From Pseudomonadota bacterium (GTDB lineage Bacteria > Pseudomonadota > Alphaproteobacteria > Rickettsiales > SXRF01): a DNA stretch of 64,000 nucleotides. This document shows, piece after piece, positions 1 through 64,000 of the stretch. The stretch lies in the NCBI GenBank assembly GCA_963205195.1, contig CAUJHR010000011.1, positions 84,164 to 148,163 of the forward strand. Reading direction: 5' to 3'. The notes beneath the pieces are model-generated. The model was not told where the DNA came from. It was given only the letters and a program-made list of their open reading frames with translations, and ran no database searches. The translations under genes and the position numbers were made by a program. How positions within the stretch are numbered: the first letter of the stretch is position 1; each line of letters opens with the position of its first letter.

Positions 1-195
1 TTTTAGTAGATTTACAAATGTAAGATCATAATGTTGGGCAATTGCATTATATAATTCAAGGTAGGTAAGGATGCCTTCTGATATTATTATATCACCAAGC
101 CTGCTTCCTGAATGTTTCTGTATATTTAGTAAATATTCAAGTTTTTCTTCGGTAATAAGGCCGCGTGATTTTAATATTTTTCCCAGCGGATTCAT
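1..195 (-). CDS. 5' fragment of a gene encoding a GspE-N/MshEN-like (T2SSE_N) domain protein; continues beyond the window edge
   Basis: Not in the ORF track because it runs off the edge. The reverse-strand ATG at 195-193 overlaps the stop of the upstream OMP gene (TAATG). My translation is MNPLGKILKSRGLITEEKLEYLLNIQKHSGSRLGDIIISEGILTYLELYNAIAQHYDLTFVNLLK. This fits the N-terminal domain pattern of GspE/MshE-type proteins (LGxIL..GlIteeqL...l..Qk.sG.rLGeil...G......L..aiAqq..L.fVdL). Confidence 0.55.
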   Translation of the reverse strand, partial: MNPLGKILKSRGLITEEKLEYLLNIQKHSGSRLGDIIISEGILTYLELYNAIAQHYDLTFVNLLK

Positions 196-1058
196 TAAAA
201 TTCTTTGCTAACCGCAAGCAGCGCACCATCTCCGCTTCCAATATTACGCCCAGAAATATTGTTATATGCTCCGAGCTGTAAAGATAGCCTGTCATCCATC
301 TCGTAAACTGCAGAAACACGTAGTTGGTGAAGATCATAATCATCGCTGGAAGATTGGGTAAATACGGAATTGGAATTAGAAATCCTAGAGGTTGTAAACA
401 ATTGTGTAAGTATTTTTGCTCGCTTTGTAACTGAAAGACCTGCGGTTGCTGCGAATTTAAGCTGGTCACCGGGATTGCCGAAACGGTGGCGATACCCCCC
501 ATCAAAATTTATAAAATGGTCAAGTTGCAAAACTTTAAAGCTATAACCTGCAGATAAAGTTACCCCACTATCATAATTATTATTGCCAATTTGCGGCTGT
601 GATGCTTGCCTTTCCATACTAGGTAATTTTAGCATTGGTTCAGCTGAAATCACGAAGCCATTATCATGCCAAAGCCGGGTGCGGAAAAATAGTTCGCTAT
701 CGCCAATACCCCAATTGACCTGCTGCCTGCCTAAACCACTATTATACTGTGAGGCACGTTGGGCAAAAAGATTCGCGCCTACAGTAAGCCAGTCACGAAC
801 CCCATATTCAATATATGGGTTAAGCTCATATTTACTGTAATTACTTGTTCGGCGTTTTTTACCAGAATTATCAAAATACTTACTACTCGAATAATAAGAT
901 AGATTTGATATTATAAGCCCTTTGCCATTATTTTGTGTCCATGCCCCAGCGTAGGCATAAGATGGAATAAACGTAAGAAGTGCAGCAAATAGCATGGCAG
1001 CGATACTGCCAATATAGATTTTATCAGTGAATTTTACGTTCAATATCAGAAATGGCAA
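195..1058 (-). CDS. Putative outer-membrane beta-barrel protein
   Basis: N-terminal signal-like segment (..IGSIAAMLFAALLTFIPSYAYA/GAW). The sequence has alternating aromatic/hydrophilic beta-strand character and a C-terminal ...LLAVSKEF ending in Phe, typical of OMPs. The start is uncertain: TTG at 1058 overlaps the atpF 3' end, and ATG at 995 is the alternative. Confidence 0.5.
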   Translation of the reverse strand: MPFLILNVKFTDKIYIGSIAAMLFAALLTFIPSYAYAGAWTQNNGKGLIISNLSYYSSSKYFDNSGKKRRTSNYSKYELNPYIEYGVRDWLTVGANLFAQRASQYNSGLGRQQVNWGIGDSELFFRTRLWHDNGFVISAEPMLKLPSMERQASQPQIGNNNYDSGVTLSAGYSFKVLQLDHFINFDGGYRHRFGNPGDQLKFAATAGLSVTKRAKILTQLFTTSRISNSNSVFTQSSSDDYDLHQLRVSAVYEMDDRLSLQLGAYNNISGRNIGSGDGALLAVSKEF

Positions 1059-1512
1059 TTTTTATAAGCTCATCTTGAGATAAATTAGTCATTTGACCAG
1101 CGATTATAGCACGGGCAGAATTAAGTGCAATATCAACTATATGGTTTCGTATATCTGAAATTGCTGCTGCTTCTTCCTGTGCAATTTTTTCCATTGCATT
1201 TTTAAGCCTTGCATCAAGAGTGGCTTTTAGTTCCTGCTGAGCTTTAGCATTATTAGTTTCAGCATCAGAGCGTGCCTTGGCTAATATATTCTCTGCTTCG
1301 CGTGCAAATTCAGCTTGCTTTTGTTTATAAAGTGCTAGCGTTTCTTCAGCCTCAGCCCGTATTGCTGAAGCAGCGGCAAGCTCAGACCTGATTTTATCAG
1401 CACGTTTATCAAGCACGGCAAACAATAATAAAGAGATTTTTTTTGCCAGCAATGAAACAAAAAGAACAAAGGCAAGGGCAACCCAAAATTTTGGTTCATT
1501 AGTATCTAACAT
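1024..1512 (-). CDS. atpF: ATP synthase F0 subunit b
   Basis: Single N-terminal TM helix followed by a long charged Ala/Glu/Lys coiled coil. It is the last gene of the alphaproteobacterial F0 operon. Confidence 0.85.
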   Translation of the reverse strand: MLDTNEPKFWVALAFVLFVSLLAKKISLLLFAVLDKRADKIRSELAAASAIRAEAEETLALYKQKQAEFAREAENILAKARSDAETNNAKAQQELKATLDARLKNAMEKIAQEEAAAISDIRNHIVDIALNSARAIIAGQMTNLSQDELIKIAISDIERKIH

Positions 1513-1515
1513 ATA

Positions 1516-2013
1516 TTACCCATTCTGCTGTGCTGTCTTAGCGTTATTAATAGCTTCTTTTACTTGCTCCTTGCTAGGCGCATGGCCAGTAAGTTTCTCA
1601 ACGATCATGGAAGAAAACTCAAGCGTTGCTGGCATAAGTTCATCCATAAATTTTTTCTTTTGTTCAATTAATGCTGTACTTGCCTTTGCTGATTGAACTG
1701 CGATCTGCTGATCAAGGGCTTTTGTTGCTTCTTCTGCTCTGGATTTAGCCACAATCTCAGCATCATTTATTAGGCTTTGTGCAGATTGGCGCGACTTTAT
1801 CAGGGTGTTTTCATAAGCAATTTTGGATTCTTCGGCTTTGGCTTTAAGGTCCTGTGCCATAACCAGATCATTTTCAATTGTATTATTACGTGTTGCTATA
1901 ACATTTTGCAACGGCGGCAATATCACGCGTGATAACACGATATACAAAAGTGTAAAGGATACAAACAGCCAGAAAAGCTGTGATGCAAACCATGTTGGAT
2001 CTAATTGTGGCAC
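1516..2013 (-). CDS. atpG: ATP synthase F0 subunit b' (second b-type subunit)
   Basis: MPQLDPTWFASQLFWLFVSF... is the characteristic b' N-terminus. One TM helix plus a coiled coil. It lies between the c and b subunit genes, as in Alphaproteobacteria. Confidence 0.85.
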   Translation of the reverse strand: MPQLDPTWFASQLFWLFVSFTLLYIVLSRVILPPLQNVIATRNNTIENDLVMAQDLKAKAEESKIAYENTLIKSRQSAQSLINDAEIVAKSRAEEATKALDQQIAVQSAKASTALIEQKKKFMDELMPATLEFSSMIVEKLTGHAPSKEQVKEAINNAKTAQQNG

Positions 2014-2036
2014 AGGAAATTACCTTTTACTGCTTA

Positions 2037-2288
2037 TTATTTTACAACGAAAATCAGTACCATGCCAACTACGAGGGCAAGAAGTCCCATGAACTCGGCA
2101 AAAGCAGCGCCGATGAAAGCAGGGGTCATAAGCTGGCTTTTAGCAGATGGATTACGAGCAATGCCCTCTAAAAGTGCGGCAAATATTTTACCTACCCCAA
2201 GAGCTGCGCCAAGGAAACCAAAAGCGGTAAGGCCAACGCCAACAAACTTGAGGCCTTCAGCGAGATATTTGTATGATTCAACTTCCAT
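2037..2288 (-). CDS. atpE: ATP synthase F0 subunit c
   Basis: Two-helix proteolipid with GxGxGxG ([17 protein letters not shown]), an ARNP loop and the conserved carboxylate in AFAEFMGL. Confidence 0.95.
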
Positions 2289-2333
2289 GATTTAGTCCTT
2301 TTTAAGTTAGTGATTGATAATGATAATTAGAAT

Positions 2334-3083
2334 TTAGTGTAAATGAAGTGCATCATTTAGGTAAACACAAGTAAGAACTGTAAAAATATAGGCCTGTATA
2401 ACAGCTATTGCTATCTCAAAGCCTGTAAGGAACAGTAATAGCGGGAACATGCTTGCTACACCAACCAACATCCCAAAAGTTATTATAAGACCAGCTATAA
2501 CTTTCATGGTCACGTGACCAGCCATCATATTAGCGGCAAGACGAACAGATAGGCTTATTGGGCGTGAAAGGTACGAAAAAAATTCAATAACAAATAACAG
2601 TGGCGCCATCAGTATAGGTGTTCCTTCTGGTAAGAAAAAATGAAGGAATTTAAATGGCCCATGTTTAAAAATAGCTATTAATGTAACACCTATAAATATA
2701 AAGGCGGCAAGGGCAAAAGTTACAATAATATGGCTGGTAACAGTAAATGAACCAGGTATCATACCAAGTAAATTACATGTAAGAACAAAAATAAATAATG
2801 TGAAAACTATGGGGAAATATTTCATCCCTTCTTTTCCAGCAGCTTCAGAAACTGTATTCCCTACAAATTCCACAAGCATTTCAGCAACGCTCTGCAGCCT
2901 TCCTGGGACTAAAGAATTTTTACGAGAAGCAGGAAGTAGCAACGCAATAATACCTACTACTGCCAGTACCATCCATAATGCTGAATTAGTAAAACTAATA
3001 TCATAACCGGCAACGTGAATTGGATGAAGTGGAAAAATTTCAAATTGTGCTAGCGGACTATGTGCTGCGTGTTCTTCACTCAT
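2334..3083 (-). CDS. atpB: ATP synthase F0 subunit a
   Basis: Polytopic membrane protein with the conserved SLSVRLAANMMAGH motif containing the essential Arg. Confidence 0.95.
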   Translation of the reverse strand: MSEEHAAHSPLAQFEIFPLHPIHVAGYDISFTNSALWMVLAVVGIIALLLPASRKNSLVPGRLQSVAEMLVEFVGNTVSEAAGKEGMKYFPIVFTLFIFVLTCNLLGMIPGSFTVTSHIIVTFALAAFIFIGVTLIAIFKHGPFKFLHFFLPEGTPILMAPLLFVIEFFSYLSRPISLSVRLAANMMAGHVTMKVIAGLIITFGMLVGVASMFPLLLFLTGFEIAIAVIQAYIFTVLTCVYLNDALHLH

Positions 3084-3400
3084 ATATTATCATCATCCGT
3101 TTGTTGTTCACGTAACTTTTTATCTATTATCTTGGCACTTCTGATCATATTATTAACACCTGCAGCACCGCCCAGGAATAAACCTATAATCATAAATAAT
3201 GGTATAGTCGAAAAGTACCAATCAGCAAAATAACCAACTCCAACCCCCATTATCACTCCTGTCGCCAGATCAACAACCATACGTACCGCGTAGGTCATAT
3301 CGTCATTGCCAGAATCAGGCGCGCTTGGCTTTTTTCCCCTGAATTTATCAATTTTCGCTTGTAGCTTTTCTAAAGATGGCAAGCGATCATTGTTTTTCAT
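3080..3400 (-). CDS. atpI: AtpI/AtpZ-like ATP synthase protein I
   Basis: Small protein with two Gly-rich TM helices (GVIMGVGVGYFADWYF.., IIGLFLGGAAG). It is the first gene of the F0 operon and overlaps the atpB start by 4 nt. Confidence 0.7.
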   Translation of the reverse strand: MKNNDRLPSLEKLQAKIDKFRGKKPSAPDSGNDDMTYAVRMVVDLATGVIMGVGVGYFADWYFSTIPLFMIIGLFLGGAAGVNNMIRSAKIIDKKLREQQTDDDNI

Positions 3401-3427
3401 AAAAAACTCATACCAAGAACCGGGGGC

Positions 3428-3456
3428 AATTTATGGATAGTGGGAACTTATGTCAA
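3428..3456 (-). promoter_or_regulatory. Putative sigma70-type promoter of the F0 operon
   Basis: The reverse strand reads TTGACA, a 17-nt spacer, then TAAATT, about 30 nt upstream of the atpI start. Confidence 0.4.
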
Positions 3457-3481
3457 GAATAGACTTGCATAATAAGCAATG

Positions 3482-4264
3482 TTATTTTGCATTAAGCTTG
3501 GAATCTATGAATTTTGATAAATCTTCGAGGGTTATATCACCATTATATGCTTCCCCCCCAATAAAAAAGTAAGGTGTGTGTGATACATGAAGTTCATCCA
3601 TCGCAATTTTTTTTGCCTTAATAATAGCCATTTCACTATCTTTATTGTTAATGCAGCTATTAAACTGCTCTTTGCTTACGCCGCCAACAGCAGAAATAGT
3701 TTCCAATGCAGATTTCCAATTACCGTCAAATGCCCATTTGCTCTGCGCGTCAAATAACACACTGTTAAATAAATAGTATTTATCAGTATCGCCTTGACCG
3801 ACACAATTTACCAAAATAGCGCCAACAAGGGCTGGTTCATTAAGCGGGAATTGGCGTAAAATATAGCGGATTTTACCAGTATCAATATATTTTTTCTTAA
3901 TATCTGGCATTATGGAGCCATAAAAATGCGCGCAGTGAGGGCATGAAAGGGAAGCATACTCAATAAGCAGAATTTTTGCATCTTTGCTTCCAAGAACATG
4001 GTCCGAAGGCAGTGGCGCATCACTTATAAGGCTATTTGTTATAATTCCCTTAAGTGGTTCTGGAGCAGCGCTAGGAGCTGGGGAAGTGCTTGCTGGCGGA
4101 GGAGGGGATTTTGCCTCGGTAATTTCTTTTGGTTTATCCTGTGCAAAAGAAGCAGCAGAAAACAAAGTAGCGCCCATCAATAATATAGAAGCAAGTATTA
4201 TCCTCATAAAAACCCCTGAAAATATAATAAAGAACGAAATCGCATTATTATTTGATTTCATCAT
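3482..4264 (-). CDS. DsbA-family thiol:disulfide oxidoreductase (secreted)
   Basis: CPHC active site (SLSCPHCAHF) in a thioredoxin-like context. Signal peptide MRIILASILLMGATLFSAASFA; the likely true start is the internal Met near 4207. A Pro/Ala/Ser-rich linker follows. Confidence 0.8.
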   Translation of the reverse strand: MMKSNNNAISFFIIFSGVFMRIILASILLMGATLFSAASFAQDKPKEITEAKSPPPPASTSPAPSAAPEPLKGIITNSLISDAPLPSDHVLGSKDAKILLIEYASLSCPHCAHFYGSIMPDIKKKYIDTGKIRYILRQFPLNEPALVGAILVNCVGQGDTDKYYLFNSVLFDAQSKWAFDGNWKSALETISAVGGVSKEQFNSCINNKDSEMAIIKAKKIAMDELHVSHTPYFFIGGEAYNGDITLEDLSKFIDSKLNAK

Positions 4265-4291
4265 ATATGCAATAATAAAAAATTTCTATTA

Positions 4292-4771
4292 CTAATAACC
4301 AGCAAGTGATTTAGCTATTTTATCCAGTGCTTCTCTTAATTCGATATCATAAATTTCTTCGTTTATAAGAAATTTGCCTACAGTATTTTTGTTTTCTTTA
4401 ATATGTTTTTTTTCTTCTGCTATCGGCGTAGTATAACTATGCGATATTATAATACGCGAAATAGCTTTATAACCAAAATAAATTGTAAGCTTATCTATAA
4501 TGGTATTTTGCATATGCTGTAATTCAGTAGCAAAGCCATTTTCTACAGCGATACTTAATGTCCCCTCAGTCTTTTTTCCTGCTGGGAATGATAATTTTTG
4601 CGGTAAACAATGTGATGATAATTTATCACCTATAATTTCTGGCCATTCATTAATGATACGATTTCCAGCTAACCCATGGGCTTTGAATACAGGCTTAGTT
4701 ATTGGTTCAAGGGCTTGTGAAAGCGTTTTGGGTGACATTGGGGAGCGTCGGAAATCATCCCAGGCAGCCAT
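4292..4771 (-). CDS. DUF721/DciA-like protein
   Basis: Pattern ..W.EIIGDKL..H..P..LSF.......GTLSIAV.NGFATELQH....I..KL...FGY..I..I.. is typical of DUF721. The start overlaps the upstream stop (TAATG). Confidence 0.6.
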   Translation of the reverse strand: MAAWDDFRRSPMSPKTLSQALEPITKPVFKAHGLAGNRIINEWPEIIGDKLSSHCLPQKLSFPAGKKTEGTLSIAVENGFATELQHMQNTIIDKLTIYFGYKAISRIIISHSYTTPIAEEKKHIKENKNTVGKFLINEEIYDIELREALDKIAKSLAGY

Positions 4772-5547
4772 TATTTTACCATAACACCAAATGGGGCGTA
4801 AATATCTTGCCCATTTATACGAATTTGAGCAAACATTTTTACAAATCCCGGCTTGTTAGGAGCAATATGAAAATGCAGTACTGGTCCGCCACGGTCATCG
4901 GCAGTTTCCGGTTCTTTGCCCATAGGGTGAATATGCATTATGGATTGATAATCTTCAGAAAAACCTACTACATGTGCAAAGGAACCCATAACTGGTTCAA
5001 GGCCTGTGAAAGGTGCCCCGTTTTTAGTTACCGTTATACTTCCTATTGTTGTATCATCTGATTTTAGGTCGCCATCCAATTTTAATGTGAAATTATATTC
5101 ACCAACATTAACAGAGTTGCTTAGAGTTTTATCCATCCTTGTAATTTTATACTTAGGATCATAAGAGCCAATATCCGCAATCGCAAATTCCTGCTTACCT
5201 GTATCTAATCTTGTTAAATCTGCCCAAACCCTGAATTTATGTGTTCTAGAAGGAGGAAAATAAAAGCTCCATACGCCATCTTTTACAATATTAGGATGAA
5301 TATGGTAATATTCAGTAAGGGTTGGATCTATTACAAGGAAATGCAGTCTTTTTGTATGAGCCAATTTCAGGTTGGCTTCCGTCAATGGGTTGCCAGTTCT
5401 ATTGTCTATAAGATTTACCATGAAAGTAGATGGAGTTTTAGGATCTTCTATTACTCTCAGTGATACTGAATTTACTTCAGCAAAGACTGTAGTAGAAAAA
5501 AATATAAAAATTGAAGATATGAGAACAGAAAATATTTTCATAAACAC
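4771..5547 (-). CDS. Secreted hypothetical protein with an internally duplicated HxHP-motif domain
   Basis: Signal peptide MFMKIFSVLISSIFIFFSTTVFA. Two similar halves each carry ..H(F/V)(L/V)....D(Y).....HIHP.. (YYHIHPN and IMHIHPMG). No family name can be assigned from memory. Confidence 0.6.
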   Translation of the reverse strand: MFMKIFSVLISSIFIFFSTTVFAEVNSVSLRVIEDPKTPSTFMVNLIDNRTGNPLTEANLKLAHTKRLHFLVIDPTLTEYYHIHPNIVKDGVWSFYFPPSRTHKFRVWADLTRLDTGKQEFAIADIGSYDPKYKITRMDKTLSNSVNVGEYNFTLKLDGDLKSDDTTIGSITVTKNGAPFTGLEPVMGSFAHVVGFSEDYQSIMHIHPMGKEPETADDRGGPVLHFHIAPNKPGFVKMFAQIRINGQDIYAPFGVMVK

Positions 5548-6146
5548 CCAAGTAATTTGCGGATTGGTTTATAACTACTTCTATGATGCCTAGTTATTCC
5601 ATGCTTGGCAAGCGCTTCTTGGTGTTTTTGGGTTCCATATCCAAAGTTGCTTTCCCATCCGTATTCAGGGTGTTCACGGGAAAGATCCTGCATTATTCTG
5701 TCACGTGTTGTCTTTGCAATAATACTTGCGGCTGCAATAGAAAGGCATAAAGCATCACCACCTATTATTGTTTTTGTGGGAAAATCCATTTTTGGAGCTT
5801 TATTTCCATCTATGAGCACTAAATTTATATTAGTGTTTCCAAGATTCTCAATTGCCCTATGCATTGCAAGAAGTGTTGCTTGCAAAATATTCAGCCTGTC
5901 AATTTCTTCTACAGTGCTTATTCCGACTCCAATACAAGAATGCTCGCATATTTTTTCATATAATATTTTTCGCTTTGCATAAGGAATTTTTTTTGAATCG
6001 TTTATACCTTCAGGAATTTTATTATAATTTAATATAACCGCCCCTGCGACTACGGGTCCAGCCCAAGGTCCCCTGCCTGCTTCGTCAACCCCAGCAACTA
6101 TTCCGCCAGCAGATTTTTCAAAGCTTAAATCGGGTAATTTAACCAT
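5538..6146 (-). CDS. rnhB: Ribonuclease HII
   Basis: GVDEAGRGPWAGPVVAGAV catalytic motif, DSKK, and IAAASIIAKTTRD. Confidence 0.95.
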   Translation of the reverse strand: MVKLPDLSFEKSAGGIVAGVDEAGRGPWAGPVVAGAVILNYNKIPEGINDSKKIPYAKRKILYEKICEHSCIGVGISTVEEIDRLNILQATLLAMHRAIENLGNTNINLVLIDGNKAPKMDFPTKTIIGGDALCLSIAAASIIAKTTRDRIMQDLSREHPEYGWESNFGYGTQKHQEALAKHGITRHHRSSYKPIRKLLGCL

Positions 6147-7767
6147 TATGCTCGCGGCGACCAGAATCCGCTACAGGCGCATTAAGCGGTAAGTAGGTAG
6201 GCCAGTTGCCTTGCAAAATAGAAGTTATAGATGAATTATTCTTTCCATTAAGTTCACTATAAATCCAGTAATTCGTCATAACCTGCAATACATAATGCCG
6301 TGTTTCGGAATAAGGTATGCTTTCTAAGAAAAGCAAAGGATCGTCATTATATGAAATATTATCTTGCCATTCTTTAAGGCGCTTAGGGCCTGCATTATAA
6401 GCTGTAAGCATGTAAAATAAATTATTATTTACAAGGTTATTGCCAAGCAGATGTTCAACATACCTTTCCCCAAGTGTTATATTAAGCACCGGCTCGCTGA
6501 TATTAATATTATTTGATATATCCTCATTAACAGAGGATGCCTGCATTTTACGTGCTGTTTGTGGCATTAGCTGCATTAGGCCTAGGGCTCCACCCCGGCT
6601 TATGGCTGATGAGTGGAAACCAGATTCCTGGCGCATCAGTGCATATAGTAAATCTGGATCAACATTAAATCCACCAGCTGGCTTCCAGGCTGGAACCGGA
6701 TATTTAAGCATATCTAATTGACGGTCATTGCTTTCCAGCTGCTTAGCCATGCTTATCTGGGCTGATGCTAAGTTAAGCTTGTTGGCAAGTGATAACAGCA
6801 TCCATTTTTCCTGCTTATCAGCTGAGGGGAAGAGGAGGCGCAATTGTGTTTCAGCTCGTTCGTTAAGCCCAGACTGTACTAGTGCTATGATTCTTTGGAT
6901 TTTTGCTTTTCCCAATAATTTTTTAATATCATCGGGGCTTAAATTTACAAATTTAGTATCCAGCTCTAGTGGTTTATTAAGTTGTTTATAGGCTAATATA
7001 CCATAAAAAACTCTTGGGTTGCTTGCTGCTTCTGTAAGATAGTAATTAGCTTTTTCTTTTTCATCTAAAGACAAAAATGACCTGTATGCCCAAAAGCTTG
7101 CAGCTGAATATTGCCAATCAGAAAGGTTTTTTTGTTTATCAACCAGAGCTGAAAAAAACTTGGCGGCTTCCGATTTTTTGCCATTACGCCATGACTCTAG
7201 ACCATTTGACCATAGCTTGCCAGCCTGTGGATTATCATTAAATCTTATATCTTCACTATTTTCATCGCCATAACCTGACAAGCGCTGTATCTTTTCTGCC
7301 TTTGGCATTTTTGAGAAAATTTCTGGGTATTTTCTATTGGCCATCTCAAGCATATCAGGTGTTTCTGAATGGTCCGAATAATTCCTAAGCCAGTTAACGA
7401 TTTCATCAGCTGTAGTATTATAATGTCGATGCAGGTATCTTTCTGCCAAAACATCACCTAATAATATGTCGCTTGAAAGTTTTTCTATCCCTTCGTCAGC
7501 CTGTTCCCAGTTAGCTGCTTTTTGTGCCGAAAATATATGTTTGTAGAGCTCCTGGTCTGACTCGTACAGAATTGGTTTTGATATAGGGTCTGCGTTGTCG
7601 TCTGCTATTATGGCAGTCGATGGGGCTTTGCTCTGGATATTTGCGGGAGGCTGAATTTGCCAAAGCCCAAATATTAATACCAGAGCGCTACATACGGCTA
7701 TGGCATATAATTTTGTACCAAGCCGCAGGGAATATTTTACATATCCAGCCATAGGGCCGCAGACCAT
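6139..7767 (-). CDS. Soluble lytic murein transglycosylase (Slt family)
   Basis: C-terminal SLT domain with MRQESGFHSSAISRGGALGLMQLMPQTA and AYNAGP, preceded by a long helical superhelix-like region and an N-terminal membrane/signal segment. Confidence 0.85.
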   Translation of the reverse strand: MVCGPMAGYVKYSLRLGTKLYAIAVCSALVLIFGLWQIQPPANIQSKAPSTAIIADDNADPISKPILYESDQELYKHIFSAQKAANWEQADEGIEKLSSDILLGDVLAERYLHRHYNTTADEIVNWLRNYSDHSETPDMLEMANRKYPEIFSKMPKAEKIQRLSGYGDENSEDIRFNDNPQAGKLWSNGLESWRNGKKSEAAKFFSALVDKQKNLSDWQYSAASFWAYRSFLSLDEKEKANYYLTEAASNPRVFYGILAYKQLNKPLELDTKFVNLSPDDIKKLLGKAKIQRIIALVQSGLNERAETQLRLLFPSADKQEKWMLLSLANKLNLASAQISMAKQLESNDRQLDMLKYPVPAWKPAGGFNVDPDLLYALMRQESGFHSSAISRGGALGLMQLMPQTARKMQASSVNEDISNNINISEPVLNITLGERYVEHLLGNNLVNNNLFYMLTAYNAGPKRLKEWQDNISYNDDPLLFLESIPYSETRHYVLQVMTNYWIYSELNGKNNSSITSILQGNWPTYLPLNAPVADSGRREHNG

Positions 7768-7835
7768 ATACTAAAATTTATTGGATTGCAATATTATGGG
7801 AATAAAAAAGGCATATTGTTTTATTATACAATTCA

Positions 7836-8630
7836 TTATGAGGCTATAAATTGCTTAATAAGGAGCAAATCCTGCCATGCTTGCTTCTTATTTAATGGCT
7901 GGCGCAATAGATAGGACGGGTGATATATAAGTGCGGTTTTAACCGGTGAATTTAAATAAATATTATTATATTCATAAAATTTTCCCCGCAAACGGGAAAT
8001 GGACTGATCTTTTTGCAGTAACGCATTAGTTGCTGTCCCCCCCGATAATATAAGAAATTTTGGATTTACCAATGCTATGTGTTTTTCAACAAATGGCAGG
8101 CATGTTGCTAATTCATGTGTACTTGGCTGTCTGTTTCCTGGGGGGCGCCAGAAAATAGTATTTGATATGTATATTTTGCTTCTGTCCAACTCAATGCTTA
8201 GCAGCATTTTATCAAGAAGCTGGCCACTTGCACCACAAAATGGAATCCCTTGTATATCTTCCTGTGACCCAGGTGCTTCGCCTATTAACATAATTTTTGC
8301 TTGTGGGTTACCATCTGCAAAAACAGTTTTGGTGGCAGTCTTTTTTATAGCACAACCTTCAAAATTTTTTACTGCATCCTCAAGCTCTTCGAGTGTATCG
8401 CATTTATTTGCCAGTTCCCGTGCAGCATTACTTGCCGCCAGAGGCACAAGGTGCAATGGAGTGTGGCTGGAATTAATTTTTGCTTCCTGTACAATTGCAG
8501 CAGTTTTATGATTTGCTGGGATTGATGTGGTAACTTGTTGTTTAATAGCAAAATAATTGATAGGCGCCTCAGCTGTTGCCTCATCTATTCCTGCTGCCAA
8601 TTGCCATTCTAGTAATGCTTTATTATTCAT
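7836..8630 (-). CDS. Uracil-DNA glycosylase, family 4
   Basis: GEAPGSQEDIQGIPFCGASGQLLDKML and HPSYLLR motifs. The track ORF extends to 8699. The internal Met at 8630 (MNNKALLEW..) avoids overlap with the divergent ETF-QO start. Confidence 0.85.
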   Translation of the reverse strand: MNNKALLEWQLAAGIDEATAEAPINYFAIKQQVTTSIPANHKTAAIVQEAKINSSHTPLHLVPLAASNAARELANKCDTLEELEDAVKNFEGCAIKKTATKTVFADGNPQAKIMLIGEAPGSQEDIQGIPFCGASGQLLDKMLLSIELDRSKIYISNTIFWRPPGNRQPSTHELATCLPFVEKHIALVNPKFLILSGGTATNALLQKDQSISRLRGKFYEYNNIYLNSPVKTALIYHPSYLLRQPLNKKQAWQDLLLIKQFIAS

Positions 8631-8680
8631 AATCACATATAATGATATGTTAATGGGGAAAAGTAAAGGGGTGGTAATAT

Positions 8681-10294
8681 ATGGCAGATAGCGAAGCAAT
8701 GGAATATGATGTTGTAATAGTTGGTGGCGGGCCAGCAGGATTATCTGCTGCTATAAGATTACGACAGATCTCGCAGGATATAAAAGTATGTGTACTAGAA
8801 AAAGGTTCTGAAATAGGAGCACATATTCTATCTGGTTGTGCATTTGAGCCAAGGGCATTAAATGAGTTAATACCTGATTGGAAAGAAAAGGGAGCACCAC
8901 TTAATACTATAGCTACAGATGATAAGTTTCTATTCCTTACCAAGAAATATGCTTTGCCAATGCCCACCCCACCTTCCATGAATAATCATGGTAATTATAT
9001 TATAAGCCTGAGTAATTTATGCCGGTGGCTGGCTACGCAGGCGGAAAATATTGGCGTTGAAATCTTCCCTGGATTTCCAGCTGCAAAATTATTAATTGAA
9101 GAAGGAAGAGTAGCTGGTGTTGTTACTGGTGAATTTGGTATTGCGAAAGATGGGCATAAAAAAGATTCCTACCAGGAAGGTGTTACTATTAGAGGAAAAT
9201 ATACTTTGTTTGCAGAGGGCTGCCGTGGATCTCTTTCACAGCAGCTTATGGATAGGTTTAACTTACGAGCAAATTCTAATCCGCAGACCTATGGCATAGG
9301 CATCAAAGAAATATGGGAAGTGACACCTGATAAGCATAAACCTGGACGAGTAGTACATAGTGTTGGCTGGCCCATGAATATGGATACATACGGTGGTTCA
9401 TTCCTTTATCATCTGGAAAATAATCAAGTGGCTGTAGGTTTTGTCGTAGGACTGGACTATAGTAATCCTTATATTGATCCTTTTTTAGAATTCCAGCGCT
9501 TTAAAACCCATCCAGCTATTTCGAGGGTTTTTGAAGGGGGGAGGCGTATATGCTACGGTGCAAGGGCGCTGAATGAGGGTGGTTTCCAATCAATACCCAA
9601 GCTTACATTTCCTGGCGGTGCCCTAGTTGGTGATGCGGCTGGGTTTTTAAATGTACCAAAAATAAAAGGTACTCATACCTCTATGAAATCTGCTATGCTT
9701 GCGGCAGAGGCAATAGCTGCTGCACTTAATGGTGGAGGTGACTTAGCCGTTGATGAATATCCAAAAGCCCTTCAAAAAAGTTGGGTTTATAAGGAATTGT
9801 ATAAAGTACGTAATATCCGCCCGGCTTTCCGCTTTGGCCTTTTAGCAGGACTTTTATATGCTGCTATTGATACTTATCTCCTTAAAGGGAAAGCTCCTTG
9901 GACATTTAAGAACCATGCTGACCATAAGCAATTAAAGGAAGCAAAGCACTTTAGCAAAATTAATTACCCTAAACCTGACGGGAAAATTACTTTTGATAGG
10001 CTTTCATCCGTTTTTCTATCCAGCACTAACCATGAAGAAGACCAGCCATCACATCTTACACTTAAAGATAGCGCTGTCCCTGTTGATATAAACCTTGCTT
10101 TATACGCAGCACCAGAACAGCGCTATTGCCCTGCTGGAGTATATGAAATAAGGGAAGAAGAGGGACGTCCTAAATTACAGATAAACGCACAGAACTGCGT
10201 GCATTGTAAAACCTGCGATATAAAAGACCCTACGCAAAATATCGTATGGAAAACACCTGAAGGTGGCGGTGGGCCTAACTATTCAGGAATGTAA
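8681..10294 (+). CDS. Electron-transfer flavoprotein:ubiquinone oxidoreductase (ETF-QO)
   Basis: N-terminal FAD-binding [17 protein letters not shown] and C-terminal 4Fe-4S region CPAGVYE...[12 protein letters not shown]...[10 protein letters not shown]. Confidence 0.95.
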
Positions 10295-10492
10295 CTAAAT
10301 GCTCTTATAAGCTATTGGAAGGCCAGTGTCTTTATTTACTGCAAGCGTGCCGTCTTCAAAGCTTGCCGCAATATAGCGCCCTACACCACTTTTAATAAAA
10401 AGCACCGGTTTTACTGGTTTGCCGTTATACTGACGTAACGCAGTAACCTTACCGCGTGATTCCGGGTTATTCTTACTTACTTTACCACTCAT
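10295..10492 (-). CDS. Small hypothetical protein (65 aa)
   Basis: The only support is an ORF abutting the ETF-QO stop, plus a basic N-terminus. No recognisable motif. Confidence 0.3.
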   Translation of the reverse strand: MSGKVSKNNPESRGKVTALRQYNGKPVKPVLFIKSGVGRYIAASFEDGTLAVNKDTGLPIAYKSI

Positions 10493-10561
10493 AAAATACT
10501 CTCTTTCGTATCAAAATAGTTGTTTCAAATTAGGGGGGGATTCTAGTAAGATACACAAAAC

Positions 10562-12421
10562 GTGCAAGTGTTTTTATTTTGGAAGAACTATATAGTGTTT
10601 AAGTATAGATTTTTCGTGATAATTATATTAATGAATTATAGCAAGATGCTGAAATTAAATATTATATTGGTTTTATCTGTCTTGGCTGGCGCCCAATTAG
10701 CTGGCGCCATGGATATTTGCTTTGCCGCAAATATGGCATCTAATGATGATATAAAGGAAGCCCCAGCTACTGCAGTTGTCACAGAAAATGATGGTAAAAC
10801 AAATGAAGTTGGTGTGTCAGGAAGTTATTTATCAAGCCAATTTTCTCGCTCAAATGGTGATATAGAAAGCGCAACTAAATCATTAGAATCGGTATATAAC
10901 CAAAACAAAGATAGTATTGATGTTGCTAACCAATTAATGGGGCTTTACCTATTAGGCGGGCATGTTGAAAAAGCTATGGAAATAGCTTCTGCCGTATATA
11001 AAAGCCATGATAAAGACCCTATTTCTTCTTTAATGTTAAGTCTGCGCTCTATCAAAAATAACGATTCCGCTTCGGCATCAAATATATTGGATAAATTATC
11101 AGACGAAGAAGGAGGTCAATTATGGTTGCCACTTATTTCGGCATGGTTGGATGTTGAGCAGCATAAATTAGTTAAACCACTTATGATGGAAGAATTAAGT
11201 GCTGAAGTTGGTCGTGCGGCTCCTATTGTAAATTACCATCTTGCCCTAATTAATTCCCAAGCTGGCTTTACTAAAGCTGCAATAGAAAATTTTAAGCATT
11301 CTATAGAAGATCCAACCCGTCCACCACAGCGGGTTATGGAAATGCTAATAAAATTCTATGAAAAAAATAATTCACCAGAAGCATTAAAGCCATCGGTTAC
11401 TGCTTACCGTAATTCCCATCCTGATCTCGTAAAATCAAAGATTCCCCTTATTAATAATATGAAAGACGGAGCTGCAGAAATATTATTGACTATGGGTTCA
11501 ATAATGCTGGCTGCTGATGTAACTCAGGATGCTACATTATATCTACAGCTTGCTCTTTATTTAAAACCAGATATGGAGCTTGCGATTGTTGCGCTTGCCC
11601 AATCTTATACAGAATTACAACAATTTGGTATTGCCAATGAACTTCTAAGTAAAATACCTGAAAGCAGCATATTATTTAACAGCGCACAATTATATTCCGC
11701 TGTAAATCTTGGACATTTGAATAAAAGTGATGAGGCTATTGCTAAATTAGATGGCCTTATAAAAGAATCACCAAATAATATTGAAGCTTATATGGCTAAA
11801 GGTGACCTGCTTAGGATGCAGAGCCGCTTTGCTGATGCAGTTTCGGTTTATGAAACTGCGCTTCGGGCAATAAAAGAGAAGGGCGCACAACATTGGCCTA
11901 TATATTTTGCAATTGGAACATCACTTGATAAGCAGGGCAACTGGCCAGATGCAGAAAAAAACCTCAGGCGTTCGCTCGAACTTAGCCCTAACCAGCCAGA
12001 TGTCCTTAATTATTTAGGATATAGTTTTCTTATGCGCGGGGAAAATTTTACAGAAGCAAAAAATTTAATAGAAAAGGCAATTAAAAAACGTCCAACTGAC
12101 CCACAAATAATGGATAGTATGGGTTGGGCATTATATCTTGCAGGGGATTATAAAGAAGCAGTAATATATTTAGAGCGCGCTGTTTCTTTTCTTCCAGCTG
12201 ATTTCACCGTGCATGAGCACCTTGGTGATGTTTATTGGCGTTTGGGGCGCAAAACTGAAGCTCGTTTTGAGTGGGATAGATCACTTACTTACGCAAAAGA
12301 TAGCTCGGTTACAGAAGAAATAGAAAAGAAACTGAAAAATGGGTTACCAGATAAAAGTTCGTCGGATGCACTAGATAAGAAGGCTAAGAACTTATCCGCT
12401 AATACTATAGTGACTCAATAA
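10562..12421 (+). CDS. TPR-repeat protein (secreted/periplasmic)
   Basis: Signal-like segment LNIILVLSVLAGAQLAGA; the likely start is the Met near 10631. The C-terminal half has multiple TPR units (e.g. GNWPDAEKNLRRSLELSPNQPDVLNYLGY, GDYKEAVIYLERAV). A TPR gene upstream of ispE is a common alphaproteobacterial arrangement. Confidence 0.8.
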   Translation: MQVFLFWKNYIVFKYRFFVIIILMNYSKMLKLNIILVLSVLAGAQLAGAMDICFAANMASNDDIKEAPATAVVTENDGKTNEVGVSGSYLSSQFSRSNGDIESATKSLESVYNQNKDSIDVANQLMGLYLLGGHVEKAMEIASAVYKSHDKDPISSLMLSLRSIKNNDSASASNILDKLSDEEGGQLWLPLISAWLDVEQHKLVKPLMMEELSAEVGRAAPIVNYHLALINSQAGFTKAAIENFKHSIEDPTRPPQRVMEMLIKFYEKNNSPEALKPSVTAYRNSHPDLVKSKIPLINNMKDGAAEILLTMGSIMLAADVTQDATLYLQLALYLKPDMELAIVALAQSYTELQQFGIANELLSKIPESSILFNSAQLYSAVNLGHLNKSDEAIAKLDGLIKESPNNIEAYMAKGDLLRMQSRFADAVSVYETALRAIKEKGAQHWPIYFAIGTSLDKQGNWPDAEKNLRRSLELSPNQPDVLNYLGYSFLMRGENFTEAKNLIEKAIKKRPTDPQIMDSMGWALYLAGDYKEAVIYLERAVSFLPADFTVHEHLGDVYWRLGRKTEARFEWDRSLTYAKDSSVTEEIEKKLKNGLPDKSSSDALDKKAKNLSANTIVTQ

Positions 12422-12422
12422 C

Positions 12423-13286
12423 GTGCGCCCAATAATTATACAAGCCCCGGCAAAAATAAACCTATTTTTACATATTACAGGTAGGAATGAAAATAATTAT
12501 AGCCTCCTTGAGAGCCTTGTAGCCTTCAGTGAGTATGGTGATGAAATACAGGTGACAGAAGCTGGCAAATTGACTTTAGAGGTTTCTGGAAAATTTTCTA
12601 ATGAACTGAAAAAGATTGATTCTGAAGATAATCTTGTATGGAAAGCCGCTTTGGAATTACAAAATTTTTTTGGTAAAAAGCCCGGAGCAAATATAAAGCT
12701 TGTAAAAAATCTTCCAGTAGCATCAGGAATAGGAGGCGGATCCTCTGATGCAGCAGCAACAATTAATGCGCTTCGGAAATTGTGGAAAATTGATATTAAT
12801 GATGAAGAATTATCTAAAATAGCTATAAAATTAGGCAGCGATGTACCTGTCTGTTTATACAGCAATACTTCATTAATGAGTGGTATAGGCGAGAAATTAA
12901 AAGCTGCATATTTAAAAACCAAACCATATATAGTTCTCGTAAACCCTAATATTCATCTGCCTACTGCAGACATATTCAATGAATTTTGGAAGAATCCACT
13001 TTTAGTATCTAACTCATGTGAACTAAATGAATTTTCAATTGAAGAAATTTCAGATGAAAAAAAGTATAGCAATTCTTTGCAGCCATTTGCTGTTTCGAAA
13101 TTACCTATAATAGGCGAAATAATAGAGATATTAAAATCTGATAAAAATTGCAGCATTGTGCGTATGTCGGGAAGCGGAGCAACATGCTTTGGTTTATACA
13201 ATGACAAAATTTTAGCAGATAATGCCCAAAGAAAATTGCAGGAATTATACCCGGGATCATGGTGTATAAGTACAAGAATCAAATAA
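12423..13286 (+). CDS. ispE: 4-diphosphocytidyl-2-C-methyl-D-erythritol kinase
   Basis: APAKINLFLHITGR N-terminus and GHMP-kinase motif PVASGIGGGSSDAAA. GTG start directly after the TPR gene stop. Confidence 0.9.
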   Translation: MRPIIIQAPAKINLFLHITGRNENNYSLLESLVAFSEYGDEIQVTEAGKLTLEVSGKFSNELKKIDSEDNLVWKAALELQNFFGKKPGANIKLVKNLPVASGIGGGSSDAAATINALRKLWKIDINDEELSKIAIKLGSDVPVCLYSNTSLMSGIGEKLKAAYLKTKPYIVLVNPNIHLPTADIFNEFWKNPLLVSNSCELNEFSIEEISDEKKYSNSLQPFAVSKLPIIGEIIEILKSDKNCSIVRMSGSGATCFGLYNDKILADNAQRKLQELYPGSWCISTRIK

Positions 13287-13295
13287 AGGTATAAA

Positions 13296-13694
13296 ATGGC
13301 AAAACATAATAAATTGCGTTATCAGGTAAAAGATAAGCCAAGGGTTACTATAAAACTGACTGGCATAATATTCTTGCAGTATGTGGATGATGAGGCCGCG
13401 GAAACTGCAAAAAAAGGTGATTTGCTGGTTTATCCATATAATGAAGCACTTAATACTACACGTCAGGGAGAATATCATAGCACTGGCTTTACAGGATATT
13501 TTAAAGCTGATGTTTCTGACGGGAAAATATGGCAGCCCCTATTGTTAGGGCAGATTTTTAAAAATAATGAACAGTATTTTTCTAAAACTGAGCGGCCTAT
13601 TGATACTTATCACTTATGTGCTGAAATCTTACGAGATAATGCTGGAATTACTTTAATACGAACTTACCGCGAGCATTATGAGCCTGAAAACTAA
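13296..13694 (+). CDS. Hypothetical protein (132 aa)
   Basis: ORF with a start 10 nt after ispE, followed by a strong hairpin. No motif recognised. Confidence 0.45.
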   Translation: MAKHNKLRYQVKDKPRVTIKLTGIIFLQYVDDEAAETAKKGDLLVYPYNEALNTTRQGEYHSTGFTGYFKADVSDGKIWQPLLLGQIFKNNEQYFSKTERPIDTYHLCAEILRDNAGITLIRTYREHYEPEN

Positions 13695-13723
13695 TCACCC
13701 CCGCATATTATGCGAGGGTGATT
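13693..13723. terminator. Bidirectional hairpin terminator between convergent genes
   Basis: AATCACCCCCGCA - tatta - TGCGAGGGTGATT forms a 13-bp stem with one mismatch. It is flanked by T-rich tracts on the + strand and A-rich on the other side. Confidence 0.55.
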
Positions 13724-13735
13724 TTATTATGTGAA

Positions 13736-14530
13736 TTACGGACGTACTGGGTTTTTATCTCCTGCTCGCCAATTCTTAACCGCTTTTTGCATTAACTCAT
13801 AAGGCATTGCGCCAGGATAAAAATTCTCACCTATAATTATGGCTGGGGTTCCCATAGCGCCAATTTGCGCGCCTAATTCTCTATTTTTATCAAGTTCCAC
13901 CTGTATAGAAGGGTCATTCATTTCTTTTTTCAATTTTTCAGGGTCTATACCCAATTTTTTTGCTTCTGCTGCAATAACACTTTCATTGATTGTGTTGCTA
14001 CCAGCAGCGAACATAGCTTTATGAAAATCAAAATATTTGTCTTTTGCAATATGGTTGACCGCAAGGGCTGCTTTTGATGCCAGCTTGGAATCTTCGCTTA
14101 ATATAGGATACTCTTTTAATATAAGGCGTACCTTTTTATCGCTTTCAAGAAGCTTGGATAATGTACCCAAGGCCTGCTTGCAATATCCGCAATGGTAATC
14201 AAAAAATTCTACTATGGTAACATCCGCATCAGCGGCTCCTACAACAGGTGAAGATGGGTCAGAAAATAAATCACTTTTACGTTTTACAATTTCCTGCTTA
14301 GCTTTTGCTGTCATTTCTTCTTCTTGAGCTACCTGCATTTTTTCAACCACCTGACTTAATATGGTTGGATCTTTAAGCAATGCTTCTTTTATAAGCCCAG
14401 GTAATTCAGACTTAGTAACATAATCATTATTATTGGAAGGTGTTGAAGAGGGAGGCTGTGCAGCAAATGCTGAAGACGATAAAATACAAAAGCTAATTAA
14501 ATATGTAATAAAAGAATTAAATCGAAACAT
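13736..14530 (-). CDS. DsbA-family thioredoxin-fold oxidoreductase (secreted)
   Basis: Signal peptide ..ISFCILSSSAFA, a CGYC active site (FFDYHCGYCKQ) and a GTPAIIIG-type cis-Pro region. Confidence 0.8.
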   Translation of the reverse strand: MFRFNSFITYLISFCILSSSAFAAQPPSSTPSNNNDYVTKSELPGLIKEALLKDPTILSQVVEKMQVAQEEEMTAKAKQEIVKRKSDLFSDPSSPVVGAADADVTIVEFFDYHCGYCKQALGTLSKLLESDKKVRLILKEYPILSEDSKLASKAALAVNHIAKDKYFDFHKAMFAAGSNTINESVIAAEAKKLGIDPEKLKKEMNDPSIQVELDKNRELGAQIGAMGTPAIIIGENFYPGAMPYELMQKAVKNWRAGDKNPVRP

Positions 14531-14605
14531 ATAGAAAAACTCCGCTATTTGATGAGAAACAATTATAATACTAACAATAATTAAATAGAAGTATAGCTAA
14601 TAAAT

Positions 14606-15985
14606 TTAAAAAGGGCTGCTTTCATCATCCTCTTTCTTTCTCATTTGTTCAGCCTTGTTTTTAATGTCCTGCGATCTTCTATATGCTGGTGAGTCAGGTT
14701 TAAGGCTAGCTATTGCCTGGTTTGCCATTCTAAGGGCTGTTTTTGTCTCGCCTTGCAATAAGGCTTCTTCGGCTAATGCCTGGTAGGACATGGGTAAATT
14801 ATTGCTATGCCCATAAGCTGTTGCTAATAAGCGCCATGCTTCGGCATTGCTATTGTCAATATTTATAGATTTCTCTAAATGTGCAATGGCTGGCTTTGTG
14901 CTGGATCCAATATCCTGGGCAATTTCGACTTTCCCTAAATCTGCAAGTATCAAAGCTGAATCTGGTAGAAGTTTCACAGCCTTTTGATAAGCAGAAAGTG
15001 CTTCCCCTGTTTTTCCGTTTTCAAAAAGTATCTGGCCTTTTAATTCATAAAAAAATGGGTCGGACGGCGATTCTTCAATAAGGCTGGTTATTTCCATCAT
15101 TGATCTCTCAATATCCGGCATTTTATAATAAGCAACTGCTCGTGCAAGCCGGGCTGGGATAGTTTTATCACTTATAGGATATTTTTGCAGCGTCCGTTCT
15201 GGTGTCTGTAAGAATCCATATAGTTTTGCTACCATGCGCTGATGCAACATATCATATGATTTAGGATATTGGTTTATTTGGATTTTTGATTTTTCGATAT
15301 GGTTGCGGACAAATTCTATGCGGTCATTTGTTAGTGGATGCGTAATCATATAAGGGTCTGGAGATCCAAATTTTTTACGCTCATTCCTTTTTAGCAATTC
15401 AAACATTTTTAACATGCCATTGGACGAAATTCCTAATTTATCCAAGCTGTTTAAAGCGGATTGATCGGCTGATTGCTCATTGGCTCTGGTATATGATAAA
15501 AAATTGCGTGCTACTGTATTTTGCCCTCCAGTTATTACAGCGGCAGCTGCTTCTGGCTTTTTAGATGCAACTGCTGTTGCTGCCCCAAGTACAAAAGTAA
15601 GTATTGTTCCAATTTCAGCATTTTTAAGCTGTTCCGCACCTCTTGCTAAATGTCCACCTGAAATATGGCCAGTTTCATGGGCCATTACTCCAATTAATAC
15701 ATCGGGTGACTCTGAAGCCATGATAAGGCCAGTGTTTATGAACATGTTTGCACCACCAGCTACGTAGGCATTCAGGCTGCTGTCCTGAACTATAAAAATT
15801 TTAGTAGCAGTAGGGTTTACGCCAGCTGCTTTAAATATTGGGTCGGCATAGACCCTGAGAGTGTGTTCTATTTCCGCATCGCGTATTAATGGAACAGCCA
15901 AGGCTTGATTCGTGATAAGGCATAGCCCAGCCATCATACAGATAAATTTAATTATCAGATGGCTAGAAATGCCCATATTATTCAT
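14606..15985 (-). CDS. M48-family zinc metalloprotease with C-terminal TPR repeats (BepA/YfgC-like)
   Basis: HEXXH motif in VMAHETGHISGGH, a signal/TM segment, and C-terminal TPR units (GKTGEALSAYQKAVKLLPD..). Confidence 0.85.
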   Translation of the reverse strand: MNNMGISSHLIIKFICMMAGLCLITNQALAVPLIRDAEIEHTLRVYADPIFKAAGVNPTATKIFIVQDSSLNAYVAGGANMFINTGLIMASESPDVLIGVMAHETGHISGGHLARGAEQLKNAEIGTILTFVLGAATAVASKKPEAAAAVITGGQNTVARNFLSYTRANEQSADQSALNSLDKLGISSNGMLKMFELLKRNERKKFGSPDPYMITHPLTNDRIEFVRNHIEKSKIQINQYPKSYDMLHQRMVAKLYGFLQTPERTLQKYPISDKTIPARLARAVAYYKMPDIERSMMEITSLIEESPSDPFFYELKGQILFENGKTGEALSAYQKAVKLLPDSALILADLGKVEIAQDIGSSTKPAIAHLEKSINIDNSNAEAWRLLATAYGHSNNLPMSYQALAEEALLQGETKTALRMANQAIASLKPDSPAYRRSQDIKNKAEQMRKKEDDESSPF

Positions 15986-18557
15986 CCAGGCTTATCATTT
16001 TTTGCCACCATCCCCTTTTAGGAGGTGTTCCCGCTGGCGCAGCTGATTCATTTGAGCTTTCCGTTTTATAATCATGAAATGCCTTATAAGTGGGGGGGGC
16101 TGGGACAGCCGCAGGACGTGAATCAGAAGCAAAAGCTGGAAGGGCTTTACCATCAGCAAGTTCTGCTGCCCCACCATTCCAACTGGTAGGGACATCATTT
16201 GGCTGAGTTTGTTTTAATTCCTCCTGGCGATCATTGCGGTCACGCCATTTACGGCGCCCACGTCCGCCACGCTCGCGTGGCGGCCTTTTTGAAGAATTTT
16301 CCTGCCCATCTGCCGCAATTGTTTCAGCATTATTTTCTTCATCTGTTTGATTGGCATTTTCAGGATTTTCAAAATTGCCTTCTTGCCGTTCAGGACGGGG
16401 GCGTTGCCCTCCACGGCGTCCCCTGCGCCTGCTGCGGCGAGCATTTTCGTTACTTGAGGATTCATTATTTCTGGCACTTTCTGAGCCTTCGATTGTTTCC
16501 GGGCTATTAGTTTCTTCGGAAGTTTCATTAATAACAGTTTCTGTATTATTATTACGTGGCCTGTCATTACGTTCCTGCCGTTTCTGGCGACGATAATCAT
16601 TATTATCATTACGTTCATTGTGAGATTTACGAATTTTCTCTACATTGAATTCAGAAGACGCAAGCTCAGGATTTATAAGAATCTGAATGGAAATTTCATA
16701 GCGTTTTTCCAGTTCCTGCAATGCCTCACGCTTAAAATTAAGCATATGAAGTGCAAGTGATTGAGCAGCCATAACTCGCAACCCGTTAATATTACCATTG
16801 CTAGCTTCTTTCTCTATGGCACGGATTACCTGGATACCCATGGAGTCATGAGAGCGTATTACACCACGCCCTATACAATGAGGGCATTGCATCATATTTG
16901 TTTCTGAAATACTAGAGCGAAGGCGCTGTCGCGACATTTCCAGCAATCCAAATGGACTAATTCGACCTAACTGAATTTTAGCCCGGTCAGTTTTCATCGC
17001 GTCTTTTAAGGTCTTTTCTACAGAACGTCGATTCCTGGAATCAAGCATGTCAATAAAATCAATAACGACAAGCCCAGCGAGATCGCGCAATCGTAATTGC
17101 CGTGCAACCTCGTTAGCGGCTTCCAGATTTGTTTTTAGGGCTGTTTCTTCAATATTACGTTCGCCAGTTGCGCGACCAGAATTCACATCAATAGAAATAA
17201 GGGCTTCAGTTGGATTTATTACCAGATAAGCACCTGATTTCATCTTAACTACGGGATCATGCATTGATAGCAACTGATCTTCAATGTTGTAAGCATAAAA
17301 AAGAGGTGTTTGTGCTGAGTATTTCTTTATTTTTGGCAAGTGGCTTGGCAGTAATAGTTTCATGAATTCGCGGGCAGATTTATATGCCTCATCGCCTTCT
17401 ATCATTATTTCTTCAATATCATTGCTATATTGATCGCGGATAGCACGCTTTACTATATCGCTTTCTTCATAAATAAGGGCAGGGGCATTTGATCTTAAGG
17501 TGTCTTCACGGATTGCATTCCAAAGCTTTACAAGGTAATCGAAGTCACGCTTAATTTCAGCATGGGTTCTATCCATTCCGGCAGTACGTATAATAACACT
17601 CATGCCTTCGGCTAGGCGAAACTCGGTAGATATAGCTTTAAGGCGCTTACGATCCTCTGCACTTGCTATTTTGCGTGAAATACCTCCATCTTTTGGAGAA
17701 TTAGGCATAAGCACACAATAGCGCCCGGCCAGCGAAAGATAAGTAGTAAGGGATGCTCCTTTATTGCCACGCTCTTCTTTTATAACCTGCATTAATACAA
17801 TCTGTCCGCGGCGAATAACTTCCTGAATTTTATAACGACGCATGAACACATTGCGCTTGCGCTTATCACGCAGCTCATCTTCATCTGTTGCTAGCGTCTC
17901 AACTTCTTCCTTACCTGAGTCAGCTGATTGTTGGTTTTCATCTGCTGAGAAATTATTGTTATCACTATATTCTTCAGTGCTTTGCTGCTGTAATTCAGTT
18001 TCATTATCCTGTAATGCAGAAGATGGCTCATTTTCTTGGATATCAGATGGTATAATTTCTTCACCCAGAGAAATATCAATAGGGCCTTGCATTAAGTATG
18101 CAGGCCGAACTTGCTCTTCGATTTGATCTTGAGTCGCAGGCTCATCAGCCAATGAAGTTTCTGATATAAAATTATTGTTTGCCTCAGATATTTCTATTTG
18201 TTCCTGAGCATCATTTGAATTGGTTTCGCCTTCAGGGGTAATATTATTTTCCTGATTAGTATCTTCTGTTTCTCGTTCGGCTTCTTCCAGCAAGCGCTTG
18301 CGGTCCGAAACAGGGATCTGGTAATAATCAGTATGGATTTCAGAAAATGGTAAGAAACCTTGCTTTCCACCACCATATTCTACAAATGCAGCCTGCAAAG
18401 ATGGTTCGACTCTTGTTATTTTAGCAAGGTATATATTACCTTTAAGTTGTTTTTTAGCGGTGCTTACAAAATCAAAATCATAGATCTGGTTTTCATCGGC
18501 TATTACTACGCGTGTTTCTTCTGGATGCAGCGCATCAATAAGCATGCGTTTGGTCAT
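15978..18557 (-). CDS. rne: Ribonuclease E
   Basis: MTKRMLIDALHPEETRVV.. S1 domain with GNIYLAKITRVEPSLQAAFVEYG. There is an acidic insertion, a catalytic core (DVNSGR, LVVIDFIDM), a Zn-link CPHCIGRG, and an Arg-rich low-complexity C-terminus. Confidence 0.95.
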   Translation of the reverse strand: MTKRMLIDALHPEETRVVIADENQIYDFDFVSTAKKQLKGNIYLAKITRVEPSLQAAFVEYGGGKQGFLPFSEIHTDYYQIPVSDRKRLLEEAERETEDTNQENNITPEGETNSNDAQEQIEISEANNNFISETSLADEPATQDQIEEQVRPAYLMQGPIDISLGEEIIPSDIQENEPSSALQDNETELQQQSTEEYSDNNNFSADENQQSADSGKEEVETLATDEDELRDKRKRNVFMRRYKIQEVIRRGQIVLMQVIKEERGNKGASLTTYLSLAGRYCVLMPNSPKDGGISRKIASAEDRKRLKAISTEFRLAEGMSVIIRTAGMDRTHAEIKRDFDYLVKLWNAIREDTLRSNAPALIYEESDIVKRAIRDQYSNDIEEIMIEGDEAYKSAREFMKLLLPSHLPKIKKYSAQTPLFYAYNIEDQLLSMHDPVVKMKSGAYLVINPTEALISIDVNSGRATGERNIEETALKTNLEAANEVARQLRLRDLAGLVVIDFIDMLDSRNRRSVEKTLKDAMKTDRAKIQLGRISPFGLLEMSRQRLRSSISETNMMQCPHCIGRGVIRSHDSMGIQVIRAIEKEASNGNINGLRVMAAQSLALHMLNFKREALQELEKRYEISIQILINPELASSEFNVEKIRKSHNERNDNNDYRRQKRQERNDRPRNNNTETVINETSEETNSPETIEGSESARNNESSSNENARRSRRRGRRGGQRPRPERQEGNFENPENANQTDEENNAETIAADGQENSSKRPPRERGGRGRRKWRDRNDRQEELKQTQPNDVPTSWNGGAAELADGKALPAFASDSRPAAVPAPPTYKAFHDYKTESSNESAAPAGTPPKRGWWQKMISLDE

Positions 18558-18660
18558 TATATGGGACTCCTTGTATTAGTCCCACGAATGGTATTGTCAA
18601 GTTTTAGGAAGATGATCTGGAAAATGCCAACGCGCGCACGGCAGATGGATCATCTGCTGC
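18558..18660 (-). promoter_or_regulatory. Structured rne 5' leader (candidate autoregulatory hairpins)
   Basis: On the mRNA strand, GGGACU-AAUACAAGG-AGUCCC (18583-18563) ends 5 nt before the AUG and partly sequesters the AAGGAG Shine-Dalgarno. A second perfect 7-bp hairpin, GCAGATG-gat-CATCTGC, lies at 18641-18657. Confidence 0.35.
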
Positions 18661-19042
18661 ATAAGCGGCGGTGAAATAGTGCAAAATAACAAATCCATAC
18701 AAATACAATGACATACCAACCGTGAGGTCGAGGTTATATAAAAATTAATAATATTCTTTACTATATATCTGCAGGTAACTACCGTTTTGCTAATCCGCAA
18801 GCTTTCTTACATTATCTTGAAGCCAATGCGGGACAAACGACAATTACCGTATATTCCGTGTTTAATGCCGGGAGAAATAATATTACCTCATGCAAAAAAC
18901 ACAATTACTATAACGGGAAAAAAGATAATATACAATGAACTTATGAAATAATAAATGTATAAGAATGAAATTTTTTTGTTCAAAAATCCGATTATTTGCA
19001 ATACAAACAGCAAAATTCACTATTATTTTATAATTTAGTAAG

Positions 19043-20167
19043 ATGTATAAAAAAAAATATTTTCTCCCTTTCATTATAAGTTTTATCATTTTATCAGGGC
19101 ATTCAATTAGTGCCTTTGCCAGTGAAATTGTGCAATTCCAGCAAAAAAATGCTAATGAATTGGTAATTATAAATGTGCCTAACCTAGATAATCGTAAGAT
19201 CTTTACTGTGGAGAATCCTGACAGGTTGGTTATTGATGTGCCATTATTACGTATTAAGCATGGCGTATCTTTAGATGATTATAAAGGAAAGCTTATAAAG
19301 GGGATACGCTTTGCTCAGTTTGATCCTAAAACATCACGCTTTGTATTTGATTTGACTCAGGAAGTTAGGATTGAATCCGTTAAAGTTGTAAATAACGAAT
19401 TATTGGTAGAAATTGCAGATAAAAGCAGTAAAAAAAATAAAAAATCCAAAATATATAAATCCCGTAAATCAGATTTACCTCCTCTAATTGTCATAGATGC
19501 CGGGCATGGAGGGGTTGACCCTGGAACTATTGGGGAAGATGGAAGCCGTGAAAAAGATGTGGTGTTATGGTATGCAAAGGCATTAGCTAATAAATTACTG
19601 GGTATTAAAAAATACCGAGTACTACTTACACGCTCAGATGATAATTTTATTATGTTGCGTAAAAGGGTTGATATTGCCCGCAAAGCTGGTGCAAGTTTGT
19701 TCGTATCACTGCATGCCGATTCATCGGAAGAAGATGCAGCTCGCGGGCTTTCTGTTTATACTGTATCCGAAAAGGCTTCAGATAAAGAAGCGGAAGCGCT
19801 GGCTGCCCGCGAAAACAAATCGGATATTATTGGAGGAATGGATTTGTCAGATGAAAGGCCTGATGTGGCTGACATACTTATTTCTTTGGCGCAACGTGAA
19901 ACCAAAAATAACTCAGCAACATTTGCAGATTTTTTAGTAGATAGTTTAAGTGACAGGGTAAGAATGTTACCAAATTCCCACCGTTTTGCAGGATTTGCTG
20001 TCCTTAAGGCTCCAGATATACCATCTGTTCTTATTGAAATTGGCTTCCTTTCCCACCCGCAGGAAGAAAAAATGCTTAAATCAAAATCCTATCGTGATAA
20101 AGTAATTGATGGTATTACTGTCGGAATAGAATCGTATTTTCGTAAGAAATCATCAGGTATGAATTAA
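19043..20167 (+). CDS. amiC: N-acetylmuramoyl-L-alanine amidase (AMIN domain + Amidase_3)
   Basis: Signal peptide and an AMIN-like N-terminal region (..DRLVIDVP..). Amidase_3 core IVIDAGHGGVDPGTIG...SLHADS...ANLFISIH-type motifs and ..VLIEIGFLSHPQEE. Confidence 0.9.
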   Translation: MYKKKYFLPFIISFIILSGHSISAFASEIVQFQQKNANELVIINVPNLDNRKIFTVENPDRLVIDVPLLRIKHGVSLDDYKGKLIKGIRFAQFDPKTSRFVFDLTQEVRIESVKVVNNELLVEIADKSSKKNKKSKIYKSRKSDLPPLIVIDAGHGGVDPGTIGEDGSREKDVVLWYAKALANKLLGIKKYRVLLTRSDDNFIMLRKRVDIARKAGASLFVSLHADSSEEDAARGLSVYTVSEKASDKEAEALAARENKSDIIGGMDLSDERPDVADILISLAQRETKNNSATFADFLVDSLSDRVRMLPNSHRFAGFAVLKAPDIPSVLIEIGFLSHPQEEKMLKSKSYRDKVIDGITVGIESYFRKKSSGMN

Positions 20168-22782
20168 TGAATAAATTCTCAAGAGGAATTATTGCGCTTT
20201 TGGGGTGGCTGTTTTCAATAGGCTTCACTTTGTCTATAGTAGGGCTGGTAATAGGTGCAATAATGTTTACCTATTACGATAAGGATCTGCCGGATTACAG
20301 CCAGTTGGAAAAATACGACCCGGCTACATTAACAAGGCTTTATGCTGCAAATGGCAAATTGCTTGCTGAATATTCCACTGAAAAGCGAATTTTTGTGCCG
20401 CTGTCTGCTATCCCTAAATCTGTTATACATGCCTTTTTATCCGCGGAGGATAAAAATTTTTATAGCCATACAGGTATAGATTTTACCGGTTTAGGACGAG
20501 CTGTATTTAATAACATAAAAAATTATGGGCAGGGTAAATCGCTTGTCGGCGGCTCAACAATCACCCAACAGGTAGTCAAAAACTTTTTGCTAACCAGTGA
20601 AAAATCTATAGAGCGTAAAATTAAAGAAGCCATACTCGCCATGCGTATCAGCAGGGTATACAGCAAAGATAAGATTTTAGAATTATACCTTAATGAAATT
20701 TATTTGGGAATGGGGTCATATGGCGTTGCTGCTGCAGCGCAGAATTATTTTAACAAATCCCTTGATGAACTTACGGTTGAAGAGGTTGCCTTGCTCGCAA
20801 CTGAGCCTAAAGCTCCGGCAGATTATAACCCAAAGAAAAATTATGATGCTGCAAAAAGGCGCCGTGACTGGGTTATTGATCGTATGAATGAAGACGGTTA
20901 TATAACAGCAGCAGAAGCAAAAATAGCCCAGGATACACCAATAAACTTAAGAAGCCGCGATGCAACTGATACAGCACATGCAGATTTTTTTGCAGAAGAA
21001 GTAAGGCGCACATTATCTGATATGTATGGTTCAGATGTGCTTTATGGTGGCGGGCTTGTTGTGAAAACCACAGTGAATCCTGAATTGCAGAAAGAAGCTG
21101 ACAATGCACTGCAGAAAGCATTGATAGAATATGACCGCCGCAGGGGATATCGCGGGCCTATAACTCATATTGCCAGCTTGAAGGACTGGAAGAATAATCT
21201 TGCAGTTCTTTTAAAAGAACATGCCTACCAGTTACTAGATGGACAAAAGCTTGCGGTGGTTTCTTCCCTAGATGATAACAAAGCTCAAGTTTATTTCGAT
21301 GATGATAAAACTGGCATTATACCATTTTCTCTAATGAAATGGACACGCAGGGTTATAGCTGATGGTAAAATAGGGCCGGAAGTTAAAAACCCATCTGATG
21401 TCCTTAAGGTTGGCGATGTTATAATATTATCGCTGCTTACGCCTGAAGAAGAGAAAATAATAGAGCCTAAAAAAAATTCCAGCAGCAAAAAAAAGGCTGA
21501 CAATAAAAAAAATAACGATTTAAACGAACAGAAAAAGATATGGAGTTTAGGTCAGGTTCCAGAAGTTAATGGTGCTATGGTGGTGCTTGATCCTCATACA
21601 GGCCGGGTTCTAGCCATGTCTGGCGGTTATACATACGGAGGAACCGAATTTAATCGTGCAACGCAGGCTAAGCGCCAGCCAGGATCATCATTTAAACCTT
21701 TTGTTTATATGGCTGGGCTTGAAAGTGGATTTACTCCTTCTGATGTGTTTCTAGATGCACCGGTAGAGATGTCTCAAGGTGCTGGAATGTCGGCTTGGAA
21801 ACCTTCTAATTATCACGGCGATTATCTTGGGCCTACTACTATGCGTATTGGTTTGGAAAAATCGCGTAATACTATGACTGTTAGGATTGCTCAGGCTATG
21901 GGGCTTGATAAAGTACTGGAGATTGGTAAGCGCTTTGGGATATATGATGAGCCTGCACCAAATTTTTCGATTGTGCTTGGTGCGACTGAAACAACACTCA
22001 TGCGCCTTGTAAATGCTTATGGCATGATAGCAAATGGCGGCAAGAAAATTATACCTTCACTTATTGAGCGCATTGATGACAGGCATGGAAAAACCATTTT
22101 TAGGCGCGATGACAGGGTATGCAGTGAATGTAGGGTTTCTGACCTGTCTATAATAGGCCCCAATATTTCCCCGCCTGAACTTGCGGATATGCGCGAGCAG
22201 GTTGCAGATCCACGTATTATATATCAAATAACTTCTATGTTGCAGGGCGTAGCAACCAGAGGAACAGCAGCACGATCCAATGAAATAGGAAAGACAGTTG
22301 CAGGTAAAACCGGAACTACTAATGATAGTCTTGATACATGGTTTGTCGGATTTACACCTGATCTTGTTGCAGGCGTATTCGTGGGGTATGATAAACCACG
22401 AACACTTGGCAAGAGGGAAACAGGTGCATCGGTAGCGCTACCTGCCTTTATAGATTTTATGAAAAATGCATTGGCAGATGTACCTAATAAACCATTCAAA
22501 GTACCTCGTGGAATACAGCTTGTGAAAGTTGATCTACATACTGGGCTTCCTTTAGATGGAACTGAACCACCTGATTCAAAGATAATAGAGGAAGCCTTTG
22601 TTGTAGGGGATCCAGTTTTTATACCTGGCAAAACTCAATCAACCTCTCATCCTGACTCTGATGTTATTATAAACCCAGAGGATTCTAATCCTAATCCACC
22701 TCATATTATAGATAATGAGGAAGAACCTGTTATTCGAGAGCGAGCTGCCCCCCCTATGGTAGGAACCGGAGGTTTGTATTAA
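20167..22782 (+). CDS. mrcA: Penicillin-binding protein 1A (bifunctional transglycosylase/transpeptidase)
   Basis: GT51 motifs (EDKNFYSHTGID, GGSTITQQ, RKIKE) and transpeptidase motifs SSFKP, SRN and KTGTTND. Confidence 0.95.
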   Translation: MNKFSRGIIALLGWLFSIGFTLSIVGLVIGAIMFTYYDKDLPDYSQLEKYDPATLTRLYAANGKLLAEYSTEKRIFVPLSAIPKSVIHAFLSAEDKNFYSHTGIDFTGLGRAVFNNIKNYGQGKSLVGGSTITQQVVKNFLLTSEKSIERKIKEAILAMRISRVYSKDKILELYLNEIYLGMGSYGVAAAAQNYFNKSLDELTVEEVALLATEPKAPADYNPKKNYDAAKRRRDWVIDRMNEDGYITAAEAKIAQDTPINLRSRDATDTAHADFFAEEVRRTLSDMYGSDVLYGGGLVVKTTVNPELQKEADNALQKALIEYDRRRGYRGPITHIASLKDWKNNLAVLLKEHAYQLLDGQKLAVVSSLDDNKAQVYFDDDKTGIIPFSLMKWTRRVIADGKIGPEVKNPSDVLKVGDVIILSLLTPEEEKIIEPKKNSSSKKKADNKKNNDLNEQKKIWSLGQVPEVNGAMVVLDPHTGRVLAMSGGYTYGGTEFNRATQAKRQPGSSFKPFVYMAGLESGFTPSDVFLDAPVEMSQGAGMSAWKPSNYHGDYLGPTTMRIGLEKSRNTMTVRIAQAMGLDKVLEIGKRFGIYDEPAPNFSIVLGATETTLMRLVNAYGMIANGGKKIIPSLIERIDDRHGKTIFRRDDRVCSECRVSDLSIIGPNISPPELADMREQVADPRIIYQITSMLQGVATRGTAARSNEIGKTVAGKTGTTNDSLDTWFVGFTPDLVAGVFVGYDKPRTLGKRETGASVALPAFIDFMKNALADVPNKPFKVPRGIQLVKVDLHTGLPLDGTEPPDSKIIEEAFVVGDPVFIPGKTQSTSHPDSDVIINPEDSNPNPPHIIDNEEEPVIRERAAPPMVGTGGLY

Positions 22783-25266
22783 TTAATAGTTTAATATGCT
22801 TACATTAGTTGAGGTATCCCAAGGGACTAATGTGCGGCCAAATAATATATGTATACTACCAGCATCACTGGAGGCATGTTCAGAAGATATAATTAAATCA
22901 TTTTTCCCATCATTGTTAATGTCGGCAATGGTTTCCACATTCACATTCTGACTTGCTGCATCGCCATCAATTCGGAATCCCTTGCTTGTATCGCTATTTA
23001 AGGGCAGGCCAGTACCAGTTGAATCAAATACCTGACCAAATAATGTAAGTGTGCCGCTTGACCATGCTGTACTCCAGCCACCGCTAGGCTGCAATACTAC
23101 AAAGCTTGCACCAGAATTTGACAAGCTGTTGGGCCCTCCGTTTGAATCAATGGATATAATGTCTTTTTTCCCATCGCCATTTACATCGGCTATAAGCGCA
23201 CTTGTCATAGGTGAAGTGACCCAAGCTGGAATATTGCTAACTAAATCCACTCTGAAGCCATTGGTGCCATTGTAATTTGCTGCTGTTGAAAGGTCAGGAG
23301 AGGTCCAACTGGCTGCTGTCTTTCCATAATAAATATAAAAATAATTACCATTATTAAATATAATATCATTATAACCATCGTTATTCATATCTGCTACCCT
23401 AATAGTGTATCTGCCAAGGTTGCTGGTACCATTAGTGAACTTAACAGCATCTGTTACACCAGCGCTAACACGAGTATCAATATTTACTATATCTGGAGTG
23501 GCCCCAGTTGCTGCAGTGGTTTTATCGGTATCCCAGTTTGCGGCAGACTCTCCAAAAAGAACATATGCAATATTATTGGTGTAATTGCTGACTATAATAT
23601 CTTCATACGTATCGCCATTAACATCACCAGACCCTACTGCTGATATTGCTTCCAGCCTTCCGGGAGAAGTAGTGTTGATTTTAAAACCAGTAGAGGCTGC
23701 TAATAACCAGTTTGTAGTATCGGCTGTTTTTGAGCCATAAGATGCTGCACCATATATAACATAAGCAGTTGAACTTCCTGTGCCAGAGGCAGTTTTTATA
23801 AGGGCAAGTATATCTTTGTTTGTTGTATGTGCAAATTTTCCAAGTGTTATTTGTGGCGCACCACTGGCAGTAGTTGATGGAAATGTTATGATGTCAGTGA
23901 GAGAGCTGGTATTGGTATCTACCGGTGAGGCACTTCCATAAAATATTTTTATATAGCTTCCGCTTCCATCCCCATAACCTATAATGATGTCATCATATCC
24001 ATCGCCATTAATATCGCCGGACGCCAAGCTGCCGGCAAAATTAGGAAGCGAAGAATTGTCAGTTATAGTAAAGAATCTTGAACTGTTGGCAGTTGCCATA
24101 GATATAGCAGAATTTGGAGTCCAGCCTGTAGGCTTACCATATATCACTCTAATTTTAGTACCGCCAGATTTTGAGGCTATTATATCTGATATACCATCTC
24201 CATTTATATCACCATTTGTAATAGACCAGCCCAGATTTTCTGCTGCAGAACCATCAATTCTTGTTCCTATATTGCACATTTTTCCTGTGCAGCATGTGTT
24301 CTTGGTTGATTCCTGCGTCCATACAGTATCATCAAAATAGTTATTTCCAGAAACCAGGTTTGGCTCATGTCTTATTAAATATGGAGTATACGATGTGGTA
24401 AAGTCAGTAGTATTTACGTCAATAAAGGCATTGGTGCGCTCATCTTTATTGGTTGCAGCGCTATCAATCCTATTTGCAAGGCTAGAACCCTGCATTGGAA
24501 AAGCGCCATGACCATTTTTCCCATATGATATTAAAGCCCACATTGCATTATCGCTATTGTATGAACCTATATTGGCCCATGAATCCATGATTTGAATTGC
24601 ACCCGAAGTTTTAGTGGTTTGCATATTGCGACAAGTTGTTTTATCGGTTGCCCTTATATCAACCATGTAACCTATGCGCCGCCCGTAACCATCCAGCATG
24701 TAATCATCAGAAAGACCAATTGTTTTTGTGGGAACTACTCCTGCTGCAACAGTAGTAAAAGTTAATGTTCCGCTGGCACCAGTTGCATATTTATCCATTG
24801 TAATTTGAGTGGCGCTATCAACACTAATTATATGAGTATTCGCCGCAATATTAGTTCCTGTAACAAGCATACCTATAGAAAGTCCGGTTGTGTCGCTTAA
24901 GGTAGTAGCTACCGCAGATGATGATGTAGTTGTAGCACCAGTTTTAGTTACAGGGGTTGATTGAGTATAAAAATTAGCTCCAGAACAGCTTCCTGAATTA
25001 GTATCTTCTTTGCCAAAATTTACATTGGTGCTTGCTAAAGTGCCATCTGCAGGACATGGGCGCCTTAAATTGGCTGCCATAAAGCTCTGGGTGGCTATTT
25101 CTATTTTTTCCATTTTTTCACGCGTAATGCGGTTTTTTTCAATATCACTGTTTGACTCACCGCCGGGGATGACTGAGGAAAGTATTATACCGGCAACTGC
25201 TATCAGTATACTTACCTGAACGAGCGAAAAACCTTGTTTTTGCATATTTATCTTAGATTTCGCCAT
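22783..25266 (-). CDS. Prepilin-type N-terminal domain protein fused to a seven-repeat FG-GAP (integrin-alpha-like) beta-propeller region
   Basis: The N-terminus MAKSKINMQKQG/FSLVQVSILIAVAGIIL has a type IV prepilin cleavage/methylation-like motif. Residues 1 to about 330 are paralogous to the 281-aa pilin-like ORF at 56557-57402. The C-terminal ~490 aa carry seven D-x-N-x-D-G-x-x-D-(I/L)-(I/L) repeats (GDINGDGISDIIAS, GDINGDGYDDIIIG, GDVNGDTYEDIIVS, ADMNNDGYNDIIFN, ADVNGDGKKDIISI, ADINNDGKNDLIIS, plus one degenerate copy). Confidence 0.8.
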   Translation of the reverse strand: MAKSKINMQKQGFSLVQVSILIAVAGIILSSVIPGGESNSDIEKNRITREKMEKIEIATQSFMAANLRRPCPADGTLASTNVNFGKEDTNSGSCSGANFYTQSTPVTKTGATTTSSSAVATTLSDTTGLSIGMLVTGTNIAANTHIISVDSATQITMDKYATGASGTLTFTTVAAGVVPTKTIGLSDDYMLDGYGRRIGYMVDIRATDKTTCRNMQTTKTSGAIQIMDSWANIGSYNSDNAMWALISYGKNGHGAFPMQGSSLANRIDSAATNKDERTNAFIDVNTTDFTTSYTPYLIRHEPNLVSGNNYFDDTVWTQESTKNTCCTGKMCNIGTRIDGSAAENLGWSITNGDINGDGISDIIASKSGGTKIRVIYGKPTGWTPNSAISMATANSSRFFTITDNSSLPNFAGSLASGDINGDGYDDIIIGYGDGSGSYIKIFYGSASPVDTNTSSLTDIITFPSTTASGAPQITLGKFAHTTNKDILALIKTASGTGSSTAYVIYGAASYGSKTADTTNWLLAASTGFKINTTSPGRLEAISAVGSGDVNGDTYEDIIVSNYTNNIAYVLFGESAANWDTDKTTAATGATPDIVNIDTRVSAGVTDAVKFTNGTSNLGRYTIRVADMNNDGYNDIIFNNGNYFYIYYGKTAASWTSPDLSTAANYNGTNGFRVDLVSNIPAWVTSPMTSALIADVNGDGKKDIISIDSNGGPNSLSNSGASFVVLQPSGGWSTAWSSGTLTLFGQVFDSTGTGLPLNSDTSKGFRIDGDAASQNVNVETIADINNDGKNDLIISSEHASSDAGSIHILFGRTLVPWDTSTNVSILNY

Positions 25267-25355
25267 ACTGGTTTTTATGGATATTTATAAGCTTTTTTAT
25301 TGTACACTCTAAATTATTGACAAATCATTAAGAATGCTATTCTTTACACTTAGCC

Positions 25356-26472
25356 ATGAAAGCAGAAATTGAAACATTATCCAGCCAAATCAAGCAGTCA
25401 CAAGATCTGTTAAGGAGGTATCTTTGACTGGGATAATGCTTTGCGCCGCCGTGATGAGCTGAATTCTCTCTGCGAGGACCCGAATCTATGGAATAATCCT
25501 GAGAAAGCGCAAGGGTTGTTGCGCGAGAGAAATCATATTGATTCCTTGATTAACGGATATGAAAGCCTTGATTTAGAGTTTAAAGGGAACATAGAACTTG
25601 CAGAAATGGCGGAAGCTGAAAAGGACAATGCTGTCTTGGCGGAAGCGGAGAATGCACTTGTAAAGATTGCTAAGGAATTACACAAACTAGAAATTGAGAG
25701 CCTGCTTTCTGGCGAAGCTGACGCTAATGATTGTTTTCTTGAAATAAATTCTGGGGCAGGTGGTACTGAATCACAAGACTGGGCAGAAATGCTTCTACGC
25801 ATGTATACAAGATGGGCTGGAAAACGTGGTTATAAATGGGAACTGGTTGAGGAGAGCAGGGGAGAAGAAGCTGGTATAAAATCTGCAACCATAAAAATTA
25901 TGGGCCATAATGCCTATGGCTGGGCAAAAACTGAATCTGGGGTTCACCGTTTAGTGCGTATATCCCCTTTTGATTCCAATGCGCGCAGGCATACAAGTTT
26001 TGCCGGGGTTTGGGTCTATCCGGTAATAGATGATAAAATAAATATTCAGATCAATGATAAGGATATACGAGTTGATACTTACCGGGCATCAGGCTCTGGC
26101 GGGCAGCATGTTAATAAAACAGATAGCGCAGTACGTTTTACGCATATTCCAACAGGTATAGTTGCTGCCTGCCAAAGTTCGCGCAGCCAGCATGCTAATC
26201 GCGCTGAAGCTATGAATATGCTAAAGGCCAGGCTTTATGAGCGTGAACTTCGCATACGTGAAGAAAAAGCCGACGCACTTAATTCTACCAAAACTGATAA
26301 CGCATGGGGACATCAGATACGTTCATATGTATTGCACCCATACCAGATGGTAAAGGATTTACGCACAGATTATGAAACAAGCAGTACAGGAGCTGTATTG
26401 GATGGAGAAATTGACGCCTTCATGAGCGCTGCCTTAGCAGATAGAGTTAAGGGAAAGGCGGAAAGTTTATGA
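25356..26472 (+). CDS. prfB: Peptide chain release factor 2; two-frame CDS joined by a programmed +1 frameshift (25356..25424 joined to 25426..26472)
   Basis: Frame 0 encodes [23 protein letters not shown] and then hits TGA. Reading resumes in the +1 frame as [13 protein letters not shown].. The body has the SPF tripeptide (RISPFDS) and GGQ ([11 protein letters not shown]). The ORF track shows only the downstream frame, from 25441. Confidence 0.95.
25413..25428 (+). promoter_or_regulatory. prfB +1 frameshift site (internal SD + CTT TGA C)
   Basis: AGGAGG TAT CTT TGA C: an SD-like AGGAGG lies 3 nt upstream of the slippery CUU followed by UGA-C. This is essentially the canonical RF2 autoregulatory site. 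Confidence 0.9.
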
Positions 26473-27569
26473 TAAATTCATTAGGATTTAATAAGCCTGA
26501 AAAAGACACCAAAGTAGTGGTAGCCATGTCAGGTGGGGTTGACTCATCAGCTGTTGCCGCACTTTTGCACGAGCAGGGCTATCAGGTTATTGGTATCACG
26601 CTGCAGCTTTATGATCACGGAGCAATGGTAAATAAGAAAGGCGCATGCTGCGCCGGTCAGGATATACACGATGCCCGGCGTGTAAGTGAGCAATTGGGAA
26701 TTGCCCATTATATTCTAAATTATGAAAATAAATTCAAAGAAAGTGTAATGGATGATTTTGTCGATAGTTACCTTGCAGGTGAAACCCCTATACCTTGTGT
26801 GAAATGCAACCAGTCAGTTAAATTCAAGGATCTATTGCAGACAGCACGTGATTTAGGTGCTGATTGTATGGCTACAGGGCATTATGTTCAGCGTGTAGAA
26901 AATAATGGAAAAGGGCAGATGCTTCGTGCTGCTGACCCGTCACGGGATCAAAGCTATTTTCTATTTGCAACTTCACAGGAGCAGTTGGATTTTCTTCGGT
27001 TCCCACTTGGGCATTTAAAAAGCAAGGATGAAACTCGCGCACTTGCTGCTCGTTTTGGTTTACAGGTTGCAGATAAACCAGACAGCCAGGATATATGCTT
27101 TGTGCCTACAGGAGGATATGCAAAAGTTATTGAAAAATTGCGTCCAGGTGCGTTGGATAAGGGTGATATTGTTTTAACTAACGGAACAGTTATAGGAACT
27201 CATGAAGGCATTATAAATTATACAGTAGGGCAGCGTAAAGGCCTTGGGATTGCTAACAATGAACCTTTGTATGTCGTTCGCCTTGATGCAGAGAAAAAGC
27301 AGGTGATTGTTGGTGCCAAAGAAGATTTGCTGAAAAAAGAATTTATTATTCGTGAATGTAATTGGTTATCAGTAGATAGTATGGAAAAAGGCGATGTGCT
27401 GGTAAAACTGCGTTCCATGCAACAGGTAGTGCCAGCTTCTATAGTTAAACAGGAAAACGGTTATGCAAAAGTCATATTAAAAGAGCCGCAATATGCTGTT
27501 TCTCCTGGGCAAGCTTGTGTAGCTTATCATGGAGATAGACTAATTGGTGGCGGCTGGATTTCAGGCTAA
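26469..27569 (+). CDS. mnmA: tRNA 2-thiouridine(34) synthase
   Basis: PP-loop [11 protein letters not shown], catalytic Cys contexts (CVKCN..; QDICFV) and ATGHY. Confidence 0.95.
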
Positions 27570-28246
27570 ATCTCAAATTCCATGAATAGTGTTTTTTTGT
27601 CTTTGCCTATCCATACTTTATCTGACAAGGCTTGAATCATCATCAAACCACGGCCATTTGGAAGTTTATCATCTTCTTTATATAAAGATAAGCTAAAGCC
27701 ACTGCCCTCATCACTTATGGCAATTTTGATGGAATTATTTTTATACCATGCCCTGAGACTTATACTGGAAAACCTGTAATGGTCCAATATCAGGCGCTTC
27801 TTAATTTCTTCCTGGTAAGCGTATAAACCTTTCATTGTACGGAAGTCGCTTTGCATTTCTAAATTACCATGAAACATTGAATTCATTACAGATTCCTGAA
27901 GGCATGTAGATATCTCCATGATTTTTTTGCCATTTAAAGCAAAGCGATTATCAATTGAATTAGAAAAAATATGAGCCAAATTGCTAGTGTAACATCCTAT
28001 TGTTGAAAGGCATAGAATCAGATCTGGTAACTCATCCCATAAGTATTCAAAAGATTTTTTGTGTTTATTGTAATGATTGATTTCAATAAATGCAGAGTGT
28101 GGTAAACTAATAATTGATTCTAACGTTTCGCTTGTTTTGCGATAATTTGGAATAGAAAAAAAATACGGTTTATAAAGTAAGTTTTTTTTACTTGAGGTTA
28201 GATCCTTGCTGTAATTGGATTTGTATTTAGCAAGAGTATTCCTCAT
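27566..28246 (-). CDS. RsbW/RsbT/SpoIIAB-like serine kinase (HATPase_c_2) with a ~90-aa N-terminal extension
   Basis: N-box-like [12 protein letters not shown]1-like ISDEGSGF and G2-like [13 protein letters not shown]. It starts 9 nt downstream of the STAS gene. Confidence 0.65.
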
Positions 28247-28255
28247 AAGCCGCTA

Positions 28256-28558
28256 TCAATTTATTGAAAATAATTGATGGAACTTAGATATATGGAATAT
28301 CTTTTCTACTTGTCCCTGAGGTGATTGTATATTCAGTTCTGTATTCCTTGCCATACATTCATCACGTAGAAGCAAAAGCATACCCATGCATGATGAATCT
28401 ATAAATGTCACATCGGAAAAATCCAATGTCATTGCTTTGATCCTGTTTTCATAAAGCAAATCAAGTATATTCTTGAATTTGTGTGTATCTGAAAATGTAA
28501 ATTGTCCGGTAAGTTTTATTGATGTAATAGAATTTGAAGAAGCTACGCTGTATTCCAT
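28256..28558 (-). CDS. STAS-domain protein (anti-sigma-factor antagonist-like)
   Basis: 100 aa. LTGQFTFSD....F..IL.......I..MTLDFSDVTFIDSSCMGMLLLL has the typical STAS topology, with the conserved Ser in the DSS position. Confidence 0.8.
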   Translation of the reverse strand: MEYSVASSNSITSIKLTGQFTFSDTHKFKNILDLLYENRIKAMTLDFSDVTFIDSSCMGMLLLLRDECMARNTELNIQSPQGQVEKIFHISKFHQLFSIN

Positions 28559-28568
28559 ATTTTTATCC

Positions 28569-29729
28569 TTAAAATAATTCTACTTCTTCTGCTTTAACTG
28601 AAGCAGGAGTATCTGTTGTATTTGTCGTACTAAGGGGTGTTCCTTCCAGGCTTAATTGGAATAATTTAGCGAATTCACTTAACTGGAATTGCTTTTCTAC
28701 ATTTTCTGCCAGAAATTTATCTGGCTTTATCTCTGATAATTCTGGAAAATAAGTGATATTATCTCTTTTTAATGTAGCAATATTTCCATCCATATAATCA
28801 AGCAGGCGCAAGCTGCTCTCTATGTATTGGGTTGTGCGGTCTTGAAATTGTAGATTTACAACCATTCCAGAAAGAGTATCCGAAGCCTCATGGCTAATGG
28901 ATGCAGAATTTTTTAATATAGCAGAAAATTTATTTTTCTGTTCTATCATCCCACCCATCAATGTAGCAAGCCTGCCTTGGGCTATTATGGTTTGCGACAT
29001 ATCGGTTGCCGAAACTTCTTTTAATATTTCATAACCATCACTAACGCCATCGCTTACAGTATTTATACGTACATTAATAGATTCTGCTATTTCACGTATT
29101 GTATTTGATACTTCTTTAACTTCATTTGCAACTACACTAAATCCGCGTCCTGCCTCACCAGCCCTTGCTGCTTCAATACTTGCATTCAGCGCTAGAAGGT
29201 TAGCCTTTTTTGTTATATTCTGTATGTCAGTTATAAAATTTGCTATGGTAGATATGCTTTTCATAGCCTCATCAAGCGCATAAACCATACTTATTGCACG
29301 CTTAGAAACAAACAATATCTTTTCTATAGAATCATTAAGCGTACCAGAGAACATCTCCATGAACTCTTCTAGAGTAACCTGCTCATTGCCAATAGTAATG
29401 GTATTTGATAACTCAGAGATTTGCTCGACTGATTTGCTTTGCTGCCTAATATCATTTGCAAGGCTTATGAAGCGGCTTGACATTGCTTTTGTTGAGTCTT
29501 CAACTAGCTTTGCTGTTTGGGGTAGCTGATGCTTTAATACACATAATGCATGATGATAAACCCCCATAGTGGAATGCCACCGCATAAGTTGTTCATGCGC
29601 TATTTGTTCAGTTTTTATTTGTGTGTTATTTGTCTGATTTAACATAAGAATGTTTTCTCTTATGAAGTCGAAAAAGTCAATAATAAATCTATTGTAGGTT
29701 GTATAAATTATTGTCCTAAAATAAGACAA
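28569..29729 (-). CDS. Soluble methyl-accepting-chemotaxis-protein signalling-domain protein
   Basis: Highly conserved MCP hairpin tip [37 protein letters not shown]. No TM segment is evident. The likely start is the internal Met near 29645 (MLNQTNN..). Confidence 0.85.
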
Positions 29730-29749
29730 TTAAAATATTAAATATATTT

Positions 29750-30508
29750 TTAAGGAATGGATTCTAAAACTTCACGCATATAAACAGGCTGCGGAAGTCT
29801 TGAATTTCTGCCAATAATCCTTGTTATAAAGGATAGCTGCTCCCTTGAAATTGTAATAGGAGCTTTCAATATTTTCCAATGCACATTCTCAGTGCATGGA
29901 GGATAAGGTAGGGAGCCATCATAGGAATAGTACGCTTGATTATTAGAAATAAGGCTATTTGTGTTTATTTTGAATTTATCAAGTTTCTTTTCGGCTATAG
30001 GTTTTATAATTTGTGATATAGTGGAATTTTCAGAGCCGATATTTATAAATTGAGCAACTATAAGTATATCCCCTTTTTTATTTTTATGAATAAGGTGGAC
30101 CTCTGCTGGATAAAAGCCATCTTTTATTCGATGGCTACTTGGTGAATGAATCTCTATGGAATATAAGTTATATGATTCCTCACCTACAATTAATTCACCG
30201 CCATTTACAGCATAAAAAATAAAAGATCTGTTTTTAACTAATTTAAAAACCCCTTCTGCTTCATTATACTTAAAATTGAGAGAAGGAAGTTCGGATGGCT
30301 TTGTATAGGTAATATTTATTGGTGATTGCTTGGTTCCGTTACCACATACAGAATAACCTTTTACTGCTCCCCAATCTTCTTGTCCTGTATAATCATCATC
30401 ATAACTCCAGATCCCTTCAGGCACTGTTATATTTCTTTGTGCAAAAGAATTGCTTGGAATCATTAAGAAAAATGACAGTATTATCGAATAAATTGATATA
30501 TAACGCAT
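29750..30508 (-). CDS. Alpha-class carbonic anhydrase, secreted
   Basis: Signal peptide MRYISIYSIILSFFLMIPSNSFA. Alpha-CA motifs: GTKQSPINI, His ligands in EIHSPSSH / EVHLIHKN, and YYSYDGSLPYPPCTENVHW. The track ORF runs to 30739 (TTG), but that extension overlaps the portal gene. The Met near 30508 is the plausible start (coordinate approximate). Confidence 0.85.
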   Translation of the reverse strand: MRYISIYSIILSFFLMIPSNSFAQRNITVPEGIWSYDDDYTGQEDWGAVKGYSVCGNGTKQSPINITYTKPSELPSLNFKYNEAEGVFKLVKNRSFIFYAVNGGELIVGEESYNLYSIEIHSPSSHRIKDGFYPAEVHLIHKNKKGDILIVAQFINIGSENSTISQIIKPIAEKKLDKFKINTNSLISNNQAYYSYDGSLPYPPCTENVHWKILKAPITISREQLSFITRIIGRNSRLPQPVYMREVLESIP

Positions 30509-30685
30509 AGATTTATTTTTATAATTGATGGTTGCATTATATATTATATTTATTTTTTTTATTAAAAGTATTTTTTTTACTTCCTGACCATAAAAAGCAA
30601 GCTTATTAATTAAATATACGCTGCATAATTTGCATCCAGCCTTTAGGCAATATCCCCTGTATTCTATTATTATAAAGGAAAGAAC

Positions 30686-31921
30686 ATGGCCCAAGCTAGA
30701 ACCTTGCTCAGTAAATTGTTTAGTAGAAAAAATGCACAAAGCCTTGGTTTCAGATCAGCTATTGCTGGATATACATCTCGTTCATATATGGTTATGCCAG
30801 GGCAGGCTGTATGGATGGATAGGGATTATACTCAATTTGCTAAGGAGGCCTATGTAAAAAATGTAATTGCCCACCGTGCTATTGATATGGTTTCTACTGC
30901 TGCATCTTCAGTAAAAATCGAATTATATTCCATAAATTCCAAAGGTGTCCGCCACGAAGAAAAATTTCATCCAGCGCTTGATATTTTAAAGCGCCCTAAT
31001 CCTATGCAAGCCACCAGCGATTTTTTTCAAGCATTGTATAACTATTACCAAATTAGTGGAAATGTATTTATCCAAGCTATAGGAGCAAAGGATACTCAGC
31101 CCAAAGAGCTGCATTTGTTGCGTCCCGACAGAATTTCTATAATAGCAGGAAAATCCGCATTACCAGAAGCTTATAGATACACTATAAGTAACCAGTCACG
31201 AGATTTTCCCGTAGACAAGATAAGCGGAAAATCAATGATTCTGCATATACGTAAATTCAATCCACTTAATGATTGGTATGGGCTTTCGTCGGTTGAGGCT
31301 GCCGCATATAGTATTGACCAACATAATCAGTCTGGTGCATGGAACCAATCATTATTGCAAAATGGCGCACGTCCCAGCGGAGCATTGGTTGTAGGTGGAG
31401 AAGTTACAGGGGGAGGGGTTTTATCAATTGAGCAATATAATAGAGTAAAACAGCAGATTGACGATCAGTTTTCTGGTCCTGAAAATGCTGGGAGGCCCTT
31501 ATTGCTTGAGGGGGGGCTTGATTGGAAAGAAATGAGCATGAGTCCAAAAGATATGGACTTTGTTGAAGCTAAACACTCATCGGCAAGGGATATAGCTTTG
31601 GCCTTCGGTGTTCCTCCACAATTGCTTGGCATCCCAGGAGATAATACTTATTCTAACCTTCAAGAAGCGCGTCTGGCATTATGGGAACAAACAGTTATAC
31701 CTTTAGTGGAGCGTACAATAGACAGGCTAAATAATTGGCTTATACCGTTTTTTGGAGATAGGTTGGAGCTTACAGCTGACACTGATAGTATAACAGCGCT
31801 TGCTGCAAGTAACCAGGCTATATGGGATAGGGTGGAAAAATCAAGCTTTCTTACGGATGATGAAAAACGTATTGCAGTTGGATATTCTCCGCTTTCTCAC
31901 AAAAAGAAAATTATTGATTAG
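30686..31921 (+). CDS. Phage portal protein, HK97 family (RcGTA g3-like)
   Basis: Typical HK97-portal motifs: ..NPLNDWYGLS..EAAA..I..HN....WN..LL.NGARPSGAL, then SPKDMDF...K....RDIALAFGVPP.LLG. Confidence 0.9.
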   Translation: MAQARTLLSKLFSRKNAQSLGFRSAIAGYTSRSYMVMPGQAVWMDRDYTQFAKEAYVKNVIAHRAIDMVSTAASSVKIELYSINSKGVRHEEKFHPALDILKRPNPMQATSDFFQALYNYYQISGNVFIQAIGAKDTQPKELHLLRPDRISIIAGKSALPEAYRYTISNQSRDFPVDKISGKSMILHIRKFNPLNDWYGLSSVEAAAYSIDQHNQSGAWNQSLLQNGARPSGALVVGGEVTGGGVLSIEQYNRVKQQIDDQFSGPENAGRPLLLEGGLDWKEMSMSPKDMDFVEAKHSSARDIALAFGVPPQLLGIPGDNTYSNLQEARLALWEQTVIPLVERTIDRLNNWLIPFFGDRLELTADTDSITALAASNQAIWDRVEKSSFLTDDEKRIAVGYSPLSHKKKIID

Positions 31922-31970
31922 TGATATTATGTGCGTAAAGTAAGATATACACAATTTTAGAAGTCTGCAT

Positions 31971-32561
31971 ATGAGTTTACGAAATAATATACTATCATAT
32001 GGAAGTGTTGCTAAATTTTTTCATTGGGCAGTAGCATTTTTAATTATTGGGATGATTGCTGTTGGGCTAATAATGGCTAATATGGAAAATAGCCCCGATA
32101 GATTTAAACTAATTGCCCTTCATAAGGAATTTGGAGTAGTTGTACTTATCCTTGCCTGTATGCGCTTAGGATGGAAAATACTAGATGTAAGTCCATTATT
32201 TCCAGAAAGCATGGATAAAATTTCAAGGCTTGGAGCTAAATTGGTACATTCCATGCTTTATATTCTTATGTTTGCTATGCCTATTACCGGTTGGCTAATG
32301 TCATCGGCTGCTGGTTTCCAGGTATCATTCTTTGGTTTGTTTTTATTACCAAATATTGCTTCTGCTGATAAAGAATTTGGTCATAGTATGGCTGAGCTAC
32401 ACGAGATTCTTGCATGGATATTGATCGCATTAATTACCCTGCATGTTCTTGCTGCGTTATTGCATCATTTTTATTATAAGGATAATATATTGCTGCGTAT
32501 GCTTCCTAATTTTAAAGGTAAATCCAATGCAGAAAATACTGGCACTGATACTGGCATTTAG
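31971..32561 (+). CDS. Cytochrome b561 (CybB family)
   Basis: Four TM helices with conserved His ligands (AKFFHWAVAFL.., LHKEFG, ELHEILAWILIALITLHVLAALLHHF). Confidence 0.85.
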   Translation: MSLRNNILSYGSVAKFFHWAVAFLIIGMIAVGLIMANMENSPDRFKLIALHKEFGVVVLILACMRLGWKILDVSPLFPESMDKISRLGAKLVHSMLYILMFAMPITGWLMSSAAGFQVSFFGLFLLPNIASADKEFGHSMAELHEILAWILIALITLHVLAALLHHFYYKDNILLRMLPNFKGKSNAENTGTDTGI

Positions 32562-33096
32562 TGTAGCTCTTGCTTTTCCAGCATTTGCTGATGCCCCGGC
32601 TTATAAGATTATTAAGGAAAAAAGTTATCTTAAATTTTATGCCATTAATAATGGCTCGCCTGTTGAGGGGCAATTTAAAGATTTTTCTGCAAGCATTAAT
32701 TTTGATCCTGAAAAACTTGCAGATAGTAAAATCAATATTGAAGTGCAAACAGTAAGTGTTGCTACGGATTATGATGAAGTTGCTAAGAACTTAATTTCTA
32801 AGGATTGGCTTGCAACATCGGATTTTCCTAAGGCCGTATTTACAAGCAAGGCAATTACTAGAATGCCAAGTTCAGAAAATTACTATGCTGATGGAACGCT
32901 TAAATTGCGGGATAAAAATGTACCGGTGGTCATTAATTTTCAATTGCAGTTTCCTGGCAGCAAAACTGCCATTGCCAATGGTTATGTAACGTTACGCCGC
33001 AGTGACTTTGGAATCGGTCAAGGCCAATGGTCTAAGGATGATGTGGTGAAGAATGAAGTGCGGGTTGAATTTCGGGTAGTAGCTGAAAAGATTTAA
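32527..33096 (+). CDS. YceI-family periplasmic polyisoprenoid-binding protein
   Basis: Signal peptide MQKILALILAFSVALAFPAFA. YceI pattern: ..S.L.F.......V.G.F..F...I.FDP.....S.I.I.....S..T, then L+LRDK..PV.. The start is refined to the internal ATG at 32527 and overlaps the cybB end, the usual cybB-yceI pairing. Confidence 0.85.
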   Translation: MQKILALILAFSVALAFPAFADAPAYKIIKEKSYLKFYAINNGSPVEGQFKDFSASINFDPEKLADSKINIEVQTVSVATDYDEVAKNLISKDWLATSDFPKAVFTSKAITRMPSSENYYADGTLKLRDKNVPVVINFQLQFPGSKTAIANGYVTLRRSDFGIGQGQWSKDDVVKNEVRVEFRVVAEKI

Positions 33097-33107
33097 TATA
33101 TTATATC

Positions 33108-33386
33108 TTAACGTTTATTGGATTTTGCGCGTGTAGCGTCTGGTAAGCTATGGTTTGTACAAATATCATTTACGCTCTTTTCAAGTAAAAGTTCCGTGAC
33201 AAAAGACGGAATGTCGCTTTTTGGTATAATACTGTGAAAGTGATCGTGAAGTTCCTGAATTGTTTGATCCTTATTATCACATGATTCTTTAATGCCTTTT
33301 TTTTTCATATCTGCCGCTAAAGCAGAATGAAGCTTAACCACATCTTCTTCTAATTTAGCTACTGCCGTTTCAAGATTATCGGACAT
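33108..33386 (-). CDS. Hypothetical small protein (92 aa)
   Basis: ORF only. Predicted helical and charged, with no motif. Confidence 0.3.
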   Translation of the reverse strand: MSDNLETAVAKLEEDVVKLHSALAADMKKKGIKESCDNKDQTIQELHDHFHSIIPKSDIPSFVTELLLEKSVNDICTNHSLPDATRAKSNKR

Positions 33387-33498
33387 ATTGTTACCTTAGA
33401 TATAAAATTATCAATTCTTACAATATAGCATGGCTGTTAATTAGTAATATTACAATTGCATGAAATTGCAAATAATCAAATAAAACAATGAGTTATAA

Positions 33499-34062
33499 AT
33501 GTATTATGATAAGAAAGTTAGCGCTAATATGCGCGAACGCAAAAGGCTTGCCTTTTTTTTAGAGGTCAAATCACTAAACTCTGCAGGCCGCTTTGCAGGT
33601 TATGCAAGTGTTTTCGATGTCGTTGATAACCAGAAAGACATCATTTTAAGGGGCGCATTTACCGAAACACTTAAAGGCCGGGTAGGGGATATCAAAATGC
33701 TGTGGCAGCATCAGCAAGATGAGCCAATAGGTATCTTTGAGCATATGTTCGAAGATAAAAATGGTCTTTATGTCGAAGGCAGGCTGCTTTTAGATATAGC
33801 AAGGGCTAAAGAGGCTTATGCTTTGCTTAAAGAGCGGGTAATAGGCGGGCTTTCCATAGGTTATTCCCCAATTAAATATCGCCTTAATGAAAAAACAGGA
33901 GTGCGTATGCTTTCTGCGGTTGAGCTTTGGGAAATAAGTCTTGTGACATTCCCTGCAAATGAATCTGCAAAGATAACAGTAGTCAAGCAAGGCGCTCCTG
34001 ATTTGCAGTATGTAGCTCTATTGAAGGCTATGGATAGGGCTATATCCGTACTACAAAAATAA
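33499..34062 (+). CDS. HK97-family prohead protease (RcGTA g4-like)
   Basis: GYASVFDVVDNQKDIILRGAF...MLWQHQ.DEPIG.......D..GLYVEG.L......A.EAY.LLK......LSIGY.... Confidence 0.9.
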   Translation: MYYDKKVSANMRERKRLAFFLEVKSLNSAGRFAGYASVFDVVDNQKDIILRGAFTETLKGRVGDIKMLWQHQQDEPIGIFEHMFEDKNGLYVEGRLLLDIARAKEAYALLKERVIGGLSIGYSPIKYRLNEKTGVRMLSAVELWEISLVTFPANESAKITVVKQGAPDLQYVALLKAMDRAISVLQK

Positions 34063-34089
34063 TTTTAACAACTAAAATAAGGAAAAATT

Positions 34090-35289
34090 ATGAGTTTAAG
34101 TGAAATTACTGACAGAGTCGCCTGTCTTGGCAATGCATGGGAACAATTCAAGCAAATCAACGATGCACGTCTGAATGAAATTGAGTGTAAGGGTAATGCC
34201 GATCCACTTTACAGTGAGCATCTAAGCAATATCAGCATGGCTCTGGATAATTATAAATCCCGCCTTGATACTATTGAAACCGCTTATAACCGCCCGTTCC
34301 TCGGTAGCAACGAGCAGATTGGATATAAAAGTAATGAATCAAATTCGGAATATTCTAAAGCATTTAGGAGCTATTTGCGTAAAGGAATGGAAGGCGGCTT
34401 GGAAAACCTGCAAACAAAAGCTCTTTCGGTGAGTTCCGATCCTGATGGCGGTTACCTGGTTACCCCTAATATGTCATCCAAAATCGTACAGGCGATCTTT
34501 GAAACTTCGCCAATGCGCCAGCTAGCATCGGTTGAAACCATTTCATCTGATGCGTTGGAGCTTATTGATGACCATGACCAAGCTGCGGCTGGCTGGACAT
34601 CAGAAACAGGTGCAATAACGGAAACAAGTACCCCTACACTCGCCAAGCGCAATATCCCAACGCATGAGTTATATGCACAACCTAAAGCTACTCAAAAACT
34701 TGTCGATGATGCGGCAATTGATATTGAAAACTGGCTTTCAGGAAAAATTGCCGATATTTTCAGCCGTAAGGAAAACACAGCATTCATCAGCGGCAGCGGA
34801 GTTGGGCAACCACGTGGTATACTAACCTATTCAGCGGGTACTAGCTGGGGGCAAATCCAGCAAGTGAACTCAGGTAGCAGCGGCGCAGTAACTGCAGATG
34901 CTATAATTTCCTTATTCTATGCTCTTAAAGATTCTTACAGCAAACGTGCAAACTTCCTTATGAACCGCACTGTGGTTCAATCTGTACGCCTATTAAAACA
35001 GGCCACTACAAACCAGTATATGTGGCAACCAGGCCTTGCAGCAGGCACGCCGGATACACTTATGGGCGTTCCTGTCCATATGGCAGCAGATATGCCTATT
35101 GCTGCCAGCAATTCACTTTCAATTGCTGTTGGCGATTTCCAGTCGGCATACCAGATAGTAGACCGCCAGGGCATAAGCATACTTCGCGACCCATTCACAG
35201 AAAAGCCATTTGTAAAATTCTATGCAACCAAACGCGTAGGTGGTGATGTGGTGAATTTTGACGCTATCAAATTGATGAAATTAGCATAA
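34090..35289 (+). CDS. HK97-family major capsid protein (RcGTA g5-like)
   Basis: N-terminal scaffold-like coiled coil, then ..SSDPDGGYLV.P..S..I......SPMRQLA.V., ..GQPRGIL.. and ..V.RQGI.ILRDPFT.KP.V.FY...RVGG. Confidence 0.95.
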   Translation: MSLSEITDRVACLGNAWEQFKQINDARLNEIECKGNADPLYSEHLSNISMALDNYKSRLDTIETAYNRPFLGSNEQIGYKSNESNSEYSKAFRSYLRKGMEGGLENLQTKALSVSSDPDGGYLVTPNMSSKIVQAIFETSPMRQLASVETISSDALELIDDHDQAAAGWTSETGAITETSTPTLAKRNIPTHELYAQPKATQKLVDDAAIDIENWLSGKIADIFSRKENTAFISGSGVGQPRGILTYSAGTSWGQIQQVNSGSSGAVTADAIISLFYALKDSYSKRANFLMNRTVVQSVRLLKQATTNQYMWQPGLAAGTPDTLMGVPVHMAADMPIAASNSLSIAVGDFQSAYQIVDRQGISILRDPFTEKPFVKFYATKRVGGDVVNFDAIKLMKLA

Positions 35290-35303
35290 TATAAGGAAAA
35301 AAT

Positions 35304-35717
35304 ATGAGAGATATGTATCATAATGTATTGGTTTCCCAGCATCTAAGTCCTATTGTGGCAACTAGTGCTAAAACCTCAACATCAATAGATTTACAAGGTT
35401 ATAATAGTATAAATGTGATTTTTAATATAGGACTTGCTGGCGATACCTTATCAGGAACCGTTTATTGGACTATAAAATTACAACATAGTGATGATGATAC
35501 CACCTATTCTGACCTATCTTTGTCAGATCTAAATAGCCCATATCTTACAATAGCTATCGATTCTTCTGCAAAGGACAGAAACTGCTATAGCTTTGGCTAT
35601 CAGGGCGCTAAACGTTACCTTAAGGCCCTAGCCACTCCTACCGGAACACATACTAATGGAACACCGATAGGTGTTGTTGCTATGCGTAGCGCAGCTGCAT
35701 ACATGCCTGTAATATAA
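35304..35717 (+). CDS. Hypothetical protein following the capsid gene (possible head-associated protein)
   Basis: 137 aa, starting 14 nt after the capsid gene. The pattern ..SIDLQGYNSINVIFNIG..GDTLSGTVYWTIKLQHSDDDTTYSDL.. resembles an unnamed family I recall seeing after capsid genes in HK97-like prophages. The assignment is not verifiable here. Confidence 0.45.
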   Translation: MRDMYHNVLVSQHLSPIVATSAKTSTSIDLQGYNSINVIFNIGLAGDTLSGTVYWTIKLQHSDDDTTYSDLSLSDLNSPYLTIAIDSSAKDRNCYSFGYQGAKRYLKALATPTGTHTNGTPIGVVAMRSAAAYMPVI

Positions 35718-35865
35718 CGAAAATATAGTTTAAATGAGACAAAAAAAGTTTTTATAAAACATATATTATTTGTTGTAAGTCATTGTTTTAATACTTCTTT
35801 AAGTTACTTGATTTATTATAGGATTTCAGGTTAAACTCTCATTTAAACCATATCTGGGGCATTAC

Positions 35866-36213
35866 GTGTCAAAACTTTCTAAGGCTGAGCAAATCATTGC
35901 TGAAAAGACCGTTTGCGTACTTTTAGTCCGCGGTGAAAGTCCTGATGGTGAAAAGATATTTGCATATATGGCAGTAAGGGCCGATAAGCTCGAATCATTT
36001 ATTGAAGCTCAGAAAAGTGGTACTTTTTACCCAGAAGATTATGGAATTGTTATAGAATCCGGATATGGTGACCCCTCAGATGAGGTAAAGGAAAAAATGA
36101 CCAAGGAATATGGCTTCAACCATGAGGCAATGCTTGATATTGAGAGTCCTCAGGGAGCCAATGATATAGCCAGCAATATATCTTCATATGTTTCTGGAAT
36201 TAAAGAAGAATAA
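35866..36213 (+). CDS. Hypothetical acidic protein (115 aa)
   Basis: ORF with a GTG start after a 148-bp AT-rich spacer. No motif. Confidence 0.4.
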   Translation: MSKLSKAEQIIAEKTVCVLLVRGESPDGEKIFAYMAVRADKLESFIEAQKSGTFYPEDYGIVIESGYGDPSDEVKEKMTKEYGFNHEAMLDIESPQGANDIASNISSYVSGIKEE

Positions 36214-36315
36214 ATCTTTTTCTTATATTCACATAATATTCACACAATCGTCACATAAAATATGACGTTTTGTGCTATCTTGTAATGGGATACTATTTCC
36301 ATCAAGAGGTTAGAA

Positions 36316-37113
36316 GTGACTAGTAATGGTTTAATATCAAATAACAATCATGCTGTTAGATCGGTAAGGCGGAATATCGGTCTTGAATCAGCAGGTTTTG
36401 CTGCTGCTGAAGGTGCATCAATGGTGACCTCGTTAGGAGTAGTTGCCGTTATGGACAAGGTTGTCCCAAAGCCATTAATGGATAAAGCAACTGATATAGT
36501 TTCAAAAGTTTTTATTGAACCATACCTTGATACTATTGAGCGCAATCTTGCTAAGTGCAGGCTTGAAGAATGTCAGGTTGATGAAACAAAAACTCGTGAA
36601 GAGCGAGCAAGAAGGCTGGCTAACGGAGTAGTAATTTTTGGGACCGCATATTGCTTTGCGCTTGCCGCAAAATTTGGCGCAAGGAAGTATGCGAATAAAT
36701 TGACTGGTGTCACTGAAGCAGAAGCATCTACAGAAGCTGGTTTATTATCTAAAGTAAAATCCCATATACCGTTTGTTGGATATACGCGTGATGCTAATAT
36801 GATTACTATTGCCGACGAAGCTGTGCACATAGGATCTTTAATATATTTAAATACGAAAGCATCACAATTTACTGATGATCATATTAAATCTCTTAGCAAG
36901 ACACTTGAAAAATTTGGTGTAAGTAAGGAAAAGGCTAAAGAGGTTTCAACCATGGTGATGGTTTGGGAAGTGCCGAACTTTTTGGGGATGATGGCTGGCG
37001 GAACAGCAATTGCTGGTAAACATGCTAAGGGATGGGGCATGGATAAAAAACACCCTAAATATAGCATTATGGATGTGGTTAATGGAACTGCAAAAGCTCC
37101 ATCAATTTCGTAA
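36316..37113 (+). CDS. Hypothetical membrane-associated protein (265 aa)
   Basis: GTG start. Gly/Ala-rich hydrophobic stretches (SAGFAAAEGASMVTSLGVVAV, GVVIFGTAYCFALAAKFGA, FLGMMAGGTAIAG), similar in style to the orphan proteins at 40310-44770. Confidence 0.45.
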   Translation: MTSNGLISNNNHAVRSVRRNIGLESAGFAAAEGASMVTSLGVVAVMDKVVPKPLMDKATDIVSKVFIEPYLDTIERNLAKCRLEECQVDETKTREERARRLANGVVIFGTAYCFALAAKFGARKYANKLTGVTEAEASTEAGLLSKVKSHIPFVGYTRDANMITIADEAVHIGSLIYLNTKASQFTDDHIKSLSKTLEKFGVSKEKAKEVSTMVMVWEVPNFLGMMAGGTAIAGKHAKGWGMDKKHPKYSIMDVVNGTAKAPSIS

Positions 37114-37287
37114 ATTAAAAATATCTGAAAAATGCAAATTCTTATGCTGCAAACCCGATATGGCAGCGAGGATGGATTTGTTATAAGCCGTTACCAGAAA
37201 AACCATCAATATAAAACTGCTGATTCCCTTGCAGAATATTTTATCAGGCGGGGTTTAGCAAAACCCTTAAAACATTTGGAGAAAATT

Positions 37288-37839
37288 ATGTTTAATACCC
37301 GTAACAGGAGATTAGAGCGCGTTGCTGCTCCTGCTGCCGAGCCAGTAACAGTTGAAGAGGCAAAAACATATTTAAGAATAGATTCTGCGGAAGAAGATAT
37401 TCTGATTAATGACTTGATAGTTGCTGCAAGGATGAGTGCAGAGCAGTGGCTTAGATCTTCACTTATAAACCAAACATGGAAATTGGTTTATAATGAATAT
37501 GTTAATGATGGTATTCCATTGGAAATGCTTCCTGTTGTTAACATAGTTAGTGTTATATTAGTGAACCGTGATTCAAGCAGCCAGGTAATTTCCTCTGATA
37601 GTTATTACCTGAATGCGTCTAGAACTTCACTTATGCTTGATTCGCGCATAGATGGTTTTTCAATTGAGATCACATATAATACCGGTTATGGGAACTCTTC
37701 ACAAGTTCCCACCCCTATTAAATATGGGATATTATCTCACATTGCCGCAATGTATGATGAGCGTGGCCTAATAGGGCAGGCGATTTTACCCGCTCAGGTA
37801 AGTGCTCTGTATTCTCCGTTTCGTGAGGTATTGCTATGA
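37288..37839 (+). CDS. gp6-like head-tail connector protein (RcGTA g6-like)
   Basis: EPVTVEEAKTYLRIDSAEEDILINDLIVAARMSAEQWLRSSLINQTW is the classic gp6-like connector signature. The ATG at 37288 has a GGAG 7 nt upstream. The track ORF starts in frame at 37132, an N-terminal extension of unknown reality. Confidence 0.8.
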   Translation: MFNTRNRRLERVAAPAAEPVTVEEAKTYLRIDSAEEDILINDLIVAARMSAEQWLRSSLINQTWKLVYNEYVNDGIPLEMLPVVNIVSVILVNRDSSSQVISSDSYYLNASRTSLMLDSRIDGFSIEITYNTGYGNSSQVPTPIKYGILSHIAAMYDERGLIGQAILPAQVSALYSPFREVLL

Positions 37840-38189
37840 TCGGCAATAAAAACACAACTTCGCGGCTGCGTCACCGTGTAACTTTGCAACAGGAAATACG
37901 AATCCCTGATGGAGCTGGTGGATTCAGTAATAGCTGGCAGGATATGGCTGACTTATGGGCTGAAATTAATCCAGCTAATGCAAAGTCACTATATGGGATT
38001 GAAAAGTTATTTGCCGGCAAAATCCAGGCTGAAATCAGTCATAAAATAACGATAAGGTATAGGAGTGGCATATCAACATCTATGCGACTTTTATTTGATA
38101 ATAGGGCTTTTAATATTCGTGCTATCAATAATATTCATGAAAATAACGAGATATTGGAACTGTTGGTTGATGAAGGTGTTGCCAATTAA
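37836..38189 (+). CDS. Phage head-closure/head-tail adaptor protein (RcGTA g7-like)
   Basis: LRHRVTLQQE...PDGAGGFSNSW.D.A.LWAEI.P......................I.IRYR.GI....RL....R.FNI.A... Confidence 0.8.
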   Translation: MIGNKNTTSRLRHRVTLQQEIRIPDGAGGFSNSWQDMADLWAEINPANAKSLYGIEKLFAGKIQAEISHKITIRYRSGISTSMRLLFDNRAFNIRAINNIHENNEILELLVDEGVAN

Positions 38190-38205
38190 TTGAAAGGAAT
38201 ACCTT

Positions 38206-38601
38206 ATGTTTAATTATTATAATTTACAAAAAGCAATTTATGACAAGCTTAGAAGTGATGCTGTTTTAATGACGCAAATCACTGGTGTGTATGACAATGT
38301 GCCTCAAGAAACTTCTTACCCTTTTATTTCATTTGGTAAAAATTACTCGAAAAAATTTGATATTTTAGGAAAAAATGGGTTTGAGCAAAAATTAGATATT
38401 GAAATATGGAGCCGGGAAGGTGGAAAAAAACAATCCGCATCTATTATAGAATCGGTATATTCTTTGCTACATAATGTAAATATCTCAATTGTTGGAATTA
38501 CAGTAATCAGCATAGAAGTAATATCATATTCTATAAGTTTGCAAAATGATGGATATACATATCATGGAGTTATAAATTTAAGGGCTATATTATCTAATTA
38601 G
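38206..38601 (+). CDS. DUF3168-type tail-completion protein (RcGTA g8-like)
   Basis: L.KAIYDKLRSD..L...ITGVYDNVPQETSYPFISFG......D.....G.E..LDIEIWSREGG.. Confidence 0.75.
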   Translation: MFNYYNLQKAIYDKLRSDAVLMTQITGVYDNVPQETSYPFISFGKNYSKKFDILGKNGFEQKLDIEIWSREGGKKQSASIIESVYSLLHNVNISIVGITVISIEVISYSISLQNDGYTYHGVINLRAILSN

Positions 38602-39343
38602 AGTTGGCAGGAATTGCAGCAGGTGCAGAAAGTGCATTAATATAAGTCCTGAATTGAGTTTCAGTATTTGTTAAATCGGATTTTTCACAGTCATTATTTG
38701 AATATAGCTCTTCATATGACCCTTTGGCTGCCGTTAAAGTATCATATTGCAAGCGTATTGGAGCCTGAAGAGCTGCTATTTCCCTTTGCATTGATGTAAT
38801 TATAAGGCTGTAATCATTATCGGTTGCTTTCCCACATTTTTGCATCAGGAAATATGTCACTAACAAATCTTCATAACGGGTCTTAATATCATCTATTGTG
38901 GTTACTTTATTATCAGGGGTTTTCCTAATATCGAATATATCTGATATATTATTCTTACCAGCTGAATCAGCCGTATTTATATTTGACTGATTATCTGGTA
39001 TTAAAGGAGGATAATAGTTTTTTTGAAGCTCAGAATTCTCTTCATCATTAACAGCAATATCCTCTGAATTAGAATCGGATTTGTTTTCAATGCTATCTAT
39101 ACGGTTTCCTAGCTCCCTAACTCTATAATCATAAAGGGCAATTAAAATAAAAGAAAAACCCATTATAGAAACAAGTTGGATGCTCCGTGACCAATGGAAG
39201 CGTATAATTTGCTTAATTGACTCAGAATCATATTTCTTATGAAGGCTGTTTTTAATCTGATTGTTTTCAATTATATGCAGGGCTAAGATTATAACAAATG
39301 CAACGGTAAGAAAAAACCAAAGTATAAATGGATATTCTTCCAT
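38594..39343 (-). CDS. Hypothetical membrane protein (two N-terminal TM helices)
   Basis: TM segments FILWFFLTVAFVIILALHII and LVSIMGFSFILIALY, an acidic/Asn-rich linker and a C-terminal globular part with two Cys. It starts 5 nt downstream of the lectin-like gene on the same strand. Confidence 0.5.
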   Translation of the reverse strand: MEEYPFILWFFLTVAFVIILALHIIENNQIKNSLHKKYDSESIKQIIRFHWSRSIQLVSIMGFSFILIALYDYRVRELGNRIDSIENKSDSNSEDIAVNDEENSELQKNYYPPLIPDNQSNINTADSAGKNNISDIFDIRKTPDNKVTTIDDIKTRYEDLLVTYFLMQKCGKATDNDYSLIITSMQREIAALQAPIRLQYDTLTAAKGSYEELYSNNDCEKSDLTNTETQFRTYINALSAPAAIPANSN

Positions 39344-39348
39344 GGGAT

Positions 39349-39804
39349 TTATGGATTTCCTAGCTCTCGATCACAGTCAATTGATAGAAAGCCTTCTATT
39401 GCCTTAGCTTTTCTTAGTTTATCTACAGAAAAACAACGATATTCTATTTGTAGATTTTTATAGCCGCAGCCAGGAGCTGGGTCGCCTCCCAAAGCGTCAC
39501 TGCTAATAGGAATATCGCATTTTGGTTTTCCATTGCAATATATTGAAACTTTATAGAGCACATTATCTTCTTTTACTACACTTCTTGATTCTTCCGATTG
39601 TGAATTAGAATTGTACTTATCATTATATGGAGAATTGCAATTAAGCCCCCAGCTGGCACGCTCCACTGTAATATTGTAAGGAGAGCTTTCTTTTAAGATT
39701 GTAGTTGCTACAGGTTCAGACTTATTCATCATAAATATATGGATTATGCCATATATCATGACGATAATTATAGATACTATAAGTAAATGGGCTTTAAAGT
39801 GCAT
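39349..39804 (-). CDS. Membrane-anchored SUEL/rhamnose-binding-lectin-like domain protein
   Basis: N-terminal TM anchor (LLIVSIIIVMIYGIIHIFM). Then ITVERASWGLNC....(30)...VLYKVSIYCNGKPKCDIPISSDALGGDPAPGCGYKNLQIEYRC matches the Gal_Lectin/SUEL pattern (A.YGR..C ... C.GK.SC.V......FG.DPC.GT.KYL.V.Y.C). Confidence 0.55.
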   Translation of the reverse strand: MHFKAHLLIVSIIIVMIYGIIHIFMMNKSEPVATTILKESSPYNITVERASWGLNCNSPYNDKYNSNSQSEESRSVVKEDNVLYKVSIYCNGKPKCDIPISSDALGGDPAPGCGYKNLQIEYRCFSVDKLRKAKAIEGFLSIDCDRELGNP

Positions 39805-39880
39805 GTCGATATTATTTATTTAAATGGTTATTATTCCGTTAATTAAATTTAAAAAAATACTAAGTTTATAAGGATAACAA

Positions 39881-40138
39881 ATGAATACGGAAATTACAAA
39901 GTATAAAAATTCATCTGCTAATGATTTGCTTGAAAACAGGATTTTGCAGCTTGAAAAACAATTAGCAAAACTTACCATGATTAATGATCGTAAATTAAAT
40001 AATAGCGACGCCCAATACAACCATTCAGGAGTTTCAAATATTCCAAACTCGTATAATAACAATTTGTCATTGAGTGAGGGGCAGCTATCTGCACATATGG
40101 CATTAGCCATGTCGCGCTCGAGCCAACGTAATTCGTGA
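39881..40138 (+). CDS. Small hypothetical coiled-coil/Asn-rich protein (85 aa)
   Basis: ORF only, with a short heptad-like LENRILQLEKQLAKL. Confidence 0.3.
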   Translation: MNTEITKYKNSSANDLLENRILQLEKQLAKLTMINDRKLNNSDAQYNHSGVSNIPNSYNNNLSLSEGQLSAHMALAMSRSSQRNS

Positions 40139-40309
40139 TATTTATAACATATTGATAATTATTAATATTATTTTTTGCAAAATGTAACATTTAATCAAAA
40201 ACAGACTCATTCCCGTAACTAAAATGTAATAAAAAACATATGGTGATGTTATGTAGGGGTTTGTTATACTTAAGGGGTATAAAAACAAGGATTTTGTTGA
40301 AAAGATAGT

Positions 40310-42115
40310 ATGGCTAAATATTCAGATGATAATTACAGCTCCTACTCTTCCACGGAAGATGCAAGGCGGAGCTTTGAAGAAAGCCAAAATCAATCTTTGA
40401 AAACCCTTGCTGATTTTTCTACTGTCCATGAAAAAGATGGGAAATATACTTATCTTGGCATGAATGTTCCGCCGGAGCTAGCTGGAACCTTGCAGTACGT
40501 GACCAGTACTTTCCCTACATATATTACAGATCTTCTTGGTGAAGGTGTATATAAAAACTCGAAACATGTTTATGAGAAATTAAATGATCGTTTCAAAGTT
40601 TCCTCCGACCCTTTGGCTTCTCATAAGGCAGGTTTAAAAGCTACTGCTGCAATGAGCGCAGTTCTTATAGGAGTTCAGCCTATTGTAGAGGTAGCTAGTT
40701 CAATAAGGCAGCATAGCCGCGATCGTAAGCATATTAAGGAGGTTCTATCCTCAGTCATTGAAATGAATAAAGGCAGTTACAAGAGCAATGAAGTTATAAT
40801 GACAGCTATGGAGAATGCCCATAATACAATGGTTACAGGCTTCATGCATGCTGCAGCTGAAATGCCGACAGTCTTGTTAAATGGATATTATGCAAGTGAA
40901 AGTCATAAAGAACTTGCTAAAGAAAAGACTAATGCTCTGCTTGGTGATATGCCGCCGGAATCAGATTCCTATAAAGAGTATTTAAGGCAGCAGGTAAAAA
41001 AACAGGAAGAGATAGACAAAACACATAATGCCTTAAAGGGTGAGTATGGTGATTCCGAAGCCTTTAGAAAGGTTATGGAAGAAGATTACGAAAGAAGGAA
41101 AAGTAATTTATCTTCTGAACTCGATTCTGGTAAATCTAAAGATACGGATGAGAAAAATAAATTTCTTTTCGTTAATATGGCTGGTGGCGCTAATATATTC
41201 CTGAAACATATGGTTTCCAAAGGACGCGATTCCCAGCAGCCAAGTGCTTATGAATTGATAGTTGATCTGCAGCAAAAAATTAATAATGGTGATATTTCTC
41301 ATGGTTCTGACATAACCGGGCAGATAATTGAAATATTCCAGCAAAATGAGCGTGACCGCAAGCGCCCACCTTTGGGTGATGTTTTTATGGAAAAATTTAC
41401 CCCTTTGGCCGAAAGGATTGGAGAGGTAATTTCAAATAGGGAACTGGACGCAATTGCATTGGTTAATATGGTCGGTGAAGGCAAAATAATCAACAAACGA
41501 CATTTTATAAAAACTGAACATTTAGAAGAGTTAATAGATGGTCAGAGAAAAGTATTCAGCAATCATGAAAAAACCCCTCTAGATGAATTTCTTTCTGATT
41601 TTCAGAACCCAAAAATGGTTATGCAGATTATTAAGGCGAATTTAAAAACACTTGATGGAGATTCAAAGGCGCTTTTTGCCTCCATATTTTCTGATGAAGT
41701 GCTCAAGGATGCTGGGGTATCTAAAAAAGATCTATTGCCACTTAGGGCTCACGGCCACGAGTTTATGTGCGATTTTATAAAGGGATCAACTTTAGAGTTG
41801 GCTAAAAAAACAGATGAAGAATTAAAAAAGTATGGGCTTTCTGATAAGCAAATTAATGCTGTTAAAAATTTAAATGAGCTTATATTAGCTGGTGACGATA
41901 AAAGCGTTAAATCTGCTATAGGAAGCGGTGGTGACATTGTAGCAGCTGTTCGCACGGCTGGTTTAAATGAGCAGGTAGCTACTGGTAATAATATGCTCTG
42001 GAGTAAGAAAGTGATAACTAAAAAGACACCAGCTGTGGCAGAAAAACCTAATGCTTCCACCGCAACTGAGCGCGTGACTGCAAGTCGCGAAAATCCAGCA
42101 ACTTTAAGTGTATAA
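40310..42115 (+). CDS. Large orphan protein (601 aa)
   Basis: Long uninterrupted ORF, predicted mostly helical. Moderately hydrophobic Ala/Gly segments (AGLKATAAMSAVLIGVQPIVEVA; GFMHAAAEMPTVLLNGYY) and a charged Lys/Glu central region. No catalytic or NTP-binding motif seen. Confidence 0.6.
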   Translation: MAKYSDDNYSSYSSTEDARRSFEESQNQSLKTLADFSTVHEKDGKYTYLGMNVPPELAGTLQYVTSTFPTYITDLLGEGVYKNSKHVYEKLNDRFKVSSDPLASHKAGLKATAAMSAVLIGVQPIVEVASSIRQHSRDRKHIKEVLSSVIEMNKGSYKSNEVIMTAMENAHNTMVTGFMHAAAEMPTVLLNGYYASESHKELAKEKTNALLGDMPPESDSYKEYLRQQVKKQEEIDKTHNALKGEYGDSEAFRKVMEEDYERRKSNLSSELDSGKSKDTDEKNKFLFVNMAGGANIFLKHMVSKGRDSQQPSAYELIVDLQQKINNGDISHGSDITGQIIEIFQQNERDRKRPPLGDVFMEKFTPLAERIGEVISNRELDAIALVNMVGEGKIINKRHFIKTEHLEELIDGQRKVFSNHEKTPLDEFLSDFQNPKMVMQIIKANLKTLDGDSKALFASIFSDEVLKDAGVSKKDLLPLRAHGHEFMCDFIKGSTLELAKKTDEELKKYGLSDKQINAVKNLNELILAGDDKSVKSAIGSGGDIVAAVRTAGLNEQVATGNNMLWSKKVITKKTPAVAEKPNASTATERVTASRENPATLSV

Positions 42116-42271
42116 ATCCTATACAAAACAGACAATTACTATTAATTACCGATTATTGTCTTAAAAAATTCTGTGTTGTCACAAAATATTAATAAAAAAA
42201 CAGTGGGATGCTGGCATAGCAAGGTTTATAATCTGCTTATGATATAACAATTATGTTATCGAGCTTGGTAA

Positions 42272-43771
42272 ATGGATAAAAAACTGCCACATAATCCTCA
42301 TAGAAAGCATAATTCTCCAGGGTCTGATGATCTGCCTGAAGCAGGAATCTTAGGCAAAGCTGCTTCCGGAGCTTTTAATACAATTATGATATTACCATTT
42401 GCAGCTCCGGTAGTTGGATTTGTAGGAAAGGCGTTTGGTTGGACCGGTGAAAAAACCGGCATAAATGCTATTGCAAAAGCCGGAAGAAGTACTCAGCATG
42501 CAATTGAATCATTGTCCCAAAAAACAATAGTCGAATTATCTTCTGGTCGGGGTTACACAAAAAGCATTGGTGATGCTATACAAAAAGGGGCTGATGCAGC
42601 CGGAAATTTTACCGATAAACTTTCTGATAGCTTGCATTTGGAAAGAATTGGAAAAGCAAGTGAATATAATGCTAAAAAACATCTGGTAAAGATCAGTGCA
42701 TTATTGGCAGAACATAAGGAATTGCCGCGTGAGTTAAAACCACACCTCAAAAATATTAATAATATTGTAAAAAATAGATCTGCAAATTTTGATCCAAAAA
42801 AATTGGAATCGGCAGTAGCTGGCTTATCACAAGCCATAAAGGGCTTAAAAAAGGATTTGCCTTATAAAGTATCAAAAACCCTTGGTACAATATCTAAGCT
42901 CTCTGATAAAGCTACTAACAGTAAAATCAACGCCACTATTTTATCTGATCTTGGCGGTGCTGTAAGAGGTATGCCAAAAGCCTTGGGCAATGCCTCGGCA
43001 ATGAATACTATTATGAATACCGGATTTGTAGCCAGTTCTGCAATGGGTGTATATGGGGCTGCTAAAGGGTTTAAGGAAAATCTGGCTTCTCTTAAAGAAA
43101 TGGCGGCTGATATTGATGGCAAGCCTGTTTCAACATTTTCATTGCTATTTGGTAAGGCTTCAGGACCTGTAAAAGAGGCTCGTTCCAAACTATTGAAAAG
43201 TTTTGCGGCTTCCGAAATATCAGAAGGTATTGGGCTTGGTGTAAGTGTTGCCAATATACTTAAAGGCAGAATGTCAATGCTTGGATTTATGGCTCCGCAA
43301 CTTGCAGGTATTGGTGCAAGTACCTTAATAGGGGAATCTGTTTTGCCATATTATGCTTCATTAAAACAGGCTCATTCATCTGGCCGTGATATACCGGTAG
43401 AGGCTTATGCTGAGTTTATAACAAAGGTTAGCCCTGAATTACAGGCACGTGGGCATACGGGTAAAGTGTTTTCTAAAAAACTTGCTGAACAGTTTGCTGC
43501 CGAAAAAACTAGTCCCGCAGAAATTATGCGTGAATCTATGGATGGGAATCTTATAAAACGTGTGAATGGTATTATTGCTTCTAATGAGATCGCTAAACCA
43601 AAAAAAGCTATCGAAATTACATCTATTAATGAGCCGTCAAATACACATGTAGCAGGATTGCAGAAGTCTGCAAATAAAGTTATACCGCATAAAAACCAGC
43701 CTGTTTTAGGTGACCATACAGCAAAAGTGGTTTCTGATGCTGCTCAAGCACAACGTGCCTTATTAACTTAA
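42272..43771 (+). CDS. Large orphan protein (499 aa) with Gly-rich hydrophobic segments
   Basis: A TATAAT box lies at about 42227-42232. Hydrophobic Gly/Ala segments: GILGKAASGAFNTIMILPFAAPVVGFVGKAFGW; NTGFVASSAMGVYGAAKGF; GIGLGVSVANIL...LGFMAPQLAGIGASTLIG. Confidence 0.6.
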   Translation: MDKKLPHNPHRKHNSPGSDDLPEAGILGKAASGAFNTIMILPFAAPVVGFVGKAFGWTGEKTGINAIAKAGRSTQHAIESLSQKTIVELSSGRGYTKSIGDAIQKGADAAGNFTDKLSDSLHLERIGKASEYNAKKHLVKISALLAEHKELPRELKPHLKNINNIVKNRSANFDPKKLESAVAGLSQAIKGLKKDLPYKVSKTLGTISKLSDKATNSKINATILSDLGGAVRGMPKALGNASAMNTIMNTGFVASSAMGVYGAAKGFKENLASLKEMAADIDGKPVSTFSLLFGKASGPVKEARSKLLKSFAASEISEGIGLGVSVANILKGRMSMLGFMAPQLAGIGASTLIGESVLPYYASLKQAHSSGRDIPVEAYAEFITKVSPELQARGHTGKVFSKKLAEQFAAEKTSPAEIMRESMDGNLIKRVNGIIASNEIAKPKKAIEITSINEPSNTHVAGLQKSANKVIPHKNQPVLGDHTAKVVSDAAQAQRALLT

Positions 43772-43783
43772 TGACGTAAACAT

Positions 43784-44770
43784 ATGTCTACTCCAGACCT
43801 AGAAGAAGCCAGTGTTTTTAAAAAAGTTACTACTACTGGCTTTCGGGATATTACAAATAAGGATTATGTAACTACAGCTAGCGCCGCCCTTGATGGAGTT
43901 GGCATGGTTGAAAAATTTGCACCAAAAGTTGGTAAAATAATCCCATATTCATCTTCAATAGGTGCAGTTCTTAGCGGAGCTGAGGCATATTATAATGAAG
44001 ATATAACAAGGGCGCGTATATCTAAGTACTTTAATGGAGCAAGCATAAAACAGTTAGTACGTCATAATCCTGCTTTAAGAAACAGGCTTGAAAATGGCGG
44101 CGTAGACTGGGGAAATATGGCCGGCAGTATGGCATCTTCGGCGGCAGGTGCTGCTGTAGGAGCGGCAGGTGCGGGTGCATTAATATCAGCTATACCACTT
44201 TTACTGCCAATTATGCCTATCGCATTCCCTATTGCTATGCTGGTTGGATCTGGTTTTGGAGGGTATGTAGCTAATAAATTATACAGCGATACCTTCGTTA
44301 AACAGCAGCAAGATCCCATTATTATAAATATGCAAATAGCAAAAATGAACTCTGTCGGGGAAGCTATACCTTCTGAAGTTGTATTTGCGGCACTTGCTGC
44401 CAATTTGAAGGGCAGAGCAGGGGAATATGCCGAAGCCCGCCTTGCAAAATATACAGGCACAAAATTATTTATGGAAGCACTTAGTGACCCTTCTAACATG
44501 TCCAAATTAACAGCAATGATGAATAATACCAGGATTGATGACGCAATACGTGCACAGACTGGAATGCCGCGTGACGCTCAGAACCCATTTAAAACTGTTG
44601 CTGAACAATATGCAGATATGATTAATAGTGGGCAAATGAAACCGCAGAATTTACTAAATCCTGGTGAAGGGCTTTATATTAAGTCACAGACGATGATGGG
44701 CAATGCTTATAATATAGATGTGCCTGTTACACCAGAAACGCGTCAGAGGGAATCTAGCGTTACTATATAA
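43784..44770 (+). CDS. Orphan protein (328 aa) with a ~50-aa bilobed hydrophobic domain
   Basis: MAGSMASSAAGAAVGAAGAGALISAIPLLLPIMPIAFPIAMLVGSGFGGYVANKLY is a glycine-zipper/bilobed hydrophobic hairpin. The gene starts 12 nt after the previous gene and lies immediately upstream of the distal-tail (g12-like) gene. Confidence 0.6.
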   Translation: MSTPDLEEASVFKKVTTTGFRDITNKDYVTTASAALDGVGMVEKFAPKVGKIIPYSSSIGAVLSGAEAYYNEDITRARISKYFNGASIKQLVRHNPALRNRLENGGVDWGNMAGSMASSAAGAAVGAAGAGALISAIPLLLPIMPIAFPIAMLVGSGFGGYVANKLYSDTFVKQQQDPIIINMQIAKMNSVGEAIPSEVVFAALAANLKGRAGEYAEARLAKYTGTKLFMEALSDPSNMSKLTAMMNNTRIDDAIRAQTGMPRDAQNPFKTVAEQYADMINSGQMKPQNLLNPGEGLYIKSQTMMGNAYNIDVPVTPETRQRESSVTI

Positions 44771-44830
44771 TAACCATCATATCAGTTAATCCTGATAATA
44801 TTTCCCAATATTTTTAATTTTGGAGTTTTT

Positions 44831-45433
44831 ATGGCATTCACCGAAGTATGCTTTCCCACTGATATTGCTTATGGTTCATCAGGTGGTCCCGAATATTCTA
44901 CCGATATAGTTATAACCCATGGCGGATATGAACAGCGAAATATTAACTGGGCGCAAGCGCGTGCAAAATATAATGTAGCCCATGGCATTAAAACTCAAGC
45001 ACAACTAGATATACTCATAGCTTTTTTTCGTGCAAGGAAAGGAAGAGCGAACGGTTTCAGGTTTAAGGATTGGAGCGATTATAAAGCAACTGGTCAGACC
45101 ATTGGGACTGGGAATGGTGCAAATAAAGTTTTTCAACTTATAAAAACTTATGAAAGCGGCAGTGTATATGAAACACGCATTATAAATAAGCCAGTTTCAG
45201 GTAGTGTTTCAGTATATAAGAATTCAGTTTTGCAGTCTGAATCTGCCTACTCTCTGGATACTTCAAACGGAGTAATAACTTTTATTGCAGCTCCAGCTAA
45301 TAACGTTGTGATCACAGCTGATTTTGAATTTGATGTGCCTGTACGCTTTGATACTGACAGGCTATCGGCTATCCTTGATTCTTATGGTGTAACTAGTTGG
45401 AATGATATTCCTTTGGTGGAGATAAAAATATAA
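44831..45433 (+). CDS. DUF2460 distal tail protein (RcGTA g12-like)
   Basis: MAFTEVCFPTDIAYGSSGGPEYSTDIV....G.EQRN..W...R.KY....G........L..FF.AR.GRA.GFRFKDW.DY. GGAG RBS upstream. Confidence 0.85.
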   Translation: MAFTEVCFPTDIAYGSSGGPEYSTDIVITHGGYEQRNINWAQARAKYNVAHGIKTQAQLDILIAFFRARKGRANGFRFKDWSDYKATGQTIGTGNGANKVFQLIKTYESGSVYETRIINKPVSGSVSVYKNSVLQSESAYSLDTSNGVITFIAAPANNVVITADFEFDVPVRFDTDRLSAILDSYGVTSWNDIPLVEIKI

Positions 45434-45454
45434 ATAAGCTTTATTGAGGTAATT

Positions 45455-46306
45455 ATGAAAACTATAACAACAGCTCTTGCCGCACACATAGCTGGCGAGG
45501 TTACAACATTATCCAACTGTTGGAAGCTTAGACGTAGAGATGGAGTTATTATTGGTTTTACGGATCATGATAGTGACCTTATAATTGATTCTTTAAGCTA
45601 TAATGCCGCAAGTGGTTTTACGCCAAGTGCAATACAGAATACTTCATCACTTAGCGTTGATAATCTGGATGTTGAAGGATTGCTTACTAATGGTAATATA
45701 ACAGAAGAAGATATTATGGCCGGACGGTATGATTTTGCAGAGATTGAAATTTTTAAGGTAAACTATAATGATTTAACCCAGGGAAAATTGATGTTGCGTC
45801 GTGGCTGGCTTGGTGAAGTATCAATGATTAAGCAGCAGTTCGTTGCTGAGGTAAGAGGGTTGATGCAGAGGCTATCACAGACAATAGGGGAATTGTATTC
45901 GCCTTCATGTCGCGCAGCCTTTGCAGATGAGCGTTGTAAAATAGACCCTGAGATTTATACAGTAAATGGAAATGTAACTGAAATTATATCCAATTTGGAA
46001 TTTAAAGATAGTGGCCGGTTAGAGGCGGGAGGATTATATAACTTTGGCAAAATAACCTTTACCAGTGGTGCAAATAATGGACTGAGTATGGAGGTAAAGG
46101 AATTTATAAATGGTGGACGTATTATCCTAGTATTACCAATGCCTTATAATATAGGAGCTGGAGATAGTTATAACATGACACAAGGCTGTGATAAAACTCT
46201 GATAACATGCAAGAATCAATATAACAATGTGTATAATTTTAGGGGTGAACCGCATGTGCCAGGTTTGGACAACATGTTGGAAACGGCTGGTACCCGTACT
46301 AAGTAA
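45455..46306 (+). CDS. DUF2163 + BR0599-type tail hub protein (RcGTA g13-like)
   Basis: L.AH...EVTTL..CW.L.RRDG...GFTDHD.DL..D...Y.AASGF.PSA, and C-terminal C.....C...FNN..NFRGEPH.PG. Confidence 0.85.
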   Translation: MKTITTALAAHIAGEVTTLSNCWKLRRRDGVIIGFTDHDSDLIIDSLSYNAASGFTPSAIQNTSSLSVDNLDVEGLLTNGNITEEDIMAGRYDFAEIEIFKVNYNDLTQGKLMLRRGWLGEVSMIKQQFVAEVRGLMQRLSQTIGELYSPSCRAAFADERCKIDPEIYTVNGNVTEIISNLEFKDSGRLEAGGLYNFGKITFTSGANNGLSMEVKEFINGGRIILVLPMPYNIGAGDSYNMTQGCDKTLITCKNQYNNVYNFRGEPHVPGLDNMLETAGTRTK

Positions 46307-46386
46307 TTATACAATAAAACTTTTTTTTCTGCTTACGCTTATTCCTACTTAATGTTATTAAGTTATTATACAAAACTAATGGGAGC

Positions 46387-46584
46387 ATGAATATGCAGGT
46401 AATAAGGAATTTTTTTACTGGCATATTTTCTGTATTGAAAATTACCAGTTCACCATTACTGTACAGATATCCTTACCGCAATTCGGCTGAAGGTTTACGC
46501 AAAGACTGGCTATGCATAGGACGAGATATAAAAACAATAATCGGCAAATTAGAAGAAAATAGCGATGGAAATAGAAGAAAATAG
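46387..46584 (+). CDS. Small hypothetical ORF (65 aa)
   Basis: ORF only. It overlaps the start of the DUF2335-like gene. Confidence 0.25.
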   Translation: MNMQVIRNFFTGIFSVLKITSSPLLYRYPYRNSAEGLRKDWLCIGRDIKTIIGKLEENSDGNRRK

Positions 46585-47053
46585 GAACGGTGAACAGAAA
46601 ACTACTAAGGCAGGCGGGCATTATAACCGCGGCAACCGGGACCGCATGCAGAATCGTACTGTAGAGATGCTGCCGCACCCTGAAGTCCTTGAAAGCTATA
46701 ACTATGTGGTAGATGGCTCTGCTAAAATGATCCTGACAATGTTCGAAATGGAGCAAAAGCACCGTCATGAATGGGAAACGCAAGCTCTTCGTATTCATAG
46801 CACTTCTTCTTTAGTTGGGCAGATATTAGGTTTTTTTATAGCTGTAGCTGTGTTCGTTTCTGCTACAATTATAGGAATGTATGGCAACTCAACTATAGCA
46901 GCTAGTATATGGGTTTTTGGCATGGCTATTATAGTTATGGCTGGGCTTGTGTGGGCTTATGCTAAAAGTATGGGGCAGCGCCCGCTTTTTGCCCGCCCTA
47001 CAATGCGTGCACATTTCCGTCCGCAAAAAGATAATTCGGACCAGCAAGAATAA
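46565..47053 (+). CDS. DUF2335-like membrane protein
   Basis: LPHPEVLESYNYVVDGSAKMILTMFEMEQKHRHEWE followed by two TM helices. This matches my recollection of the DUF2335 signature (PPPE.L..Y....PG.AERI..M.E.EQ.HRH..E). Confidence 0.55.
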   Translation: MEIEENRNGEQKTTKAGGHYNRGNRDRMQNRTVEMLPHPEVLESYNYVVDGSAKMILTMFEMEQKHRHEWETQALRIHSTSSLVGQILGFFIAVAVFVSATIIGMYGNSTIAASIWVFGMAIIVMAGLVWAYAKSMGQRPLFARPTMRAHFRPQKDNSDQQE

Positions 47054-47068
47054 CTAATATTAAAATCT

Positions 47069-47497
47069 ATGGAAGATGTTATCGCACTGGCAGCGCGTAG
47101 TTGGGTTGGTACGCGTTTTCATCATCAAGGTAGGCTTAAGAAATCATGTAATCATAGGGGAGGCGTAGATTGCCTTGGTCTGCTTATAGGTGTAGCTCAT
47201 GAGCTTAATCTGCCATACTCGATATATGATGAGAATAATTACTCCCATTACCCTGACATAAATAAGCTAAGAAAAAAGTTATCTGCAGCAATGCAGCAAA
47301 TACCTATTTCTGATATTAAATCCGGAGATATCCTTTTGCTAAATATTAACGGCAATCCTCAGCATTTAGCTATTGTTGGAACAATATCGGAGCAATTGAC
47401 TATAATACATGCTTATGCCCCAGCTAGATGCGTAGTAGAGCATGCAATGGATGATTTGTGGCAGGCAAGTATCTGTGCAGCATTTAGGGCAATTTAA
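47069..47497 (+). CDS. NlpC/P60-family cell-wall peptidase (RcGTA g14-like)
   Basis: WVGTRFHHQGR......GVDCLGLL (catalytic Cys) and ..HLAIV.......IIHAY (His). Confidence 0.85.
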   Translation: MEDVIALAARSWVGTRFHHQGRLKKSCNHRGGVDCLGLLIGVAHELNLPYSIYDENNYSHYPDINKLRKKLSAAMQQIPISDIKSGDILLLNINGNPQHLAIVGTISEQLTIIHAYAPARCVVEHAMDDLWQASICAAFRAI

Positions 47498-47531
47498 ATA
47501 ATCTAATATTATCATTAATTTGAGAGAAAAA

Positions 47532-50500
47532 ATGGCATCAATCATATTGAGTGCGGCGGGCTCTGCTTTGGGCGTTGCTACTGGTCTTCCTTTTGGTTCA
47601 CGTGTAGGCTCATTGGTAGGTCGTGTAGCCGGAAGTGTAATTGATTCCAGCCTACGTAAAGGTGGAAAACTTTCCCCAGTCCATGGCTCACGCCTTGCAG
47701 ATCTGGCAGTACAGAGCTCCGCATATGGTAAGATGATACCAATAGTTTATGGTATGGTGCGTATTGGCGGTAATATAATATGGTCACAGCCAATAGCAGA
47801 ATCAGTAGTAACTACCACGAGTTCGGCTGGAGGTGGAAAAGGAGGGGGTGGGAAGGTAAGTCAATCATCAAGTACTTATAATTATTCGGTAACACTTGCT
47901 ATATCAGTTTGTGAAGGAGAGGTAAGTGAAGTTAGCAGAATATGGGCAGATGCAAAACAGTTAGATATCTCTCAGTTTACTATACGAATATACAAAGGCA
48001 GTGAAACTCAACTTCCAGATTCATTAATACAATCTATTGAAGGAATAGATAATACCCCAGCATATCGAGGACTAGCCTATGTTGTTCTAGAGGATTTTCC
48101 ATTGGCTGATTATGGAAACCGCATACCAAACTTTTCTTTCGAAGTAAAAAAGAAAACTTTATATAATGATTATAACAATCAGACCGTAGAGGATATGATA
48201 AACGGTATTGTAATGATACCGGGAGCTGGAGAATTTGTTTATGATACACAAGTGGAAAGCAAAATTCCAGGCACGCAAGTAGGTTTTGATTGGGTGCAGC
48301 AAGGCAGCCAGCAGCTTATGAATATGCACAATGCAAATGGAATAGCCAATTCATTGTTATCTTTAGATCAGTTGCAAGATACCTGCCCAAATCTTAATTG
48401 GATATCGGTAACAGTTGCCTGGTTTGGCGATAGTATGGATATAGCAAGCTGCAATATTATGCCTGGTGTTGAATATCAGGATTATGCTACCACAAGCCCG
48501 AATTTATGGTCGGTGGCAGGCTATGACCGCCAATCTGCAAGGTTGATTACACAAATAGCCAGTTCACCCCAATATGGAGGAACGCCAGATGATTCAAGTA
48601 TTCTAAGATATTTAGATGAAATTAAGAGGCGGGGTTATAAAATTATTTTTTATCCCATCTTATTTATGGATGTGACTGGAAAGCAATGGCGCGGTGATTT
48701 AACAGGAAATACTTCTGCAGTTAATAATTTTTTTAATAAATCTTGTGGTTATAATGCTTTCATAAATCATTATGCTAATCTGGTTAAAACTAAGGTAGAT
48801 GCTTTTATTATAGGCTCTGAATTAAAGGGGCTTACAAAGCTTACGGATTCTCCTGGTAATTACCCAGCAGTAAATGAACTGGTAAGCCTTGCTGCAATAG
48901 TAAAATCCAATGTAGGAAGTACCGTAAAAATTACTTATGCTGCAGATTGGTCGGAATACCATCATACAGATGGTGGATGGTATCATATGGATCCACTTTG
49001 GGCTTCCAGCAATATTGATTTCATAGGTATTGACGCTTATTTTCCCCTTACTGATAGTCCAACTCAAAGTTATGATATTGATGCAGTAAAAGCAGGATGG
49101 ACATCAGGTGAGGGATATGACTGGTATTACAGCGATACAGAGCGTACTATTAAAGTAAATTTGTTGCCACAATATGCATGGAAAAATATTTCATGGTTCT
49201 GGAATAATAATCATATTAATCCAAACAGTGTGGCTACTGCATGGACCCCACAGCTAAAAAAAATTTGGTTTACCGAATATGGTTTTCCTAGCGTTGATTG
49301 TACAACTAACCAGCCAAATGTATTTTTCGACCCAACCACTATAAATAGTGCATTGCCTTATCATTCAAAAGGGCGTGTAGATATGCGCGCTCAACGCGTT
49401 GGAATAGCAGCTACTGAGCTACAATGGAGTGGTTCTCCAATGGTGGAGAATATTTTTGCATGGGCATGGGATGCACGACCATTTCCTTATTGGCCTGATT
49501 TATCAGGCATCTGGAATGATGGTGGAGTATGGAAAACTGGTCATTGGCTTCAGGGAAAGCTGGGTATATCTAATCTTGCTGCCATTATACTAGACCTCAC
49601 AAAAAGATCTGGGCTTGTTGAGTCGGACATTGATGTAAGCAAGGTTAGTGAGAGCCTGGAAGGGTATGTTATCAATAATCAGCAAACAATACGCGATGCA
49701 ATACAGATATTACGTACTGCATATTTTTTTGATATTGTAGAAAGTGATAATATACTACGCTGTATCCCACATGGCGGGAATGTAGCCATGGATATTAATG
49801 AGATTGATTTAGTTCCCATTAAATCTCAAAGGGATTCAAGAGATGAATTATATAAGATCACACGTACTCAGGAAATTGAATTACCAAAGCATATTAATGT
49901 CATTTACCTAAATCGCATTGCTAATTATCAGGCATGTACTCAATATTCGCAGCGGGAAATTACTAATAGCCGCGAAGTAGAAACTCTTGATTTTCCATTA
50001 GTAATATCGGACCAGATGGCTAAAAATATAGCAGATATAACATTGTTTTCAGATTGGATGGGAAGAACTAATTATAATTTTGACTTGCCTTTAAAATACT
50101 CTCAACTCGATCCTTCTGATGTTATAACTCTTAATATTAATATGGTTTCACATAGGATGCGTATTACTTCAATATATCTAGGATCACCTGGAATAGTCAG
50201 GATAAGCGCATTAGCTGAGGATGTATCAATTTATGATTTTTATAATACTGCAAGTTCTTCTCAAACCAAATTACTGAAGGAAAATACCGGAATATCTCTT
50301 ACTCGTCTTGAGCTTCTTGACTTACCACTTTTCCCATCTGATGATAAAGATAAGCCTATATTGCGTAGTGCGGCCAATGGTTATTCTAATGACTGGAGCG
50401 GGGCAGTAGTATATCGCTCAGATGATAATGGTGCAAATTATTCTTATTTTTATGAAATAAATGGCTCTGCTTGTATTGGTACAACTTCTACAAATTTAGA

Positions 50501-51218
50501 TAGTGCATTCAGTACGGTATTTGACGAGAAAAATACTGTTACCGTAGTTCTAATAGGTAAGCAGCAACTTCATAGTGTAACAGAAATTGCAGTTTTAAAT
50601 GGTGCTAATGCTGCTTTGATAGGGAATGAAGTAATACAATTTAAAACCGCAATCCTGGTAGGTGAAGGTCAATATACTTTAAGCGGGCTGCTGCGCGGAA
50701 GACTGGGTACAGAATGGGCAATTGATAGCCATATACCAGGAGAGCGTTTTATATTATTAGATGGTGCATTGGATAAACAAATATTACCCACTAATATTAT
50801 AGGCTTAATACGTCAGTATAAGGCTGTTACTATTGGGAATAATTTAGCAACTGCTCCAGCACAGGATTTTGCTTATAATGCAGTTGTTTTAAAACCATAT
50901 AGTCCTGTTCATATATCAGGAATACGTGATGGCAGCGGTAATTTAGACATAAGCTGGGTACGGCGTACACGTAGTAGCGGCGACTGGCGCGATTTTGTAG
51001 ATGTGCCTCTTAATGAAACTTCAGAGCTTTACGAGATTGATGTAATGGATGGAATTGATGTAATCCGCAGTCTTGCAGGACTTAGCAGCCCATTTGCTAC
51101 CTATAGTGCCGCTCAGCAAATAGCCGATTTCGGGAGCGCCCAATCGAGCGTCAGCGTAAAAATTTATCAGATTTCGGGGGCAATTGGCAGGGGCTATGCT
51201 GGTATAGCAACTATATGA
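47532..51218 (+). CDS. GTA host-specificity/'megatron' tail protein (RcGTA g15-like)
   Basis: MASIILSAAGSALG....G....G. N-terminus, ..YG.MIPIVYG..R.GGN.IW, a TIM-barrel-like central part (IDFIGIDAYFPL.., WFTEYGFPSVD) and about 1230 aa in size. The start is refined from the track TTG at 47520 to the ATG at 47532. Confidence 0.9.
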   Translation: MASIILSAAGSALGVATGLPFGSRVGSLVGRVAGSVIDSSLRKGGKLSPVHGSRLADLAVQSSAYGKMIPIVYGMVRIGGNIIWSQPIAESVVTTTSSAGGGKGGGGKVSQSSSTYNYSVTLAISVCEGEVSEVSRIWADAKQLDISQFTIRIYKGSETQLPDSLIQSIEGIDNTPAYRGLAYVVLEDFPLADYGNRIPNFSFEVKKKTLYNDYNNQTVEDMINGIVMIPGAGEFVYDTQVESKIPGTQVGFDWVQQGSQQLMNMHNANGIANSLLSLDQLQDTCPNLNWISVTVAWFGDSMDIASCNIMPGVEYQDYATTSPNLWSVAGYDRQSARLITQIASSPQYGGTPDDSSILRYLDEIKRRGYKIIFYPILFMDVTGKQWRGDLTGNTSAVNNFFNKSCGYNAFINHYANLVKTKVDAFIIGSELKGLTKLTDSPGNYPAVNELVSLAAIVKSNVGSTVKITYAADWSEYHHTDGGWYHMDPLWASSNIDFIGIDAYFPLTDSPTQSYDIDAVKAGWTSGEGYDWYYSDTERTIKVNLLPQYAWKNISWFWNNNHINPNSVATAWTPQLKKIWFTEYGFPSVDCTTNQPNVFFDPTTINSALPYHSKGRVDMRAQRVGIAATELQWSGSPMVENIFAWAWDARPFPYWPDLSGIWNDGGVWKTGHWLQGKLGISNLAAIILDLTKRSGLVESDIDVSKVSESLEGYVINNQQTIRDAIQILRTAYFFDIVESDNILRCIPHGGNVAMDINEIDLVPIKSQRDSRDELYKITRTQEIELPKHINVIYLNRIANYQACTQYSQREITNSREVETLDFPLVISDQMAKNIADITLFSDWMGRTNYNFDLPLKYSQLDPSDVITLNINMVSHRMRITSIYLGSPGIVRISALAEDVSIYDFYNTASSSQTKLLKENTGISLTRLELLDLPLFPSDDKDKPILRSAANGYSNDWSGAVVYRSDDNGANYSYFYEINGSACIGTTSTNLDSAFSTVFDEKNTVTVVLIGKQQLHSVTEIAVLNGANAALIGNEVIQFKTAILVGEGQYTLSGLLRGRLGTEWAIDSHIPGERFILLDGALDKQILPTNIIGLIRQYKAVTIGNNLATAPAQDFAYNAVVLKPYSPVHISGIRDGSGNLDISWVRRTRSSGDWRDFVDVPLNETSELYEIDVMDGIDVIRSLAGLSSPFATYSAAQQIADFGSAQSSVSVKIYQISGAIGRGYAGIATI

Positions 51219-51283
51219 GCTTTTCTTGACTGCTGGGCTGGATGTGATATTGCTAGCCGCTACAGTATGAATCAGGAGCTTAT

Positions 51284-52429
51284 ATGGCGGGGTGGGTTAG
51301 TAAAAAGTCAGTTATTATAGTAATTTGCGCCGCAGTTGCTTATTACGTTTATAGTCATTTTTTCGGACACGGAGGCGGATACGGACAGATGGGCGGTGCC
51401 CCACCGGTCAGCGTAGCTGAAGTTACAGAACGTGAAGTTAGACAGTGGAATGAATTTTCAGGTAAATTAGTAGCCATAGATCAGGTGGATATACGTCCTC
51501 GCGTTACAGGCACTATAGAATCCATCCATTTTGCCGATGGTGCAATGGTAAATAAAGGCGATCTGCTGTTTGTTATTGACCCGCGCCCTTATCAGGCGGC
51601 TTATCAGTCCGCAAGCTCACAATGGGTGCTTGCCCATTCTGATCTGCAGCGAGCTAAATCCCTGGTTGCATCAAAAACTATACCGCAGCGTGATTATGAT
51701 CAGCGCAAAAGCACTGCAGCAATCGCCAAAGCTGCTTATGTTAAAGCTGGGCTTGACCTTGAATATACTCATATATCATCTCCTATAACTGGGCGAGCTA
51801 GCCGTGCAGAAGTAACAGTTGGAAATCTGGTAGAGGCTGGAATGGGGCAGGCCCCACTGCTTACTACAATAGTATCCAGTACGCCAATTTATGCTGATTT
51901 TGAAATTGATGAAACTACTTTTCTGAAATATGCCGGAGCCGGAGTAACCGGTAATAAGAGTGCTGCTGCTATTCCAGTAATCCTTGAATTAGGAGAAACG
52001 GAAAAAGAAGGGCATGTTGAATCATTTGATAACAGAGTTAATAATGTTTCCGGCACTGTCCGTGTGCGTGCCGTATTTGATAACGCTGATGGTTCATTGG
52101 TTCCCGGCCTGTTTGCTCGTGTAAAAATGGGAAGTCCAACAGCAACTAAATCATTGCTTATAACTGACCGCGCTATAGGAACTGACCAGAGCAAAAAATT
52201 CGTAATAGTAGTTGGAGCTGAAAATAAAACCGAACGCCGCTATATTAAATTAGGTGGCCTTGCCGAGAATCTCAGGGTAGTGGAAGACGGTCTTAAACCA
52301 GGTGAAAAAATTATTGTTAACGGCTTACAGCGTGTGATGATGCCGGGGCAACCGGTAACTCCGGAAATGGTTCCTATGACTCCGGAGCCGCCAGCGCCTG
52401 CTGCCCCAGCTCCCGCAGCTAAGGGCTAG
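51284..52429 (+). CDS. RND efflux periplasmic adaptor (MFP) subunit
   Basis: Lipoyl/hairpin/beta-barrel pattern: V.I.PRV.G.I..I.F.DG..V.KGDLLF.IDPRPY.A........A.L..A..., Y..I.SPI.GR.., with a Pro/Ala-rich tail. Confidence 0.9.
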   Translation: MAGWVSKKSVIIVICAAVAYYVYSHFFGHGGGYGQMGGAPPVSVAEVTEREVRQWNEFSGKLVAIDQVDIRPRVTGTIESIHFADGAMVNKGDLLFVIDPRPYQAAYQSASSQWVLAHSDLQRAKSLVASKTIPQRDYDQRKSTAAIAKAAYVKAGLDLEYTHISSPITGRASRAEVTVGNLVEAGMGQAPLLTTIVSSTPIYADFEIDETTFLKYAGAGVTGNKSAAAIPVILELGETEKEGHVESFDNRVNNVSGTVRVRAVFDNADGSLVPGLFARVKMGSPTATKSLLITDRAIGTDQSKKFVIVVGAENKTERRYIKLGGLAENLRVVEDGLKPGEKIIVNGLQRVMMPGQPVTPEMVPMTPEPPAPAAPAPAAKG

Positions 52430-52431
52430 GC

Positions 52432-55400
52432 ATGAATATATCCCGTTTTTTCATTGATCGTCCTATATTTGCTGTTGTCCTTTCACTGCTTATATTCATT
52501 GGTGGTGCAATATCACTTTGGAGTATGCCAATCTCTGAATATCCTGAGGTCGTGCCGCCATCTGTGGTTGTTCATGCGATGTATCCGGGCGCGAATCCTA
52601 AGGTTATTGCAGAAACAGTAGCTGCTCCGCTGGAAGAGCAGATTAACGGCGTTGAAAATATGCTTTATATGTTCTCACAGGGAACATCAGACGGGCAAAT
52701 GACCCTGACCATAACCTTTAAAATAGGTACTGACCCGGATAAGGCCCAGCAGCTTGTTCAGAACCGTGTGAATCAGGCCTTGCCAAGACTTCCTGACATA
52801 GTACGCCAGTTTGGTGTTACTACTATAAAAAGCTCATCTGATCTTACGATGGTTGTGCATATACTTTCACCCAAGAAAAATTATGATGTTCTCTATCTAA
52901 GTAATTATACTACGTTGAATATTAAAGACCGGATACAGCGTATTTCTGGTATAGGGCAGGTGCAGATTTTTGGTGGGAGCGATTACGCTATGCGCTTATG
53001 GCTTGATCCTGACAAAATAGCCGCCCGCGGTTTAAGCGCACAGGATGTAGTTGGTTCTATACGTGAGCAGAATCTACAAGTAGCAGCCGGGGTTATTGGC
53101 GCATCGCCAGCGCCAAAAGATGCGGATTTACAGCTCAATGTTAACACACAGGGTAGATTGCAGTCCGAGCAGGAATTTGGTGATATTATAATCAAAACAG
53201 ACCCAACCGGAGCCGTAACGCGCCTGCGCGATGTAGCACGCATAGAGCTTGGTGGGTCGCAATATGCGATGCGCTCACTGCTTGATAATAAGCCTGCAGT
53301 TGCTATAGGTGTGTTTCAGGCACCCGGTTCTAATGCGCTGGATGTTTCCGACAAGGTTCGTGAAACAATGGAGGAACTTAAAAAAGATTTTCCGGAAGAT
53401 GTTGATTACACCATAGTTTATGATCCAACATCTTTCGTGCGTGACTCCATTAAAGCAGTGATACATACACTATTGGAAGCAATTGCTCTTGTGGTTTTAG
53501 TGGTTATTTTATTTTTGCAGACGTGGCGTGCTTCAATAATTCCCCTACTTGCTGTTCCGGTTTCAATTGTGGGAACATTCGCTTTCTTGCTGCTTATGGG
53601 CTTTTCTATTAATGCACTGACCTTATTCGGACTAGTGCTTGCTATCGGTATTGTGGTAGACGATGCGATAGTTGTAGTTGAAAATGTTGAGCGCAATATT
53701 GAATCCGGGCTTTCACCTAAGGATGCAACTTATCAGGCTATGCGTGAGGTAAGCGGTCCGATTATAGCTATAGCCCTTACGCTTATCGCTGTTTTCGTAC
53801 CTATTGCTTTTATTAGCGGATTGACCGGCGAGTTTTACCGCCAGTTTGCGCTTACAATTGCCATATCAACTGTGATTTCCGCCTTCAATTCCCTTACCCT
53901 TTCACCGGCCATGGCTGCTATCTTACTTAGAAGCCATGACATGCCACCAGATCGTCTCACACGTTTCATGGAGGATAAGTTCGGCTGGTTTTTTGCAGGG
54001 TTCAACCGGATTTTTAAAACCAGTTCGGAAAAATATTCCAATAAAGTAGTAAAGGTGCTTGGGCGTAAAAAGCTGGCGTTCACAGTATATCTGGTTTTAA
54101 TAGCGTTCACTGCCTATGGTTTCTATCATGTCCCCACCGGCTATATCCCACCTCAGGATAAGCAGTATCTTATAGGTTTTGCACAACTTCCCGATGGCTC
54201 GTCTCTTGATCGCACTGAGGATGTTATCCGCCGCATGTCGGATATAGCACTCAAAAATCCTGGCGTTGCCAATGCAGTTGCTTTCCCGGGGCTCTCTATA
54301 AATGGATTTACCAATAGTTCCAACGCGGGGATTGTATTCCTGCCGCTTAAATCATTTGATGAGCGTAATACATCTGATCTTTCGGCAAATGGCATAGCGC
54401 AGGCTGTAAATGCACAGTTCGGGGCTATTCAGGATGCTTTTGTACTTGTTCTGCCACCACCTCCGGTTATGGGGCTTGGTACATCCGGCGGCTTTAAATT
54501 ACAATTAGAAGATAGGGGAGATTTAGGAGATGAAGCGCTTGCAGGTATAAAAGACGCTATATTAGGACGCGCTTACCAGACGCCTCAGCTTGATCCGCAC
54601 CAGACTTATAGTGGCTTCCAGATAAATGTTCCGCAGCTTTATGTTGATTTGAACCGCACGCGTGCAAAGCAGCTTGGACTCCCTATAGCCGATATTTTCA
54701 ATACTATGCAGATCTATTTAGGATCGTTGTATATCAACGATTTTAATAAATTTGGACGCACCTATCAGGTAATAGCGCAGGCCGATGCCCCATTCCGCGC
54801 CCATGCCGAGGATATTGCGAAACTTAAAGTCCGTAATTTCGCCGGTGAAATGGTTCCTCTTGGTAGTGTTCTTACAGTTTCGCAAAGTTACGGACCAGAC
54901 CGTGCCATGCGCTATAATGCCTACCGTACCGCCGATATAAATAGTGGCCCTGCACCGGGCGTTTCCAACGGACAGGCGCAGGAAGCTATGGAAAAAATTA
55001 TCCGGGAAACTGTGCCTAAAGGAATAAGCTATGAATGGACGGATTTGAGCTACCAGCAGATTCTCGCTGGTAATACCGCTGTTTTAGTATTTCCTTTATG
55101 TGTGCTTCTTGTGTTCTTAGTTCTGGCCGCACAATATGAAAGCCTTGTATTGCCTATGGCTGTAATCCTGATTGTGCCTATGTGCCTCCTATGTGCTATT
55201 ATCGGCGTTTGGCTATCTGGTGGTGATAATAATATCTTCACCCAGATAGGATTAATGGTTCTGGTAGGCCTTGCCTGCAAAAACGCTATTTTGATAGTGG
55301 AATTCGCGCGTGAGCTGGAAATAGGGGGAAGTACGCCCTTTGATGCTGCAGTTGAAGCTACGCGAATGAGACTTCGCCCGATCCTTATGACATCATTCGC

Positions 55401-55620
55401 ATTCATCATGGGAGTTATACCGTTAGTTCTTTCCACAGGAGCTGGCTCCGAGATGCGCCATGCTATGGGCGTTGCCGTATTTTCAGGGATGTTGGGGGTA
55501 ACTTTTTTTGGCCTATTCCTGACGCCGGTATTTTATGTGGGATTACGTAATATGGTTGGAAAGAAACTGACATCATCTCATGAATTGGCGATTCATTCGC
55601 AGGGAAACCAACATAATTAA
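52432..55620 (+). CDS. RND multidrug efflux transporter permease (AcrB/HAE1 family)
   Basis: MNISRFFIDRPIFA..., 12-TM architecture, GIVVDDAIVVVENVER and KNAILIVEFA motifs. Confidence 0.95.
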   Translation: MNISRFFIDRPIFAVVLSLLIFIGGAISLWSMPISEYPEVVPPSVVVHAMYPGANPKVIAETVAAPLEEQINGVENMLYMFSQGTSDGQMTLTITFKIGTDPDKAQQLVQNRVNQALPRLPDIVRQFGVTTIKSSSDLTMVVHILSPKKNYDVLYLSNYTTLNIKDRIQRISGIGQVQIFGGSDYAMRLWLDPDKIAARGLSAQDVVGSIREQNLQVAAGVIGASPAPKDADLQLNVNTQGRLQSEQEFGDIIIKTDPTGAVTRLRDVARIELGGSQYAMRSLLDNKPAVAIGVFQAPGSNALDVSDKVRETMEELKKDFPEDVDYTIVYDPTSFVRDSIKAVIHTLLEAIALVVLVVILFLQTWRASIIPLLAVPVSIVGTFAFLLLMGFSINALTLFGLVLAIGIVVDDAIVVVENVERNIESGLSPKDATYQAMREVSGPIIAIALTLIAVFVPIAFISGLTGEFYRQFALTIAISTVISAFNSLTLSPAMAAILLRSHDMPPDRLTRFMEDKFGWFFAGFNRIFKTSSEKYSNKVVKVLGRKKLAFTVYLVLIAFTAYGFYHVPTGYIPPQDKQYLIGFAQLPDGSSLDRTEDVIRRMSDIALKNPGVANAVAFPGLSINGFTNSSNAGIVFLPLKSFDERNTSDLSANGIAQAVNAQFGAIQDAFVLVLPPPPVMGLGTSGGFKLQLEDRGDLGDEALAGIKDAILGRAYQTPQLDPHQTYSGFQINVPQLYVDLNRTRAKQLGLPIADIFNTMQIYLGSLYINDFNKFGRTYQVIAQADAPFRAHAEDIAKLKVRNFAGEMVPLGSVLTVSQSYGPDRAMRYNAYRTADINSGPAPGVSNGQAQEAMEKIIRETVPKGISYEWTDLSYQQILAGNTAVLVFPLCVLLVFLVLAAQYESLVLPMAVILIVPMCLLCAIIGVWLSGGDNNIFTQIGLMVLVGLACKNAILIVEFARELEIGGSTPFDAAVEATRMRLRPILMTSFAFIMGVIPLVLSTGAGSEMRHAMGVAVFSGMLGVTFFGLFLTPVFYVGLRNMVGKKLTSSHELAIHSQGNQHN

Positions 55621-55633
55621 ATTGATTTTTAAT

Positions 55634-56446
55634 TTACGCCCGGGAACGTACACGCGGCCTTGATGGGGTAGGTGAAGGGCTTTTGTCATCACTTGAGAAC
55701 ATATCACCTATTCCACTGGCTACGAATGCTACAATAGCTACAGCCGCTACTATAGCCACCATAACCAAATTTCCCATAGATTCTGGGATACCATTCTTAT
55801 CCTTACTATAACTTCCAACTGAATTAGTAGGGTATTTGGGTTTCATACCCATTTTTGAATAACATAAATTCATGAAATCCCCAACAGCGAAATCTTCAAA
55901 GTTCAAATAATTTCCATTGTCGAGTTTTAGCTTTACATCTTTATTGGCGTCAATCTTGTCCTGAGAAAGAAAACCTTTAATTGGTGTATTAGGACGTATT
56001 TTTGCTTCCTTTATAACATCTATGGCACCTATACCTCTTGTTCCTGCTTTTGCTCCTACCCCACCAGCTCCCAGAAAATGTGCGGAATACCAACTCCCAA
56101 GGTCAGGTGCTTCACCGAAAGCCTTGATGAGTTTTTCCTTATTCTCATAACTCAGGTCAAAATGTCCAGTAATGTGTTGTTTTACATCAAATCTACCATC
56201 GATTTTTAGTTCCGGATTTTTACTAACCAAATCTTTCCAAGTAGGCTCGGTAATTCCATAAAGTCCACCAGAAGTACCAACTTTCGGTTTAACATGACTA
56301 GTTTGATCGCCATCACTTTCGCTCATCATGGTACGTTCATGATATATGAGGTCTTCAGACGGTATCCCATTTAGGCCAAAGCGCTTATACTTTTTGCCTA
56401 ATTCACGCATTATATCGATATTCTGCATTTTTCTAGATGTAACCAT
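55634..56446 (-). CDS. Putative SLT-like lytic transglycosylase with C-terminal TM anchor
   Basis: ..MMSESDGD......SGGLYGITEPTW... and YSAHFLGAGG resemble SLT-type glycosylases (catalytic E-S; G-L-x-Q/G-I; AHFLG.GGA). C-terminal TM segment LVMVAIVAAVAIVAFVASGI. The assignment is from memory only. Confidence 0.45.
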   Translation of the reverse strand: MVTSRKMQNIDIMRELGKKYKRFGLNGIPSEDLIYHERTMMSESDGDQTSHVKPKVGTSGGLYGITEPTWKDLVSKNPELKIDGRFDVKQHITGHFDLSYENKEKLIKAFGEAPDLGSWYSAHFLGAGGVGAKAGTRGIGAIDVIKEAKIRPNTPIKGFLSQDKIDANKDVKLKLDNGNYLNFEDFAVGDFMNLCYSKMGMKPKYPTNSVGSYSKDKNGIPESMGNLVMVAIVAAVAIVAFVASGIGDMFSSDDKSPSPTPSRPRVRSRA

Positions 56447-56556
56447 ACGCTAAGATTATCACAATGAACCCATTGAGAATATGATAATTCTGTGACATTT
56501 TTGTGAAAATGCTTCATAATTTGCTAATATAGCTAGAAAAGATATAAGCTATTGAA

Positions 56557-57402
56557 TTACTTTAATTCTCTGGCCTTGTCATTATTAGTAAGGAAGCTTC
56601 CTCGCGTGTAATAACGCAAATTATCATCGAAGACTGTGCGTAAATCGCTGCTGCTAGTGGAGGTTGTAAGGCTGGTAAAGAAGCTTGCGCTATAAACCCC
56701 GGCTGCCGCAGCGCTTGTGCAATGACAATTTACAAGTTCATGGGCATTAGTAGAGCCAGAATTTTTAATGCTTCCAGAAAGTTGAAATGCGCCATGCCCA
56801 TTTTGGCCATGACTGAAAACAACAGCTATGGCATTGCTTACTATTGCGTTCCCACCATCATCAGAAACAGTTATTCCTCCAGTAGTGCTAATTAGATTGT
56901 AAGTTATAAATGAACTTGTAGCGGTGAATCTTTTATCAACCGCATAACTGAATTTTCCACCCCAGGGGTCTATGCCATATTCATCAGGAAGCCCAAGGGC
57001 ACGAATAGGAACTACCCCACCAGCAATATTGCCTAGATAAAAATTTACAGTAGGCGGAGTTGTATTGGCTGTACGGTTTCCATTCCCATCATAAGTTGCG
57101 CCATTACTGCAAGTTCCTCCGCCAGCGGTACCACCAGTTAAACCGAAATTAGCTGCTGATATAGTATATGTTCCGTCAGCAGGACAGGGAAGGTAATTAT
57201 TTTTCTTAACATAAGCAGCAATAGCTTTCTCAATGGCATCCATTTTCATTTTTAGTTCGGCTTGTTTAGCAATTCGTGTTTCCTGAGTAAAGGCCGACAT
57301 TATGCCGCCTATCATCAAACCGAAAATCAATAAAACAACGGAAATTTCGACAAGTGAAAATCCATATTTTCTATTTTGCTGTTTTATGATTTTTATAGCC
57401 AT
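56557..57402 (-). CDS. Prepilin-type N-terminal cleavage/methylation domain protein (pilin/pseudopilin-like)
   Basis: KYG/FSLVEISVVLLIFGLMIGG is a canonical G-F-x-L-x-E prepilin motif. It shares LPCPADGT, NFG, GVVP...LGL.DEY..D.(W/Y)G, NGHGAF and FDD motifs with the N-terminal third of the 827-aa protein at 22783-25266. Confidence 0.75.
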   Translation of the reverse strand: MAIKIIKQQNRKYGFSLVEISVVLLIFGLMIGGIMSAFTQETRIAKQAELKMKMDAIEKAIAAYVKKNNYLPCPADGTYTISAANFGLTGGTAGGGTCSNGATYDGNGNRTANTTPPTVNFYLGNIAGGVVPIRALGLPDEYGIDPWGGKFSYAVDKRFTATSSFITYNLISTTGGITVSDDGGNAIVSNAIAVVFSHGQNGHGAFQLSGSIKNSGSTNAHELVNCHCTSAAAAGVYSASFFTSLTTSTSSSDLRTVFDDNLRYYTRGSFLTNNDKARELK

Positions 57403-57521
57403 CGCAACATTATAACAATTCGTGATTAAGAAGTTGTTAATGGTATTATTTTCGGCTTATCCCTTGCCCTTTTAGAGTAAATATATTAGGTATATGCAAA
57501 ATGATTATTAGATAAGTAATT

Positions 57522-58778
57522 ATGGCCGCAAGCACTGCAACTCCTATAGTTAACAAGCTTTTTGCTACCCGGGAAGAATTTCAGGTGGCATTACAGAATA
57601 ATTATTTTTACCTTGAATTAATGCTTGTTATTATTGCTTTCCTGCTGGCACACCTGCTTGCATATGCTGTGCGTTATCGCACAAATATCTATCTGCAAGC
57701 AAATCCCCTCCAAAAGATCGACAAAGAATTCGTTACTAAACCGCTTAGGCTGCTTGGCCCTTTTTTATCACTTATCCTGCTTACATTGGTTAAGCCTCTG
57801 GCAATAGAATATAGCAGAAACAGCGAGCTTACAGATGCGGCTCTTGAAATGTGCACCTTTTATATTGTGGCGAAAGCAGTGCTTCTCATTGTGCGTTCGC
57901 GCTTTATCGCCTGGTTCATTGCATTGGTGATAATGGTCATAGCTGTGCTGAATGTCAGCGGGTTTATGAATATAACCGCAGCTTATTTAAAATCCATATC
58001 CTTTGAGTTGGGCAGCTATAAAATAACAATGCTTAACCTTATAAACGGGATCATAATCCTTGTAGTAGTATTATGGATAGCTGGATTGCTTTCTCGTACA
58101 CTGGAAAGTTATCTGCGGCGCAGCTCTGCTCTTAGTTACAATGCCCGTGAGCTTACAGTAAAATTCTTCAAGATATTTATTTATTTTATAGCCCTGCTAA
58201 TTGGCCTTTCTGTAATGGGTGTGGACCTGACCGCGTTTGCCGTATTCGGCGGTGCACTAGGTGTTGGTATCGGTTTGGGTTTACAAAAAGTTACGGCGAA
58301 TTTCGTAAGCGGCATAACTTTACTTTTAGAAAAATCCATCCGTATAGGCGACTTAATTGAAATAGCTGGAAGTACTGGGCATATAAGGGAAATGAATATC
58401 CGTTATGTATTGGTGGAAACTTCCGATGGCCGTGAGCTTCTTATACCTAACGAAGAATTGACTTCTTCACGAGTAACTAATTGGTCACATAGTAACGAGC
58501 AGGCGCGTGTAGAAATAAAATTAACCTTGGAATTTGATACTGACGCCAAGCTTGCGATCAATCACATGCTTGATGCTGTTAAGGCACATCCACGTTGTAT
58601 AAAAAACCCGGCTCCAACTTGCTGGTTACGCGAATTTAGCGAAATAGGAATGGTATTTATGCTTACCTTCTGGATAGCAGATGTTCATGAAGGGCGTAAT
58701 ACCCCGCAAAGTGACGTTATGCTTACTATTTTAGATATATTCCGTCGTGAAAATATTAAATTTGCAATCAAGAAATAA
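57522..58778 (+). CDS. Mechanosensitive ion channel (MscS family)
   Basis: Multiple TM helices followed by the MscS core [39 protein letters not shown] and a beta-domain. Confidence 0.9.
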
Positions 58779-58789
58779 AAGGCCAGATT

Positions 58790-60949
58790 ATGACTCAATT
58801 CCCCAAAAAAACAATTTCAGATTGGCAGAAACTGGCGCAAAAAGATCTTGGGGTCGATAAATCAGGAAATATCGTTCCTTTGGAGAAATTAACATGGGAT
58901 TCGCCTGAAGGTATCGATATAAAACCGCTTTATACAGAAGCTGATCTGGAGAATTTGGAGCATGTAGATACGCTGCCGGGTTTTGCCCCTTACCTGCGCG
59001 GGCCACGCGCTACCATGTATAGTGTGCGCCCTTGGACTGTCCGCCAGTATGCTGGTTTTTCCACGGCTGAAGAATCAAACGCTTTTTATCGCCGCAATCT
59101 GGCTGGCGGGCAGAAAGGCCTGTCGGTTGCTTTCGATCTGGCAACTCATAGGGGATATGATTCCGATCATCCGCGTGTGGTTGGCGATGTAGGCAAAGCA
59201 GGGGTTGCCATTGACTCGGTTGAGGATATGAAAATCCTCTTCGATTCTATACCGCTAGGTGAAATGAGCGTGTCAATGACCATGAACGGCGCGGTGCTTC
59301 CTATCCTTGCCAGCTATATAGTTGCGGGGCTTGAGCAGGGGGTTAATCTTTCTGAACTGCAAGGCACTATACAGAACGATATTTTAAAAGAATTCATGGT
59401 GCGTAATACTTATATTTATCCGCCTGAGCCATCAATGCGTATTGTTGCCGACATTATAGAATATACCGCAAAGAATATGCCAAAATTCAATTCTATTTCT
59501 ATCTCTGGCTACCATATGCACGAAGCCGGGGCAACCGCAGTTCAGGAGCTTGCTTATACAATTGCCGACGGTGAGGAATATGTAAAAGCTGCGCTTGGAA
59601 AAGGTTTGAATGTGGATGATTTTGCGCCGCGCCTTTCCTTCTTTTTTGCCATCGGCATGAATTTCTTTATGGAAATTGCCAAGCTCCGTGCAGCGCGTCT
59701 GCTGTGGGCAAAAACCATGGCCAAATATAATCCTAAGAACCCGGTATCATCGGCATTACGCACCCATTGCCAGACATCTGGTGTATCCCTTACCGAAAAA
59801 GACCCGTATAATAACGTGATACGCACAACAATAGAAGCAATGGCATCAGTGCTGGGCGGCACACAATCACTGCATACCAATGCGCTTGATGAAGCCATTG
59901 CCCTGCCTACCGATTTTTCGGCGCGCATTGCCCGCAATACCCAGCTTATCATACAGCATGAAACAGCGATAACCAAAGTAGTCGACCCGCTGGGCGGCAG
60001 TTATTACATAGAGTCACTTACAGCAAGCCTTGTTAAGCACGCAGAGGAATTGATCGCTGAAGCAAATGCGGCAGGTGGCATGACCAAAGCAATAGAAGCT
60101 GGGATACCAAAGCAGAAGATCGAGGAATCGGCAGCGCGTAAACAGGCGCGTATTGACCGGGTGGAAGAAGTCATAGTCGGCGTGAATAAATACCAGCTTA
60201 AAAAAGAAGATCCGATTGATATTTTAGATGTAGATAATGCCAAAGTGCGCGATTCACAGATTGAACGGCTCAAAAAAATCCGCGCAACCCGCGATAATTC
60301 ATTATGTGAAAAAACGCTGGAAGCGCTTACCAAAGCAGCGGAAACGAAAACTGGCAATTTGCTGGAATTGGCAGTGGAAGCAGCTAAGGCAAGGGCAACA
60401 GTTGGCGAAATTTCCTTGGCCTTGGAGAAGGTTTATGGACGTTATAACGCGAGTATTCGCACAATTTCAGGAGTGTATGGTGCCGTGTATGATGCAGATG
60501 ACAGCTTAAAACCAATCCGCGACATTGTTGGCGAATTTGCCAAGGGCGAGGGGCGCAGGCCGCGTATATTAGTTGCCAAAATGGGGCAGGACGGGCATGA
60601 TCGAGGGGCAAAAGTGATTGCCACTGCCTTTGCCGATATGGGTTTTGACGTGGATGTCGGCTCGCTGTTCGCAACCCCGGAAGAAGTGGCAAGGCAGGCG
60701 TTGGAGAATGACGTGCATATAGTAGGGGTATCTTCGCATGCTGCAGGGCATAAAACACTGGTTCCGCAGTTAATTGCGGCTTTAAAAGCAGCAGGCAGGC
60801 CTGATATTGTGGTGGTTTGCGGTGGGGTTATTCCAGCGCAGGACTACGAAGTCCTTGAAAAAGCAGGCGTTGCCGCCATATTCGGCCCCGGAACCAATAT
60901 CCCATTGGCGGCTGAAAAAGTTCTTGGATTGCTGAAAAAGGCTGCGTGA
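58790..60949 (+). CDS. Methylmalonyl-CoA mutase, single-chain large form (catalytic + B12-binding domains)
   Basis: [32 protein letters not shown], the TMNG substrate barrel, and C-terminal cobalamin binding with [22 protein letters not shown]. Confidence 0.95.
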
Positions 60950-60999
60950 TATATTATCCTTGAAATATTAATAAAACCGTATATAGTACGACTATTAAA

Positions 61000-61024
61000 G
61001 GTGGGCCGGTTGCCCACCTTTTTT
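61000..61024 (+). terminator. Rho-independent terminator downstream of the mutase gene
   Basis: GGTGGGC-cggtt-GCCCACC followed by TTTTTT. Confidence 0.8.
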
Positions 61025-61069
61025 GTTACCTAAAATTAGAATATGGCTTAAATATTTTATATATAACAA

Positions 61070-61588
61070 TTGGTTAATGGTATAAGTTTGGATATTATTT
61101 CGCGCATTACAGAAATTATAGAGCCGTCGCTGGAAGCGATGGGCTATAATATTGTGCAGGTAAAATTATCCGATGGTGCTAAGCGTAAGACATTAAGTGT
61201 AATGGCTGAGCGCCTTGATGATGTTATGATGGGGTTTGATGATTGTACGGAGATCACCAATACGGTTTCTGCGCTGCTGGACGTGGATGAGCCTATTTCA
61301 GGGGCCTATAACCTAGAGGTTTGTTCGCCCGGAATAGACAGGCCGCTAACTAAACGTGATGATTACAAGCGCTTTACCGGACAGGAAATAAAAGCGGAAA
61401 CAATAATTCCGGTAGGTGGGCGCAAGCGTTTTCGCGGCGTCCTTAAAGGGATTGAAGGGGATAAAATATCGCTGGTTGTTGATGGGGTGGAAGTGGAACT
61501 GCCATTTACCCATATACGCACGGCAAAAATGGTTATGACCGAGGAATTGGTCGCAAAAGATCTAAAGAAACAAAAAACGAAAGGATAA
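61070..61588 (+). CDS. rimP: Ribosome maturation factor RimP
   Basis: ..IIEP.LEAMGY.IV.V.L.......L.V..ER.D...M..DDC...S..VS..LD..DPI...Y.LEVSSPGIDRPL. It lies immediately upstream of nusA. TTG start. Confidence 0.9.
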   Translation: MVNGISLDIISRITEIIEPSLEAMGYNIVQVKLSDGAKRKTLSVMAERLDDVMMGFDDCTEITNTVSALLDVDEPISGAYNLEVCSPGIDRPLTKRDDYKRFTGQEIKAETIIPVGGRKRFRGVLKGIEGDKISLVVDGVEVELPFTHIRTAKMVMTEELVAKDLKKQKTKG

Positions 61589-61592
61589 TACG

Positions 61593-63107
61593 ATGAGTGC
61601 CACCCAGCCGATTTACGGAAGCAGCGAATTATTGCAGATTGCTGATGCAGTTGCGCGTGAAAAAGGTTTGCCGAAAGAAGCGGTAATCGAAGCTATGGAG
61701 CAGGCCGTTCAGGTTGCTGGCCGCCGTAAATATGGGCATGAGCATAATATCCGCGCTGAGATTGATAAAAAGTCCGGCGAAATCAAGCTATACCGCGTAC
61801 GAACGGTAGTAGAAACTGTTGAAAATGAAACAACCGAGCTAACTTTGGCGCAGGCTAAAAAGATCAATAAAGAATTGGCAGTAGGCGATGAAATTAAAGA
61901 TATACTTCCGCCTATCGATTTTGGCCGCGTAGCCGCCCAGACCGCGAAGCAGGTTGTTTTGCAGAAAGTGCGCGATGCTGAACGAGACAAGCAGTTCAAT
62001 GAATTCAAGGATAAAATAGGCGAAATTATCAGCGGCGTTGTTAAACGTGTTGAATACGGCAATGTAGTGGTTGATTTTGGCCGCACTGAAGCAATGATCC
62101 GCCGTGATGACCTGATCCCAAGGGAACTATTCCGCACCGGTGACCGCATCCGCGCTTATATTGCTGACGTTCGTCGTGAAAAAACTGGTCCGCAGATCTT
62201 CCTTTCGCGTACTCACCCTGATTTCCTTGCCAGCCTTTTTGCACAGGAAGTGCCGGAAATTTATGATGGTATAATTTCAATTAAAGCAGTTGCACGTGAT
62301 CCTGGTTCGCGTGCTAAAATCGCGGTGATTTCGCGTGATGCCAGTGTTAACCCGGTTCTTTCATGCGTAGGTGTTCGTGGTTCACGCGTGCAGGCAGTAG
62401 TTGGCGAGTTGCAGGGCGAAAAGATTGATATTATCGAATGGTCGCCAGATCCTGCAACTTTTGTGGTGAATGCCCTTTCTTCTGCTGAAGTTACTAAAGT
62501 GGTGATCGATGAAAACAAATCACGCATAGAAGTAGTAGTGCCTGATGACCAGCTGTCGCTGGCTATTGGCCGCCGTGGGCAGAATGTTCGACTTGCTTCT
62601 CAGCTTGTTGGATGGAGCATTGATATTCTTACCGAAGCAGTAGAATCCGAGCGCCGCGCAGAAGAATTTAACAGCCTGTCGCAGCTTTTTGTAGAAGCTC
62701 TGGATGTTGAGGAAGTAATTGCTCATCTTCTTGTGACCGAGGGTTTCACTTCTATAGAAGAAGTGGCTTTTATACCGGTTGGTGATCTTGCGACAATCGA
62801 AGGTTTTGATGATAATGTTGCAGAAGAGCTTCATAACCGTGCCCAGAACTGGCTCAAGACCCAGCAGCATAACCGCGAGGTTAAACTTAAGGAAATGGGC
62901 ATTGAGGCTTCGCTGCTTGATTTTGTTAATAACCACCCGCTGCTTAAACCTGAATGGCTGGAATATTTTGGCTCTAACAAGGTTCTAACACTTGATGACC
63001 TGGCTGATTTATCAACCGCAGAATTGCAGGATGTATTGCCAAATGGTGCGTTAAGTGCAGAAGAAGCAGGTAGCTTAATTATGGCCGCCCGTGCTTCATG
63101 GGAATAA
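61593..63107 (+). CDS. nusA: Transcription termination/antitermination factor NusA
   Basis: ELLQIADAVAREKG.., an S1 domain (GEIISGVVKRVE.GNVVVD.GR.EA), KH domains (RDPGSRAKIAV.S.D...NPV..CVG.RGSRVQ; LSLAIGRRGQNVRLASQL.GW.IDI). Confidence 0.95.
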   Translation: MSATQPIYGSSELLQIADAVAREKGLPKEAVIEAMEQAVQVAGRRKYGHEHNIRAEIDKKSGEIKLYRVRTVVETVENETTELTLAQAKKINKELAVGDEIKDILPPIDFGRVAAQTAKQVVLQKVRDAERDKQFNEFKDKIGEIISGVVKRVEYGNVVVDFGRTEAMIRRDDLIPRELFRTGDRIRAYIADVRREKTGPQIFLSRTHPDFLASLFAQEVPEIYDGIISIKAVARDPGSRAKIAVISRDASVNPVLSCVGVRGSRVQAVVGELQGEKIDIIEWSPDPATFVVNALSSAEVTKVVIDENKSRIEVVVPDDQLSLAIGRRGQNVRLASQLVGWSIDILTEAVESERRAEEFNSLSQLFVEALDVEEVIAHLLVTEGFTSIEEVAFIPVGDLATIEGFDDNVAEELHNRAQNWLKTQQHNREVKLKEMGIEASLLDFVNNHPLLKPEWLEYFGSNKVLTLDDLADLSTAELQDVLPNGALSAEEAGSLIMAARASWE

Positions 63108-63244
63108 TAAAGTTGCCAGTTGCCGGTTACTAGTTGCTAGTAAATTAAAGATTTGAGTATTTTTAATTTTATTATCAGTCTAGTATCCTAGTAATTGGCA
63201 ATTAAATACTAACAACCAAGAACAAGTAACTAGCAACTAAACTT

Positions 63245-64000
63245 ATGAATGACAGTAACGACAACGCAAAAAAAGACACATTGAAAGTTGCAAACCCTGG
63301 CCGTTTGCAGCTCACCAAAACTGTTGAAAGCGGCAAGGTAAAACAGAATTTTACTCATGGCCGTTCCAAATCTGTTACGGTTGAGGTTCGAAAAACCCGT
63401 ACCTTTGCCCAAGGCGGTACTGGTGGCATGGTTGAGGTAAAACAAAATGCCGGTGGTGTTGCTTCTTCTTCACAGAATATATTTGCCGGGGCTGATGATG
63501 ATTCAATGCGGCATTTAACGCATGAAGAGCGTCAGAGCCGCCTGAAGGCACTTAAATTGGCAGAAGAGCAGATGAAGCTTGAGGCAGAGCTTGCAGCTAA
63601 ACGCCAGGAAGAAGAAAAACGCCAGCGTGCATTGAAAGGTGATGCACCGACTGTAGAGCCTAAAAAAGAAGCTAAGGTTGAAAAAATAATTCCTTCATCT
63701 TCAGGTATTGTAACGCCGATTAAGCAAGAACCAGTAATTAATGAAGCTAAAGTTCAAGCTGGTCAATCTTCATCACCTAAAGCCGGGAAAATATCTCATC
63801 ACGTAGCCCCTGTTGAAGAAGTTGAGCAAAAAGAAAAAGGCGGCAAGCTCAAATTACGAGGCGGTGAAGACCGCCGTTCATCTGGAAAGATCACAATAAA
63901 CCAGGCATTGTCCAGTATTGAAGACCAGCGCATGCGCTCTATGGCTTCAATTCGCCGTGCCCGTGAAAAGGCTATTAAAAAGGCAATGGGCGGCTCTACT
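63245..64000 (+). CDS. infB: Translation initiation factor IF-2, N-terminal part (continues beyond the window)
   Basis: Not in the track because there is no stop within the window. My translation from the ATG at 63245 is MNDSNDNAKKDTLKVANPGRLQLTKTVESGKVKQNFTHGRSKSVTVEVRKTRTF.. This is the conserved alphaproteobacterial IF-2 N-terminus, and it follows nusA. Confidence 0.9.
   Translation, partial: MNDSNDNAKKDTLKVANPGRLQLTKTVESGKVKQNFTHGRSKSVTVEVRKTRTFAQGGTGGMVEVKQNAGGVASSSQNIFAGADDDSMRHLTHEERQSRLKALKLAEEQMKLEAELAAKRQEEEKRQRALKGDAPTVEPKKEAKVEKIIPSSSGIVTPIKQEPVINEAKVQAGQSSSPKAGKISHHVAPVEEVEQKEKGGKLKLRGGEDRRSSGKITINQALSSIEDQRMRSMASIRRAREKAIKKAMGGST

Follow-up and report, generated by a model that had tools for sequence, protein, structure and literature searches.

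A chemoreceptor, a STAS protein and a serine kinase retained together in a putative remnant of a stage-1 F7-type chemotaxis cluster

Results

We analyzed a 64-kb stretch of alphaproteobacterial DNA (hereafter, the window) in which three genes lie close together on the minus strand. They encode a soluble McpA-like chemoreceptor (28569..29645; 358 aa from its ATG), a single-domain STAS protein of the RsbV/SpoIIAA, or anti-sigma antagonist, type (28256..28558; 100 aa), and a serine kinase of the RsbW/SpoIIAB type with a Bergerat fold (27566..28246; 226 aa). The receptor and STAS genes are separated by 10 nt (28559-28568) and the STAS and kinase genes by 9 nt (28247-28255); the ribosome-binding site of the STAS gene, AAGGA, overlaps the receptor stop codon, and the kinase stop codon overlaps that of the convergent mnmA by 4 nt. 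Directly upstream of the receptor gene, on the same strand, sits a gene for an alpha-carbonic-anhydrase-like (CA-like) protein with a signal peptide (29750..30508; 252 aa).

An earlier sequence-only reading had described three close-packed minus-strand genes with these gaps, encoding an MCP signaling protein of 386 or 358 aa without transmembrane segments, a STAS protein with the conserved Ser, and a GHKL kinase of the anti-sigma type with an N-terminal extension. The ORF coordinates agree with that description, and a Pfam profile search returned MCPsignal, STAS/STAS_2 and HATPase_c_2 for the three proteins, whose individual features, given below, were also borne out. Both receptor starts exist: a TTG at 29729 opens a 386-aa frame (28569-29729, minus strand), but gene callers and all homologues favor the internal ATG at 29645 and hence 358 aa.

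The same reading had noted the lack of che, PP2C and sigma-factor genes, and we likewise found none in the 64-kb window by phmmer, Pfam and, in part, reading of translations by eye. The phmmer screen compared every window ORF of 50 aa or more with CheA/W/Y/R/B/D, REC-PP2C and Hpt references. Pfam scans of other ORFs covered the 36.3-58.8 kb stretch and ten ORFs in the first 16 kb, and the remaining ORFs were judged from precomputed neighborhood Pfam matches or by reading translations; the methylmalonyl-CoA-mutase-like and NusA-like ORFs downstream (~58.8-63.1 kb) were identified by eye only. No sigma-factor gene was seen in any related locus examined, either. A promoter/terminator scan of 27.3-30.9 kb gave nothing above shuffled expectation; upstream of the receptor ATG there are two weak -35/-10 candidates. 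The triad adjoins a gene transfer agent (GTA) cluster in the window and in three related loci (L011, L015 and L036); since this adjacency is missing in L013 and L024, a GTA link is unproven.

The receptor matches Pfam MCPsignal (PF00015) at 1.2e-22 (81 bits; cut-off 34.6). It has no predicted transmembrane segment, with a maximum 19-residue Kyte-Doolittle mean of 0.98, and no sensor domain was found in either the Pfam matches, which are to MCPsignal only, or the AF2 model (pLDDT 79). The model is a long, all-helical soluble hairpin. A beta-hairpin is inserted at residues 82-91, the helices are broken at 214-216 and 265-266, and residues 340-358 form a disordered tail. As modeled, this irregular hairpin is in line with the reported difficulty of placing McpA-like receptors in a heptad class. 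Inspection by eye of the receptor arms revealed no evident canonical methylation-site pairs of any class. The hairpin-tip motif is present, and the tip (residues 140-185; 29091..29228, minus strand), which is the CheA/CheW-binding region in canonical receptors, has a mean pairwise identity of 90% (minimum 83%) among nine triad-only homologues, compared to 61% for the whole receptor.

At its C terminus, the receptor carries the McpA-like signature tail EVELF (28572..28586, minus strand). The linker before it is only 17% identical in triad-only lineages, while the tail is conserved: every one of 14 locus homologues ends in LF, usually as [DE][VI]ELF, and DIELF is the consensus of 60 database homologues. 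This ending fits the [DET][VIL][ED]LF pattern that follows a C-terminal extension and replaces the xWxxF CheR tether. The same EVELF ending is found in PA0180 and VCA1088, while SO_2117 has EIELF (Ortega 2020 Suppl. Table 12, PMC7184735). Judged by its MCP domain, EVELF tail and adjoining STAS gene, we assign the receptor to the McpA-like (PA0180/VCA1088/SO_2117) group. Among the best 120 matches listed in a receptor search, every organism-assigned one was alphaproteobacterial.

The STAS protein matches Pfam STAS (PF01740) at 3.2e-14 and STAS_2 (PF13466) at 2.6e-12, and scores 52.2 bits against TIGR00377, whose cut-off is 53.45; its best PDB matches are SpoIIAA and TM1442. Its predicted phosphorylation site, Ser55 (codon at 28394..28396, minus strand), lies in the motif FIDSS; its counterpart in the alignment to SpoIIAA is the first Ser of FMDSS, where SpoIIAA is phosphorylated. 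The motif D-S-[SA] is invariant in 15 STAS homologues.

Over residues 90-222, the kinase matches Pfam HATPase_c_2 (PF13581) at 1.7e-11, and a profile search of the PDB found SpoIIAB at 1e-6. Its AF2 model (pLDDT 87.5, pTM 0.82) has LvrC, SpoIIAB, RsbW and UsfX as best Foldseek matches, with TM-scores on target of 0.67-0.76 for LvrC, SpoIIAB and RsbW. The ATP/Mg-binding N box (27860..27907) and the G1 and G2 boxes (DEGSGF, 27695-27712, and GRGL, 27644-27655; together 27644..27712), all on the minus strand, are strongly conserved among 50 family members: E118, H126 and G181 are invariant, and conservation is 90% or more at N122, G127, N128, D179, G183, G198, R199 and G200. At 226 aa, the protein exceeds the compact, single-domain RsbW/SpoIIAB type (~140-160 aa). 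It has a ~35-aa insertion after the N box and an N-terminal extension (residues 27-86; 27989..28168, minus strand) bearing the motifs PYFF and F-I-E. The extension, absent from SpoIIAB and RsbW, is conserved across the kinase subfamily with E55 invariant; in the AF2 model it forms, with high confidence, a small alpha/beta unit that packs against the Bergerat domain. We also considered whether the kinase could be a degenerate CheA P4 domain left from a deleted cheA and rejected this, since it belongs to the HATPase_c_2 family and its best matches are anti-sigma kinases, whereas histidine-kinase CA domains match far more weakly and no CheA is among the matches. A tblastn search of PLSDB plasmids with the corresponding Rhodopseudomonas kinase gave no match.

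The CA-like protein matches Pfam Carb_anhydrase at 3.1e-29. Relative to solved bacterial alpha-carbonic anhydrases, FHFH is replaced by IEIH, SEH by SSH and SLTTPP by SLPYPP, and the protein is thus probably catalytically inactive. Homologues (43% and 34% identity) sit between CheW and an Aer2-like receptor in the che clusters of L026/L040 and L027, and we take the CA-like gene to be a retained member of the same ancestral cluster as the triad.

These two clusters, from Rickettsiales-type alphaproteobacterial MAGs, are full che clusters at the chromosomal site of the window, as indicated by the common flanks mnmA, prfB, an FG-GAP protein gene and PBP1A. Their gene order is STAS-CheY-CheA-CheW-CA-Aer2-like-CheR-CheD-CheB-McpA-like-STAS-kinase-REC/PP2C, and a comparable cluster in Rhodopseudomonas (CP133111) reads CheY-CheA-CheW-PAS MCP-CheR-CheD-CheB-MCP(373)-STAS-kinase-REC/PP2C-Hpt-hybrid HK. 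The genes cheY, cheA, cheW, aer2-like, cheR, cheD and cheB are all present at the corresponding site in L017, L026/L040 and L027, and none is in the window. In the same three, the McpA-like gene stands beside the che cluster, after cheB and before STAS; of these neighbors, the window has STAS only. The Aer2-like receptors of complete clusters end in EWEEF or DWKQF.

A matching order, ...cheB, mcpA-like, anti-sigma factor antagonist, serine phosphatase, defines the "stage 1" F7 systems of gammaproteobacteria (Ortega 2020, PMC7184735), which include Shewanella oneidensis che1 (SO_2117-2126), Vibrio cholerae cluster III and Pseudomonas aeruginosa Che2 with PA0180. By gene order and receptor tails only, we assign the alphaproteobacterial clusters to the stage-1 F7 type. 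Because the window keeps only the CA-like, McpA-like, STAS and kinase genes of such a cluster, its locus is best read as an in-place deletion remnant. In-place deletions would have removed three blocks, namely the Che core (STAS-CheY-CheA-CheW), CheR/CheD/CheB along with the Aer2-like receptor, and the REC-PP2C phosphatase. Cluster neighbors were lost stepwise across lineages, and REC-PP2C adjacency was lost at least twice; the phosphatase gene is adjacent in L037 and not in its sister L036 (100% bootstrap). The sequence-only reading had proposed a che-operon remnant rewired to a serine kinase. Full clusters at the same site uphold the remnant, but not the rewiring, since STAS, kinase and PP2C are ancestral members. 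It had also called the coupling uncharacterized, which stands for the role of the McpA-like receptor. The MCP-STAS-kinase gene combination itself is not new: the gene association is published (Ortega 2020), and CrsR/CrsA and HsbR/HsbA are characterized examples of its partner-switch half.

That the MCP-STAS-HATPase_c_2 triad would recur elsewhere was confirmed by a small neighborhood survey of nine genome and 11 metagenome loci, collected by one exact peptide pattern (from a 15-sequence kinase alignment). The triad recurs in ~15 independent lineages, far beyond chance, and is intact in 14 of the 15 informative ones, that is, wherever flanks exist; in the exception, L015, a 1-kb insertion splits the kinase gene. 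Through the repeated loss of other cluster members, the three genes stay 9-15 nt apart in unchanged order. Between the window and L011, identity is 70% for the receptor, 72% for the STAS protein and 46% for the kinase, with all catalytic and phospho-site residues kept, and near-identical triad copies occur on 16 independent metagenome contigs. The parts are also found separately: STAS-kinase-REC/PP2C without an adjacent McpA-like gene (L028), an McpA-like gene without STAS or kinase (L018), and McpA-like plus STAS without a kinase (L042).

We then asked whether triad-only lineages encode an F7-type CheA, using as query the CheA of the closest complete cluster. Among the best 120 matches listed, all at least 59% identical, none lay on the large triad-only contigs (2.05 Mb, 925 kb, 369 kb and 255 kb); calibrated with mnmA, a CheA orthologue would be expected at ~65-71% identity, within the matches listed. 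This is only moderate evidence that triad-only lineages lack such a CheA.

Discussion

We consider it fairly probable that the locus preserves the 3' part of a stage-1-F7-type cluster and that its receptor, STAS protein and kinase work as a partner switch. The kinase would use ATP to phosphorylate Ser55 of the STAS protein, and unphosphorylated STAS would bind and occupy the kinase. The sensor-less McpA-like receptor would be the third partner, serving either as scaffold and input or as target; its conserved EVELF tail, borne on a flexible linker, probably serves to recruit it, in the manner of the NWETF tether of classical receptors. Output would run via free STAS or free kinase to a target encoded elsewhere. 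To our knowledge, RpoS is not expected in alphaproteobacteria, and this target would therefore differ from that of the CrsR and HsbR systems. For Campylobacterota, a STAS protein acting on a chemoreceptor has been proposed from gene neighborhood. That the triad has survived hints at a receptor whose working partners are the STAS protein and serine kinase and not the classical chemotaxis kinase, and the deletion series points to the STAS/kinase pair, not CheA, CheR or CheB, as its functional partner. Against this reading, it can be argued that with no phosphatase nearby the STAS protein would be locked in its phospho-form, unless a PP2C is encoded elsewhere. The near-invariant tip would also fit continued CheA/CheW binding if such genes sit elsewhere, and the occurrence of the parts separately (L028, L018, L042) and the split kinase of L015 count on the same side.

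Several of these points would also suit a purely historical adjacency, in which the receptor joins a CheA/CheW array encoded elsewhere and the STAS protein and kinase form a separate switch with an unlinked phosphatase and target of its own. The locus would then be an ordinary rearranged remnant. Gammaproteobacterial McpA indeed needs the F6 CheA/CheW, not the F7 core, for localization and signaling, triad-only lineages share 90% identity in the CheA/CheW-binding tip, and the components are separate in L018, L028 and L042. We nevertheless regard this as rather unlikely, since the three genes remain together, 9-15 nt apart, as every other cluster member is lost, the STAS ribosome-binding site overlaps the receptor stop, the receptor itself lacks a sensor domain, and the matches listed include none on large triad-only contigs of the CheA family that serves both alphaproteobacterial che-cluster types. 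Much the same conservation bears on whether the triad is simply a decaying, functionless leftover of a deleted che cluster. The che core and phosphatase are gone, the kinase gene is interrupted in L015, catalytic residues have been lost from the adjoining CA-like gene, and the genome (GC 39%) resembles that of a reduced symbiont-type alphaproteobacterium. However, the frames are unbroken in the window and in no fewer than 13 further lineages, the catalytic boxes, phospho-Ser, tip and tail stay invariant even where kinase identity is as low as 40%, and near-identical copies exist on 16 independent metagenome contigs, so that decay appears very unlikely. The sequence-only reading had further suggested a stressosome-like complex, with the MCP replacing RsbR as sensor and the kinase acting as RsbT. 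Beyond a superficial parts list (sensor, STAS, GHKL serine kinase), nothing fits: the MCP has no STAS domain for building the core, the single STAS protein is of the RsbV/SpoIIAA type with no second one (RsbS), the nearest solved relatives of the kinase are the anti-sigma factors SpoIIAB, RsbW, LvrC and UsfX, and the locus descends from a che cluster. We give this suggestion hardly any credence.

A stronger form of the partner-switch reading has the receptor, with its EVELF tail, act together with the STAS protein and the kinase as a self-contained unit that needs no CheA and in which the receptor hairpin scaffolds or gates a partner switch and not a histidine kinase. We hold this to be unlikely, but its consequences would be considerable: it would account for the co-evolution of McpA-like receptors with F7 clusters despite their being dispensable for F7 arrays, would give the conserved EVELF tail a purpose, and would provide the first MCP signaling domain kept in genomes without CheA. 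The ancestral F7 system is widespread in Vibrio, Pseudomonas and Shewanella, and those who defined it name its output and the roles of the McpA-like receptor and the EVELF tail as open questions. The reduced alphaproteobacterial genomes amount to a natural deletion series in which every other cluster member can be lost and McpA-like receptor, STAS protein and serine kinase are kept together with functional motifs intact, and the triad offers a minimal three-protein system for testing the receptor-STAS/kinase partnership.

Compared with the classical switches of Bacillus, SpoIIAB/SpoIIAA and RsbW/RsbV, the window pair has the same fold, N/G1/G2 boxes and phospho-Ser position, whereas its kinase, through the N-terminal extension and the insertion, is ~80 aa longer than SpoIIAB/RsbW and is chemoreceptor-linked, with no sigma gene nearby. 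In alphaproteobacteria, RbaV/RbaW/RbaY of Rhodobacter capsulatus comprises a STAS protein, an RsbW-like kinase and a REC-PP2C; no sigma partner has been found for it, its output appears to be the STAS protein, and the system affects GTA production and motility (Mercer & Lang 2014, PMC3999984). The likeness to the window, whose triad adjoins a GTA cluster, is drawn by description; RbaW, at 163 aa, is without the N-terminal extension of the 226-aa window kinase and has no associated MCP. CheS of Sinorhizobium meliloti and Agrobacterium is, as in the window, a small STAS protein beside a soluble MCP, and this STAS-only che-operon protein binds CheA, a chemotaxis protein, and not a sigma-factor system. 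However, it matches in position the 5' STAS_2-type gene preceding cheY and cheA, whereas the window STAS is of the 3' type; the 5' protein shares only 24% identity with the window STAS and does not have the D-S-S phospho-site.

RpoS is controlled by the partner switches CrsR/CrsA of Shewanella and HsbR/HsbA of Pseudomonas, which, like the window, pair a phosphorylatable STAS antagonist with an anti-sigma-type serine kinase; in Shewanella, the genes for CrsR/CrsA adjoin mcpA at che1. CrsR and HsbR each combine REC, PP2C and kinase in one three-domain protein, whereas the window kinase stands alone, with its novel N-terminal extension and no PP2C in the window. In gammaproteobacteria (Pseudomonas, Vibrio, Shewanella), McpA is a member of the F6 chemotaxis array, together with CheA. 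McpA-like receptors have been reported beside F7 clusters only and as membrane-anchored, while that of the window is soluble and occurs without an F7 cluster, contradicting the rule. The stage-1 F7 survey covered gamma- and betaproteobacteria, and McpA-like receptors and stage-1-type clusters are now extended to the Alphaproteobacteria, where kinase and REC-PP2C are separate genes and a CA-like gene is embedded in the cluster. While stage-1 F7 systems have a Che core, an Aer2-like receptor and a phosphatase, all three of which are missing from the window, the same last three elements, McpA-like receptor, STAS protein and serine kinase, have been kept.

The Receptor–STAS–Kinase Operon

Three minus-strand genes in the window had been described, in a sequence-only reading, as a compact operon encoding a soluble MCP-signalling protein, a STAS protein and an RsbW/RsbT-like kinase. 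This arrangement was borne out: the receptor ORF lies at 28569-29729, the STAS ORF at 28256-28558 (100 aa) and the kinase ORF at 27566-28246 (226 aa), with gaps of 10 and 9 nt, and a profile search returned the Pfam domains MCPsignal (1.2e-22), STAS/STAS_2 (3.2e-14 / 2.6e-12) and HATPase_c_2 (1.7e-11, residues 90-222), respectively. The receptor ORF encodes 386 aa from a TTG or 358 aa from an ATG at 29645. We take 358 aa as its length, since the ATG is the start in independent gene calls on 16 metagenome/assembly contigs with an identical STAS protein, and in every homologue.

The reading had also placed no che genes, sigma factor or PP2C phosphatase in the window, and we found none. Among window ORFs of at least 50 aa, there was no match to CheA, CheW, CheY, CheR, CheD, CheB, REC-PP2C or Hpt references from related loci. 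Sigma factor and PP2C genes were sought partly by Pfam scans, which took in the 36.3-58.8 kb interval along with ten ORFs from the first 16 kb, while the remaining genes were judged from precomputed neighbourhood hits or by reading translations. The other window genes comprise housekeeping genes, a gene-transfer-agent (GTA)-like cluster, an RND pump and MscS. Prepilin-type N-terminal methylation motifs were seen in two proteins (22783-25266 and 56557-57402, both minus strand), one of them an 827-aa protein with FG-GAP repeats whose gene keeps its synteny with the triad locus in relatives.

The GTA-like head-tail cluster (30686-51218, plus strand) encodes portal, S78 protease, capsid, head-tail connector, head completion, tail completion, DUF2460, baseplate hub and GTA TIM-barrel proteins, and is broken by cytochrome b561 and YceI genes (31971-33096) and by a block with a lectin-like protein and three large proteins (38594-44770). 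Three consecutive plus-strand ORFs in this region (40310-42115, 42272-43771 and 43784-44770; 601, 499 and 328 aa) had no Pfam match at E < 1e-3 and could encode effector-like or lineage-specific proteins. The portal gene adjoins the triad in the window and in three related loci from other alphaproteobacteria (L011, L015 and L036), and does not in two others (L013 and L024). By analogy with Rhodobacter capsulatus, where RbaVW regulates the organism's own GTA (Mercer & Lang 2014, PMC3999984), a regulatory link between triad and GTA is conceivable but unsupported.

An Anti-Sigma-Type Kinase and Its STAS Partner

The kinase is a member of a separate HATPase_c_2 subfamily whose proteins are 215-235 aa long. 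An exhaustive HMMER search gave 857 relatives, about 100 of which (E < 1e-10) align across residues 25-225; the N box (TCLQEAxxNAxxHGNL), G1 box (DEGxGF) and G2 box (GRGL) are all either invariant or conserved at 90% or more. Additional features are a conserved N-terminal extension (motifs PYFF and F-I-E) and a ~35-residue insertion after the N box. The AlphaFold model is confident (pLDDT 87.5, pTM 0.82). The nearest solved structures were the anti-sigma Bergerat-fold proteins LvrC (9qih), SpoIIAB, RsbW and UsfX, while histidine-kinase catalytic domains scored far lower and no CheA appeared among the matches. The protein is therefore an RsbW/SpoIIAB-type Ser kinase, which the NCBIfam SpoIIAB and RsbW models match weakly. 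A leftover CheA P4 domain is ruled out by the same family, sequence and fold matches.

The STAS protein scored 52.2 bits against NCBIfam TIGR00377 (anti-sigma factor antagonist; cut-off 53.45). Its FIDSS aligns with FMDSS of SpoIIAA, the phospho-Ser site, and D-S-[SA] was invariant in 15 homologues.

The Receptor and Its EVELF Tail

In essence the receptor consists of a signalling hairpin without a sensor domain, and no hydrophobic segment was found in it. Its model shows a long N-arm broken by a small beta-hairpin (residues 82-91), a tip at ~163-166, two breaks in the C-arm and a disordered C-terminal tail ending in EVELF. All 14 locus homologues end in LF, usually as [DE][VI]ELF, following a variable linker; the consensus in 60 database homologues is DIELF. 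McpA-like receptors of gammaproteobacterial F7 chemosensory clusters have no assignable heptad class, and their C-terminus is strikingly conserved, with its role unexplained (Ortega et al. 2020, PMC7184735). Tails in Supplementary Table 12 of that study include EVELF (PA0180 and VCA1088) and EIELF (SO_2117), with DIELF, TVELF and DLELF in others. Judged by its sequence, the window receptor bears exactly this McpA-like signature.

A Natural Deletion Series

We recovered related neighbourhoods by exact-protein look-ups and pattern scans, annotating genes with phmmer references. Complete clusters were found in Rhodopseudomonas CP133111 (5.83 Mb region), in the order CheY-CheA-CheW-PAS MCP-CheR-CheD-CheB-MCP (373 aa)-STAS-kinase (219 aa)-REC/PP2C-Hpt-hybrid HK, and in two 'Rickettsiales'/Alphaproteobacteria MAGs (L026/L040 and L027), in the order STAS_2-CheY-CheA-CheW-CA-Aer2-like-CheR-CheD-CheB-McpA-like-STAS-kinase-REC/PP2C, where CA denotes an alpha-carbonic-anhydrase-like gene. 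The Aer2-like receptors of the MAG clusters carry the classical tether as a C-terminal EWEEF or DWKQF. L024 retains McpA-like-STAS-kinase-REC/PP2C, with housekeeping genes upstream instead of che genes. The triad alone, on whose conservation elsewhere the sequence-only reading had staked its proposal, recurs outside the window in L011/L020, L013, L022, L023, L025/L032, L030 and L036. Other loci show different combinations: L028 has STAS-kinase-REC/PP2C with no adjoining McpA-like gene, and L018 is a che operon ending in a McpA-like gene, without STAS or kinase. In L042 (9304-18098, a Rickettsiales MAG), STAS_2-CheY-CheA-CheW-CheR-CheD-CheB lies beside flagellar genes, followed by an McpA-like gene (873 aa, long low-complexity N-terminus, tail DDDIELF) and a 3'-type STAS gene, and the kinase is missing. 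It may be the McpA-like and STAS genes that persist longest as a pair. L015 (9445-11162, on a 2.05-Mb 'Rickettsiales bacterium' MAG contig) also belongs with the triad-only loci, although a ~1-kb insertion splits its kinase gene at about residue 77 and leaves the McpA-like and STAS genes whole; the copy may be decaying, or the split may reflect an IS or assembly event.

The flanks place the window in this series. A convergent mnmA follows the cluster in L026, L027 and L028; beyond it lie prfB and PBP1A in L026 and L027, and an FG-GAP protein of ~800 aa in L026. These neighbours recur in the window, where the flank reads mnmA, prfB, the 827-aa FG-GAP protein, PBP1A, AmiC and RNase E. Moreover, the gene immediately upstream of the window receptor encodes a CA-like protein whose homologues (43% and 34% identity) sit within the clusters of L026/L040 and L027, flanked by CheW and Aer2-like. 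Because of these same flanking genes and CA-like homologues, the window arrangement, CA-like/McpA-like/STAS/kinase followed by mnmA, is the residue left after three deletions: one of STAS-CheY-CheA-CheW, one of Aer2-like with CheR, CheD and CheB, and one of REC/PP2C. Phosphatase adjacency disappeared on two or more occasions, because a neighbour-joining tree built from STAS and kinase makes L036, which lacks the phosphatase, the sister of L037, which retains it (bootstrap 100%), and sets both outside the window's group. The earlier suggestion of a rewired che remnant stands as to the remnant and fails as to the rewiring, since STAS and kinase are already part of complete clusters.

The window prfB (RF2; 25357-26472, plus strand) carries a canonical programmed +1 frameshift site at 25422-25428 (AGGAGG, then TAT CTT TGA C), which is why it was listed as the downstream 343-aa frame only. 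The CA-like protein (window 29750-30508, minus strand; L040 12556-13371; L027 about 2629-3294) has a signal peptide and a Pfam match of 3e-29. Relative to solved bacterial alpha-CAs, it lacks key catalytic residues: FHFH is changed to IEIH (Glu at the first zinc His, and Gln or Arg there in relatives), SEH to SSH and SLTTPP to SLPYPP, the equivalents of H94E, E106S and T199P. Its likely role is that of a periplasmic binding protein or pseudo-enzyme tied to the chemosensory cluster. In L013, a truncated-haemoglobin-type bacterial globin (7970-8353) lies divergently upstream of the McpA-like gene in place of CA-like; both are gas-related, which may be coincidence.

Conservation and Proposed Mechanism

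Between the window and L011, receptor, STAS and kinase are 70%, 72% and 46% identical, and all catalytic and phospho-site residues are kept. Nine triad-only receptors are 90% identical at the hairpin tip and 61% overall, with 75% in the last six residues and 17% in the preceding linker. Near-identical copies occur on 16 contigs from different samples. This pattern of identity and retention indicates purifying selection on all three triad genes, and the split kinase gene of L015 stands as the single clear case of decay.

By analogy with SpoIIAB/SpoIIAA, RsbW/RsbV, CrsR/CrsA and HsbR/HsbA, the kinase would phosphorylate STAS Ser55, and unphosphorylated STAS would bind the kinase. The deletion series suggests a functional bond between the receptor and this pair, because the receptor is always kept with those genes and has no sensor domain. 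The EVELF tail on its flexible linker would be tether-like, conserved even after loss of CheR and CheB, and the conserved N-terminal extension of the kinase is an obvious candidate docking site. As for output, to our knowledge RpoS is not expected in alphaproteobacteria, and the window scan, partly by eye, revealed no sigma gene near the triad. Work on the alphaproteobacterial RbaV/RbaW/RbaY system identified no sigma partner, and its output appears to be the STAS protein (Mercer & Lang 2014, PMC3999984). A link from STAS proteins to chemoreceptors has been proposed from gene neighbourhoods in Campylobacterota.

The leading alternative is that a CheA/CheW array encoded at another site still takes input from the receptor and that the adjacency within the triad is historical. 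McpA does so in gammaproteobacteria, where McpA-like receptors co-evolve with F7 CheA/B/R, yet are dispensable for F7 arrays and located in F6 arrays (PMC7184735), and such an array would account for the invariant hairpin tip too. As a proxy, we used the L026 CheA as query. The 120 matches listed, all at least 59% identical, include CheAs sharing contigs with more distant receptor homologues (21030, 79964, 156871, 365336 and 313304 bp, and others); among these matches, none lay on the large contigs of triad-only lineages (2,054,897; 925,434; 368,998; 255,115; 287,256 bp). Given mnmA identities of 79% (window vs L026) and 81% (L026 vs L027), and 71% between the L026 and L027 CheAs, a window-lineage orthologue should rank high. 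The L026 CheA family also serves the L042 cluster beside flagellar genes. Together, these sequence comparisons argue with moderate strength that those large contigs, at least, lack the Che core, and fall short of proof for whole genomes.

Comparison with Known Systems

The published stage 1 F7 cluster reads anti-sigma factor antagonist, cheY, cheA, two cheW, aer2-like, cheR, cheD, cheB, mcpA-like, second anti-sigma factor antagonist and serine phosphatase (PMC7184735). In Shewanella, the final two positions are taken by CrsA and CrsR (REC-PP2C-anti-sigma kinase), which together make up a partner switch controlling RpoS. The window locus is not an intact F7 cluster but a reduced alphaproteobacterial variant of its McpA-like/STAS/Ser-kinase-phosphatase tail; nor is it a stressosome member, and the suggestion that the MCP protein replaces RsbR in such a module is not supported. 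The complete alphaproteobacterial clusters are called 'F7-like' from their gene order and the tails of their receptors.

The receptor-STAS-kinase gene association is already published; the natural deletion series bears on the explicitly open McpA-like question, and triad lineages offer a minimal system for testing the role of these receptors. New relative to the available literature are McpA-like receptors and this cluster type in Alphaproteobacteria, a predicted soluble form of the receptor, kinase and REC-PP2C as separate genes with an extended kinase architecture, and a putative CA-like pseudo-enzyme embedded in the cluster. Also new is a triad without an adjacent F7 cluster, against the published statement that McpA-like receptors always neighbour one.

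Follow-up and report, generated by a model that had tools for sequence, protein, structure and literature searches.

We find that two adjacent minus-strand genes, one encoding a membrane-anchored protein with a SUEL/RBL-like domain (the lectin) and the other a predicted membrane protein that matches no annotated family (the partner), constitute an ancient, vertically inherited antisense module of the RcGTA-type cluster in one uncultured Rickettsiales-like clade. Strong purifying selection acts on both genes, and the two evolve at correlated rates. Of the functions that we considered, we favor a moron-like periplasmic module that would act on incoming GTA or phage tails, a reading to which we assign a probability of roughly 0.35.

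The Gene Pair and Its Place in the GTA Cluster

The window, that is, the whole stretch of 64,000 nucleotides that was analyzed, contains the following features around the pair.

38206..38601, plus strand: g8 tail terminator/completion gene, last gene of the head-neck block, convergent with the pair (PF11367, E = 1.1e-18; phrog_176)
38594..38601, no strand: 8 nt in which the partner gene and g8 overlap convergently at their stop regions (sequence)
38594..39343, minus strand: partner gene, encoding a 249-aa protein, stop codon included (ORF; family of 265 representatives)
38627..38908, minus strand: predicted C-terminal four-helix bundle of the partner, residues 146-239 (AF2 pLDDT >90; invariant columns)
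39128..39325, minus strand: predicted TM hairpin of the partner, residues 7-72, with TM1 at 7-25 and TM2 at 54-72 (charge analysis of 70 homologues; AF2)
39349..39804, minus strand: lectin gene, encoding a 151-aa predicted bitopic membrane protein with a SUEL/RBL-like domain, stop codon included (ORF; PF02140)
39352..39432, minus strand: family-specific C-terminal extension of the lectin, residues 125-151 (alignment; AF2 strands 127-135 and 139-143)
39433..39678, minus strand: SUEL/RBL-like domain of the lectin, residues 43-124 (Pfam match, PDB profile alignments, 144 unique sequences)
39730..39786, minus strand: predicted N-terminal TM anchor of the lectin, residues 7-25 (hydropathy and charge in 28 members; AF2 helix 2-26)
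39805..39880, no strand: AT-rich divergent intergenic region of 76 bp between the lectin gene and p85 (sequence)
39881..40138, plus strand: p85, which opens the distal block and diverges from the lectin gene (ORF, synteny)

A preliminary description of this DNA had reported two minus-strand genes 5 nt apart in a convergent 8-nt overlap with g8. The ORF list, in which the two frames are separated by positions 39344-39348, and the sequence itself, in which the TAG stop codon of g8 occupies 38599-38601 and the stop codon of the partner gene 38594-38596 on the minus strand, confirm this arrangement. Both ORFs are real genes and not chance reading frames, because both families are large and their dN/dS values are 0.05-0.10. 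Given the 8-nt overlap with g8, there is no terminator space at the 3′ end of the partner gene. Abutment of this end on the facing GTA gene, at distances of -9 to +40 nt, is found in 44 of 53 loci, and it is independent of which GTA gene faces the partner.

Being on the opposite strand, the pair must have its own transcript, and from orientation alone we infer independent expression. The 76-bp intergenic region is presumed to hold both the pair's own promoter and the promoter for the distal GTA genes. Scans for consensus promoters and terminators gave nothing above chance level. When the lectin-p85 intergenic regions are aligned, only near relatives align and no motif is kept beyond close relatives; the conserved block in this alignment is the start of the p85 coding sequence. 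The p85 gene is conserved in relatives (85-132 aa) and stands where the tape-measure gene g11 would be expected.

The cluster encodes homologs of the portal, S78 protease, HK97-type capsid, adaptor, head closure, and tail terminator proteins, and further of DUF2460 (g12), Gp84/BR0599 (g13), NlpC/P60 (g14), and the GTA_TIM megatron (g15). No antisense genes are known to us at this point of the canonical RcGTA cluster. A tape measure is not recognizable in this clade, which, in contrast to RcGTA, has the extra unknown genes p137, p115, p265, p85, p601, p499, and p328; like the lectin and the partner, these neighbors have no match in PADLOC, NCBIfam, or PHROGs, and p328 and p499 have no relatives among PDB sequences, the RcGTA particle entries included. 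The cluster also houses other conserved genes of non-GTA type: portal and protease are separated by cytochrome b561 and YceI, and g13 and g14 by a gene for a DUF2335 membrane protein. Where g10/g10.1 are retained, as in L007, L019, L026, L046, L056, L057, L059, L060, and other loci, the pair or the partner comes immediately after these genes; the window has no chaperone genes left, and there g8 is the immediate neighbor of the pair. A 2022 survey of endosymbiont GTAs makes no mention of lectin or interspersed genes (PMC9254644).

Distribution, Age, and Selection

In about 60 loci from MAGs of uncultured Rickettsiales-like bacteria, the pair is found at one and the same antisense position of an RcGTA-type cluster, with slot and orientation identical in every locus with flanks across three independent scans. 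The collections scanned were genome, metagenome, and viral; the metagenome scan used a 12-sequence partner alignment as the query, the 27-sequence version being too diverse. Neither family was seen outside this locus type in these collections, and the viral-contig scans returned only fragments of the same GTA cluster and no independent phages. Identity across the loci falls to 28% for the lectin and to 60% for the capsid. In the capsid tree the deepest branches bear the lectin, and cytochrome b561 and YceI are absent from these same branches, on which the pair is present; the pair is therefore older than the cytochrome b561/YceI insertion. Losses of the lectin occurred in two or more lineages, and in two loci no partner could be detected, so that neither protein strictly needs the other. 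The pair also persists in lineages that lack the tail tube and chaperone genes, the window included. A scenario in which the partner was there first and the lectin joined it later, considered in view of seven lectin-less loci, was rejected, as the capsid tree nests those loci within lectin-bearing clades.

With GC3 values of 0.263 and 0.260, against 0.20-0.40 for neighboring genes, the composition of the pair is native. Estimates of dN/dS are 0.06-0.10 for the lectin and about 0.05 for the partner, which do not exceed the values for the neck genes. The distance matrices of the two proteins correlate at r = 0.82 (partial r = 0.73 when controlling for g6/g7; reached by 0 of 2000 permutations), with mirror-tree controls at about 0.4, in a comparison of 14 loci whose distances are near saturation and in which adjacent genes can share local rate effects.

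These results revise two earlier statements about the origin of the pair. Its description as an insertion holds relative to RcGTA gene order, but the event is not recent, being ancestral to the whole clade. The suggestion that the lectin is eukaryote-like fares worse: the family is deep, as the identities above indicate, was recovered from one alphaproteobacterial MAG clade only, and is compositionally native (GC3 0.26), so that a eukaryotic origin, if any, would have to be ancient.

A Divergent SUEL/RBL-Like Domain

The peptide quoted in the preliminary description, ASWGLNC...VLYKVSIYCNGKPKCDIPISSDALGGDPAPGCGYKNLQIEYRC, is present in the 151-aa translation, and the homology to SUEL/RBL domains that had been read from it holds at the sequence level, the domain being divergent. 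Residues 43-124 match PF02140 over model positions 7-80 of 80 with 35.3 bits (E = 1.6e-8), above the Pfam gathering cut-off of 31.4 bits. The family comprises at least 117 clusters at 90% identity, all of 114-179 aa, and 101 of these have a precomputed PF02140 match. A profile of 28 members searched against the PDB retrieves SUL-I as its best match (2e-12), followed by CSL2, CSL3, LAT-1, and latrophilins 1-3; eleven SUEL-type chains besides SUL-I are found at E < 0.02, the top matches are all eukaryotic, and no non-SUEL chain falls under E = 0.2.

Residues that define the domain are A50-x-W52-G53 (YGR-equivalent), C56, C90, C96, D108-P109, C113, K116-x-L118 (KYL-equivalent), and Y122-R123-C124. 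The N-terminal RBL motif is -(AN)YGR(TD)- (PMC3269628), of which the lectin has a degenerate version, A50-S-W52-G53-L-N55, with the Arg not kept. Among 144 sequences, the A is found in 100%, W, Y, and L occupy the aromatic position in 123, 14, and 7, respectively, and the G is kept in 142. The C-terminal RBL motif, -DPCxGT(Y)KY(L)- (PMC3269628), is present (D108 in 114, P109 in 118, C113 in 143, K116 in 136, and L118 in 132 of the 144), with an insertion of two to three residues between DP and C, and Y122-R123-C124 follows it in 143. The extension beyond the domain has invariant F125, D128, and C144 and two extra predicted β-strands.

The cysteine framework is where the earlier assignment falls short. 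Canonical RBLs have eight half-cystines, paired C1-C3, C2-C8, C4-C7, and C5-C6 (PMC3269628), a framework that is not kept here. Six invariant cysteines (C56, C90, C96, C113, C124, and C144) are found in 140 of the 144 lectin sequences, the other four sequences being truncated, and by profile alignment they correspond to RBL C3, C5, C6, C7, and C8 plus one family-specific cysteine. Equivalents of C1, C2, and C4 are absent from the aligned 144 sequences, and therefore only the C5-C6 disulfide can be canonical; a search of the same sequences for paired cysteine losses, from which disulfide pairing might be deduced, was uninformative, with all six cysteines invariant. Primary sugar contacts are Glu7, Tyr27, Gly83, and Lys86 in CSL3 and Glu42, Tyr63, Gly117, and Lys120 in LPHN1 (PMC3269628). 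Of the equivalents in the lectin family, that of the Lys (K116) is near-invariant and that of the Tyr is W or Y in 137 of 144 sequences; that of the Gly (G114) is variable, although it is a main-chain contact, and the first, N-terminal strand, which in RBLs bears the sugar-contacting Glu, is missing.

In the AF2 model of the lectin (pLDDT 82), the order strand, helix, strand, strand is compatible with the RBL α/β pattern. The parallel to SUEL lectins was not recovered by structural comparison: a Foldseek search of the PDB with the full-length model, TM helix and low-confidence loop 64-73 included, had no SUEL structure among the top 50 and nothing at E ≤ 0.001, the best E-value being 0.39 and the top matches being retron proteins at about 0.4. 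We do not take the missing match as refuting homology, because the sequence evidence is specific; the fold is unconfirmed. A literature search for bacterial periplasmic SUEL domains yielded nothing usable.

Predicted Topology and Architecture of the Two Proteins

The lectin is predicted to be a bitopic inner-membrane protein with its N-terminus in, its C-terminus out, and the SUEL-type domain in the periplasm. In agreement with the N-terminal membrane anchor noted earlier, there is a single hydrophobic segment, at residues 7-25. It is preceded by a conserved, predicted cytoplasmic N-terminus of the MSFKxH type with K4 (M1, K4, L7, and I13 are at least 90% conserved), and across 28 members there is one TM, with K4 on its N side and all six cysteines after it; the Cys-rich domain is thus predicted to lie outside the cytoplasm, as the preliminary description implied. 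The signal-anchor has a hydrophobic core of 19-20 residues and no conserved cleavage motif, and the SUEL domain begins about 17 residues later. The window also encodes AcrB/HlyD and PBP1a. Because the tether that follows the inner-membrane anchor is short and the cell is diderm, the domain would be located at the periplasmic face of the inner membrane and not, as had been proposed, exposed on the cell surface; no secretion, autotransporter, or lipoprotein signal was found in the lectin.

The partner family, with 265 representatives at 50% identity and lengths of 150-465 aa, belongs to no Pfam, NCBIfam, PADLOC, or PHROG family, and Foldseek searches of the PDB and BFVD with the partner model returned no significant match; no relatives are known from any of these sources. 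The earlier account of a two-TM protein (7-25 and 54-72) with two cysteines in its C-terminal domain was correct. The loop between the two segments (about 28 aa) is basic and predicted to be cytoplasmic, with 5-10 K/R compared with 0-1 at the N-terminus among 70 homologues. The protein is accordingly predicted to be N-out/C-out, with the hairpin loop in the cytoplasm. The AF2 model (pLDDT 83.5; N-terminal helices 5-37 and 40-103) proceeds from the TM hairpin through a long helical stalk and a variable linker to a four-helix bundle. In homologues, the linker is rich in Pro, Ala, and Gln and measures about 30 to 300 aa, a length and composition typical of periplasm-spanning proteins. The bundle (helices 146-169, 175-191, 197-213, and 223-239), which is predicted to be periplasmic, has invariant K154, C170, Y214, and C219. 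The invariant cysteine sets of the two proteins, six in the lectin and two in the partner, fit an oxidizing periplasm.

Two candidate identities for the partner were discarded. A 'PIG-P' Pfam match (27.4 bits, below the 39.3 cut-off) covers the TM hairpin only, and a pilotin identity for the bundle, given Foldseek E-values of 2-8 and the generic nature of four-helix bundles, is at most a weak lead.

A Moron-Like Module as the Favored Explanation

We propose that the lectin and the partner form one inner-membrane complex facing the periplasm, which would be transcribed from its own promoter against the GTA operon and hence be made mainly in non-producing cells. The lectin domain may hold a rhamnose/galactose-type envelope glycan near the inner membrane, with the partner reaching across the periplasm. 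The complex would then act in the periplasm on material ejected from the tails of incoming GTAs or related phages, either blocking its entry or channeling it. A precedent is gene 15 of phage HK97 (PMC3594210). Flanked by the genes for the tail chaperone and the tape measure, it codes for an exclusion protein of the inner membrane that prevents DNA delivery by incoming tails. Furthermore, the periplasm, which the lectin and the partner are predicted to face, is also the compartment that receives the tape measure, peptidase, and DNA ejected by RcGTA (PMC7296036), which makes the proposal biologically fitting. The abutment of the partner 3′ end on GTA genes, without terminator space, would fit mutually exclusive transcription of the pair and the GTA genes.

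This tentative gatekeeper role is drawn from position, orientation, topology, and analogy and not from homology: Pfam, PHROGs, PADLOC, NCBIfam, the PDB, and Foldseek searches of the PDB and BFVD gave no similarity to gp15/YebO, Sie, Imm, Ltp, or other exclusion or defense proteins. Several observations count against the moron-like reading. Conservation of position can arise passively, as with the unrelated cytochrome b561 and YceI genes that are trapped across much of the clade, and persistence in the absence of tail tube and chaperone genes is awkward if the sole role of the pair concerns tailed particles. The promoter and terminator scans at chance level, the loci in which one protein of the pair is missing, and, for sugar binding, the missing Glu strand, the altered disulfide framework, and the Foldseek search without a SUEL match also speak against it.

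Alternative Explanations

That same passive trapping underlies the main rival explanation, which we consider somewhat unlikely, namely that the pair is a cellular envelope module without GTA connection that was inserted long ago and has been locked in since, rearrangement within a selected operon being deleterious. Candidate roles include sensing of glycans in the periplasm and tethering during the biogenesis of polysaccharide, LPS, or peptidoglycan. The presence of cytochrome b561, YceI, and the DUF2335 protein in the cluster is consistent with such an origin, as are the opposite strand, the native composition, the dissimilarity of the pair to any phage family (PHROGs, BFVD), and its retention where tail tube genes are gone. 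However, cytochrome b561 and YceI are ubiquitous families, whereas the lectin and the partner are found in only one slot in about 60 loci; housekeeping genes would be expected at least occasionally elsewhere or in GTA-less relatives, and the pair predates the cytochrome b561/YceI insertion.

We regard as improbable a further reading in which the pair is an antisense, GTA-encoded gate on the recipient side, with a complex of lectin and stalk that would be present only in non-producers, read an envelope glycan, and admit or reject what incoming GTA particles or related phages eject into the periplasm. Under this reading, convergent transcription would keep the gate exclusive with particle production.

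There is a slighter chance still that the pair acts on the producer side, preparing the envelope for particle release or assembly as, for example, a holin-like, lysis-timing, or periplasmic scaffold device. Dedicated membrane and lysis proteins (holin/endolysin) are required for RcGTA release, the partner is small and has a TM hairpin, and divergence of the lectin gene and p85 from a common 76-bp region is an arrangement that often signifies co-regulation, which here would be with the distal tail genes. Against this, the 150-465 aa, the N-out/C-out topology, the long periplasmic linker, and the globular domain predicted for partner proteins are unlike holins, no muralytic enzyme accompanies the pair, the lectin has no lipobox and is neither coiled-coil nor spanin-like, and expression together with particle genes would be disfavored by the convergent overlap with the head-neck operon. 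Holin and spanin identities as such were rejected on the basis of size, topology, the lack of a lipobox, and the lack of an associated endolysin.

The preliminary description had favored a surface-exposed, possibly eukaryote-derived adhesin for host glycans, allied to the attachment role of the tail, and this we judge very improbable: animal lectins and latrophilins are the best-known proteins with a SUEL domain and supply the top PDB matches, the carriers are labeled Rickettsiales, an order rich in eukaryote-associated bacteria, and the domain is predicted to be extracytoplasmic, but the uncleaved-type signal-anchor and short tether would keep it at the inner membrane of a diderm, the canonical RBL cysteine framework is lost, the family is ancient, clade-restricted, and compositionally native, and no export signal is present. 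Moreover, every occurrence lies within a GTA cluster, nearly all with the predicted periplasm-spanning inner-membrane partner, and a lectin gene antisense to the tail genes is not expected to encode a particle component; the pair thus does not look like a cell-surface adhesin, and host-glycan recognition finds no support.

Significance

GTAs are domesticated phages whose regulation and recipient DNA uptake are understood only in a few cultured models. Here, throughout an uncultured clade, a two-gene membrane module keeps one fixed antisense GTA position. Selection on the module matches in strength that on particle neck genes, and the module persists even without the tail tube. If the module acts on incoming particles, then domesticated GTAs have kept or evolved moron-type entry control, which would bear on who benefits from GTA-mediated exchange. 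Were the recipient-side gate real, it would have no precedent as a GTA-encoded immunity or recipient-capability device and would be an instance of bacterial periplasmic use of a remodeled SUEL fold. If the pair is an unrelated, trapped envelope module, the result is an ordinary one that is still useful for annotating GTA clusters in Rickettsiales-like MAGs. In addition, a domain familiar chiefly from animal egg lectins and adhesion GPCRs occurs in the lectin as a six-cysteine, membrane-tethered variant that is predicted to be periplasmic, and the partner represents a protein family of considerable size, with 265 clusters at 50% identity and no annotation.

Comparison with Known Systems

The lectin domain resembles SUEL/RBL domains in its size of about 80-100 aa, in a YGR-type motif of the form A-x-[W/Y]-G, and in a DPC/KYL-type motif of the form D-P-x-x-x-C-x-x-K-x-L-x-x-x-Y-x-C. 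It differs from them in having six cysteines instead of eight and in adding the 27-residue extension with invariant C144 and two extra predicted strands. In contrast to the secreted, multivalent animal lectins, the domain occurs in single copy and is predicted to be tethered to a bacterial inner membrane.

The best-shaped Foldseek matches to the partner bundle are type II secretion pilotins (GspS/PulS/OutS), periplasmic proteins that are likewise small bundles of four helices; over about 93 residues, the TM-score on the target is about 0.57-0.60. Pilotins, however, are outer-membrane lipoproteins, whereas the partner is predicted to be anchored in the inner membrane. With its N-terminal anchor, variable and often Pro-rich spacer, and small C-terminal globular domain, the partner also recalls TonB and TolA, but its anchor is a TM hairpin and not a single TM, and the analogy is architectural only; Pfam gave no TonB_C or TolA domain match at E ≤ 1, and no ExbBD or TolQR neighbors occur in any locus.

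At the level of the cluster, the lectin and the partner differ from the RcGTA core genes g1-g15 in matching no phage structural family and in running antisense. The cluster otherwise follows the pattern of the reduced GTAs of Rickettsiales and Holosporaceae, in which tail components are lost and head genes are kept (PMC9254644). The likeness to HK97 gp15 lies in the slot, since in both cases an HK97-like head-tail module is interrupted immediately behind the tail assembly chaperone genes, ahead of the tape-measure position. The pair departs from gp15 in comprising two genes instead of one, on the opposite strand, with much larger proteins that have predicted globular periplasmic domains. Like morons, it is a presumably independent unit within a late/structural operon whose products are predicted to be inner-membrane proteins facing the periplasm; unlike morons, it has a native and not a deviant GC content and resides in a domesticated, vertically inherited GTA and not in a mobile prophage.

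Arrangement and Distribution of the Gene Pair

The window is bacterial chromosome of low GC (about 40%) with housekeeping genes for RNase E, PBP1a, an AmiC-type amidase, RF-2, ETF-QO, and an AcrAB-type efflux pump. It carries a cluster of the Rhodobacter capsulatus gene transfer agent (RcGTA) type, whose genes we name after RcGTA g1–g15. Proteins of the cluster without a known family are named by length in amino acids (p85, p601, and so on).

Features of the window discussed in the text
22783–25266, minus, 827-aa FG-GAP repeat protein, adjoining the PBP1a and amidase gene
28569–30739, minus, eukaryotic-type carbonic anhydrase (PF00194) and methyl-accepting chemotaxis protein, upstream of portal
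30.7–51.2 kb, plus, RcGTA-type gene transfer agent cluster, from family matches of its genes
31971–32561, plus, cytochrome b561, between portal and protease genes
32443–33096, plus, YceI, an overlapping ORF call between the same genes
35304–35717 and 36316–37113, plus, p137 and p265, conserved, between capsid gene and g6
35866–36213, plus, p115, 115 aa, no known family
38206–38601, plus, g8 equivalent, PF11367 tail-completion/terminator match
38594–39343, minus, partner gene, ORF of 249 aa, 5 nt from the lectin gene
39349–39804, minus, lectin gene, ORF of 151 aa
39881–40138, plus, p85, tape-measure (g11) position
40310–42115, plus, p601, g11 position, hydrophobic helices
42272–43771, plus, p499, g11 position
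43784–44770, plus, p328, g11 position
46565–47053, plus, DUF2335 predicted membrane protein, between g13 and g14

The head and neck genes encode portal, S78 protease, HK97-type capsid, adaptor (g6), head closure (g7), and tail terminator (g8), and the distal genes encode DUF2460 (g12), the Gp84/BR0599 hub (g13), NlpC/P60 (g14), and the megatron (g15), the last identified by GTA_TIM/Phage-tail_3/Rcc01698_C. The lectin and partner genes (the pair) are flanked by g8 and by the plus-strand run p85, p601, p499, and p328. The preliminary description had two minus-strand genes 5 nt apart whose stop region overlaps that of g8; the ORF listing returns the same coordinates, and the stops of g8 (TAG, 38599–38601) and the partner gene (38594–38596) form an 8-nt convergent overlap. 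Abutting or overlapping stops (−9 to +40 nt) of the partner gene and the GTA gene that faces it occur in 44 of 53 loci, and this holds whether g8, g9, g10, or g10.1 faces the partner gene; the other nine probably have an undetected ORF in the gap. There is no space for a terminator, and thus transcription of the head–neck block and of the pair must collide. A divergent 76-bp AT-rich spacer separates the lectin gene from p85, and consensus scans for promoters and terminators remained at chance level.

The exact lectin protein is found on 13 contigs in identical context, and relatives of 40–76% identity occupy the same slot. With one genome scanned for each GTDB species, carriers were recovered in 31 species, all uncultured MAGs labeled Rickettsiales, Alphaproteobacteria, or Pseudomonadota, two being labeled Azospirill-. 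In metagenomes, the partner profile yielded 22 further loci, and the IMG/VR matches are fragments of the same GTA cluster. When gene order was mapped by tblastn and HMM, every locus with flanks had capsid, g6-g7-g8, in some cases g9-g10-g10.1, and then the opposite-strand partner and lectin, followed by p85-p601-(p377)-p499-p328 and g12-g13-DUF2335-g14-g15. The slot and orientation of the pair are constant while identity drops to 28% for the lectin and 60% for the capsid. Seven loci encode a partner without a lectin, and two a lectin without a detectable partner. In a midpoint-rooted neighbor-joining tree of the capsid, lectin-less loci are nested in lectin-bearing clades and the deepest branches are lectin-bearing; therefore the pair looks ancestral with secondary losses, which we propose tentatively from this single-gene tree. 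Both genes have a GC3 of 0.26, inside the range of their neighbors. The term "insertion", used previously, is apt relative to RcGTA gene order, the insertion itself being ancient.

Where members of the lectin family or matches to the partner bear a source name, they are all called hypothetical proteins. Neither a lectin nor interspersed genes are mentioned in a GTA survey covering Rickettsiales and Holosporaceae (PMC9254644), and a literature search for a GTA–lectin link turned up only papers on RcGTA receptor binding.

A Six-Cysteine Variant of the SUEL Lectin Domain

By sequence, the lectin belongs with the SUEL/rhamnose-binding lectin (RBL) domains, as the preliminary description had proposed from a Cys-rich peptide that is indeed present in the 151-aa translation. 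PF02140 (SUEL_Lectin) matches residues 43–124 with 35.3 bits against a gathering score of 31.4 (E=1.6e-8), so that by profile score the domain is a PF02140 member. When a profile built from 28 family members is run against all PDB sequences, it retrieves SUEL-type domains only, the best being sea-urchin SUL-I (2e-12, all three domains), together with CSL2, LAT-1, CSL3, and latrophilins 1–3. Homology is therefore well supported at the sequence level.

The RBL domain is defined by eight cysteines paired C1–C3, C2–C8, C4–C7, and C5–C6, plus YGR and DPC/KYL motifs (PMC3269628). Among 144 unique sequences of the lectin family, the YGR equivalent is A50 (100%)-x-W/Y52 (95%)-G53 (99%), and the DPC/KYL equivalent is D108-P109-(2–3 aa)-C113-x-x-K116 (94%)-x-L118, followed by Y122-R123-C124. 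There are six cysteines only, all invariant: the equivalents of C3, C5, C6, C7, and C8, and a family-specific C144 that sits in a 27-residue C-terminal extension. Absent are C1, C2, C4, and the first strand bearing the sugar-contacting Glu, and the family thus fails the canonical eight-Cys criterion. The extension may replace the missing first strand, given the likeness of its LSIDC strand to the L.C strand at the N-terminus of canonical domains. An AF2 model (pLDDT 82) has a strand at 44–52, a helix at 83–90, and strands at 95–99 and 118–125, a predicted order compatible with the RBL pattern, and adds two C-terminal strands. In the comparison with SUEL/CSL3 structures suggested earlier, a Foldseek search of the PDB with this full-length model recovered no SUEL structure. 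On its sequence, the most fitting description of the lectin domain is a new bacterial variant of PF02140, tethered to the membrane and with six cysteines.

The Partner, Topology, and Coupling

The partner family is unannotated. Its members have no match in Pfam, NCBIfam, PADLOC, PHROG, or PDB sequences; PIG-P was rejected as an identity, the Pfam match being sub-threshold and confined to the TM hairpin. An exhaustive HMMER search found 265 representatives at 50% clustering (150–465 aa), the conserved domain being C-terminal in every one. Homologs share a TM hairpin, whose juxtamembrane motifs are conserved; a linker rich in Pro/Ala/Gln and about 30 to 300 residues long; and a C-terminal domain (about 100 residues) in which K154, C170, Y214, and C219 do not vary. 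In an AF2 model from 70 sequences (pLDDT 83.5), the hairpin runs into a long stalk helix (40–103), then a disordered linker and a C-terminal four-helix bundle (pLDDT >90). Foldseek found no structural relatives in the PDB and BFVD at E≤0.001; the best-shaped matches were to T2SS pilotins (TM-score about 0.6, E 2–8), a weak lead only.

Both proteins are predicted to be inner-membrane proteins with periplasmic domains. The lectin has, as described earlier, a single N-terminal hydrophobic segment, and across the family this core of 19–20 residues lies at 7–25, preceded by a conserved MSFKxH N-terminus and followed by all six cysteines, with no signal-peptidase motif conserved. These features lead us to predict an N-in/C-out signal anchor that would leave a tether of about 17 residues between membrane and domain. 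The partner, previously described as a two-TM protein with a Cys-containing C-terminal domain, indeed has two hydrophobic segments and two C-terminal cysteines; it has 0–1 K/R at the N-terminus and 5–10 in the roughly 28-residue loop between the TMs, and the positive-inside rule thus puts the loop in the cytoplasm and both termini in the periplasm. The invariant cysteine sets of six and two fit an oxidizing compartment. A cytoplasmic Cys-rich domain had been named as evidence against the proposed surface-exposed carbohydrate-binding module; the predicted location of the domain is the periplasm, which also places it off the cell surface to which it had been assigned.

Nei-Gojobori dN/dS against two relatives is 0.06–0.10 for the lectin, about 0.05 for the partner, and 0.07–0.18 for adjacent neck genes, ratios that are approximate because dS is 1–3, near saturation. 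Between the lectin and partner matrices of pairwise distance, r is 0.82 (14 loci), above the 0.49–0.75 of either with g6, g7, or p115. After regressing out g6/g7 the partial r is 0.73, reached in 0 of 2000 permutations, and controls are about 0.4; gene adjacency could contribute to this correlation. The correlation supports, short of proof, a joint function of lectin and partner.

Composition of the Surrounding Cluster

Family HMMs (E≤10) detect no tail tube (g9) and no chaperones (g10, g10.1) in the whole window. From the capsid tree, g9 has apparently been lost in at least five independent lineages (related loci L007, L019, L026, L046, and others were compared), and the baseplate genes g12–g15 are still 60–88% identical. 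The particle may be evolving toward a tube-less form. No tape measure is recognizable anywhere in the clade; p85, p601, p499, and p328 occupy the expected place of g11 (39881–44770), with a fifth gene of about 370 aa in some relatives. None of the four matches Pfam, PHROG, NCBIfam, or PADLOC, and p328 and p499, the two compared with PDB sequences, match none. As for p85 (85–132 aa in relatives), whose conserved helix at the C-terminus is of the 'GMSQGQIWAQAASAISRAMKRNL' type, it is a candidate shortened tape measure.

No protein of the cluster is more conserved than p115 (64–99% identity across loci, dN/dS 0.01–0.04), which exceeds the capsid; in the related loci L007, L022, L028, L029, L034, L041, and L050, a second, diverged copy is encoded close to the protease gene on the opposite strand. 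We know of neither p137 nor p265, the latter with hydrophobic helices, in canonical RcGTA gene order. The DUF2335 protein is a further clade-wide addition, present between g13 and g14 in all loci (60–96% identity). Many loci have a second opposite-strand gene between g7 and g8 (143–144 aa, no Pfam match; L007:12818–13252, L009:11698–12129), of which an HMM (E≤10) finds no homolog in the window. The terminase gene is not adjacent to the portal gene, and packaging genes must therefore be elsewhere in the genome. Outside the cluster, the PliI periplasmic lysozyme-inhibitor domain weakly matches the C-terminus of the FG-GAP repeat protein, just below the cut-off (26 versus 27 bits).

Possible Functions of the Pair

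The pair is co-inherited and co-evolving, was found only at this type of GTA locus, and lies on the strand opposite the particle genes, at the position following the tail chaperones. We propose, with a probability of roughly 0.35, that it is a moron-like periplasmic module that gates delivery by incoming GTA or phage tails. A real objection to any tail-centered function is that lineages lacking the tail tube still carry the pair. The main alternative, nearly as probable, is that an unrelated envelope module became trapped within an operon under selection. The cytochrome b561/YceI insertion in the same cluster shows that such trapping can happen and that cellular genes can remain trapped for long; however, those genes come from ubiquitous families and are younger than the pair. 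A role in release from producer cells is improbable, being a poorer match to topology and arrangement, and on the same grounds the surface adhesin envisaged in the preliminary description is very improbable. The pair is a clean, widely conserved feature with a proposed mechanism, and its carriers are currently unculturable.

Under the gating hypothesis, the pair would be expressed in non-producing cells, where the lectin would bind a glycan of the envelope close to the inner membrane and the partner would reach across the periplasm; the two would jointly control delivery by the tails of arriving GTA particles or phages. The layout of the partner is like that of the periplasm-spanning TonB/TolA, although homology is absent. 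RcGTA ejects its tape measure, a peptidase, and DNA into the recipient periplasm (PMC7296036). In HK97, the tail chaperone and tape-measure genes flank gene 15, the archetypal moron, whose product is an inner-membrane protein that stops DNA delivery by incoming tails (PMC3594210). Given periplasmic ejection by RcGTA and the precedent of HK97 gene 15, a particle-related role of the pair is plausible.
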